Positions 1 through 55,478 of a stretch of 55,478 nucleotides of DNA are shown one piece after another. The position numbers and the translations under genes are program-made. The DNA is taken from the NCBI RefSeq assembly GCF_004010195.1, contig NC_057753.1, forward strand, positions 13,505,979 to 13,561,456, in the 5' to 3' direction. Position 1 is the first letter of the stretch. The number at the start of each line of letters is the position of its first letter. The notes beneath the pieces were generated by a model. The model had not been told where the DNA came from. It did no database searches and worked only from the letters and a program-made list of their open reading frames with translations. This DNA is from Chiloscyllium plagiosum (lineage: Eukaryota).

Positions 1-287
1 GACGGCAGAGTCAGAGACAAGAGCAGCAGTGATATTTAAAGGAAATATTTTCTTTTCTTTGTCCAGAGTAGAAGAAAGCTTGTCAGAGAAATCTGGAAAG
101 GTATGTCCTTCTTCCTTGTTGAATCTTCTCAGTAAATATCCGGGCGCTTTCCCGGGATACTGGATGTACCAAAAAAGCACTGGAGAAGTGGACTGTGCTG
201 AGTAATTACAGTTGAATATTACAGTGTCTCCTTCCTGAACCGTTTTTTCAAGTGGATTCTGGGAAACTGAATCTTGGCCACGCGCAC
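1..287 (-). CDS. TCR V segment 1 (alpha/delta-like), V exon, truncated by window edge
   Basis: Not in the ORF track. After the acceptor ttgcag (AG at 289-288) the minus strand reads (G)ARGQDSVSQNPLEKTVQEGDTVIFNCNYSAQSTSPVLFWYIQYPGKAPGYLLRRFNKEEGHTFPDFSDKLSSTLDKEKKIFPLNITAALVSDSAV. It has the first Cys, WYxQ and DSAV just before the expected YYC. Confidence 0.92.
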
Positions 288-369
288 CTGCAACAAACAC
301 AATGAAGTTGTCAATAAGTTGAAGGTCGAACTAGTGAAGCTTATCTTGACGATTTTAAGACAGACTTAC

Positions 370-415
370 CTGACACCACAGTCATTATAATCAGTAAAGC
401 ACATAAAAAGCACAT
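370..415 (-). CDS. Leader exon of V segment 1
   Basis: ATG at 415, MCFLCALLIIMTVVS plus G (46 nt). Phase-1 donor GTAAGT at 369 and an 82-nt intron, in frame with the V exon. Confidence 0.9.
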
Positions 416-543
416 GTTCCCGGTTCGACAGTGAACAACACAGTTTTTAAAATATTTTGACCTTCTGATCTTACACGAGGGACTGAACCCCGATCAGAAA
501 CAATCTTCGCTTTCTGGGCAAGTGATACATTTGGTTTGATTCA

Positions 544-624
544 ATTGGCTGGTTTCTAGGTCTGACGTCCCCACTGGACCAATCACAGTTAATACAGGAC
601 CGAATACAGCTGACGCTCTCCAAT
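544..624 (-). promoter_or_regulatory. Putative promoter of V segment 1
   Basis: ATTGG 544-548, CRE-like TGACGTC 563-569, CCAAT 579-583, E-box CAGCTG 607-612 overlapping TGACG 611-615, CCAAT 620-624. All lie 130-210 bp upstream of the leader ATG. Confidence 0.5.
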
Positions 625-1259
625 CTCTTCCCTGGCTCTCTTGCTCACCCTGTTGCTCTTTCTGATACTTTCAGCTATTCTGTCTCCTTTCCCCATTACA
701 GTATATTTTCTGCAGCGATCGTTCGGTCACTCTTCCGAGAGGTAGATCTGTCTCTGTAGGTCAGATGAAATATGAAATAATTCAAAATTATTTTATTACT
801 CAGGTCTCATCAAAGTGTACACTCAAGGTCCATAATTAATTGTCACTGTGTGAAGCTCAGCAAGGAAATGACAGGCAGTTATCCACTTCGAAACTGAATT
901 GTGGTACTAGTGGGGCTGATCGTGTTTTGACAAATTGCTGACTTCAAATTTAAACTATTTTTATCCCACGAATTTTAACATTTTCACCGCATCAATCATT
1001 CCACCAACCAAATTACAGATTATGTCAGGTTTCAAATTTAGATCGGCACCAGATCTGGAACTTTTAGAAGTGAAATTAATTAAGTTACTTACCAAAGACA
1101 TCTTCAAAAGATCCTGATGAATTGTAAGGGAACGATGCCATTCGCCCTTTCGAACTGCTTCCGAAAAGCAGTTTCATGCAGACATAACAACAGTCACACA
1201 CATACACATATATACACACACACGCACACAATCAGAGGCAATATGGAGGGCGACTGATT

Positions 1260-1680
1260 CAAGGGACGAAAGTACACATTAATCACCAGGAAATTAACTT
1301 GTGCATGAATATCCTTTAGCCATGGGACTTCATGAGGTGTGGAGACAATGCCAAGGATTGTGAGGGCAACTCCCTCCTGATTGCATACTATGGAGTGGCT
1401 CCCTCTGCGCAATCTGTCCTGCGGGTGGGATGGAACATGCCTAGGGAGGGTGATCGTTGTCTCTCAGATGGTGTCTATCAGATATGATTCCATAGTTATG
1501 AGTATGTCAGGCTGTTGCTTGACTAGTCTGTAAGACAGCTCTCCAAATTTGGCACTACTTCCCCACATTTTCGTTAGGACAACTTTGCAGAGTCCACATT
1601 ATTCTTTCTGCTGTTATTTTTTCTGATACCTCGTTCGATGTCATGTAGATCATGCCTTTGTTGAGACTTCAAAGAACTTG
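1260..1680 (-). mobile_element. Old non-LTR retrotransposon fragment (AP-endonuclease N-terminus)
   Basis: Degenerate minus-strand translation LVKQQPDILITMESYL...HPQDRLRRGSHSIVCNQEG...NVYFRP resembles an APE domain. A paralogous copy lies at ~11480-11850. Confidence 0.55.
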
Positions 1681-1688
1681 ATAGACTT

Positions 1689-2010
1689 GGGTGGCACGAT
1701 GGCCCAATGGTTAGCACTACTACCTCGGAGCACCAGGCACTGGCGCTCAATTCTAGCCTTGGGCAAAATGTCTGTGTTGCAAATTCTCCTGTGTTTGCGT
1801 GGGTTACATCTGGGTGCTCTGGTTTTCTCCTACTATCTAAATATGTGCTGGTTTGGTGAATTGGCCATGGTAAAATAATCCATACTGCTCAAGGATATGT
1901 CAGGGGAGATATAGAGTTATAGGATTGAGTCCGGGTTGGTTACTTTTTGGAGGATGGTTTGGACTTGTTAGGCCAAATAGCCTGTTTTCACACTGCAGGG
2001 ATTCTATGAC
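1689..2010 (+). mobile_element. tRNA-derived V-SINE (HE1-like), degenerate
   Basis: GGTGGCACGATGGCCCAATGGTTAGCACT head, V-domain-like middle and GAATTGGCCATG. Duplicated at 11858-12185. Confidence 0.75.
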
Positions 2011-3506
2011 ATCTTCGAATAGAGTAGTTAGCTAGACCATGCTGTGGATCTGTAGTCACAGATGTGCTAGATCAAGTGAGAACAGAGGATATCCCCTAAG
2101 TATGTTACTGAATCACGTCAATCAATGCTCAGTGTTTTCATGGTCATTATTGGACTCTTAATTCCAAATGTTTAATTTTATTCAACTCAAATTTCACCAT
2201 CTACTTTGGTGGGATTCAAATCCCGGTTCCCATAATATTAGCTGACTCTGGAATAATAATCAAGCGATAACACTAATAGGTCATCTCCTCCTAATTTTGT
2301 GAACTTTTTGCAAAGCTTTCCTTTTAAAACATACTTTCCATTTCCTTTTGAAATTTCCCTTTGAAGGTTATTAAACAAACATTTCAGGTAATATATTCCA
2401 GCTCATTTTAATTCATTAGAACGAATGAGGCATATCTCAAAGGTCAGTGTGTGGGATGCACATATCATGACAAGAGGAAATTCTTGGACACAATGCAAAA
2501 TTTTCTTTATTTGGTATTCCAACTATTACCATTATTAAGGGACTTTATAGATCCATTTCACCTGCAAGCAGCTTCACTTCACTTGGAGGTCGCCACAGAT
2601 GATGTTACCTAGCCTGGTAATGAAACATCTGGATATCAAAACTACAGCTCAGCGAGCAAACCTACACCCTAAATCTCAACCTGAGCTACAAACCATCACA
2701 AACCTTGTAAAAGAATCTCAAATCTGAACAATGGAAACTATGAAAATTTGAGTGGCAAATTGTATATTATGGATTGCCAAAATACACAAAATGATTTGAA
2801 AGTACAAAGGCAGTACTGAGTGATTGAAGATGTATTATATGGTCTGTATTTATTATTTCTTCCTTGAAAACACCAATGTGCAGCTGGAAAAATAAATCAG
2901 CTATGGCAAACGAAAGATTGAAGACATGTATGTTTTATGGCTTGCAAGGCTGTAAAAAACAGTGAGAAGCCAAAGGATTGAAAGCAATTTACAATTCAAC
3001 AAAGAATGACCAAAAGGGGAAAAGAGAAGATGCATGGAATCTCAAGGAAATCATAAATGTGGACTGTAGAAGTTGCTTACGTAGATGAAATGCAGAAAAA
3101 CACAAAAACATACTGGATTGACACCCAAGGCCATCAGCTCCAATATTCACTGCTTTATCCCTAATGCAGAGTAACACAAACGTGGCCACAATATGTACTG
3201 CCAAAATCGCCGAGTGTCCTGTAACAGAACATTCTCATGCTCTCTACCACTTAGAAAGACAAAGCCAGTAGGTACATAGGAACTCTTTACTCCCAGACCA
3301 TACTTATCCGTCACGTAGACCTACATCACATTCCTTGATAATCACCTGATCAAGATCCTGGAACTCTCTTGATAACAACAATGTGGGTGCCATAGCTCAG
3401 GAAGTCATGCAGACATTCAAAAAGGTTGGGCACCACCACCTTCTCCCGGTCAATTAGGTTTGGTCAAATCCTCTCTCCCTGGTTCTCTGTGCTGCAAGCG
3501 ATACAA

Positions 3507-3523
3507 TGCCACCCTCTGCTGGC
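3507..3523 (-). promoter_or_regulatory. CTCF motif, reverse orientation (copy A)
   Basis: Minus strand GCCAGCAGAGGGTGGCA closely fits the CTCF core consensus. Identical in copy B at 19076-19092. Confidence 0.6.
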
Positions 3524-4464
3524 GGCTGCACGCCATTGCTCTGATAGAGGGTAAAAATCGTTGAGGATTATGTCAAAGGAATGGCAGCAATGCACTGCAT
3601 TGTTCAAATGTACAACAACATCTGCTCACATACTTAGTCAGTGTGGCAATGACAGACGTGATCAATGTGAACCATTGTGTGCCACCTTCAGAAAATGAAT
3701 GTGCCAAAGAAGACAGATTAAGAAGCAACAAGTCCTACAAACAGAAGTGTCAACATAAAGAACATTGTGAACAGGAGCAATTGAAATGCCAGCCCAGTTT
3801 ATTTTGTCACCCGTAACACAAAGGTTTTGTGTGTCTGGCTTCTCTGCATTCAAGGAACCCAGGGTAGTAGTTGTTCATGGCAGTAAGAGTTGCAACAATT
3901 GAAATATATATCATCAGTTCATAATTGTTAACCTGTATCTGGAATACATTCATTTGTAATGAATACAAATTTATGTTAAGTACAGAAGCCCGGGCCAGGA
4001 TGTCTGCTAATTTGGTACTGAACGACAGGGAAATACGGAATTTTGTGAACTTTGATAAATTCTTTAACGTTTGGAACTGCAGGTCTTGTGGCGACCTAGG
4101 CATTCGAATCAACCAGCTGTATTCGTAAATGTAAATTTTTAACTTTCTTCTGTGATGGGAGATGTGGCTCTAGCTCTGAATTTGCATCATTATCCCTAAG
4201 ACCTGAATTAGATTTCTGATTTCCTAAATACACTCACTACGCTTCAAAAAGTCAGTTTTTGAACAATGCTCCAGCACCTAGAACGCATTATCCTGCTGCA
4301 TGAAAAGTATTTTGGAATTGTCCACCCTTCACTTATGGCGAAGACATTCAGAATCAGTTGGAGACATCTCTCAAGTAAAGACCACTGCCTTTTGAGGAAG
4401 GACATTCCCAAGTCTCACAAAGCACTGACAGATAAGTTTTCCCTCTTCCCTGATTTAAATGGAG

Positions 4465-5400
4465 AGAGTCATACAGTCCTCTAGCAGATTGGCCCTCTGC
4501 CTCAAATGGTCCATGCTGCCTGTTCACACGAACAACATTTCCCTGCACTTGGCCCATATCCTTCTATCCACGTACTTATCTCAATGCCTCTTAAATGTAG
4601 CTAATGTACCAGCCTCAACCATTTCCGCTGGCAGTTCATTCCACATGAATACTACCCTCTGTGTTAAAAAAAAGTTGCCCTTAGGCTCCCTTTCATTCTT
4701 TTCCCTTAAATCGATACCCTCTTGTTCTTGATTCCACAACTCTGGGAACAGACTGAGTACATCCACATTATGCATGCCTCTCATGGTTTTATACACCTCG
4801 ATTAGATCGACCCCACCCCATCCTTGCTCCCCACACTCTCCTACACTCTGAAGATAAAAGTCCTAGTTTGACCAATCTCTCCTCATAAATCAAACCACTG
4901 AGTCTATAAACATGCGTGTAAATTTCTTCTGCACTTTTTCCATTGTTTTACATCCTTCATATAGCAAGGTGACCAAACTGAGCACAATACTCCAAGTGCG
5001 GCCTCACCTACGTCCTGTGCAATTGCAACATAACTTCATAATTTCTACATTCAATTCCCTGACTGATGAAGGCTAGTGTGCCAAAAACCTTCTTAACTGC
5101 CCTGTCTGACTGTGACTTCCAGAGAACCGTGTACCTGAACACCAAGGTCCATCTGTTGCATTACAGTCCTTAAGGCCCTACCATCCATTATGAAGCTCGT
5201 GCTTTGAATTAACTTTCTAAAATGCAAACCTCACACTTATCTATATCAAATTCCATTTGTCATTTCTGGCCCAGTTCCCCAGATAATTAAGGTCCTGCTG
5301 CAATTTCTGCTAACCTTCCTCACTGACCACGAAACCTCCGATTTTAGTGTCATCTACAAACTTACTGTTCATGCCTTGTACATTTTCATCCAAATCATTG
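4465..5400 (-). mobile_element. CR1-type LINE, 3' fragment
   Basis: Minus-strand ORF ...FFLTQRVVFMWNELPAEMVEAGTLATFKRH is the CR1 ORF2 C-terminus. Paralog at ~20100-21030. Confidence 0.8.
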
Positions 5401-5664
5401 ATACCAGATCATTGGAGAGCTGTGTAAAAATGTTTGTGTTGAAACTATACCCCTCGTTCTACTACGTCATGAATATTAGAAAGTCGCCATTGAAAAATTC
5501 CCAATCTGAGCCCCCTTAAAATATTTTCTGAGATGTCTACCACTTGGATTCAACAGCAGGCCGTGGAACAACATTATATTATCCAGAAGACAGCAACAAG
5601 CAGAAAACTGTGAAACTGTAATTCTTTCAACACCAAGACAGAAATAATGTCCATTGCACGCAGA

Positions 5665-5900
5665 GATGGACACATACATTCACAAGCATGTGCACAAACA
5701 CACACACACACAAAGAGACAAAGATAAACACAGACACACATACATGTAAACACACACAGGGACACGCACATGAACACACAGAAATGCACATTGGTAACAT
5801 CATAAAAGTACGCATATACACGGACAGCAACACACATAAATAGATGCGCAGACAGAAATGCAAACAGAAAGAAACACAGACATGCACGCGCACACAAAAG
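5665..5900. repeat. CA-rich low-complexity tract
   Basis: Imperfect (CA)n/ACAG repeats. Paralog at ~21300-21535. Confidence 0.8.
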
Positions 5901-5974
5901 CACGAACCTAAAATTTAGCAAGTACCCTGCTTCCTTTCATTTTGCGTGCTATCTGTTGCTCCCCTTCTGTCCAC

Positions 5975-6510
5975 ATTTAGATCATTGAACATTACAGCGC
6001 AGTACAGGCCTTCGGCCCTCAATGTTGCGACGACCTGTGAAACCAATCTGAAGCCTGTCTAATCCCCACATTCTTTTCTCGTCCAAATGAATATCCAATG
6101 ATCATTTAAATGCTCTTGGAGTAAGCGAGTCTACTACTGCTGCAGCAAGTGTGTTCCAGGCCTCTTCTGCTCTCTGAGTAAAGAAACTACCTATGATATC
6201 TGTCCTATATCTATCAGTCCTCTGTTTAAAGTCATGTCCTGTCGTGCTAGCCATCGCCATCCGAGGAAAACGGCTCTCACTGCCCACCCAAAATAAGACT
6301 CTAATTATCTTATCTGTCTCAATTAAGTCAGCTCTCGACCGTCTTTTTTTCTTCCAAAAACAGCATCAAGTCCCTCAACTAATCTTCGTTACATCTTCAC
6401 TCCATACCAGGCAACAGCCTAGTAAATCTCGTCTAAACCCTTTCCAAAGTTTGCGCATCCTTCCTGTAATGTTGTGACCAGAACTGTACGCAATGTTCCA
6501 AGTGTGGCCG
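5975..6510 (-). mobile_element. CR1-type LINE, 3' fragment
   Basis: Minus-strand ...GSFFTQRAEEAWNTLAAAVVDS..FK. Paralog at ~21615-22150. Confidence 0.75.
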
Positions 6511-7098
6511 CATCATTCCGTTTCAGTTTCTGAAGTACCAGTAGAAAGAATGAACAGCATCTTCCAATAGAAGCAGATTGTAGAGATGTTTCCACAATAT
6601 GGGCAGGCGCATCAGAGAAAGGTGGGTGAAGATGTGCATTTTTATGCGTGTATGTGCGCGCGTGCGCACGCATGCATGCACGTGTATGTGTATGCAGGTG
6701 AGAGAGGAGTTTATTTCAGGAAGATGACCATAAGATAATGAGTTACCAATGTTGCTCTTCCTGTTAGTATAGTGCACAGAATGGAAATAAATGTTCACAG
6801 TGCATTGTGCTGAGGTGACACGCCGCTTCAAATCATAGACCAAAATTGTAGGATAAATATTGAGTTCTTTTGCTTGATTTAATGAGGCTGATCAAAGTGT
6901 GGAATACAGTTTCAGTGGCAATGCGTGAAGAAAATACCCCGAAATCATTGGCTGCTGCATTTGAAATAAAATGTGCAGAGTAAACCAGGGAACGTTTTTT
7001 GGGGGGGAGGGCGAGGAGGGTATTTTTATCTTCGTTGACAATGAGCCATGTGAACGCAATTGTGTTGAGAAAATTTAAGTCGCAATTTCCGGATGAAG

Positions 7099-7112
7099 CC
7101 ACTAGAGGGCAG
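7099..7112 (+). promoter_or_regulatory. CTCF motif in promoter of single-exon V (copy A)
   Basis: CCACTAGAGGGCAG is a near-perfect CTCF core, ~230 bp upstream of ATG 7343. A GC box GAGGGCGGAG follows at 7140-7149. Identical 14-mer in copy B. Confidence 0.7.
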
Positions 7113-7342
7113 GGTGAATCTGCGACATTTATTGAATGTGAGGGCGGAGTGACATTACACACCCTGTGAGCAACTGTCAGTGTGAAAGACTTGTAACCGA
7201 AAGATAAACTCCAAGACACAAAATATTCCAAAACTTCGAAAGAAGGCAGGACTGTGTTCGACACGAAAAGAGTGTTTTTCTAGTTATTAACTCCTTTTTT
7301 TTTGCAACAAAACTCTGTCGACCTTACGTTTCATGTGACTCG

Positions 7343-7680
7343 ATGATGTCTGAAATTTACCGAGTTCTTTTCCTGCTTTCCTCTCTGATCTACACGGTAG
7401 AAACTGGAGAGGACGAAGTTACGCAACTTGCTCAGTGGACAGTTGTTAAGGAGGCAGAAAATGCTTCCATGGAGTGCTCCCGAACCACGACATCTGGCAC
7501 AGTGCATTGGTACAGACAGTTCCCGAACCAGCCGCCCCACTATCTGGTGATGGCCAAAAGAGAGGCTGATCAACATGAGAGGATCTCCGCTTCTGTCAGT
7601 ACAGACTACAAACAAAGTGTCCTAAGTGTGAGAGATGCCAGACTTAACGACACCGCCATCTATCTCTGTGCCAATGGAGG
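7343..7680 (+). CDS. TCR V segment 2A: leader and V domain in a single exon
   Basis: Uninterrupted ORF: hydrophobic leader MMSEIYRVLFLLSSLIYTVETG, then EDEVTQ...MEC...WYRQFPNQPPHY...DTAIYLCANG, directly followed by an RSS. Confidence 0.93.
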
Positions 7681-7719
7681 CACAGTCGTATAAACAGAGG
7701 GAGAGTCTGAACAAAAACC
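7681..7719 (+). other. 23-bp-spacer recombination signal sequence of V2A
   Basis: CACAGTC (7681-7687), 23 nt, ACAAAAACC (7711-7719). Confidence 0.95.
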
Positions 7720-8900
7720 GATGCAGAGTCCGTGTCTCCCAGTGCTGAGTATGAAAGTTATTATTTCAGGGCTCTATAATTCGATGTTAAGGAGAATGCG
7801 GTAAGAAAAAAAAGATAATATAGCCCAGCAAGAGGTAAAGAGTGCAAGAAGTGAAGAGAATTCGAAATCTGGGCGGAGACAAAGCAAGCATATACAGCTA
7901 TGCCTCCATCAGTGAAAGATGAGAGGAAGAGCAGAAATAAAGTAACAGTGCATGTAGAAGATAAAATGGTGATAAACTATTGAAAAATAAATGGAAAAAT
8001 AACGAGTGTGATGCATATCCATTAAATATTAAATCAATTTTAGTCATAAATCAACCGTGAACGAAAGTAAAGCGGCAATTATTTTAATATCATTCACATT
8101 TCATTAACAGTCACACAATCCAGTCGACTCAAATATGCTTCCGAAAACCTAATCATTCGATATCATCAAATCGACTCAATTGTTCATTCCCTGGTTCTGC
8201 AATATTCCGACATGATCTTCCAGAGGAAGCGGTAGCCCCACTCACTTAACCTCTTTATGTCTTTCACGCATACTCATTGAGCATCCTCATCACTTGCCTT
8301 GCCATTAGTATTTTTTTTTGTTTTTGACAAAATACATTACCTTCTATGAAGTTTTACAGAATCTGCTCTCTTGCCACTCCCATTCAGTCTCTCAGAGAAA
8401 CTCTATCATCATGTCTTCCGTCAAAAATGTATGTAGTATTTGGGAATTGCAGGCAATTGTGGCATGCATCACAAATATACCTTGATAATGTGGCATTGAG
8501 CCATTTTCTCCAGGTGCTGCAATGTATCCTGTATAGATGCCATGGATACATTTGCTATAGCACAATGCCAAATTAAAGAAATTTATCAGAAAATGCAGCA
8601 AAATTAACATTCCACTCTACCATTTAAATAATTCAAAATGCAGCTTTTCTTTAAATTGACATCACTGTGAGCAAAATCCTCAAACACACTGACCCTCAGC
8701 CTAGGCTAAAGGAAGCTCCCAAAACATCAGAGAGCAGCTCTTTTAACTGGGAAACCTGTTTCTGATTGGAACAACATGGACTGTGTTCCTTCTCTGACTT
8801 CGCCTATAGGCAAATAAAACTGGTTTAAATATTGGTTTAAAGTCATTGTAAAACCCCGTGATCTGGCGAATAATTTCATCGTGTTCCTTTCTCTTGAGGT

Positions 8901-9010
8901 CACCTGAAATGACGTTCAAGGAGCTTGACGCTGATTGGTTTGTCTTGAAGAACAAAGGCGATTCAACCTCATTGGTTGTCACCTGATGCCTTTGTCAACA
9001 ATGAACCAAT
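8901..9010 (+). promoter_or_regulatory. Putative promoter of V3A
   Basis: E-boxes CACCTG at 8901 and 8980, TGACG at 8910 and 8926, CCAAT boxes at 8934, 8971 and 9006, TCF/Sox-like AACAAAG at 8951. Mostly conserved at 24835-24943. Confidence 0.55.
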
Positions 9011-9102
9011 GGGCAGAGATCTGGAAATGTTAGCAATTCTTGACGAAAGTTATTTTAGCTTCGACCAGTTCTGTTCACATTCTCTGTGATCTCTCTGTAA
9101 TA

Positions 9103-9154
9103 ATGTCGCCTGGAGCATTGTGTTTATACCTCACAGCTGCAGCTGTTCTAACGG
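9103..9154 (+). CDS. Leader exon of V3A
   Basis: MSPGALCLYLTAAAVLT plus G. Phase-1 donor GTAGGT at 9155 and a 730-nt intron to the acceptor ttttacag ending at 9884, in frame with the V exon. Confidence 0.85.
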
Positions 9155-9884
9155 GTAGGTTGATAACTTGAGGATCTCTCTGTTCCAGATCAGCAGCGGC
9201 AATTACATTTACCCAAACAGTTCCATCAACACAGAGGCAGCGATACATTTTCTCCAAGTGAAAATACTCATGTGGAGCCAAAATTTTCCAACACCAGCAC
9301 CGTTTGGGATGAGTTAGCAAACGACCGTGAGTGAAAGACAGTGGAAGAATTAGGTTGGGAGGTAAGCAGGTTTGGTCCGTTCAGATACTTTCACAGAGGT
9401 GAGAGCTTTAAGCACACGTTCCGTTTTCTGTTTCCCTTCAGGATCGGGAGCGAAATGGAAAATGACCTTGTTGTGACCTGGTTATGAAGGTGGTTTTATT
9501 TAATCTGTCAAAACTCTTTATCAATGCATCTGCTGAGTTCCATGATGTTTATTCTTTTTTAGCTTCCCGAATTTATTTCTCAGATTATTGTTCAAGGTAA
9601 CAGGATGACTGTGGCATAAGAATAATGAAGTGTTCTCTGTAATTTCCGGATTCTCCTGGAGTCTCTAACTTCAAGTGCTAATCTTCTTAATGTTGACCTT
9701 TGCAGCAAACCTGTATGCATCTGTCCAAGTTTGTTCTCCTCATCCTATGATTTGCACTGTTTATCCTTCTTTACTATGATCTGTCTATACCACCCGTAAA
9801 CAAAGCTTTTCACTGCACTGAGGTACACTTGACATGTAGTCCATCAATTAACCAATCAAATAAATCAAGCGATCAATTTTACAG

Positions 9885-10227
9885 AACTTTGTCGAGGAGA
9901 TTCTGTCTCACAGACACCGGCTTTGATCGTAGTGAATGTGGGGGACAGTGTCCAGTTGTTCTGTAATTATACTACCATAAGCAGCACTCCTTACCTGTTC
10001 TGGTACCGTCAACATTCCAGTTGTTCCATGGAATTTCTGCTATGGAGAAGCAAATTTAGCGGGAACACAGAGAAGTTTCACAGAGACCGGCTATCCTCAG
10101 AGCTCGATCACGTGAACCACACCATCAACCTGAAAGTGGTCAAAATAGAACTGGCAGACCCTGCAGTGTACTACTGCGCACTGAGACCCTCGGAGTCTCA
10201 GAACTGGGTTGACCCTGTGCATACACT
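9885..10227 (+). pseudogene. TCR V segment 3A: open V exon (9885-10188) with a defective RSS
   Basis: (E)LCRGDSVSQTPALIVVNVGDSVQLFCNY...LFWYRQ...ADPAVYYCALRP. The RSS position reads CTCGGAG (10189-10195), 23 nt, GCATACACT (10219-10227). The CAC needed for RAG cleavage is lost. Confidence 0.82.
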
Positions 10228-11857
10228 GTCAGAGAGTCTCTAAGCATGACAGTGTGTGTCACGCAATGTTGAGATCAAGAGTGGTTCTGAAATGAAGAAT
10301 TCTCGGTGATTTCTGATATTTTTCATTTGAATGTAAAACTTTATTCGTTATAATTATATTATAGAAATAAACTAAAGCTGTCTATTTAGTGAATGAAAAG
10401 TGAACACATGATTTCAAGCCTTTTGTAATGTCACAAAGTGTTCCACGTTTACAGCAATGAGCGATGTAGAAAATGCAGCAACCATTTGCATCTAACAAAA
10501 TTCAAATCATTTGTTTGGAGAAACAATGATCGATCACGTGATTCTGATCGGTCACGTGAATCACTGGAGCAACCTGAGCACCATAAAACATTTTGTACGA
10601 TAATGATAATGCCCCTAAAGCTGAATGTTAACAGTTTCAAAATAGCAGTGGATAAATTCGTTGGTGCAGAATAATGCAGGCTTGCTTTCAAATACCAATT
10701 AGAAAGTGGGATGTAACTCAGATCTGAACAACGTTAACCAATTAAACAAACTTAATAATGGCTGATTAATGAGTCAAAGTCATCAGTGGAAGTCTCAGTC
10801 GCATGTGGTTTCTGCTTGCTGAGCTGTCTGAAAATTCACCCACCACCTAAATTTGTTGATTGTTTTCCCATCATTCACATCTAATTATGTCAATTGTTTA
10901 AAGACTAGAGGAGTCCTCTCCTCCCTCTGGCGACGTTAAGAGAAACCGAATATTATTGCGAACACAAATTGCATTGGAGAAGGTGAAGGTAGTCTGCCTC
11001 GTGGACTGCTGAACTCCTTGAGATGGAAGGAAACTCAGTGCTGTAAGCAAGGGAGTTCCAGAATGTTGACTCAGTAAAAGTCTGGTTACTTACTTTGAGA
11101 GAAAATTGCAGGTGGTATTGTAATCCAAACGTTCGGAATTTTCAAATCTATTTTGTTTATTCTTGGTTATATGTCTCCTCCAGGATCCTGTTCATCTAAC
11201 GGTCTGGACACTTATCAGTGACCGCAGTGAGGTCACTGTGGATCATTAAACTAACGGACTGGCACTGATACAAAGACGGGGGTGGCAGGAATAGCTCAAT
11301 AAGTCTGGTGGCACCTGTGAAGAAAAATTAAAGTTTACTTCTTGTGTCCTGTGCCCCTTCCTCAGAATTGAAACATTTTCGATATAACCCCTGTTTGAAG
11401 ACATTGCTTGGCTGGTGGTGGGAAGGGCAGTACCATGCATGCACGGTCCGCCTGCATTACCACACACTGCCCTTGAATTGGGCATGAATTACTTTACGTA
11501 ATGGGACTTCACGAGATGTGGAGACAATGCCGAGGACTGCGAGAGCAACTCCTCCCGATTGCAGACAATGGCGTGGCTACCTCTGCTCAATCTGTCCTGC
11601 GGGTGGAATGGGACATACTCAGGGAGGGTGAACGTTGTGTCGCAGATGTTGTCTATCAGATATGATTCCATAGTTATGGATCTGACAGGCTGTTGCTTGA
11701 GTAGTCTGGAAGACAGTTCTCCAACTTTGGCACTACTTCCCCAGACATTCGTAAGGACACCTTTGCAGAGTCCACATTACTCTTTTTACCTCGTTAGATA
11801 TCATGTGAATCATTCCATTGCATGTCTTTGTTGAGACTTCAAAGAGATCAATAGACT

Positions 11858-12185
11858 TGGTTGGCACAATGGCTCAGTAGTTCGCACTGCTGCCTCACAG
11901 TACCAGGGACTGGCATTCAATTCTATCCTCGAGCGAATGTGTGTGTAGAATTTGCACGTTTCCCCGTGTTTGCCTGGGTTCCTTCCCGGTGCTCTGGTTT
12001 CCTGCCGCGATCGAAATTTGTGCAGACTAAGTGAATTGGCCATGCCAAAATTATCCATAGTGCTCAGGGATGTGTCATGGGAGATGTAGAGTTATTGGGT
12101 TGAGTCTGGTCGGTTACTTTTCAGAGGGTGGTGTGGATTTGTTGAGACAAATGGCCTCTTTTCACACTGCAGGGATTCCATGACA
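11858..12185 (+). mobile_element. tRNA-derived V-SINE (HE1-like)
   Basis: TGGCACAATGGCTCAGTAGTTCGCACTGCTGCCTCACAG head. Paralog of 1689-2010. Confidence 0.75.
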
Positions 12186-13759
12186 TTTATAAAAAGAGTA
12201 GCTTGCTCGACCAGTACTGTGGATATGTAGTTGCATATGGGCCAGACCAGGTGAGGATAGAGAATTTTCCGAAGTGCATTATTGAATCATATCAATCAAT
12301 TGACAATGTTGCTCATGGTCATTGTAGACTCTTACATGCAGATGTTTAATATTATTCAATTCAAATTTCATCATCTTCTTTGGTGGCATTCGAATCCCGC
12401 TTCCCAGAACATTAACTGACTATCTGCAATAATACTCCAGCGATAATACTGATAGATTATCTAATCCCACTTTGGTGGACTTTTTCCAAAGCTTTCCTTT
12501 TCAAACATGTTTTCTGTTTCCTTTTGAAAGTTCCCATTGAATGTTTATTGATCATTATTTCAGGAAATGGATTTCAGCACATTTTAATTCGTTAGAAGGA
12601 ATGAGGCCTATCTCAAAAGTCAGTGTGTGGGATGCACATATAACACACAAGAGAACGTACTTGGGCACAATGCATATCTTTCTTTATCGAGTATTCAAAC
12701 TATTATCATAATGAAGAATCTTAACAGATCCATTTCACTTACACTTCCACCTGCAATTTTACTACAGATTTTAACTAATTACTTTCAAATGTGATTTTTC
12801 CCCACAAATCAGGATGGTAACACAAACAGGTACAAATGTTGGAGAATTATCAAGTGCCATTTTCAAACTGGAAAGTTAAACCTGCCACTTTACTTTCAGT
12901 CAGGAACAAATCACAAACACAACCGTCTATATGTTTCAGATCTCCAGCATCCACAGTTATGATTCATATTATGAATCTGATCACAGCCTTCCTGAGAAAG
13001 GAATTTTAACCCATCCAGAAGTTTGACAAACATACACATCAGGGAGATACGATGCTCAACCTGTGCGTGGTCATGGATTAAATTGATCACCTCCTCGACA
13101 GACACAAAGACGATGTTGTAGGAGGAACCATGACCCATCCTAGCTGGAAATCTATTGACGAATGTCATGGGAGATCAATGTCTGGAGTTCGTTGTGAACG
13201 TTTCTGAAGCAAAACGTGAAAGACCAAATTAAAATCAGCTTGTTTTAGCTTTAGCATTGGTTAAAGAGAGTGCGCAATTAATAATGTGCGTGTTTAAATT
13301 CGTTATATTCAGCAGAAGATCTATCAGTTGATTCTTACAGACAATAATATTTATTTATTGGACACAATTAATATGAAAACCAGAAACTAACAAAAAAAAC
13401 ACTACGAAATGTCTTATGCTTTAATTTAACTTTGCACATTCGTATACACCACACTCGAACTTGGCCAGGCTCTATGTGGTGATGTTTTCCTTTTTTTCTG
13501 ATGGTCTTGAAGTTGCCTTCTCCTTCAAGTGTTATTCTCGAGTTAACATCTGACTGCGGTTTTGCGGTGTCTGTGATCCTTCCGAGTCTTCACGCTTTGT
13601 GGGAGGGTTTTGAGGGTCTGCCAATGGACTAATTAGGTTTGTTTACCCTGATCGATCAGACCCAACCAAGTGTTGGCACGTTGATGGCAGGGTGGCCCTT
13701 AGGTGTCCAATATGATAGGTGCTGGGTGCATGCAACCTCCTCCAAATAACAGACCTTTG

Positions 13760-16700
13760 CTGTTTTTGAATTCATGTGTAGCTGGACATCGGAGTGCATC
13801 TGGGAAAATTAACAAACAGTGAATTTCACAACTAACCTTGGAGGAACCGATTTGGGCGAAGTTCACAACACACAATCAGGTAAGTTAATTGTTGTTTTAT
13901 GTCTGTCCAAGAGAAAGGCTGTATTAGTGAGTACAGTGGGTTCTTTCTTGATTATATTGGAGATGTTTGGAGATAAGTCTCTTGATTAAACTTAAAATAT
14001 AAGCCATAACTATTAGTTTAACCTAGTGCAGCATTTTGTAGAGGAATAAGACTGTGTTATTTTCTGGGCCTGTCGATTGTGAAGGAGAAAACATGGCCTT
14101 TAGTGCAGTGATGTATACTTCTTGTCAGATGTGAGAGTTTAAAGAGCGTTTAAGGGTTACTGCGGATTATATCTACCATAAATGCTGTTGGATGCGAATC
14201 TTATCAGATCGAATGGATTGGTTGTAGAGACAGATAGAAGCAATGAGGAATTTGCAACAGCAACAGTATGTGATGGATGGCAGTTATACGAAGGGGAGAA
14301 AGTCTCAGAGACAGTCACATAGACGGGTTAACTCCAGGAAGGGTAAGAGAGGTAGGCACATAGAGCAGGAGCCTTTTGTGGATATACCCATTTCAAACAG
14401 GTATGCTGTTTTGGAAAATGTAGGGGTTGATGGATTCTCAGGGGAACGTAGCACGAACAGCCACGTTTCTGGTATTGAGACTGGCTCTAATGCAACGAGG
14501 GGTACATCGGGTTCCAAGAGATCGATTGTGTTAGGGGATTCTGTAGTCACAGGTACAGACAGATGTTTCTGTGGCCAGGAGAGAAAAAACAGAATGGTGT
14601 GTTGCTTCCCTGGTGCCAGGATCAAGGATGTCTCAGAGAGGGTGCAGAATGTTCTCAACGGGGAGAGGGGCCAGCAGGAGGTCATTGTCCACATTGTAAC
14701 CAACGATATAGGAAGGGAAAAGGTTGAGATTCTGAAGGGAAATTACATAGAGTTAGGCAGAAATTTAAAAAGGAGGTCCTCAAGGGTAGTAATATCTGGA
14801 TTACTCCCAGTGCTACGAGCTAGTGAGGGTAGGATTAGGAGGATAGAGCAGATGAATGCATGGCTGAGGAGCTGGTGTATGGGAGAAGGATTCACATTTT
14901 TGGATCATTGGAATCTCTTTTGGGGTAGAAGTGACCTGGGCAAGAAGGACGGATTGCACCTAAATTGGAAGGGGACTAATATACTCGCAGGGAAATTTGC
15001 TAGAACTGCTTGGGAGGATTTAAACTAGTAAGGTGGGGGTTGGCCCCAGGGAGATAGTGAGGAAAGAGATCGATCTGAGACTGGTACAGTTGAGAACAGA
15101 AATGAGTCAAACAGTCAGGACAGGCAGGGACAGGGTAGGACTAATAAATTAAACTACATTTATTTCAATGCAAGGGGCCTAACAGGGAAGGCAGATGAAC
15201 TCAGGGCATGGTTAGGAACATGGGACTAGGATACCATCGCAATTACAGAAACATGGCTCAGGAATGGGCAGGACTGGCAGTTTAATGTTCTGGGTTACAA
15301 ATGCTACAGGAAGGACAGAAAGGGAGGCAAGGGGGGTGGGGAGGAGGGGATCAGTTTTGATAAGGGATAGCATTGAAGCTGTATTGAAGGAGGATATTCC
15401 CGGAAATACGTCCAGGGGATTTATTTGGGTGGAACTGAGAAATAAGAAAGGGATGATCACTTTATTAGGATTGTATTATCGACCGCCTAATAGTCAGAGG
15501 GAAATTGAGAAACAAACTTGTAAGGAGATCTCAGCTATCTGTAAGAATAATAAGGTGGTTTTGGTAGGGGATTTTAACTTTCCCAACCTCGACTGGGACT
15601 GCCATTGTGTTAAACGTTTAGATGGAGAGGAATTTCTTAAGTACATACAAGACAATTTTCTGCTTCAGTATATGGATGTACATTATAGATAAGGTGCAAA
15701 ACTTGACCTACTCTTGGGAAATAAGGCAGGGCAAGTGACTGAGGTGTCAGTGGGGGAGCACTTTGGGGCCAGCGACGATAATTCTATTCGTTTTAAAATA
15801 ATGATGGAAAAGGATAGACCAGATCTAAAAATTGAAACTCTAAATTGAAGAAAGGCCAATTTTGACGTCGCTAGGCAAGAACTTTCGAAAGCTGATTGGA
15901 GACAGATGTCCGCAGGTTAAGGGACGGCTGGAAAATGGGAAGCCTTCAGAAAAGAGATAACAAGAATCCAGAGAAAGTATATTCCTGTCAGGGTGAAAGG
16001 AAAGGATGGTAGGTATATGGAATGCTGGACGACTAAAGAAATTGAGGGTTTGGTTGAGAAAAAGAAGGAAGCATATGTCAGGTATAGACAGGATAGATCG
16101 AGTGAATCCTTAGAAGAGTATAAAGGCAGTAGGAGTATACTTAAGAAGGAAATCAGGAGGGCAAAAAGGGGACATGAGATAGCTTTGGCAAATAGAATTG
16201 ATGAGAATCCAAAGGATTTTTACAAATATATTAAGGACAAAAGGGTAACAAGGGAGAGAATAGGGCCTCTCAAAGATCATCAAGGCGGCCTTTGTGTGGA
16301 CCCACAGAAAATGGGGGAGATATGAAATGAATATTACACATCAGTATTTACTGTGGAAAAGGATATGGAAGATATAGACTGTAGGGAAATAGATGGTGAC
16401 ATCTTGCAACATGTCCAGATTACAGAGGAGGGACTGATGGATATATTGACACTGTAAAAGTGGATAAATCCCCAGGACCTGATCAGGTGTGGAAAGCTCT
16501 GTGGAAAGCTAGAGAAGTGATTGCTGGGCCTCTTGCTGAGATATTTGTATCATCGATAGTCACAGATGAGGTGCCGGAAGACTGGAGGTTGGCAAACGTG
16601 GTGCCACTGTTTAAGAAGGNNNNNNNNNNNNNNNNNNNNNNNNNNNNNNNNNNNNNNNNNNNNNNNNNNNNNNNNNNNNNNNNNNNNNNNNNNNNNNNNN

Positions 16701-17870
16701 NNNNNNNNNNNNNNNNNNNNNNNNNNNNNNNNNNNNNNNNNNNNNNNNNNNNNNNNNNNNNNNNNNNNNNNNNNNNNNNNNNNNNNNNNNNNNNNNNNNN
16801 NNNNNNNNNNNNNNNNNNNNNNNNNNNNNNNNNNNNNNNNNNNNNNNNNNNNNNNNNNNNNNNNNNNNNNNNNNNNNNNNNNNNNNNNNNNNNNNNNNNN
16901 NNNNNNNNNNNNNNNNNNNNNNNNNNNNNNNNNNNNNNNNNNNNNNNNNNNNNNNNNNNNNNNNNNNNNNNNNNNNNNNNNNNNNNNNNNNNNNNNNNNN
17001 NNNNNNNNNNNNNNNNNNNNNNNNNNNNNNNNNNNNNNNNNNNNNNNNNNNNNNNNNNNNNNNNNNNNNNNNNNNNNNNNNNNNNNNNNNNNNNNNNNNN
17101 NNNNNNNNNNNNNNNNNNNNNNNNNNNNNNNNNNNNNNNNNNNNNNNNNNNNNNNNNNNNNNNNNNNNNNNNNNNNNNNNNNNNNNNNNNNNNNNNNNNN
17201 NNNNNNNNNNNNNNNNNNNNNNNNNNNNNNNNNNNNNNNNNNNNNNNNNNNNNNNNNNNNNNNNNNNNNNNNNNNNNNNNNNNNNNNNNNNNNNNNNNNN
17301 NNNNNNNNNNNNNNNNNNNNNNNNNNNNNNNNNNNNNNNNNNNNNNNNNNNNNNNNNNNNNNNNNNNNNNNNNNNNNNNNNNNNNNNNNNNNNNNNNNNN
17401 NNNNNNNNNNNNNNNNNNNNNNNNNTTGCCAGGGTTGGAGGATTTGAGCTATAGGGAGAGGCTGAACAGGCTGGGGCTGTTTTCCCTGGAGCGTCGGAGG
17501 CTGAGGGGTGACCTTATAGAGGTTTACAAAATTATGAGGGGCATGGATACGATAAATAGACAGTCTTTTCCATGGGTTCGGGGAGTCCAGAACTAGAGAA
17601 AATAGGTTTAGGGTGAGAGTGAAAAGATATAAAAGAGACCTAAGGAGCAACGTTTCCAAGCAGAGAGTGGCACGTGTATGGAATGAGCTGCCAGAGGATC
17701 TGGTGGAGGCTGGTACAACTGCAACATTTAAGAGGCATTTGGATGGGTATATGAATAGGAAGGGGTTGGAGGAATATGGGCTGGGTGGGACTAGACTGGG
17801 TTGGGATATCTGGTCGGCACGGACAGGTTGGACCAAAGGGTCTGTTTCCATGCTGTACATCTCTATGACT
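13760..17870 (+). mobile_element. Near full-length CR1 LINE (disrupted, with N gap)
   Basis: ORF1 SGNH-esterase motifs (IVLGDS, CFPGA, HIVTND, DGLHLN; 14243-15028). ORF2 endonuclease (LGLYYRPPN, LVGDFNFP), RT-proximal KSPGPD...PEDWRLANVVPLFKK, and C-terminal RVWNELP..TFKRHLD. 3' tail CTCTATGA. Absent from copy A. Confidence 0.93.
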
Positions 17871-19075
17871 CAAAGGGTACTAGGCGCCTCTCTGTCTAGC
17901 GAATGACCTACTGCTCCCAATTGTTCAGAGGGCGACATTGCATTATCACCTTCAAGTCCAACTTCAGGTGTGCATTACAGGGTCTGCAGCTGTCAGGTTT
18001 GTTTGCAAACCTCTATGGGCAGCTGCAGTCTATCTGGATTGTGCAGCATGTAGATTAGCACCGTCACTTTAGTGAAGGCTCAAGATCGATTTCCCAGAAC
18101 GCTTTCATCATCATTCATCTTTTCTAACTCCATGCAAAGTGTGTTTGTGTCCATCATATGTTCATTCTTTCAGGTGACACTTCCGGCCACAGTAAACTTG
18201 CTCTTCAGAAGTCCTGTTGAATAGAGAACGTAATGTTGTGTAATTTTTAATCAAGTTTCAAAGTAACTTCATTCATTCTGGAAATAGAGTCTGAAACCTG
18301 AAAAATGGCAACTATGAAAATTGGAGTGGCGAATTGCTTATGATGGATTGCCAAAATACACAGAATGATTTGGAAGTGCACAGGCAGTACTGAGTGGTTG
18401 AGGAGGTATTATACAGTCTGTAATTATTATTTGTTCCACGAAAACAGAAACATATGGCTGGAAAAATAAATCAGCTGTGGCTAACGAAAGATTGAAGATA
18501 CCTATTTTTCATGGTTTTTGAAGGCCGCAAGAAAAGATTGAAAGCAATTTAAAATTAAAGAAAGGATGAAAAAAAGACCGATTAAAGTGGAAAAGGGAAG
18601 ATGCATGGAATCTCAGAGGAATCATTAATGTGGACGGCAGAAGATGCTTACATAGATGAAATGCAGAAAAACACAAAAACATATTGGATTGACACCTAGG
18701 CTATCAATTCCAATATTCATTGCCTTATCACTAATGCACAGTTGCAGTAGGGTGGCCACAATATGCATTGCAGTAATTCACTAAGTGCCCTGCAGCAGAA
18801 CATTCTCATGCCCTCTACCACCTAGAAAAACAAAGATAGTAGATGCATGGGACCACTTCACTCTCAGGCCATACTCGGCCATGACGTGGACCTGCTCACA
18901 CTCTTTCATGATCACTTGGTCAAGACCCTGGAAATCTCTTGCTAACAACAATGTAAGTGCCCCAACTCAGCAAGTAGTGCAGACATCAAGAAGGCAGGTC
19001 ACCATCACGTTCTACCAGACAGTTCGGTTTGGTCAAAGCAGCTCTCCCTGGTTCTCTGTGCTGAAAGTGATACAA

Positions 19076-19092
19076 TGCCACCCTCTGCTGGC
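19076..19092 (-). promoter_or_regulatory. CTCF motif, reverse orientation (copy B)
   Basis: Plus strand TGCCACCCTCTGCTGGC, identical to 3507-3523. Confidence 0.6.
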
Positions 19093-20099
19093 GGCTGCAC
19101 ACCACTGCACAGGCAGAGTGGAAAAATCGTTGAGGATTTTGTCAGAGGGATGGAGCAACGCACTGCACTGTTCAAATCTACAACAGCATCTACACACACA
19201 CTTAGTCCGTGTGTGCGCGACAGGCGCGATCAGTGTGAAACATTATGTGCCACCTTCAGCAAATGTGCCTACAGAAGACAGATTAAGCAGCAACAAGTCC
19301 TACAACCAGAAATGTCAACACTGGAAACACTGTGACAGCAGCCATTAAAATGCCAGCCCGGTTCTTTCTGTTACCAGTAGCTCAAATGTTTTGAATGCCT
19401 AGTTTCTCTGCGTTAAAGGAATACAGGGTGTATTTGTTCATGTCAGTAAGAGTTGCAACCGATTGAATTATGTATCATCAGTTCATAATTGTTAACCTGC
19501 ATCTGGAATATATTAATTGATAATGAATAATAATTTATGTTAAGTACCGAAACCCGGACCGGGCTGTCTGTTAATTTGGGAATAAAGGACAGGTAAATCC
19601 GGAAATTTGTGAACTTTGAAAAATTATCGAACATTTGGGATACCTCCAGGAACTGCAGGTCATGTGGCTATGCAGGGATTCCAATAATCCATCTGCATTC
19701 GGAAATGTAAATATTTAAATTTCTTCTATCATGGGAAATCCTTCTAAATTAGACCATTGAGTCCAGGCAACATGTGTGCAAATTCCTTCAGCACTGTTTC
19801 ATTTTAATAAATCTGTATTTGCATCAATATCCGTGACAATTAAATTAGATTCCTGATTTCCTAAATACACTGACTACGCTTCAAAAAGTCAGTTTTTGAA
19901 CGACACTAAAGCGCCTGGAATGTGTTATCCTTCTGCGTGACAAGTATTTTGGAAGTGTCCATCCCTCAGTTACGGTGAAAACATTCAGAATCAGTTCGAG
20001 ACATCTCTCAAGTGAAGATCACTGCCTTTTGAGGAAGGGTATTCCCAAGACTCACAATGCTCTAACAGATACGTTTTCCCTCGTCTCTGATGGAAAAAT

Positions 20100-21030
20100 G
20101 GAGAGAGTCATAGAGTCCTACAGCACGGAAACATGTCCTCTGACTGAAATGGTCCATGCCGTCTGTCCATGCTAACATCATTTTCCTGCAGTTGGCCCGT
20201 ATCCTTCTAATCCTTTCCTGTCCATGCACTTATCTAAATCCCTTTAAATGTTGTGAATGTACCCGCTTCAACCACTTCCACTGGCATGTCATTCCACATG
20301 AGTACCACCATCTGTGTTAAAAATGTTGCCCTTAGGTTTCCCTTTTATTCCTTCCCCTTAAACTGATGCCCTCTAGTTCTTGATTCCCCAACCCTGGGAA
20401 AAAGATTGAGTTCATTCACACCGTCCATGCTTCTCATGGTCTTATACACCTCGATAAGATCCACACCCCCATTCCCGTTCCCCTCAGTCTCCTACACACT
20501 AAAGATATAAGTCCTAGTTTGTCCAACCTCTCCTTCTAAGTTGACCATTGAGTCCAGGCAGCATGCTTCTAAATTTCTTCTGCACTCTTTCCATTTTAAC
20601 AAATCCTTCACATAGCAAGGTGACCATACTGAGCACAATACGGCCTCATCATCTCCTGTACAATTGCAACATAACTTCACAACTTCTATACTCAATTCCC
20701 TGACTGATGAAGGCTTGTGTGCCAAAAGCTTTCTTTACTGTCCTGTCTAACTGCGAGTTTCAGAGAACCGTCCATCTGAACACCAAGGTCCGTCTGTTGC
20801 ACTACACTCCTTAAGGCACTACCATCCATCATGAAGCTCTTGCTTTGAATTACGCTTTCCAAAATGCAAGCCCGTATACCAAATTCTATTTGCCATTTCT
20901 GGCCCAGTTCCCCTACTGATCAGGGTCCTGCTGCAATTTCTGACGACCTTCCTCACTGTCCACCATACCTCCGATGTTAGTGTCATCTGTAAACTTACTG
21001 TTCATGCCTTGAACATTCTCATCCAAATCA
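20100..21030 (-). mobile_element. CR1-type LINE, 3' fragment (copy B)
   Basis: Paralog of 4465-5400. Confidence 0.78.
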
Positions 21031-21614
21031 TTGATCTCAGAACATTGGATAGCTGTTTTAAAATGGGCGAGTTTAAACTATAACCCCTCGTTCTAATACG
21101 TCATGAATATTAGAAAGTAGCCCTTGAAAAATTCCCAATCTGAGCCCTCTTAAAAGAATGTGATGGTTTTTGAAATGCCTGATTCGAGAGCAGATGTTGG
21201 AAGTATATGACCTTATTAAGAAGACAGCAACAAGCAGAGAACTTCGACACTGTAATATTTTCAACATCAAGCCGGAAGTAATTTCCTTTACACAAGGAGA
21301 TGGACACATCCATTCACACGCATGTGCGCACACACACAAACACCAACAGACAAAGATAAACACAGACACACACACAAACACACAAAAATACATGCCCATG
21401 AACACACAGAAATACACGTTGGTAGCCACATAAAAGTACACATATACACAGGCCGCAACATACCTAAATAGATGCGCAGACAGAATTGTAAATACAAAGA
21501 CACACACAAATCCTGAGGCACGCACACACACACAAAAGCAAAAACCTCAAATTTAGCAAGTCCCCTGCTCGTTTTCATTTTGCACGCTATCTGTCGCTCC
21601 ACTTCTGTCCACAT

Positions 21615-22150
21615 TTAGGACATGGAACATTCCAGCGCAGTCCAGGCCCTTCGGCCCTCGATGTTGCAACGACCTGTGAAACCAATCTAAAGCCCATCTA
21701 ACCTACACTGTTTCATTCTCGTTCACCTGCCTATCCAATGGCCATTTAAATGCCCTTAAAGTTGGCGAGTCTACTACTGTTGCAGGAAGTGCGTTCCACG
21801 CCCCTGCTACTCTCTGAGTAAAGAAACTACCTCTGATATTTGTCCTATATCAATCACTCCTCGGTTTAAAGCCATGTCCCGTCGTGCTCTCCATCGCCAT
21901 CCGAGGAAAAAAGCTCTCACTGACCACTCCATCCAACCCTCTGGTTATCTTCTATGTCTCAATTAATTCACCTCTCAACCTTCTTCTCTCCCAATGAAAA
22001 CATCCTCAAGTCTCTCAGCCTTTCCTCGTAAAACCTCCCACCCATGACAGGCAACATCCCAGTAAACCTCCTCTGAACTCTTTCCAAAGCTTCCACATCC
22101 TTCCTAATGTTGTGACCAGAACTATGCGCAATACTCCAAGTGCGGCTGTA
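21615..22150 (-). mobile_element. CR1-type LINE, 3' fragment (copy B)
   Basis: Minus-strand RKDVEALERVQRRFTGMLP...YEERLRDLRMFSL. Confidence 0.8.
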
Positions 22151-22272
22151 CCATTTAGTTTCAACTTCTGAAGCACCAGCATTATGAATGGACAGCATCT
22201 TCCAATAGAATGAGATTTCAGAGATACTTGCCTGGTTTTGGCCAGACTCCATCAGGGTGAAGGTGTGTGTTT

Positions 22273-22297
22273 TGTGTGTGTGTGTGTGTGTGTGTGT
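22273..22297. repeat. (TG)n microsatellite
   Basis: Pure TG run of about 12 units. Confidence 0.9.
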
Positions 22298-22632
22298 CAC
22301 ATTCCATCACGGTGAGGTGACGCGCTGCTTCAAATCACAGGTCAAAACCTTCGGATTAACGTTGAGATCTTTTGCTTAATTTAGTCAGGCTGATCGAAGT
22401 GTGGAATACAGTTTCAGTTGCAATGCGTGAAGAAAATACCCCGAAATCGTTGGGTACTGCATTTGAAATAAAAAGTGCAGAGTAAACCAGGCAAGCATAT
22501 TTGGGGTTGGATGGGGTTGGGGGTGGGGGTATTGGTGGCGGCAGGAGGAGGCGGATATTTTCGTTTTCATTGACCAAGATCGTGTGAATTCAATTGTGGT
22601 CAGAACATTTACGTCGCAATTTCCAGACGTAA

Positions 22633-22646
22633 CCACTAGAGGGCAG
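22633..22646 (+). promoter_or_regulatory. CTCF motif in promoter of single-exon V (copy B)
   Basis: CCACTAGAGGGCAG, ~230 bp upstream of ATG 22879. GC box GAGGGCGGAG at 22674-22683. Confidence 0.7.
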
Positions 22647-22878
22647 GCTGAATCGTTGGCATATATTAAATGAGAGGGCGGAGTGCCATTACAAACATTG
22701 TGAGCAGCTCTTTGTGCGAAAGGCCTGGTACGGAAAGATAAACTCCAAGACACAAAATATTCCACAACTTCGAAAGAAGGCAGGACTGTGTACGACACGA
22801 AAAGAGTGTTTTTTTTCTCATTGGTAACTCTTTTTTTCCCCAACAGAACTCGGTGGACCTTACGCTTCATGTAACTTG

Positions 22879-23213
22879 ATGATGTCTCAAATTTACCGAG
22901 TTCTTTTCCTGCTTTCCTCTCTGATCTACAAGGTAGACACTGGAGAGGATGAAGTCACGCAACTTGCTCAGTGGACAGTTGTTAAGGAGGCAGAAAACGC
23001 TTCCATAGAGTGCTCCACAACAACGACGTTTCGCACAGTGTATTGGTACAGACAGTTCCGGAACCAGCCGCCCCAGTATCTGGTGATGGCCAAAAGAGCT
23101 GATCAACATGAGAGGATCTCCGCTTCAGTCAGTACGGACTACAAACACACTGTCCTAAGTGTGAGAGACACTAGACTTAACGACACCGCCGTCTATCTCT
23201 GCGCCAATGGGGG
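22879..23213 (+). CDS. TCR V segment 2B: leader and V domain in a single exon, apparently functional
   Basis: MMSQIYRVLFLLSSLIYKVDTGEDEVTQ...IECSTTTTFRTVYWYRQFRNQPPQY...DTAVYLCANG. No intron, followed by a perfect RSS. Confidence 0.94.
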
Positions 23214-23252
23214 CACAGTGTTACAAACAGAGGGAGAGTCTGGACAAAAACC
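23214..23252 (+). other. Consensus 23-RSS of V2B
   Basis: CACAGTG (23214-23220), 23 nt, ACAAAAACC (23244-23252). Confidence 0.97.
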
Positions 23253-24184
23253 TATACCAAGTTGGCGGGTCGCAGTACTGAGAATCAATGTTATTATTTC
23301 AGGGCTCTATAATTTGATGTTGAGAGGAATGTGGTAACAAAGAAAAAGAGATCATATAGCCGAGCAAGACGTAAAGAGTGGAAGAAGTGAAGAGAAATGG
23401 AAATCTGGGCAAGCATACTCACATTTGCTAACATCGGTGAAATAAAAGAAGAGAGAAAGCGCAGAAATAACGTAACAATTCATTTTCACATCATTCACAT
23501 TTCATTAACAGTTACACAATCCTGTCATCTCAAAAATGAATCCAAAAAGCTAATCATTCGATATCATCCCATTGATTGAGTTGTTCATTTCCTTGTGGAG
23601 CAAGGAAGTATCTTTTAGATATCCCGCCAGAGGAAGCTGGCGGGATATCTAAACTCTTTATGCCTTTCTTCCACTCTTTGTGCCATCCTCCTCACTTGCC
23701 TTGCCATTTCGTTTTGTGTCTGGCAAAATACATTCTCTTCTGTCAAGATTTGTATTAATGCGTACCTCTGCTCTCTCGCCATTCCCATGCAGACTTTTAG
23801 AGAAAGTGAATCATCGTGTCTTTCTTTTAAATATCAATTATGGAATTTGGGTGCCGCATGCATTTCTGGCGTTCACCACTAATAAGCCTTGAAAATGTGG
23901 CATTGAATCATTTTCTCTAGGTGCTGCAATGTATCCGGTATAGATATGGAACAAATGTAAAATTAAAGGAATGTCGATAGCTATGAATCTTATCAGAAAA
24001 TTCAGCTAAATCAACATTCCACTCTACCATTTAAGTAACTGAAAATGTAGCTTTTTTAAAAAAATTGATATCATCACTGTCTCCAAATGCCGCATACACA
24101 CTGGCCTTCAGCTAAAGTAAGTTTTCAAAACGTCAGAGAGCCGTTCTGTTAACTGGGGAACTCCAGTTCTGATACTCCAACAAC

Positions 24185-24698
24185 ACATTTTAAAGTCACA
24201 CAACACCAAGTTATAGCCTAACAGGTTTACTTGGAAGCACTAGCTTTCTGAGCGCTGTCTTTCATCAGGTGGTTGTGGAGTATAAGTTCGTAAGGTACAG
24301 AATTTATAGCAAAAGTTTCCAGTGTGATGTAACTGAAATCATGTATTGATAAAAGACCTGGATTGTTTGTTAAGTCTCTCACCTTTTAGAATGAACATGT
24401 TGGTTTTAGTTCTCTCATTTGTGAATCGCAGTATTTTTTTAAAGTTACATTCTCAAGTGAACGTTAACAATTGGTACCATGTCGGCCCAATACCTTTTTC
24501 AATACATAATTTCAGTTACGTCACACTGTAACCTTTTGCTATAAACTCTGTGTCTTACGATCTTATACTCCACAACCCCCTGATGAAGGAGCAGCGCACC
24601 AAAAGCCAGTGATTCCAAATAAACCTGTTGGGCTACAACCTGGTGTTGTGTGATTTATAACTTTGTGCAACCTGGTCCAACACCGGCATCTCCACATC
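24185..24698. mobile_element. Palindromic Penelope-derived element P1 (copy-B-specific)
   Basis: Arms ~24190-24345 and ~24505-24662 are inverted repeats, each with a degenerate hammerhead core (minus 24238-24271, plus 24577-24611). A ~35-nt tail is present on the right only. Empty site in copy A near 8770. Confidence 0.8.
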
Positions 24699-25035
24699 GA
24701 ACAATGTGAACTGTGCTCCTTCTCTGACTTCGCCTGCGGACAAATAAAGCTGTCAAACGTCAATGTTCGTTTAAAGTCCCTGTAAAACCCCGTTGTCTGG
24801 TGAATAATTTCATCGAGTTCCTTTCTCTTGCGGTCACCTGAAATGAAGTTCAAGGTGCTTGAAGCTGATTGGTTGAATTGAAGAACAAAGGCGTTTGAAA
24901 CTCATTGGTTGCCACCTGATGCCTTTGTCAACAATGAACCAATGGGCAGAGATCCGGAAATGTTAGCAATTCTTGAGTGAAATTATTTTAGCTTCGCCCA
25001 CTTCTGCTCACATTCAGTGTGACCTCTCTTTAACA

Positions 25036-25087
25036 ATGTCGCCAGGATCAATATGTTTATTCCTCGCAGCTGCAGCTGTTCTAACGG
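25036..25087 (+). CDS. Leader exon of V3B
   Basis: MSPGSICLFLAAAAVLT plus G. Donor GTAGGT at 25088 and a 738-nt intron to ttttgcag ending at 25825. Confidence 0.85.
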
Positions 25088-25825
25088 GTAGGTTTGATAC
25101 TTTCAGGATCTTTCTGCTTCAGATCAGCAGCGGCAATTACATTTAACCCGCAGTTCATTCAACACAGAGGGCACCGATACATCCTCTCCAAATGAAAATA
25201 TTCATGTGGAGCCAAACTTTTCCAACCTCAGCACTGTTTGGGATGAGTTAGCGAACGTCCCCGGGTGAAAGTCAGTGGAGGAGTTAGGCTGGGAGTTAAG
25301 CAGGGCTGGACCCATTCAGATACTTTGACAGAGTTGAGAGCTTTAAACTTACTTACGGTCTGCAGTTTTTCCCTTCGGGATCGGGAACGAAACGGAAAAT
25401 GACCTTGCTAGACGGTGTGATCTGTTTATTGAAGGAGGTTTTATTTAATCTGACAAAGCCGTTTGCCAACACATCTGCTGAGTTGCATTAAATTAATTCC
25501 TGTTTATCTTCCCTAACTTATTTCTCAGGTAATTGTTCAAGGTGACAGGATGACTGTGGCATAAGAATAATGAAGTGTTTTCTGTAATTTCTGGATTCTC
25601 CTGGAGTCTCTAACTTCAAGTGCTGATCTTGCTAATGCTGACCTTTGCGACATAACCTGTATGCCTCTGTCTAAGTTTGTTCTTCCCATTCGATGACCTG
25701 TAAATCCTTTCTTACTATGATCTGCCTATACCGCTCGTAAACAAAGCTTTTCACTGCGCTGAGGTTCACGTGTGAATAAGTCGATCAATTAACCGGTCAA
25801 ATAAATTGTTCAATCAATTTTGCAG

Positions 25826-26129
25826 GACTTGGTCGAGGAGATTCTGTCTCACAGACACCGGCTTCGATCGCAGTGAATGAGGGGGACAGTGTCCAGTTGT
25901 CCTGTAATTATACTACAACAAGCAGCACTCCGGGCCTTTACTGGTACCGTCAACATTCCAGTGGCTCCATGGAGTTTCTGCTAAAGAGAAACAAATTTGA
26001 CGGGAACGCAGAGAAGTTTCACGGAGACCGGTTATCCTCAGAACTCGACCATGTGAACAGCACCATCAAGCTGAAAGTGGTGAAAACAGAACTGGCAGAC
26101 TCTGCAGTGTACAACTGCGCACTGAGCCC
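25826..26129 (+). CDS. TCR V segment 3B, V exon (ORF; YYC changed to YNC)
   Basis: (G)LGRGDSVSQTPASIAVNEGDSVQLSCNYTTTSSTPGLYWYRQHSSGSMEFLLKRNKFDGNAEKFHGDRLSSELDHVNSTIKLKVVKTELADSAVYNCALSP. Both Cys and the Trp are intact. Confidence 0.9.
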
Positions 26130-26168
26130 CACGGAGTCTCAGTACTGGGCTGACCCTGTACAAAAACT
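26130..26168 (+). other. 23-RSS of V3B (non-consensus heptamer)
   Basis: CACGGAG (26130-26136), 23 nt, ACAAAAACT (26160-26168). Confidence 0.88.
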
Positions 26169-26437
26169 GTCAGGGAGTCACTGAACATGACAGTGTGTCC
26201 GGCAAACGGTGAGATCAGGAGAGGATCTGAAAGGGTTCGCAAATTCACGGTGATATCTGATAGTTTTGATTTGAATACAAAACTTTATTCGTTATAAATA
26301 TATTATTGAAATAAACTAAAACTGTCAGTTTTAGTGAATGAAAAGTGAACTCATGGTTTCATGTCTTTTGAAATGTAACAAAGTGTTCTGTGTTTACAAC
26401 TATGAGCGATGTAGAAAATACAGCAGCTCGTTACTTT

Positions 26438-26688
26438 GGGCGGCACGGTGGCACAGTGGTCGGCACTGCTGCCTCACAGCGCCAGAGACCCGGGTTCAAT
26501 TCCCGCCTCAGGCGACTGACTGTGTGGAGTTTGCACTTTCGCAAAGTCACAAAGATGCCCAGGTTGGCCATGCTAAATTGCCCGTAGTGTTAGGTAAATG
26601 TAGGGTAATGGGTGGGTTGCGCCTCGGCGGGTCGGTGTGGACTTGTTGGGCCGAAGGGCCTGTTTCCACACCGAAAGTAATCTAATCA
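26438..26688 (+). mobile_element. V-SINE (HE1-like), internally deleted, copy-B-specific
   Basis: GGGCGGCACGGTGGCACAGTGG head and TAATC tail. GTTAC lies on both sides (26430-26434, 26689-26693). Empty site in copy A near 10485. Confidence 0.88.
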
Positions 26689-28499
26689 GTTACGTCCAAC
26701 AAAATCAGTGCTGTTAGCATTTTGACTCAGCGACACTGAAAGAATATATTCAAGGTGAGATATTGATTTACTTTGAGAGAAAGTTACATGTAGTATTGTA
26801 ATCCTGATGTTTGGAATTTTCAAATCGATTTAGTTTATTCTTGGATATATAACTCTTCTAGGACTCTGCTCATCTAACGGTCTGGACACTTATCAGTGAC
26901 TGCAGTGAGGTTTCCCTTGTGGGTCAGTAAACAAATGGACTGACACTGATTCAAAAACGGGGGTTGCTGGAAAAGCTCAGCAGGTCTGGTGGCAACTGTG
27001 CAGAGAAATCAAAGTTTACATTTTGTGTCCCGTGCCCCTTCCTCAGAACTGAAACAACATTTTCAATACAGCCCCTCTTTGAAGACATTACTTGACTGGT
27101 GTTGAGAGGAGCACTACCATGCATCCATGGTCCACCTGTATCACCGGACACTGCCCTTGAACCAGCTGCTGAGGGGTTGAGACTGTCGTACACCTCCTGA
27201 GGGAAATTAGCCTTTGCCAAGTAAGTTTGGAGGAAAATACAATGGTTTTTGTTGAGGTTCCTCCTGGGCAGCTCCATGTAGTCTACAGTCCGTTCCCTAG
27301 GAAAGACACCTTTACAAGCATCAACTACATCTTGAGGACCATTGAAAAAACATTGAAAGACTCTCTTTCATCTGCCCGAGCATTGTTCGTCTTCCAGAAC
27401 AAGGAGTTAACTCCAATCCAAATTTTTTTCGGATGCTGCCTGAACTGCTGTGCTCTTCCAGCACCACCAATCCAAAATCTGGTTTCCAGCACCTGCAGTC
27501 ATTGTTTTTACCTATCCAATCGAGTGTTGCAGGTTGACATATTCCAATGACCAGGACTTTATGCTGAGGTCCACATCAAAGTTTGGGGCAGCTACTGCCA
27601 ACACAGAGTGGGGAAAGACCACCGTCTGAGGCCTTCCTGTTGAAGGTAAATGGGGGTCAATTCAAATATTGGACTCTCTTAGTGTGTCAAAAATATATAA
27701 ATAAAAGTAATGCTTGTGCAAGAGAGATCTTTGGTTTTGTGGAGGATCAAACTCGAACGTTCTTTGTGTTTACTTGATATGCAACTGTGCAGAACTGAGC
27801 AGTTTTTTTGGTTGAATGTATATTCACAAAGAGATTTGTTTTATGAATAAACTATATTTTTTGAGATTAAAAGAAGTTTAACCGAGGCATGATTGTTGCT
27901 TATGGAAAACTTCACCCAATACCCTGCTGTGGCGACTTGAGATAAAGTCAAAAGTGTGGCACTGGAAAATCACAGCAGATCCAAGCATCCAAGGATCAGG
28001 AGAGTCGATGTTTTGAGCTTAAGCTCTTCGTCAGGAATGATGCAGTCCTCACTTTCTCCCTCCGACTTTGAAATAAAGTCAATCATAACAATTTTTCAAG
28101 GTCTCTGCAAAGACTGCTTTGTGTTCACACAAAAAATGAAGTTAAATCATAAAGTGCATAGGAATGGTACGACGATGCAATCGTTGAGAAATGTGAAATA
28201 AAATCAGAAACAGCGACTGAGCTTCAACAGATCTGGCAATATATCTGTCAAGAGAGAAATAGTGTTAACTTTTCGAGTCTGATATGACTCCTGTACAGAA
28301 CGTTTCATTTGAGCGACGTGTTCTCAGCTTTTGTCACAATGGTTGAGAGAATGCACTGTTAACACCAATATTTCCCATGCTACTGAGGTGCACTGGTGAA
28401 AATCGATTCTGTATAACGTGATCTCCCAATATTCAGTGTACAGGTGCAAACTGAAAGCCAATGGCATGACATTGACAATCCCAATTTTATTGTTCCTTT

Positions 28500-30115
28500 C
28501 ACCAGTCTAAACTGTCTGTCTCTGAAAGGACTGTATTTTACTCTTTCAGGTCTAACCCCAACTTTGTTATCAAATCTTTCGATAAAGATAGTGCCAGCGT
28601 TGTCTGGTGCACCCTTATGTATTGTGTGGAGGACCAATGCAATTTGCAGAGAATTCTTCCCATCCTCCCCATGCACCTCCCCACATCCAGACACCAAACC
28701 ATTGTTGCCAAAACTGTCCCCTCCCTCATTACCTCTGGAGACTAACCCCCCTCACGGTTTCCACCCGGATAGCCTTCCAACTCCCGACATCCAGCTTTTA
28801 TCTGCTTCACAAAATCCACAAACCAAACTTCCCAAGTAGGACCATCGAATCAGACTCTTCCTGCGCATACCAAGCTAATTTCCTCATACCTTGACTCCAT
28901 CTTCTCTCAACTTGTCCAGACCTTGCCAACCAACATCCATGATTCCACTAATGCCCTCTGCTATAATGACAATTTCCAGTTCCCTGTCTCTAACTGTCTC
29001 CTCTTCACCATTCATGTCCAATCTCTCTATACCTCCATTTGCCATAAGGATGATCTGAGAGCCTTCGGCTTCTCTCTCGACCACATGCTGAATAATTTCC
29101 ATCCATCACCACTCTCCTCTGCTTGGCTGCAAGTTTTCTCTCACTGAACAACTTCTCCTTTAATTTATCTCACTTCTGCCAAGTGAAATGAGTGGCCATG
29201 GGCCCCGCATGGGTCCCAGTCGCACCTGCCTCTTTGTGATGTACTTGGAATAATCCTTATTCCAGTCCGACACTAGCCCAGATGTACAAATGTCACTTCG
29301 ATACATCGACGGCTCCTTATGGGCGGCACAGTGGTTAGCACTGCTGCCTCACAGTGCCAGAGACCTGGGTTCAATTCCCGCCTCAGGCAACTGTCTGTGT
29401 GTAGTTTGCACATTCTCCCTGTGTCTGTGTGGGTTTCCTCCCACAGTCCAAAAATGTGCAGGTTAGGTGAATTGCCCATGCTAAACTGCCTGTAGTGTTA
29501 GGTGAAGGGGTAAATGTAGGGGGATGGGCTGCTGTTCGGAGGGTCAGTGTGGACTTGTTGGGTTGAAGGGCCTGTTTCCACAGTGTAAGTAATCTAATCT
29601 AATCAAAGTACCACTTCGTGCTCCAGCCTGGATCTTGAGAAATTTGATAATTCTGCTTTCAATTTACACACCTCTATAACTTTCACATCATCCATTTCCT
29701 TTCCTTCCCTTGACCTCTCCAATTCCATTTCAGAAAATAACCTGCACACTGTCATTCACTACAAAACCAGTGACTCACATAGCTACCTTCACCTCAGCTC
29801 TTCGCACACCGCGTCCTGTTAGGAGTCCATTCCATTCTCCCAGTTCCTTCACCAGCGTCGTATCTCATTGGAAGATGCCACCTTTGTAAACAACGCTACT
29901 GACATGGTTTTCTTCTTCCATTACCGCAATTTTCCACTTATAGTAGTTGACAGGACTCCCGACTTTTCAGCCGTGTTTTTTTCTTGCTCCTTCTCATCAC
30001 TCACAATAGCATGATTGGGCCCCCTTCTCATCCAACAATTCTTTCCATTCAAAGGATCAATCTCCTCCATTTCAGTAGAACACCACTAACAAGAACACAT
30101 CTTCCTCTCACTCCC
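28500..30115 (+). mobile_element. Penelope-like element, degenerate RT portion
   Basis: SFYLLHKIHKPN, LFTIHVQSLYTSI, VAMG..MGP and DSHSYL-like motifs across frames. Continues at 32716 after nested insertions. Confidence 0.78.
29321..29603 (+). mobile_element. V-SINE (HE1-like) inserted in the PLE
   Basis: GGGCGGCACAGTGGTTAGCACTGCTGCCTCACAG head and (TAATC)n tail. Confidence 0.88.
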
Positions 30116-30124
30116 CATCTGAAT

Positions 30125-32715
30125 TTTGACTGATTGACTGATTGTCAAAAGGTACTGAGGTACAATAAAAAGCTTGGTTTACGAGCAGTACCAGCATATC
30201 ATAGTAAGCACAGATGTACAGATCAAAAAGACTTAGACAGAGGCATACAAGTTACATTGAACACAGCATGCGCTGTGCAAGATCAGCATTAGTAGGATCT
30301 GCATTATTTCAGGTTAGAGAGTCACAGAGTCATAGAGAGGTACGGCCCGGAAACAGACCCTGTAATCCAACTTGTCCATGCCGACCAGATAGCCCTACCC
30401 AATCTAGTCCCACTTGCCAGCACCTGGCCCATATCCCTCCAAATCCTTCCTATTCATATGCCCATCCTGTTGCCGTTTAAATGTTGCAATTGTACCAGCC
30501 TCCATCACTTCCTCTAGCAGCTCATTCCAAACACGTCTCTTTTATATCTTTCCCCTCTCACCTAAAACCTATGTCTTCTAGTTCTGGATTCCCCACCCCA
30601 GGGAAAAGACTATGTCTATTTATCCTATCCATGCCCCTCATGATTTTATAAACCTCTATAAGGTCACGCCTCAACCTCTGCGCTCCAGGAAAAACAAGCC
30701 CAGCCTATTCAACCTCTCCCAGTAACTCAAATCCTCCAACTCTGGCAACATCCTTGTAAATGTTTTTGAACCCTTTCAAGTTTTGCAACATCTTTCTGAT
30801 AGGAAGGAAACCAGAATTGCATGCAATATTCCACAGTGGCCTAACCAATGTCCTGCCAACTCCTGTACTCAATATGGAAAACGCCTTATTCACTATCCTA
30901 TCTTCCTGCAAATCCATATTCAAGGAGCTATGAACCTGCACTCCAAGGTCTCTTCGTTCAGCAACACTGCCTCAGACCTTACCATTAAGTGTATAAGTCC
31001 TGCTAAGATTTGCTTTCCTAGAATGCAGCACCTTGCATTTATTTGAATTAAACTCTATCTGCCACTTCTCAGTCCATTTCATCCATCAGTCTAATAATGA
31101 CCGGGAAGAAGCTGTTCCTGAACCAGCTGGCGGGTGAACTCAGGCTTCTCTATCTTCTGCCTGATGGAAGTGGTTGTAGAAGTTCATTACTGGGGTGTAT
31201 TGTGCCATTGATGATGTTCAATATAGTTTATGGATGGAAAGTTGGCCTCCATGATGTTCTGGACTGTGCACTTCACCTTCTGTAGTTTCTTATGATCCTG
31301 GGCAGAGCAGTTGCCATACCAGACCATTATGCACCCGGGCATAAGGTTCTCAATGGTACATCTGTCGACGTAGGTAATGGTTTTTATGGGATATGCCAGA
31401 TTTCCTAAGTTGCCTGAGGCAGAAAAGGCATGGTCGTGGCTTCTTGACTGTCGCATCCACATGGGAAACCCAGTAGAGGATGTCTGTTATCATCTCTCTG
31501 AGGAACCTGACACTCTCCACCCTCTCAACATCAGTTCTGTTGATGTAAATGGAGGCTTGTTCTGCCCCTTTTTCTCTGAAGTCAATGGTCATTTCTTTAG
31601 TTTTGTTGACATTGAGAGAAAGGTTGTTCTCATTGCACCATAAGCCTTCTATCTCCCTTTTGCATTTTGACTCATCATTGTTAGATATCCGTTGCACTAT
31701 TGTTTTGTTGTCCATGAATTGTGGATGGCGTTGGTTTGGCAACACAGTTGTGGTGCACAGGGAGTACACCAAGGGACTGAAGACGCATCCTTGGAAGGTG
31801 GCTCCAGTGTTGAGTTGTTATTGTAGGTGAGTTTCAGCTACCTATAATCATGGATTTCAGCCAGTGGGTCAGAAAGCCGAAGATCCAGATGTGGAGGGTG
31901 GAGCCAAGACCTAGGTCGCGGAGATTTAGGAACATTTCAGAGGGGTGTTTGAAGGTGGAGCATCAATCAATGTGCAGGAGTTGGACGTAAGAATTTTTGT
32001 TGTCCAGATGTTCTAGGGATGAGTGCCGGGATCGGAAGATAGCAGATGCTGTGGACCTGTTGAACCAGTAGGCAAATTGTGGGGGATCAAGTCAGCCTGT
32101 GAGACTGGGCTCGATGTGGGCCATGACCAGCCTCTGGAAGCACTTCATGATTATTGCAGTCAGAACCACTGGGCAGTCATCATTCAGGCACATTGCATGT
32201 GTTTTCTTAGGTATGGGGATTATGGTGGCCTTCTTAAAGTAGGTGGGGGCTTCACCTTTTAGGAGGGAGAGGTTGATGATGTTTATAAATACCTCCACCA
32301 GCTAGACAGCGCAGGAGCTGAGTGCTCGGCCAAGGACACAATCCATGCCTGTCATTTCCTTGCATTGACCTCAGGAAGACTGATCTGATAACCGCAGCGG
32401 TGACCAATAGAACAGATCTGGCCGGGCAGGTGTCACTATCCCGCTGGCATTCTGCTCAGACTGAATAAAGAAAGCATTGAGCGGGTCAGGGAGGGATGTG
32501 GCTTTGTCTGCTATCTTGCTCTGCTTCATTTCATATCCTATAATTTTGTTTACACCTCGCCTTAGGCAGCAGGATTTGATTTGGTTCATTTGGTCCTCTA
32601 TCATGATCTGGTGTTGCCTCTTGGCAATGCTGGCGGCTTTCTGAAGGTCATATCTTTATTCCCTGTATTTTTCTGGGTCATCTGACTTGAATGCTGCACG
32701 TCTGACCTTCAGTAG
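30125..32715 (-). mobile_element. Rex1/Babar-like non-LTR element, degenerate, interrupted by a CR1
   Basis: Minus-strand PTYFKKATIIPIPKK..CLND..PVVLTAIIMKCFQRL, NNLSLNVNKTKEMTIDFR, and CTIENLMPGCIMVWYGNC. Confidence 0.7.
30325..31075 (-). mobile_element. CR1 3' fragment nested in the Rex/Babar-like element
   Basis: Reverse complement of the CR1 3' end seen at 17430-17870 and 38480-39285, including the GAGTCATAGAG tail. Confidence 0.8.
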
Positions 32716-33570
32716 GGTGTGGATTTCCTGGTTCAACCTATTTCACAGGGATCATTCCCTCCAACACACCCCTTTCCGTTTGTTAATTACCAACACTACC
32801 CAGCCTTCCACAGCACCTTCCCATGTAACCACAGAACGTGCAACTCTTACCCCCTCACTTTTTCCCTACTCACCATCCAAGAGCCTAAACAGTTTTTACA
32901 GGTGAAGCAGTATTTCACCTGTACCTCCTCCAAACTTGTGTATTGCATTTGCTGCAGCCAATGTGGTCTACTCTACATTGGAGAAATGGCATGCAGACTG
33001 GGTGACTACTTTACAGAACACCTCTTGTCTGTGCGCAAGCATGACCCCAACCTTCCTGTAGCTGACCATTTTAGCACAGCATCCTGCTCGCATGCCCACA
33101 TGTCTGTCCTTGGCATGCTGCAGTGCACCAGTGAATCGCAGTGAAAACTTGCGGAATGACATCTCATCTTCAGACGAGGCACTTCACAATCTTCCAGACT
33201 CAATACTGAGTTAAACACCTTCAAGTTGCGAACCAACTCCCATCTCTTCGATTTCTATTAGCTTTACTTGTTATAATTCTCCAATTTCTTCCCTTTTTAT
33301 CTTTACTAGTTACATTTTCTGTTACCATGCCCTCTCTCCCCTCCGTCCCAAACCACCCCACTCGGACATGCTTGCTCTTTCAAATCTGGCAGATAGACAC
33401 ACCATTGTTCTGCCAATTTCACATTCGACTCAGTTGATCTGACATGTCAACATCTTTTCTCCGCCAACACCCTACACTCCCCCCCCCCCAAAACTTCACT
33501 TCAGTTCTGATAAAGTGTCATCTCGACTCAAGATGTTAGCTCTCCATGGATGCTGTCTGACCCGTAGTGA
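32716..33570 (+). mobile_element. Penelope-like element, GIY-YIG endonuclease and 3' end
   Basis: FTCTSSKLVYCICCSQCGLLYIGE...RL...FTEHL...PVADHF (32719-33144). Decayed hammerhead/pLTR at ~33505-33570. Confidence 0.85.
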
Positions 33571-33876
33571 TTAGATTAAATTAGATTCCCTACAGTATGG
33601 AAACAGGCCCAACACATCCGCACTGACCTTCCGTAGAGTAACCCACCTAGACCTATTTCCCTCTGACTATGGCACCTCACACTATGGGCAGTTTAACATG
33701 GTCAATTCACCTGACCTGCACGTCTTAGGACTGTGGGAGGAAAAGGTAGCACCCAGAGGAAACTCACGCAGACACAGGGAGAAGGTGCAAACTCCACACA
33801 GACAGTCGCCCGAGGTTGGAATCGAACCTGGGTCCCCAGCACTATGAGGCAGTAGTGCTAACCACTGAGCCACCAG
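33571..33876 (-). mobile_element. V-SINE (HE1-like)
   Basis: Minus-strand head TGGTGGCTCAGTGGTTAGCACT with a B-box-like GGTTCGATTCC. The tail reads (GATTA)n on the plus strand. Confidence 0.87.
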
Positions 33877-34741
33877 CGTGAGATTTCCTCCTATTCGCAA
33901 ATCTGGGAGCAAACCAATGTCTTCACCTTTCCACTTCATTTCTCATTCTGGGAGGGACAGGGAATACTGTTCATGTGCAACAATAGAAGGGAAGGTGCAA
34001 AGTCTGGAAATGTTGGTTCTGGTATGTCTCTTATATTTATTATAATTATTTGTTCTCTCAGCTTCGCTCATTTACTTGCCTGCCTAAAAGTGTGGCATCG
34101 TTCTTCATTACAGGATTTCTATCAGAGATAATCAGGATTTAAGGTGCAGTAAGTTAGAAATAACACACTGCATATAAAAAAAGATATATGGTGCACTTAT
34201 CTATGCATATACATTTGTGTGGGAGCCAGCATGAATATTTTCACACCTATGCGTCTTGGACAGCAAGAACTGAGCAGTTGCAATGAAACAATTGCAGATG
34301 CTGGAAATCAGAAACAAAAACAGCAATTTCTGGAAAGGTTTAGCAGGTCTGGCAGCATCTGCGAACTAAAATCAAAGTTTCAGATCCAGTGATCCTTCCT
34401 CAGAATTGAGTACTGAGCAGAGATATGTGTGAGCAACATGATTTTTTTTTGCCTACTGGTGAATGAGTACGAGAAAAAAAGGCAGAGAATGTGGGATGGT
34501 GACTTTCAGCATTTGGAATCAAACACAGGTTAAGCAAAGGGATTAATCGAGTGCATTTTCTAAATGGGTGCTCACATCTGACCAACTTGATTTAATTTTT
34601 TTTGGTGAGCTATCCAGTTGTGTCAACGAGGTCGACATTTTTAAGGAAGTCTCTTTGGACATCAGCAATGCATTTGGGATGGTTCTGCATGGAAAATAGA
34701 TGATAAAGGTAAGAACCCATGGGATGTATTGACATTTGGCA

Positions 34742-34944
34742 TGGTTTGGAGATGCTGGTGTTGGACTGGGGTGTACAAAGTTTAAACAAATCACACAACA
34801 CCAGGTTATAGTCCAACAGGTTTAATTAGAAACAGTAGCTTTCAGAGATAAACCTTCTGACATAGGAGCAGAGCTCCAAAAGCTAGTGCTTCTAATTAAA
34901 CATGGTGGACTATAACCGTGTGTTGTGTGATTTGTATCTTTGAA
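34742..34944. mobile_element. Palindromic Penelope-derived element P2
   Basis: Inverted arms ~34785-34845 and ~34875-34935 with hammerhead remnants. Tail on the left. 8-bp TSD ATTTGGCA at 34734-34741 and 34945-34952, inside an older CR1 RT fragment. Confidence 0.8.
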
Positions 34945-35825
34945 ATTTGGCAAGTTGGAACCACAATTGGCTGAGTGGCCGGAAGCAGAGAGTGACAGTT
35001 CAGAGATAATTTTATGATTGGAACCTCCTGTCTAGTGAGAGTACCACAGTGCTCTGTGGCGAGCCCTTGTTGTTTTTGGTTTATGTAAATGATTTAGACT
35101 TAAATGCAGAGGGTTATTCAGTAAGTTTGCAGATGATACAAAAGTAATTGATGACAAGTAGTGAGGAGGATAGCCTGAGTTTACTGGAGGATATAGACAG
35201 GCTGGTTAGATGGGTTGAGCAGTGGTAAACGGAATTCGATCTGGATCAGTGAGAAGCAACATTTTTGGACAGGATATTTTACCATTGCATTTGGCTGTTA
35301 ATCAGAACATTCGTGATTAATCGACCAGCCAGAGAAGGAAGCCTATTTCTTATTCCTATCAGCATACTCTGTGACACAGGCCTGGATTGTCAATGGGAGT
35401 TTTGGCTGCAAAACAATTTCACTCAAAGATTGCTCACTGCACAGTTATCCCATGAGTCCCTAAACAAACAGCTACTAATCCTTCTGAATTAATTCTGTCC
35501 CTCCAATTGTTTACCCATCGTTACAGTGAGACCGACTGGCTTGTAGTTTCTCAATTTATCCCTTGCTCCCTTCTTGATTGAAAGTTGCATTTTGACAATC
35601 CTTCAGTCCTACAGCCCTTTCCTGTGGTCAGAAGGGAATTGGAATTTTTGCATGCATCCTTGCTGTTTTGTTCCAACAACTTGTCCCAACAATATAGGAT
35701 CCATTTTACCTAGACTCTGGATGTTTATTCTCATCCCAGGCAGCCAGACTACTTAAAACCTTCTTCAGCTTTATGCTATTTTATTTAAGGAACAACAGCA
35801 GTAATCTGCGTGGACCCAAAGGATA

Positions 35826-36250
35826 TCTTATGAGGTCTTATGAGGAAAGGCTGAGAGACTTGGGTCTGTTCTCATTGGAAAGAAGAAGGCTAAGAGGGGA
35901 TTTGATAGAGACATATATCAGGGGATTAGATAGGGACTACAGTGAGAGTCTTTTTCCTAGGATGATGATGTCAGCTTGTACGAGGCGACATAACTACAAA
36001 TTGAGGGGTGATAGATTTAAGACAGATGTCAGAGGCAGGCTCTTCAAACAGAGAGTGGTAACGGCAGAGAATGCCCTGCCTGACAATGTAGTTAACTCAT
36101 CCACATTAGGGAGATTTAAACAATCCTTGGATAAGCACATGGATGATGATGGGATAGTGTAGGGGGATGAGCTGAGAATATTTCACAGGTTGGTGTAACA
36201 TTGAGGGCCAAAGGCCCTGTTCTGCGCTGTATTGTTCTATGTTCTATGTA
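35826..36250 (+). mobile_element. CR1 3' fragment
   Basis: [27 protein letters not shown]...FKQSLDKHM, with an (TTCTATG)n tail. Confidence 0.88.
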
Positions 36251-38299
36251 TCGCGTAGGCCTAGTTCTGAATGAATACTTTGCGTCAGTGCTCACTCATG
36301 ATAAAGACAAATCAGGGAGGAATATGTGCTTGGATTTAATGGGCACTACTTTTTACTTTGTTATCCTTTAACCATTAATGTACCTTTAAAACAACTGAGC
36401 ATTTTCCTTTAGTTTACTATCTCCATAATCTCCATAACCTCCTTCAATCCCCACAACCCTCCGTAATCTATTTAGAATCTGACAGTGCTCCCTATCACAA
36501 TAACCTCCTCCTTAAAACCCTACATCACTTCATATATGTCAAGTCTGCTCCAATACCTCCAGTCCTTCTGATATCTGTATCTTCCTTCAGTTGCTCAACA
36601 TTTTCATAAAGTAATATCCTTCCCTGTTGAAAGCCCTGTCTGCCTTTGTATGCTCCTCCCATCGCTACAGCCCCTTCTAGTTCTCCATATCTCCCCATTT
36701 AAGTTCCCTGATGCACATTTACCTGACAATATCTGCTCCCTGTACACTCTGACCAAATCATGCCTGGACTTATTAAAATCAACCTTATTACAACTCTGAT
36801 GTGAGGTCCATCTTTGTTTTTTTTCCTCCAAAACATTCCTGAATCTCTTTAAATGAGTTACGACATTAGTCTGAAAAATACTCCCTCCCTGCTATTTTAA
36901 AGATTTGTCTGTCTTTGTGATCTAAAATTGGTTGCAAGAGCTCCCCCTTCCTGGTTGGGATTTCTATATAACTGGCCTCAACTGCTGTCCTGCATCCATT
37001 TTAAAAGTTCCTTTAAACCTTTCACAGAATGACGACCACAGTTAATGTTGGGGAAGTTAAAAATCCCCCACTATCACGATCTTATGTTTAGATTTTCCCG
37101 AAATTTGCCTCTTTATCGGCTCTACAAACTGTACAAGCTCCTACAAATAGGAGTTTGATTAAAGCGTTTCCCAAGATATCATCTCTCATCGTTGTAACAA
37201 ATTCCCTGATATCATATCTTTCAAAGAGAGTACCAGACGCGGGGTGGATTCAAAATATAACTTTTTTTTTGCTTAGTTACAGCTCAGTAACAGCACTCAG
37301 GAAAACAAAACGGCACAAAAGTCACACACAAAAAAAGACACACCCACAGGCTTCAGAATGTCTTTCATTTCAACTTCCAGAACACACTTTGATTACTATT
37401 GGTCAACAAAAAGCCGAGTTGTTGCTCGGTCGTTGGCTCTCTTTCACACACACACAGCATTTTCACTGAGATTGACAGGTCCCTAGCCCAATCACGGTCA
37501 CAGTGATGTTGTTGAAACTTTAACAATGACTGCTGTCAGAGTAACATTTGCCGAAACTGCCCAATTAATTGGAAATTCCTCATTACATGGAAAACAAAAG
37601 AATGTTGACTTTGGATAATTTTTAACAATGTCGTGAGGTCTAACGGATCCCCATATGTTAAACGAGGGGAGAGAAAGGGAGAGAGGAAGAGAAATAACCG
37701 TTTGTGCTTGCTTAACTGTTAGTGGTCTGGTTTGAATCCTTTTGTGGACGAATAACGTGTTTTGGGGATAAGGCAGGAACAGGATACTGAGTGTGGATGA
37801 TCAGCCATGATCATAATGAATGGTGGTACTGGTTTGAAGGGCCGAATGGCCTACTCCTGCACCTATTGTCATGTGTCTAATGTTGTCACCTTTTGTGTTA
37901 GCTGCAAATGTTAATTGTTTTCTCTACGGCTGACAGAGTCAAATGCTATTAATGGCCACCTCAATAAAATCCTGCTGTCAGCAACAGTTGTGTGCAGCCA
38001 TCTTATGCTACTCAGTTTGGCCAGTCATAACAATCCAGTTTGTACTACTCAGTTACAGGCAGTCTAACATTCCCTAAACATAACAAACAGAGACGCCTCT
38101 TCTTTTGCCTCCTTCGCTGTCTCACATGAATATCCCGTTTCCTGGATATTGAACTTCAAACCCTGCCTCAACCTCAACAACGTCTCAGTGAGAGCAGTGT
38201 CATCACACCCCATTTTTAATTTGTGTCCTCAACTCATCCACCTTGTTCATTAAAGCACCAGTGTTAAAATCAATGCGATTCAACCACACCAAACCAGCT

Positions 38300-39285
38300 T
38301 TAGGGTGAGAGGGGAAAGATATAAAACAAGGACCTAAGAGACAACTTAAGCATGCAGAGGGTGGTGGGTGTGTGTGTGTGTGGAATGAGCTACCAAAGAG
38401 AGTGGTGATGGCTGGTACAATTACAGCATTTAACATGCATCTGGATGGGTGTATGAATAGGAAGGATTTAGAGGGATATGGGCCAAGTATTTAATTCAGA
38501 TAAATGCAAGGTGCTGTATTTTGGGAAAGCAAATCTTAGCAGGACTTATACACCTAATGGTAAGGTCCTAGGGAGTGTTGCTGAACAAAGAGACCTTGGA
38601 GTGCAGGTTTATAGCTCCTTGAAAATGGTGTCATAGGTAGATAGGATAGTGAAGAAGGCGTTTGGTATGATTTCCTTTATTGGTCAGAGTATTGAGTACA
38701 GGAGTTGGGAGGTCATGTTGCGGCTGTACAGGACATTGGTTAGGCCACTGTTGGAATATTGCGTGCAATTCTGGTCTCCTTCCTATTGGAAAGATGTTGT
38801 GAAAATTGAACAGGTTCAGAAAAGATTTACAAAGATGTTGCCAGGGTTGGAGGATTTCAACTATAGGGAGAGGGCGAAACAGGCTGGGGCTGTTTCCCTT
38901 GGAGCGTCAGAGGCTGAGGGGTAACCTTACAGAGGTTTACAAAATTATGAGGGGCATGGATAGGATCTTTTCCCTGGGGTCAGAGAGTCCAGAACTAGAG
39001 GGCATAGGTTTAGGGTGAGAGTAGAAAGATAATAAAAAAAAATTAAGGGGCAACTTTTTCTTACAGCGGGTGGTATGAGTATGGAATAAGCTGCCAAAGG
39101 AAGTAGTGGAGACTGGTACAATTGCAACATTTAAGAGGCATTTGGATGGATATATGAATCGGAAGGGTTTGGAGGGATATGGGCCGGGTACTGGCAAATG
39201 GGACTAGATTAGGTTAGGATACCTGGTCACCATGGACGAGTTGAACTAAGGGTCTGTTTCTGTGCTGTACATCTCTATGAGTCGA
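38300..39285 (+). mobile_element. CR1 3' fragments
   Basis: LYRTLVRPLLEYCVQFWSP, LGLFPLERQRLRGNLTEVYKIM, and a CTCTATGA tail. Confidence 0.88.
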
Positions 39286-39739
39286 CCCTAACCCCCTTGT
39301 ACATGAACTGGCCTGTAATGTCAATGCCTTCCTAGCTCACTCGTTGATTCTTCTCTTCTTACACTTTGTCCATTTTCTCTGGATCTCACAATACTTGTCA
39401 ACAGTACTTGTAACTAAACTTGCAGCTTTTCAGGCTCTTTCTCCCAACCGCTCATGTGAAGGGCACTGATTAGCTTATCTCTAAGGCACTCACAAGTAGG
39501 AAAAAAAAGACCTGACGCAACGTATTTTAACAAACAGCTGATTTGTACTATTTTTAAATCACAAATAGGTAACTGAACCTGTGACGTTTGTAAATATCAT
39601 CAGAAATAGATCCAGAAAGCATGGTTTAGATATAAATACCAAAAGCATTAACATCCAACATTGACGGTTACAAGGGAACTCGTTTTGTTTAAGCAATCCA
39701 GATGAACTTCAAAATCCCTTCGGAAAGAAGGCAAATAGT

Positions 39740-40305
39740 ACAGGAGCGGGGATGTGTCACTACAGTTATGCAGGGTCGTGGTGAGGCCGCACCGAGAATA
39801 TTGTGAGCAGTTTTGCTCGCTTTTTCTGAGGAAGGATGCTCGTGCTCTCGCGGGAGTGCAGCAAAGGTTTGCCAGCCTGATCCTGGGATGGCTGGACTGA
39901 CGTATAAGGTTACATCAGTTAGGTTAGGATTGCTTTTACTGGAGTTCAGATGAATGAGGTGGGAAGAATCTAATAGACACTTATAAAATTCTAACAGGAC
40001 TAGACAGGGAAGATATTCCCAATGGTGGGTGCTTCCACAGTCTGCGGATTCCAGGTGGACTGTTTAGGTTGGAGATGAGGTGACATTTCTGCAGCCAAAG
40101 CGTGGTGAGCCTGTGGAATTCATTACCACAGGAAGTAGTTGATGCCAAGACATTGAATGTATTCAAGAGGCAGCTAGATACAGCACTTGGGGCTAATAGG
40201 ATCAAGGTGTATGGGGAGATCGGAGGAGTAGGCTATTGAGTAGGATGATCAGCCATGATCGTGATGAATGCTGGAACAGACACAAAGGGCCGAATGGCCG
40301 CCTAT
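39740..40305 (+). mobile_element. CR1-group LINE 3' fragment, degenerate
   Basis: Degenerate VRPH.EYC.QF and SLWNSLPQEVV..FKRQLD motifs. Confidence 0.7.
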
Positions 40306-40588
40306 GAAACCGATATGCGGGTGGACAAGCTTGTGTTGATATAGAGTAATATTGCGATTATTTTCAAACCCATCCTACACAATTGCATCAATGATTTATC
40401 CAGAATATCAGCCCTTTAAATGGATCAGGGTTTAATAACATGAACGCAAACGGCTCAATGACCAAGGTTTATTCCTTAATGTGAGGAAAAAGCAAAACCC
40501 TTCACCTATGGCTCTTTTGAATTTGCTGATGTGCTCGCAAACAGCAAAAGATGTTTACACAAGCAGAACAGGTGGTGAACAGGATCCA

Positions 40589-40718
40589 AGGAGAAAGTGA
40601 GGACCGCAGATGCTGGAGATCAGAGCTGAAAATGTGTTGCTGGAAAAGCGCAGCAGGTCAGGCAGCATCCAAGGAACAGGAGAATCGACGTTTCGGGCAT
40701 AAGCCCTTCTTCAGGAAT
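40589..40718 (-). mobile_element. 130-bp Penelope pLTR-derived insertion with 7-bp TSD
   Basis: GGATCCA at 40582-40588 and 40719-40725. Same family as the termini at 51341-51470 and 54430-54500. Confidence 0.85.
40683..40718 (-). ncRNA. Minimal type I hammerhead ribozyme
   Basis: Minus strand ATTC-CTGAAGA-A-GGGC-TTAT-GCCC-GAAAC-GTC-GATT: CUGANGA core, stem II, GAAA, a very short palindromic stem III, GUC triplet and a short stem I. Confidence 0.7.
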
Positions 40719-40844
40719 GGATCCACCCAGTGTCATTTCACTGTGGTGCTCACAGTTCAAAATCTCTTCCCATATACAGAACAAGTGAACAGTCTCTCCA
40801 CAGAGTAAATGGGCTGGTGTCTCAGCAGCTTTCACACAATCAAA

Positions 40845-41573
40845 TCAATCAGGGCAGCTGAGTGGTTTCTCTCTGGTGTGGACGCGCTGGTGTATCAGCA
40901 GTCTCGACGAGCAATTGAATGCTTTCCCACAATCAGAACACGTGAATGGTCTCTCCCCAGTGTGAACACGCTGGTGTATCTGCAGATTACATGAGCGATT
41001 GAATCCTTTCCCACATTCAGGACAGGTGAATGGTTTCTCCCCTGTGTGAATCCGCTGGTGTATCAGTAGTTTAGATGTGTAATTGAACCCTCTTCCACAT
41101 TCAGAACAGGTGAATGGTCTCTCCCCAGTGTGAATACGTTGATGTTTCAGCAGGCTGGATGAGGAAGTGAATCCTCTCCCACAGTCGGAGCAAGTGAATG
41201 GCCTCTCTCCAGTGTGAACACGCTGGTGGATCCGCAGGTCAGACGACTGAGCGAATGCTTTCCCGCACACGGAGCAGGCGAAAGGCCTCTCTCCAGTGTG
41301 AACCCGTTGGTGTATTCGCAAGTGGGATGACTGACTGAATCCCATCCCACAATCAGAGCAGGTGAATGGCTTCTCCCCAGTGTGACTGCGTTGGTGAGTT
41401 TCCAGTTCGGATGGGTAAAGAAAACCCCTCCCGCAATCCCCACATTTCCACAGGCTCTCCCCAGTGTGACTGCGTTGGTGAGTCTTCAGCTGGGATGGGT
41501 AAAGAAATCCCTTCCCACAATCCGCACATTTCCACCGTCTCTCCCTCGGGTGATTGCGCTGGCGTTTGGACAT
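40845..41573 (-). CDS. Tandem C2H2 zinc-finger protein, 8 intact fingers, no effector domain seen
   Basis: 242-aa ORF with eight CxxC-x12-HxxxH fingers and TGEKP/TGERP linkers. A candidate acceptor ctctgtttcacag ends at 41783 on the minus strand. Confidence 0.88.
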   Translation of the reverse strand: MSKRQRNHPRERRWKCADCGKGFLYPSQLKTHQRSHTGESLWKCGDCGRGFLYPSELETHQRSHTGEKPFTCSDCGMGFSQSSHLRIHQRVHTGERPFACSVCGKAFAQSSDLRIHQRVHTGERPFTCSDCGRGFTSSSSLLKHQRIHTGERPFTCSECGRGFNYTSKLLIHQRIHTGEKPFTCPECGKGFNRSCNLQIHQRVHTGERPFTCSDCGKAFNCSSRLLIHQRVHTREKPLSCPD

Positions 41574-42024
41574 GTCAGATTAACCTTCACAGACTCTTCC
41601 ACGTGCAGACGACGCCCGTTTCTTCCGCTGTGAACAATGCTTTTTCCTTCAATGTTCAAAATTCTGAGGAAAAACGAGGTTATGATAAACGGAATGACAG
41701 TCAGATCCGGATGTGGCTTCATTTGAAGTCTCCGATTGCAAATCACAAAGACAAAACAAAAGAAATTAGAGGAAAACACAAGCTGTGAAACAGAGAGCAA
41801 TTTGTGGAGATGATACCGAGGGAAACTGCTGGGATTTCATTAAAACCAACTGGTTAATAAATGTCCTTCAGGGAAGGAAACCAGTCACTGCAGAAAACAA
41901 CAGAGAGAGTGATTAAGGTGGGAGAGACAGGTATGAAGCAGACACGTTTTACACAACTCAGTCCTGTTCCTGTTTTCTCCCCCGCCCCTTTAATCCACCC
42001 CAAGGGCTAAGAACAAGTACCCAG

Positions 42025-42670
42025 TTCCTTGGAAGTGGACTTGCAAGTAGACAGGGTGGTGAAAGCAGCACTTGGAATACTTGCCTTTATTGGTCAGTGC
42101 ACTGACTGTAGGAGTTGGGAGGCCATGTTGTGGCGGCATTAGACACTGGTTAGGCTCGGCTTGGAAGATGCAGTTCTGCTCTCCCTGCGGGAGGAAAGAT
42201 GTTGTGAAACTTAAACATTCAGAAGAGATTCGTTGCTGGGATTTAGAATTGGGCTATCGGGAAAAAGGCTGAATAGGCTGCGGCTCTTTTTGCGTGGAGT
42301 GTCAGAGGCTGAGGAATGATCTTGTTGAGGTTTATAAAATCATGAAGGTCATGGATTGGGTGAGTAGCCAACGTCCTTTTCACCGGGGTAAGGGAGCTTA
42401 AAACTAGTGGATAGAGGTTTAAGGCGGGAGGGGAAAGGTTTGAAAGAGACCGGAGGGGCAATTCTTTCCACACAGAGGATGATTTGCATATGAAATGAGT
42501 GAGCAGAGGAGACCCGGATAATTACAAACATTTAAAAGGCATCTGGATGGGTACATGAACAGTGAGTGTTTAAAGGGGATATAAGCCAAAGCTGGCTAAT
42601 TGGGGTAGATCAGTTTAGAACCGGTCAGTATGGAAAAGTTAGACCAACGGGTCTGTTTGTTTGCTAACTC
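42025..42670 (+). mobile_element. CR1 3' fragment, degenerate
   Basis: Similar to 38600-39280 (GAGTGTCAGAGGCTGAGG, GAGGTTTATAAAATCATG, GGCATCTGGATGGGTACATGAA). Confidence 0.75.
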
Positions 42671-44821
42671 TGACACAAAGTGCTTATGCAAAGTGGCAGA
42701 AATCCAGATTAAAATCAGAAAATGCTGGAGATGTTCAGCAGGTCTGGCGGGACTTAAAATGGTGACAGATGCAGGAATCATTACAATCTTAGAACGAGAA
42801 CAAAGACTTGTTATCTCTGGTTTGTTACCCGTGCCACCAGCTAGCGAGGTGAGGAATAGGGAGAGAGAGGAGTTGAACACATGGCGACAGAGATGGTGCA
42901 GGAGAGAGGAATTCAGATACCCTGGATAATTGGGGCTCATTCTGGGGTAGGTGGGACCTCGACAAATGGGATGGTCTCCACCTGAACCAGAGGGGTACCA
43001 ATATCCTTGGGAGGCGGGTGGAGGTTTGCTAATTTTCTTCAGGAGGATTTAAACTAAGTCAGCAGGAGGAACCTGAATTGTGGCTCCAGTGTACAGGAGG
43101 TTGAGAGTTCTGAGGTCATGAATAAGGTTTCAAGGTCACAGGACTGTACCGGCAAGCAGGAAGGTGGTTTGAAGTGTGTCTGTCTACTTCAACGCCAGAA
43201 GCATCTGGAATGAGGTGGGTGAATGTGCAGCATGGGTTGGTACCTGGGACTTCGATGTTGTGGCCATTTCGGAGACATGGATAGAGCAGGAACAGAAATG
43301 GTTGTTGCAAGTTCTGTGGCTTAGATGTTTCATTAACAACAGGAAAGGTGGGAAAAGAGGAGGTGGTGGCATTGTTGGTTAAGGACAGTATGATGGTGGC
43401 AGAAAGGACGTTTGATGAGGACTCATCTACTGAGGTAATATGGGCTGAGGGTAGAAACAGGCAAGGACAGGTCACCCTGTTGGGAGTTTTCAAAAATGTC
43501 TGAAAAATTCCAGAGATGTAGTGGAAAGGTTGCAAAGATGATCCTCAATAGGAGCGAGGGTAACATGGTAGTTGTTATGGGGGACTTTAACTTTCCTAAT
43601 ATTGATTGGAAACACCATATGTTGAGTACCTTAGATAGGTCAGTTTTTGTCCAATGTATACATGAGGGTTTCCTGACACAGTATGTAGATAGGCCAATTA
43701 GAGGCGAAGCCATATTGGATTTGGTACTGGGTAATGTACCATGGCAGGTGTTACATTTGGAGATAGGTGAGCACTTTGGTGATAGTGACCACAGTTCAGT
43801 TGTGTTTACTTTAGCGATGGAAAGGGATAGGTAAATACCCACAGGGCAAGAATTATAACTGGGGAAGGACAATTTTGACATGATTAGGTAGGGTTTAGGA
43901 TGCATTGGATGGGAAAGGAAACTGCAGGGCCTGGGCACAATTGAAATGTGGAGCCTGTTCAAGGAACATCTATTGATAAGTATGTACATATCACGCAGGA
44001 TGGAAGTGGCGAGAGAGGGAACCGTGGTTTACTAAAGACGTTGAATCTCTTATCAAGAGGAAGGAGGAGGATTATGTAAAGATGAGACATAAAGGCTCAG
44101 TTAGGGCACTTGAGTGTTACAAGGTAGCCAGGAAGGACAGAAAGAGAGAGCTAAGAAGAGCCAGAAGGGCAGATGAGAAGTCTTTGGCAGGTAGGATCAA
44201 AGAAAATCCTAAAGCTTTCTCTTCTATGTCAGGAATAAAAGAAAAAGTTCGGGCCTGTCAAGGTCAATAGCGGGAAGTTGTGCGTGGAGTCCGAAGAGAT
44301 AGGAGAAGCGCTAAGTGAATATTTTTCGTTAGCATTCACAGAGGAAAAAGAAAACGTTGTCGAGGAGAATACGGAGATACAGGCTACTAGACTAGACAGG
44401 ATTGAGGTTCATCAGGAGGAGATGTTAGCAATTCTGGAAAGAGTCAAAATAGGTAAGTCCCTTAGGCCGGATGGCATTTATCCTAAGATTCTCTGGGAAG
44501 CCAGGGAGGAGATTGCTGAGCCTTTGGCTTTGATCTTTATGTCATCATTGTCTACAGGAATAGTTCCAGAAGACTGGAGGATAGCAAATGTTGTTCCCGT
44601 GTTCAAGAAGGGGAGTAGAGACAACCCTGGTAATTACAGACCAGTGAGCCTTCGGTTATGGGTAAAGTGTTGGAAAGGATTAGAAGAGATAGGATTGGTA
44701 ATCATCTCGGAAGGAATAATTTGATTAGGGATAGTCAACATGGCTTTGTGAAGGGTAAGTCGTGCCTCAGAAACCTTATTGTGTTCATTCAGAAGGTGAT
44801 CTAACAGGTGGATGAGGGGAA

Positions 44822-47776
44822 GGGTAACTCCCCCAATGTCCTTTGGGGAGGTTTTTTGCTACTGCTATTGGGGAGGTTTTAAACTGATGTGGCAGGGGAC
44901 TGGGAACCAGAAGAGAAAACAAGTAGGCAGCGAGGTGGAGACTGGAGACTGTAAGAATTATGAAGATAGCATTAATAAAGGGAAGAGTAGGCAGACAGCA
45001 GGTGAGCGCAAAAGAACTGGTGGCCTGAAATGCATCTACTTTAATGCAAGGAGTATAGTGTGTAAGGCAGATGAACTTACGGCTTGGATTGGTGCCTGGG
45101 AGTATGACATTCTTGCCATCACAGAGACTTGGTTGAAGGAAGGGCATGATGATTGGCAACTAAATGTTCCAGGGCATAGACGCTCAGTGAGCGTGAGGTA
45201 GAAGAACAAATAGGTAAACAGATTATGAATAGATATAGAGGCAATAGGGTAGTGGTGTTGGGAGATTTTGATTTTCCCAACATTGACTGGAATACACTTA
45301 GTGTCAGAGGTCTGGATGGAGTAGAATTTGCACTAAGCATCCAGCAGAATTTTCTAGAGCAGTATGTCAATAGTCCGACGAGGGAAGGGGCCATATTGGA
45401 CCTGGTACTGGGGAATGAGCCAGGTCAAGTGGTAGAAGTTGCGGTGGGGGATTTCTTTGGGAACAGTGACCAGAAATCTGTAAGTTTTATAAAACTCGTA
45501 GATAAAGAAGAGAGTAGCCCTAAGGGAAGAGTGCTAAAGTGGGCCAAGGCCAATTATATCAAAATTAGGCAGGAGCTGGGAAATGTGGATTGAACACAGT
45601 TATTTGAAGGGAAGTCCACATTTGGGGTGTGGGAGGCTTTCAAAGATAGCTTAACGGCAGTGCAGGATAGGCATGTCCTGTTGAAGGCAAAGGATAGGAA
45701 GGGCAAGATTAGTGAACCATGGATGACAGGAGAAATTGTACAACTACGGAAAAGGGAAGCGTACATAAGGTCTCGGCAGCTAAGAACAGAACGTGCCCTG
45801 AAGGAATATCAGAAGAGTCAGACAAGTCTTAAACAAGGAATCAAGCGGGCTAAAAGGGGTCATGAAATAGCTTTAGCAAGCACAATTAGGGAAAATCCCC
45901 AAAGCATTTTATTCTTATATAAGAAGCAAGCGGGTAACTAGAGAATGGATTGGTCCACTAAAAGATAATGAAGGAAGGCTGTGTGCTGAACCGGAGAGAA
46001 TGGGTGAGATTCTGAATGATTACTTTGCATCAGTGTTCACTGAGGAGAGGAACATGATGAATCTTGAGATTAGAGATAGAAGTTTGATTAATCTGGCATA
46101 AGTAGGGAAGATGTGTTGGGTATGCTCGAAGTTATGATTTGATTACATTACAATGTGGAAACAGGCCCTTCGGCCCAACAAGTCCACACCGACCCGCCGA
46201 AGCGAAACCCACCCATACATTACCCCTTACCTAACACTACGGGCAATTTAGCATGGCCAATTCACCTGACCTGCACATCTTTGGACTGTGGGAGGAAACC
46301 GGAGCACCCGGAGGAAACCCACGCAGACACAGGGAGAACATGCAAACTCCACACAGTTAGTCGCCTGAGGCGGGAATTGAACCCGGGTCTCCGGCCCTGT
46401 GAAGCAGCAGTGCTAACCACTGTGCCACCGTGCCGCCCACAAAGGTGGACAAATCCCCAGGACCAGATGGGATCTATTCCACGTTGCTGAGGGAGGCGAG
46501 AGAGGAAATAGCTGGGGCCCTGACAGATATATCTTTGTGGCATCCTGAAATACAGGTGAGGTACCGGCGGACTGGAAGGTTGCTCATGTTGTCCCCCTGT
46601 ACAAGAAGGGTAGTAGGGATATTCAGGGTAACTACAGACCAGTGAGCCGGACGTCGGTGGTAGGGAAGTTGTTGGAGAGGGTACTAAGGGATAGGATCTA
46701 TTTATATTTGGAAAGGAATGAACTTACCGGTAATGGGCAACATGGTTTTGTGCGGGGGAGATCGTGCCTTACCAACTTGATAGACTTCTTCGAGGAAGTG
46801 ATCAAGTTGTTAGAAGAAGGAAGGGCTGTTGATGTCATATACATGGACTTTAGTAAGGTGTTTGATAAGATTCCCATGGTAGACTAATGGAGAAAGTGAA
46901 GTCACATGGTGTGCAGCATGTTCTAGTAGGTGGATGAAGAACTGGTTGAGCAACAGGAGACAGTAGTAGTTGAAGGGAGTTTCTCAAAATGGAGAAAGGT
47001 GACCAGTGGTGTTCCACAGGGGTCAGTGTTGGGGTCACCGTTGTTTGTAATATACATAAATGATCTAGAAGAGGGTACCGTTGGTATGATCAGTAAGTTT
47101 GCAGATGACACGAAGATTGGTGGAGTAGCAGAAAGCATAAGGGACTGTCAGAGAATACAGGAGAATATAGACAGGCAGGAGAGTTGGGCGGAAAAGTGGC
47201 AGATGGCTTTCAATCCAGACAAATGTGAGGTGATGCATTTAGGCAGGTCTAATTCTAGAACAAAATTATACAATGAATGGAAGAGCCTTTGGAAAAGTTG
47301 AGGGGCAGAGAGATCTGGGAGTGCAGGTCCATTGTACCCNNNNNNNNNNNNNNNNNNNNNNNNNNNNNNNNNNNNNNNNNNNNNNNNNNNNNNNNNNNNN
47401 NNNNNNNNNNNNNNNNNNNNNNNNNNNNNNNNNNNNNNNNNNNNNNNNNNNNNNNNNNNNNNNNNNNNNNNNNNNNNNNNNNNNNNNNNNNNNNNNNNNN
47501 NNNNNNNNNNNNNNNNNNNNNNNNNNNNNNNNNNNNNNNNNNNNNNNNNNNNNNNNNNNNNNNNNNNNNNNNNNNNNNNNNNNNNNNNNNNNNNNNNNNN
47601 NNNNNNNNNNNNNNNNNNNNNNNNNAAGATGCATCTGGACAGATGCATGAGTAGGTGGGGAGCAGAGGGATACAGATGCTTAGAAATTGACCGACAGGTT
47701 TAGACAGTACATTTGGATCGGCTCAGGCTTGGAGGGCCGAAGGGCCTGTTCCTGGGCTGTAAATTTTCTTTGTTCT
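44822..47776 (+). mobile_element. CR1 LINE (inner), with SINE and N gap
   Basis: CIYFNARSI, LAITETW, LGDFDFP, QHGF, YMDFSKVFD, GVPQGSVLG and KFADDTK motifs. Confidence 0.87.
46135..46439 (-). mobile_element. V-SINE (HE1-like), young
   Basis: Minus strand starts GGGCGGCACGGTGGCACAGTGGTTAGCACTGCTGC and is nearly identical to 53560-53886. Confidence 0.9.
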
Positions 47777-49099
47777 TTGATGTGCTGTTTATGGATTTCA
47801 GTAAAGCATTTGTTAAGGTTCACTACGGTAGGCTATTGCGCAAATACAGAAGCATGGGACGAAGGGTGATTTCGCAGTTTGGATCAGAAATTGGCTGGCT
47901 GAAAGAAAGGTGACTGACGGGAAATGTTCATCCTGGAGTTTAGTTACCAGTGGTAAACTGCAGGATTGTTTTGGGGCCACTGCTGTTGGTCATTTTATAA
48001 ATGAGGGTGTAGAAGGATGGGTTAGTAAATGTGCAGGTGACACTAAAGTCGGTGGAGTTGTGAACAGTGCGGAAGGATGTTGCAGGTTACAGAGTGATAT
48101 AGATAAGTTGCAGAGCTGGACTGGTGGTGGCAAATGGAGTTTAATCCGGAAAAGTGTAAAGTGATTCACTTCAGAAGGAGTAACAGGAACATAAAGTACT
48201 GGGCTAATGGTAAGATTCTTGGTCGTATAGATGAGCAGAGAGATCTCAGTGTCCATGTGCATAGATCCCCAAAAGTTGCCACCCAGGTTGACAGGGTTGT
48301 TAAGGTGTACGGTGTGTTAGCTTTTATTGGTCGAGGGATTGAATTTTGGAGCTATGAGGTCATGTTGCAGCTGTACAAAACTCTGGTGCGGCTAAACTTG
48401 GACTATTGCGTACAGTTCTGGTCACTGCACTATAGGAAGGATATGGAAGCATTTGGAAAGGATGCAGAGGAGATTTACCAGAAGGTTGACTGGAATGGAG
48501 GAAAGATCTTATGAGGAAAGGTCTTATGAGGAAAGGCTAAGGGACTTTAGGCTGTTTTTGTTAGAGAGAAGGAGGTTAAGAGCTGACTTAACAGAGACAT
48601 ACAAGATGATCAGAGGATTAGATAGGGTGGACAGCGAGAGCCCTTTTCCTCTGATTGTGATGACTAGCATGAGGGGTCATCGCTTTAAAGTGAAGGGTGA
48701 CAGATACAGGTCAGAGGTAGGTTATTTCATCAGAGGGTAGTAAGGGCATGGAATGCCCTGCCTGCAACAGTGGTAGACTCACCAACTTTCAAGGGGATTT
48801 AAAATGGTCATTGGATAAACATATGGATGATAATGGAATAGTGTCGTTAGATAGGGTTCAGATCAGTTCCACAAATCGGCGCAAGATTGAGGGCTGAAGG
48901 GCCTGGACTGCGCTGTAACATTCTATGTTCTAACCTTGAAGAAGCGTTTAGCTAATCATACAAGGCACTACAATGTTGGTCACATGCTGAGTGCCAGAAA
49001 ATGAGACCAGAATAAATAGGTGCTTGATGACCAGCATGGATATGAGGAGGACATTGTGCTCAACATTTGTATATCTGATACTTGGACACTTTTCTTCTG

Positions 49100-49980
49100 T
49101 GTTTCTCTGCCACTGTCTCTTTTCGGAAGCAGGCAGGAGTGACAGGCTGGGAGGAATCCCTCTCAGTCCAATATCACCTTCCTCAGTGGAGGACTTTCAA
49201 AGCAATTTTTCAAAGTGCTTAGCAAAAGTATACTCCAGTGAAAAGGAAGGACTGTAAGGAAAAAAAGGGTAATCTGCCACGGGTGTCTAAGGAAATAAGC
49301 GAGGCTATCAAAATCAAAAAAAGAAGACATACAAAGTGGCCAAAAACAGCACAAAACTAGTAGATTGGGAAAACTTTGCAAGGTCAATAGAAAGCCACAA
49401 ACAGAGCTACAAACAAAAGTCAGGTAAAACAGGAGAAAAGAAAAGCACAGAATATAAAGAGAGATAGCACAAGTTTCCATAAATATATAAAATGAAAAAA
49501 AAAGTGGCTAAAGTAAATGTTGGTCCTTCAGAGGATGAGAAGGGGCATTAAGTTATGGGATATGATGAAATGGCAGAGGCATTTTGTACCAGTCTTCACA
49601 GTAGAGGACACCAATAACAGACACAAGCATCTCCCCCCACTACAGAGGTTGAGCTAACCGGTCTATAATTTCCCATCTTCTGTCTACCTCCATTTTTAAA
49701 CAGTGGCATCCCATTTGCTGTTTTCCAATCTGCTGGGACTGTCCCAGAGTCCAGCAAATTTTGGAAAATTAGCACCAGTGCACTTTCTATTTCATGCCAG
49801 CAATTGACAAAGAGACGAAGTTGGGTGAGGACCTGAAAACAATTATTACGGGGTGAGGACCTGGAAACAATTATTACGGAAGAGGTAGTGTTGGGAAAGC
49901 TAATGGATCTAAGGATAGTCAAGTCTGCTGACCCTGATGGAATGCATCCCAGAGTACCCTACCAAACGACATGGCGGGAG
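49100..49980 (+). mobile_element. CR1-group LINE fragment with internal inversion
   Basis: Plus-strand ORF2-like purine-rich segment. 49620-49800 is inverted (minus strand DSGTVPADWKTANGMPLFKNG...GNYRPVS). Confidence 0.65.
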
Positions 49981-50104
49981 AAATAGGGGTGGGGATGAAG
50001 GCGATAGGTCAGAGGGGAGGGTGGAGAAAGGTCGCAAAGAGTAGCTTCAGGGCAGAGGAGATGACTTGGGGGTTGCAGTGAGAGAGAGACTCACTCATTC
50101 TTGT

Positions 50105-50325
50105 TTAAATGTTAAAAATCACACGACACCAGGTTATAGTCCAACAAGTTTAATTGGAAGCACACTAGCTTTTGGGGCACCGCTCCTTTCCACAACCGCC
50201 TGATAAAGGAGCGGCACCCCGATAGCTAGTGTGCTTTCAATTAAACCTGTTGGACTATAACCTGGTGTCGTGTGATTTTTAACATTGTACACCCCAGTCC
50301 AACACTGGCATCTCCGAATCATGAC
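50105..50325. mobile_element. Palindromic Penelope-derived element P3
   Basis: Arms ~50106-50187 and ~50204-50286 form a near-perfect hairpin with hammerhead remnants. Tail on the right. Imperfect TSD ATTCTTGT (50097-50104) and ATTCTCGT (50328-50335). Confidence 0.85.
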
Positions 50326-50551
50326 AGATTCTCGTGGAGAGTCTAGTGGAAATCAGAGTCTAGATTAGACTGGTGCTGGAAGAGTTCTCCTCCTCTCTCC
50401 ACAAGTGATTTTAACCTTACTGCGAATCCTCTTGCAAGGATACCTGCCTTGAAGATGGATTTGGAGATGCCGGTATGGGACTGGGGTGTACAAAGTTAAA
50501 ATAAAAATCACACAACACCAGGTTATAGTCTAACAAGTTTAATTGGAAGCA

Positions 50552-50586
50552 CACAAGCTTTCAGAGAGTCGCTCCTTCATCAGGTG
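50552..50586 (-). ncRNA. Minimal type I hammerhead ribozyme, left arm of P4
   Basis: Minus strand CAC-CTGATGA-A-GGAGC-GAC-TCTCT-GAAA-GCTT-GTG. Core intact, stem II weakened. Confidence 0.6.
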
Positions 50587-51340
50587 GATGTAGAGGGCTC
50601 AATCCTAACACACAGAATTTATAGCAAAAATTTACAGTGTGATGTAACTGAAATTATACATTGAAAAATTGATTGTCTGTTAAGCCTTTCATCTGTTAGA
50701 ACACCATGACAGTTTCACTGCTTTCATGTGTAAATCACAAAATCTTTTTTTATCACATGAGTACCTGCCATGTACAAGGTGGGAGGTGTCCCCACGCGTA
50801 ATAGTGGTATCTATGTCCAGTCTCTGACACGTCTTGCAGCGTCCACCGTGACAGGGTTGTATGGAGTTGTCCTGAGAGCCGGGCAGATTGCTACAAACAA
50901 CGATCTGTTTGAAGTTTGGCAGTTGTTTAAAGCTAGTAGTGGAGGTGTGGGGAAGGTCTTGGTGAGGTGTTCATCCTCATCGATAATGTGTTGTAGGTCA
51001 CGAAGAACATGGTGTAGTTTTTCAGCTCCTGGGAAATACTGAACAACGAAGGGTACCCTGTCGGTTGCAGCACGTGTCTGTCTCCTGAGGAGGTCATTAC
51101 GGTTCCTTGCTGTGGCACGTTGAAACTGGCCGATGAGTTGGGCATCATACTCTGTTCTTGTGAGGGCATCCATGAGTACTTCCAGGTGTCCGTCACGTTC
51201 CTCCTCATCTGAGCAGATCCGGTGTACGCGTAGGGCTTGTCCATAGGGAATGGCTGTTTTAATATGTTTTGGGTGGAAGCTGGATAAGTGTAGCATTGTG
51301 AGGTTGTCCGTGGGTTTGCGGTAGAGTGTGGTGCAGAGGT

Positions 51341-52448
51341 AAAAACAATGACTGCAGATGCTGGAAACCAGATTCTGGATCAGTGGTGCTGGAAGAGCAC
51401 AGCAATTCAGGCAGCATCCGAGGACAGGCAAAATCGACGTTTCGGGCAAAAGCCCTTCATCAGGAATAAAGGCAGAGAGCCTGAAGCGTGGAGAGATAAG
51501 CTAGAGGAGGGTGGGGGTGGGGANNNNNNNNNNNNNNNNNNNNNNNNNNNNNNNNNNNNNNNNNNNNNNNNNNNNNNNNNNNNNNNNNNNNNNNNNNNNN
51601 NNNNNNNNNNNNNNNNNNNNNNNNNNNNNNNNNNNNNNNNNNNNNNNNNNNNNNNNNNNNNNNNNNNNNNNNNNNNNNNNNNNNNNNNNNNNNNNNNNNN
51701 NNNNNNNNNNNNNNNNNNNNNNNNNNNNNNNNNNNNNNNNNNNNNNNNNNNNNNNNNNNNNNNNNNNNNNNNNNNNNNNNNNNNNNNNNNNNNNNNNNNN
51801 NNNNNNNNNNNNNNNNNNNNNNNNNNNNNNNNNNNNNNNNNNNNNNNNNNNNNNNNNNNNNNNNNNNNNNNNNNNNNNNNNNNNNNNNNNNNNNNNNNNN
51901 NNNNNNNNNNNNNNNNNNNNNNNNNNNNNNNNNNNNNNNNNNNNNNNNNNNNNNNNNNNNNNNNNNNNNNNNNNNNNNNNNNNNNNNNNNNNNNNNNNNN
52001 NNNNNNGGAAATGTTGGCGGATGATTTGGTTTATGCGAAGGTTGGTAGGGTGGAAGGTGAGCACCAGGGGTGTTCTGTCCTTGTTGCGGTTGGAGGGGTT
52101 GGGTCTGAGGGCGGAGGTGCGGGATGTGGATGAGATGCGTTGGAGGGCATCTTTAACCACGTGGGAAGGGAAATTGCGGTCTCTAAAGAAGGTGGCCATC
52201 TGGTGTGTTCTATGGTGGAACCGCTCCTCCTGGGAGCAGATACGGCGGAGGCGGAGGAATTGGGAATACGGACTGGCATTTTTGCAAGAGGTAGGGTGGG
52301 AAGAGGTGTAATCCAGGTAGCTGTGGGAGTCGGTGGGCTTGTAGAAGATGTCAGTGTCAAGTCGGTCGTCACTGATGGAGATGGAGAGGTCCAGGAAGGG
52401 GAGGGAGGTGTCAGAGATGGTCCAGGTAAATTTAAGGTCAGGGTGGAA
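51341..52448 (-). mobile_element. Second-family Penelope-like element nested in P4 (N gap inside)
   Basis: 12-bp direct repeat TGGTGCAGAGGT at 51329-51340 and 52449-52460. Open RT C-terminus LKFTWTISDTSLPFLDL...FYKPTDSHSYLDYTSSHP...PYSQFLRLRRICS. Confidence 0.88.
51432..51467 (-). ncRNA. Minimal type I hammerhead ribozyme
   Basis: Minus strand ATTC-CTGATGA-A-GGGC-TTTT-GCCC-GAAAC-GTC-GATT. Confidence 0.75.
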
Positions 52449-53559
52449 TGGTGCAGAGGTGTCCATCCTTGATGGAGATGCAAGTGTCCAAGATTGAGAC
52501 AGACAGTCGAGAGTAGTCCATGGTGAGTTTGATGGTGGGATGAAACTGGTTGATGTCACTGTGTAGTTTTATCAGTGACTCCTCGCCATGGGTGCTGAGG
52601 AAGTAAATGTTGTCAATGTAACTGATGTATAATGTTGGTTGGAGATAGAGAAGAAGTCTTGTTCGAACCTGTTGGTTCGAATAAAAATGTTGGCATATTG
52701 TGGTGCAAATTTGGTCCCCATGGCTGTTCCATGTTTCTGGATGAAGAACTGGTTGTCAAAGGTGAAGACGTTGTGATCAAGGATAAAGCGGATGAGTTGT
52801 AGGATGGTAGCCTTTAAACAACCGCCAAACCTCAAACAGATCATTGTTTGTAGCAAGCTCTCAGGACAACTCCATACAACCCTGTCACGGTAGGTGCTGC
52901 AAGACGTGTCAGAGTGTGGACATAGATACCAGCATTACATGTGGGGATACCTCCCACTTTGTACATGGCAGGTACTCATGTGACTCAGCCAACGTTGTCT
53001 ATATTATACGTTGCAGGCAAGAATGCCCAGAGGCATGGTACATTGGGGAAACCGAGCAAAGGCTACAACAACAGATGAATGGGCACCGCACAACATTCAA
53101 AAGACAGGAGGGTTCCCTCCCAGTCGAGGAACACTTCAGTGGTCCAGGACATTCGACCTCGGACCTTCGGGTGACCATCCTCCAAGGCTGACTTCGGGAC
53201 AGGCAGCAGCGAAAAGTGGCCAAGCAGAGGCTGATAGCTAAGTTCGGTACCCATAGGGAGGGCCTCAATCAGGACCTTGGGTTCCTGTCACAGTACAGGT
53301 GACCATCATTGTACTATACACACACACACTCTCCCATATGCATCCCCTCACAGACTTAAGATACTCTGCACTCACTACACACACACACGTACACTTTCAC
53401 TTTCTCACACTCTCAACCCCCAACCCAGATGGACAGACAGACAGACACACAGATAGACAAAGACCCACATGCACACATATTTTGTGGGGTGAATTTGTAC
53501 TTGCAGAGTTACACTGTACTTTGCTCAAAAACTGCATGACTTCATGTAAAACTCCGTTA

Positions 53560-53886
53560 TTAGATTAGATTACTTACAGTGTGGAAACAGGCCCTTCGGC
53601 CCAACAAGTCCACACCGACCCGCCGAAGCACAACCCACCCAGACCCATTCCCCTACATTTACCCCTTCACCTAACACTACGGGCAATTTAGCATGGCCAA
53701 TTCACCTAACCTGCACATTTTTGGATTGTGGGAGGAAACCGGAGCACCCGGAGGAAACCCACGCAGACACGGGGAGAACGTGCAAACTTCACACAGAGAG
53801 TCGCCTGAGTCGGGAATTGAACCCGGGTCTCTGGTGCTGTGAGGCAGCAGTGCTAACCACTGTGCCACTGTGCCACCGTGCCGCCC
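53560..53886 (-). mobile_element. V-SINE (HE1-like) in the P4 3'UTR
   Basis: Full head to (TAATC)n tail on the minus strand. GTTAT lies on both sides. Confidence 0.9.
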
Positions 53887-54132
53887 AAAAGTTATCACAC
53901 TTTTTAAGATTAGAATCAATCTAAACATCATGTCATAGACAGAGAACACAGGGGGCTAACACCTTCAACAAAAAAGGTTTTGGTGATTTACACATGAAAG
54001 AAGTGAAACTATCATGGTATTTTAACAGATGAAAGGCTTAATAGACAATCAATTTTTCAATGTATAATTTCAGTTACATTACACAGTAAATTTTTGCTAT
54101 AAATTCTGTGTTAGGATTAAGCCCTCTACATC

Positions 54133-54167
54133 CACCTGATGAAGGAGCGACGCTCCGAAAGTAAGTG
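54133..54167 (+). ncRNA. Minimal hammerhead ribozyme, right arm of P4 (cleavage site mutated)
   Basis: CAC-CTGATGA-A-GGAGC-GAC-GCTCC-GAAA-GTAA-GTG. Perfect stem II, but GTAA replaces the GCTA/GCTT seen in other copies. Confidence 0.6.
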
Positions 54168-54431
54168 TGCTTCCAATTAAACCTGTTGGACTATAACCTG
54201 GTGTTGTGTGATTTTAAACTTTGCCTTGAAGAAGTTCTCGTCCTCTCTCCACAAGAATCTGAGTGAGTCCCTCTCTCTCACCACAATCCCCAGGTCATCT
54301 CTGTCCTGAAGCTACTCTTTAACCTATCACCGTCACCCCCACGCCCATCCACCTATTGTACTCTTTGCTACCTTCTCCCCACCCCCACTTCCCTCCCATT
54401 TATCTCTCCACCCTGGAGTCTCCCTGCCTTC

Positions 54432-54467
54432 AGTCCTGATGAAGGGCTTTTGCCCGAAACGTCAATT
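54432..54467 (+). ncRNA. Minimal hammerhead ribozyme in the 3' end of the host PLE (54222-54500)
   Basis: CTGATGA-A-GGGC-TTTT-GCCC-GAAAC-GTC at 54436-54463. The first pair of stem I is mismatched. Confidence 0.65.
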
Positions 54468-55009
54468 TTCCTGCTCCTCGGATGCTACCTTGCCTGCTGA
54501 ATTGAGAGGGTTGTTAACCTATGGAACTCCTTGCCCGGTGAAGTCGTTAACGTTACTTCATTAAACATTTTCTTTAAAAAAAGCACAGTAACTAAGGGAT
54601 ATAGTGAGAGCCTGGATAAGTGGATCTGAGTCCACGATAAGATGACCCATTATCCAATGGGTCAAAGAGCCGGGCTGCCTGCTCCTGCTTCTTATGTCCT
54701 CAATTGCAAAACTCAGCACATACCTCATGGGCGACCTCTTCACGAATTGCAACAGCTTGCTGCTTTCGAGTTACAAACGTTTTCGGAATCATATTCCCGC
54801 AAGCAGAAGAGAACAAACCTTTTAACCTCGCACAGTTAAATGCCAGTGGTGTTCAGATCGTGATGACTCCACTGACTGTCAGAACTTGTTTTGAGATCCC
54901 GGTCTATTCTCAATTAAATATCCTGCAAAACGAATTGACAAAAAGCAAAAAAAAAATAATCGCTGTCAGTCCAGGATAGACATCTGCAAATAAAACAAAT
55001 GTTTCTCTT

Positions 55010-55430
55010 GCAAGATCGCTGCGTGAATGCCCCTCTGCAAATCGCCCCCGTGCCGAGGAGGAGAATGCGCATGCGCCCTGCTACACATTGCCCCTCACAA
55101 AGATGGCGGCGCTTAAACTGAGGCCTGACAACCAGCCCGAGCCCAGCAGCCGTTTTCTCGTTCGTGCAAAAGCGGCACCGCGAGTTTCTAACTCGGGTCT
55201 TGCGTCCCCGCACAAATCAAAGGTCCCAAATACAAGCTCACTCATTTATTTTTTTCTTTCTCTCTCTCCCGGTTAACGCCGCCCCCCCCTTCCCGAATAG
55301 CCGCAGGAGACCGTCGCAATGACCCTGCGCCGGCCGCGCTGCTGGTCACGTGCCACCCTGCTCCGGCAGCGTTGTTGGTCACGTGCCACCCTGCTCCGGC
55401 AGCGTTGTTGGTCACGTGCCACACCGCTCG
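55010..55430. promoter_or_regulatory. CpG-rich housekeeping-type promoter
   Basis: CpG-dense. NRF1-like TGCGCATGCGC at 55066-55076, YY1-like AAGATGGCGGC at 55100-55110, and three GGTCACGTG E-boxes. Confidence 0.7.
55322..55420 (+). repeat. 3 x 33-bp GC-rich minisatellite, one E-box per unit
   Basis: ACCCTGCTCCGGCAGCGTTGTTGGTCACGTGCC at 55355 and 55388, with a variant unit at 55322. Confidence 0.95.

Positions 55431-55478
<48 letters not shown>

Follow-up and report, generated by a model that had tools for sequence, protein, structure and literature searches.

In antigen-receptor V genes a split leader is generally taken to be universal, and a shark paper of 2025 describes it as canonical and "found in all AgR genes" (PMC12227049). 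Chicken is the known exception: in both TRAV1 (V-alpha1) and TRGV1 the leader and the V lie in one exon (PMC10972964, PMC8456604), so the avian precedent that the preliminary description of the present locus had named is real. In marsupials, the Vj of TCR-mu (TRMVj) is a V without a leader intron, a state ascribed to retrotransposition (PMC2275272). For sharks, nurse shark TCR alpha cDNAs have been published under the label aV9 (Ott et al. 2018, PMC5931798); those rows begin at the mature V, and the paper gives no account of gene structure, its main text containing the word "intron" 0 times. A newt study annotated its V genes with the single-exon search switched off. In the literature searched, a scope outside which some key papers fall, no report of a single-exon V family in sharks was found.

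Here we describe such a family in Chiloscyllium plagiosum, starting from a window, by which we mean the whole stretch of DNA analysed, of 55,478 nt (GCF_004010195.1, contig NC_057753.1, 13,505,979-13,561,456 of the forward strand). Our reading, which we hold to be probable, is that 19 germline single-exon TCR alpha/delta V segments trace back to a single event in a shark ancestor that removed the leader intron precisely, independently of the loss in birds, and were then multiplied by tandem duplication. Like chicken TRAV1 and TRGV1, these segments are single-exon, unrearranged, equipped with a recombination signal sequence (RSS) and expanded into a multigene family. They share with TRMVj the V without a leader intron, but TRMVj is germline-joined to D and J, whereas the shark segments are unrearranged, keep the RSS and recombine. 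Like conventional TRAV and TRDV genes they have a V-set domain with the Cys-Trp-Cys framework, a 3' 23-RSS and a position upstream of J clusters, and they differ in having no split leader, the phase-1 intron being usual and not obligatory.

Single-exon V segments in the window and across the genome

The features of the window used below are as follows.

1..415, minus strand: V1, control gene; L-PART1 415-370, intron of 82 nt at 369-288, V exon from 287 to beyond the window edge
7099..7112, plus strand: CTCF-like motif, V2A promoter region, shared across the family, predicted from a sequence pattern
7343..7680, plus strand: V2A, leader and TCR alpha/delta V domain in a single exon, 112 codons (open reading frame, V-set E 5e-9)
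7681..7719, plus strand: V2A 23-RSS, heptamer CACAGTC and perfect nonamer, 1 mismatch in all
9103..10189, plus strand: V3A, control gene; L-PART1 9103-9154, intron to 9884, V exon, broken RSS
22633..22646, plus strand: CTCF-like motif, V2B promoter region, predicted from a sequence pattern
22809..22878, plus strand: likely V2B 5' UTR, joined without a gap to the leader in the contigs of run X1
22879..23213, plus strand: V2B, leader and V domain in a single exon, 111 codons (open reading frame, V-set domain match)
23214..23252, plus strand: V2B 23-RSS, perfect heptamer and nonamer with a 23-nt spacer (consensus match)
25036..26168, plus strand: V3B, control gene; L-PART1 25036-25087, intron of 738 nt, V exon from 25826, 23-RSS from 26130

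Read directly, V2A opens with an ATG at 7343 and stays open to 7680, and the heptamer of its RSS starts at 7681 and is followed by a 23-nt spacer; V2B, one codon shorter, is identical to it at 309 of 335 aligned nucleotides. Both segments thus encode leader and V in one open frame without an intron and are germline, with good signals and no J attached, as the preliminary description had stated. Its account of the neighbours also stands, since all three controls carry phase-1 leader introns, that of V3A measuring 730 nt; the RSS of V3A lacks a CAC heptamer and has a degenerate nonamer. Cys1, Trp and Cys2 are all present in the V-set domains of V2A and V2B, and the best 60 PDB matches are mostly TCR alpha chains, with TRAV26-1 chains near the top. 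A structure prediction from alignment A2 was set aside (mean pLDDT 48). That the intronless state of V2B is an artefact of assembly was considered and rejected, because contigs of runs X2 and X5, which belong to organism B and were judged to be DNA by their behaviour, cover 22738-22997 and 22743-23073 and cross the boundary between leader and V with no inserted intron.

Across the genome, 19 of 149 matches are full-length, stop-free frames of leader plus V followed by a CAC heptamer, with 0-3 RSS mismatches. These intact copies (15 on contig C44 and 4 on unplaced contigs, the latter possibly alleles) are joined by 6 broken copies in the TCR alpha/delta V array; none of them has a leader intron, and in all 6 broken copies examined the leader is contiguous with the V. 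Two subfamilies, A and B, are about 55% identical, the ATG and the frame are kept in all 19, and insertions and deletions are confined to the 5' flank, so the single-exon frame is not a product of chance. Among 77 other V records, a plausible spliced leader was found heuristically in 54 and no leader in 23. A profile search over 3699 candidates returned family members, 5 of 9 matches, only in Chiloscyllium punctatum and on one JGI contig, and none of 369 candidates was a longer homologue containing a full alpha chain, which is weak evidence. The range of the family as found is the carpet sharks.

The preliminary description had further called the segments compact, and the measurement itself stands: counted inclusively from Trp to Cys2, V2A has 54 residues and V2B 53, against 59 in V3B and 60 in V1. 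It is no peculiarity of the family. Expressed as differences, the single-exon members span 52-53, and two V genes for which a leader intron is predicted are just as short (50 in L025 and 53 in the minus-strand V of L067). Compactness was therefore rejected as a family mark and is unlinked to the loss of the intron.

The leader and its upstream region

The leaders of the family are about 21-22 amino acids long, a length that fits L-PART1 plus L-PART2. Their hydrophobic core (best 8-residue mean 2.4-3.3) falls inside the range of spliced leaders, and the hydrophobic N-terminus is a predicted signal peptide, as in V2A. In 25 of 26 curated genes the usual intron position lies 77 nt before Cys1; at that position 16 of 16 members have the phase-1 G that exon 1 should contribute, and only 1 of 16 has an AG.

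A block that looks like a promoter is conserved 245-280 nt upstream of the family members. The promoter region also holds a motif which we take to be similar to a CTCF site, a putative name; the motif occurs upstream of 0 of the 77 other V records, a contrast biased by the derivation of the pattern from the family itself.

One could suppose that these are conventional genes whose apparent leader is the translated end of an intron, the true leader exon lying farther upstream, and the phase-1 AG found behind a pyrimidine run in subfamily A would fit. No conserved upstream leader exon was found within 1.3 kb, however: among the 18 intact members scanned, 12 yielded no candidate, and the candidates in the other 6 are not common to them, except between two near-identical copies. 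Subfamily B has no such AG, and the ATG and frame persist in every intact copy. The contigs of run X1 argue in the same direction. This run comes from a related organism and is guessed to be RNA by its behaviour only, it was available as contigs and not as reads, and a run search returned no run with matching sequence that is recorded as RNA. Two of its contigs bridge the sole candidate internal acceptor (22935-22936), extending 38-45 letters ahead of it, and no splice joint is listed in 22300-23700. For V3B, the same run covers the leader and the V exon and leaves the intron empty apart from a repeat, so V3B looks spliced there. The case that the preliminary description had named as refuting, splicing of a separate upstream leader onto an acceptor inside the exon, was thus not encountered; we regard the conventional reading as largely refuted and its probability as very small.

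A different proposal is that the gene lost its original leader exon and gained a new signal peptide out of the leader intron's 3' end, whose polypyrimidine tract would encode Phe, Leu and Ser in frame. Raw material for such an event occurs: in 7 of the 77 other V records, the sister L025 among them, an open in-frame ATG lies 36-49 codons ahead of Cys1. In subfamily A the leader core is 0.76-0.79 pyrimidine, and 9 of 9 members examined show a phase-1 AG behind it, displaced by one codon from the usual site. Against this, the AG is absent in 9 of 9 members of subfamily B and rare at the usual acceptor position, true exon-1 leaders are themselves rich in pyrimidines (mean 0.61, maximum 0.76), and a stop interrupts 22 of 28 intron-end frames. 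The promoter-like block, moreover, lies upstream, and no remnant of a former leader exon is seen. As proteins, the leaders score a mean similarity of 15.9 to true exon-1 leaders and 14.2 to intron-end translations, values that do not tell the two origins apart. Over the whole leader, pN/pS is about 1 within the subfamilies (0.098/0.099 and 0.161/0.159) and falls below 1 only in the subfamily A core and in the comparison between subfamilies. We judge an origin of the leader from intron sequence unlikely.

Rearrangement and expression

A 401-nt contig of run X1 departs from the V at 23212 and continues into an in-frame J, forming a V-J-alpha join. Its J part differs at 2 of 26 letters from a J of the large cluster and at 10 of 26 from the closest J in the small one; J-alpha is the only type of junction seen. 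These clusters lie on the same strand about 1.1 Mb downstream of V2A and V2B, where 14.55-14.69 Mb of C44, with J segments located by their RSS pattern, holds 10 J, a C1 exon and then 106 J; the delta and alpha names are taken from this order. Pattern searches for the J of X1 gave 0 matches and then 2 at chance level, a search for C1-set domains showed no TCR constant exons among the 150 scored out of 625 candidates, and C-alpha was not found at 14.69-14.74 Mb, a stretch with gaps. In the single-cell RNA runs X6 and X7, 0 reads were placed, from just 2% and 6% of the runs. By framework motifs and length, judged by eye, 7 of the 19 nurse-shark aV9 rows belong to the single-exon family, in a dataset of alpha chains whose aV9 label also covers 12 unrelated sequences. 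Rearrangement and expression are accordingly seen in the copy of a relative and in nurse-shark cDNAs, and not in V2A or V2B themselves, and it is supported that the family consists of recombinable TCR alpha/delta V segments.

These data bear on whether the family might be processed, retroposed pseudogenes, as the missing intron and the abundance of reverse-transcriptase fragments in the window could suggest. The copies sit inside the V array with intact RSSs, promoter block and open frames, carry neither J nor C, and are expressed in alpha chains. The V-J-alpha contig and the nurse-shark cDNAs reject this explanation, unless both come from other copies only, and we assign it scarcely any probability.

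Phylogeny and the loss of the intron

Sharks and birds separated more than 400 million years ago, and the preliminary description had offered, as one option, an ancient intronless V-alpha lineage common to jawed vertebrates. Such a lineage would include chicken TRAV1, which has the same architecture and is likewise compact, and TRAV26-1 is among the top PDB matches. Our tree (89 columns, unrooted, hand-chosen rows) represents the birds by two TRAV1-type proteins, from curlew and song sparrow, assigned by a QVQQ motif, with the chicken TRAV1 sequences left out. In it the shark family is one clade (98/95), and its sister (97/80) comprises a V with a predicted 176-nt intron and three Callorhinchus V genes. 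The bird proteins nest elsewhere, with squamate (95/90), mammal (98/85) and frog V genes, and also group with four other shark V genes, one of which has a clear 87-nt intron; an AU test rejects the family and the bird proteins as one clade (p=0.0106). Because the bird TRAV1-type proteins sit in another clade, the shared lineage is not supported, and we consider it improbable. The single-exon state must have arisen more than once, because chicken TRGV1, in another locus, is also single-exon. The loss in sharks is likely independent of the chicken families, the architecture being convergent.

Under our preferred reading of a single precise loss, the leader intron of an ancestral gene would have been removed cleanly at the usual phase-1 site, to the low resolution available. 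Of two possible routes we slightly favour recombination in a germ cell with a reverse-transcribed, spliced V transcript; the other would be deletion of a short intron between its similar splice-site ends. The converting transcript need not have carried the RSS, because crossovers within leader and V exon would leave the genomic RSS where it is. A search for a direct trace of reverse transcription found none, and plain deletion would give the same outcome as conversion by a transcript. Tandem duplication of the intronless form would then have built the family. Transcription would start roughly 70-110 nt before the ATG, deletional joining by RAG would link the V with a 12-RSS J-alpha, and the mature product would be an ordinary TCR alpha chain.

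A bolder interpretation, about which we are doubtful, makes the family a fossil of RNA-templated editing that acted, in the germ cells of sharks, on an antigen-receptor gene still able to recombine: a reverse-transcribed V transcript would have erased the intron in place, and the intronless form, now in at least 15 copies, would have been favoured because skipping of the V exon becomes impossible and the V comes to lie beside its own CTCF-marked promoter. If so, closeness to the promoter could alter V usage or somatic hypermutation, and the family would be a third independent origin after chicken TRAV1 and TRGV1, a natural experiment on what otherwise keeps the leader intron in place.

Annotation that requires a splice acceptor, or that omits the single-exon search, would miss such genes. 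A large, expressed and probably independently derived intronless V-alpha family in sharks shows that neither recombination nor expression needs the intron. With intronless and intron-bearing V genes in one locus, direct comparison of what the intron does becomes possible, the candidate roles being surveillance of out-of-frame transcripts, V-exon skipping and the hypermutation of shark TCR alpha.

V2A, V2B and their neighbours

The preliminary description held that V2A and V2B, two TCR alpha/delta V genes, join leader and V without an intron ahead of a good RSS, and both open frames were confirmed, each followed directly by a 23-spacer RSS (1 mismatch in V2A, 0 in V2B).

7343 (ATG)-7680, plus strand: V2A leader and V frame, stop-free, hydrophobic stretch then V-set domain
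22879-23213, plus strand: V2B leader and V frame, stop-free from the ATG, hydrophobic stretch then V-set domain
7099-7112, plus strand: motif copy upstream of V2A, CTCF-like
22633-22646, plus strand: motif copy upstream of V2B, CTCF-like

The closest named proteins are Chiloscyllium punctatum models (87-92% identity), which points to a related carpet shark as the source of the window. The neighbouring V1 and V3 genes do carry the usual phase-1 leader intron attributed to them (82 nt in V1, 730 nt in V3A, 738 nt in V3B). The unit that holds V2 and V3, about 9 kb long, is duplicated in tandem, its blocks being 74-88% identical. The Trp-to-Cys2 counts were reproduced (54 in V2A, 53 in V2B, 59 in V3B, 60 in V1); compactness nonetheless fails as a family mark, since intron-bearing V genes equally share the short spacing, and it is uninformative on intron loss. 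The V3A V frame is open, but the RSS that follows it at 10190-10228 of the window is broken: it lacks a CAC heptamer and its nonamer is degenerate, so that V3A is probably unable to rearrange; the V3B heptamer has 2 mismatches, and V3 resembles nurse shark aV1 when compared by eye. The window also holds a C2H2 zinc-finger open frame (40848-41579, minus strand), many broken reverse-transcriptase/endonuclease fragments (14000-17900 and 43000-53200) that we take to be LINE- and Penelope-like, and 1575 N in gaps.

A real, single-exon and expressed family

A search of the same genome (149 matches; best 150 of 191 candidates scored) gave, among the matches listed, at least 19 full-length, stop-free leader and V frames: 10 intact members in subfamily A (76-100% identity to V2B) and 9 in subfamily B (51-58%). 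Fifteen lie on contig C44, and the four on unplaced contigs may be alleles. All 19 have a CAC heptamer, with 0-3 RSS mismatches, and in six of six broken copies examined the leader adjoins V without an intron.

The chief risk in such calls is a pyrimidine-rich intron end that translates as a false leader. Among 77 further RSS-bearing V records, flanks being fetched for many but not all matches, a heuristic judged by eye gave a plausible spliced leader in 54, no leader within the fetched flank in 23, and an open in-frame upstream ATG in 7 (L025, L027, L033, L050, L063, L082, L086). These seven ATGs, which probably fall in the 3′ end of an intron, are a trap for single-exon calls and also raw material for exonisation. 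Within the family, a phase-1 AG lies close to the leader end in 9/9 subfamily A and 0/9 subfamily B genes examined; both subfamilies keep the ATG and reading frame, with indels upstream of the ATG. The preliminary description had raised an upstream leader spliced to an internal acceptor. In run X1, from a related organism and presumed to be RNA (contigs only), cover of V2B begins at 22809 and drops at the RSS, the candidate AG is spanned by two contigs that carry 38-45 letters upstream of it, and no splice joint is listed for the V2B leader-V region. For the control V3B, X1 covers leader exon and V exon, leaving the intron empty but for a repeat; one contig (depth 43.1) aligns to both exons, the joint not being among the matches listed. 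Contigs of runs X2 and X5, which both cover the stretch evenly, like DNA, cross the ATG and leader without insertion. The single-exon predicted leader and V is real and family-wide.

Upstream, 17 of 18 members examined (among L001-L019), in both subfamilies, carry the motif that we take to be CTCF-like, at a distance of 187-282 nt from the ATG. An ATG with an immediate stop (22869-22874 of the window and equivalents), 13 nt upstream of the second leader ATG, occurs in 8/9 subfamily A genes and 1/9 of subfamily B; judged from sequence, it is possibly a minimal upstream ORF.

The array is followed on the same strand, about 1.1 Mb downstream, by 10 J segments, then a C1-type exon and then 106 J segments, which we read from their order as J-delta, C-delta and J-alpha; C-alpha was not found in the stretch fetched downstream, which contains gaps. 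The cluster of 106 (L123-L142, C44 14.55-14.69 Mb, beyond the 10 J and C1 exon) is unusually large; two or three J types, repeated in tandem, make up much of it. A 401-nt X1 contig departs from V at 23212 and reads in frame through J-like sequence that is 2 of 26 letters off a large-cluster J, against 10 of 26 off the best small-cluster J: a direct V-J-alpha join. By eye, 7 of 19 nurse-shark aV9 cDNA rows belong to the family (Ott 2018, PMC5931798). The family is expressed, its proteins already known from cDNA. The aV9 label (PMC5931798 supplement 3, rows 385-403) mixes four unrelated V types: nine rows Ig-like, seven of this family, two like L082 and one like L025.

Relation to bird single-exon V genes

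The avian precedent named in the preliminary description is documented, chicken TRAV1 and TRGV1 being single-exon V genes (PMC10972964, PMC8456604) and sharing that architecture with the shark family. V-domain trees were built from own-genome V genes and phmmer matches with short Trp-Cys spacing (201 rows, then 63 hand-picked; fewer than 90 columns, unrooted, two bird rows known from protein alone). The single-exon family forms one clade (98/95) that includes the homologue P0010, whose leader is likewise contiguous with V; its sister group (97/80) comprises L025, with a predicted 176-nt intron, and three proteins from Callorhinchus. The two bird proteins, from curlew and song sparrow, bear QVQQ, the defining mark of chicken TRAV1; they cluster with V genes of squamates and mammals, presumably TRAV4/TRAV26-like, and also with four further V genes of sharks, of which one has a clear 87-nt intron. 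A single shark and bird clade was rejected (AU test, 38 rows, p=0.0106), and with bird TRAV1-type proteins and the shark family in separate clades, the idea of an ancient intronless lineage common to jawed vertebrates is not supported. The next relatives in the tree are L027 and L111, TCR-type V genes with a perfect 23-RSS at about 2.53 and 2.42 Mb of C44, 10 Mb away from the V array and near Ig-like C exons; a catshark orthologue is present, and L027 has an 18-aa in-frame ATG plus a candidate leader 2 kb upstream.

Probable loss of the intron and its meaning

The distance from the acceptor to Cys1 is 77 nt in 25 of 26 curated genes, and in 25 of 26 a G ends exon 1. The same G stands at that site in 16/16 family members examined, AG occupies the usual acceptor site in 1/16, and leader length equals L-PART1 plus L-PART2. 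The phase-1 G, scarce AG and leader length fit, at the sequence level, a clean, single intron loss before the A/B split. Exonisation of an intron 3′ end as a new leader is less likely. Leader similarity (15.9 for true exon-1 leaders versus 14.2 for intron-end translations) and pN/pS (about 1 within subfamilies over the whole leader, 0.027/0.101 for the subfamily A leader core and 0.31/0.46 between subfamilies) are compatible with both readings.

Precise intron loss is usually modelled as recombination with a reverse-transcribed spliced transcript. Here, such a V transcript would recombine with the gene through crossovers only in leader and V exon, which would leave the genomic RSS intact, and the route would require V transcription in germ cells; as germline-joined shark Ig genes show, germ-cell events can reach these loci. 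The same product would result if a short intron were deleted between its similar splice-site ends, and many leader introns here are short (81-100 nt).

No intronless shark V family was found in the literature searched, and earlier shark TCR papers and genome-paper supplements may mention one. The architecture being already known from chicken, the new element is a probable independent shark origin of the single-exon V. The family demonstrates no new function; it offers a natural comparison and clearly breaks a rule that specialists call universal.
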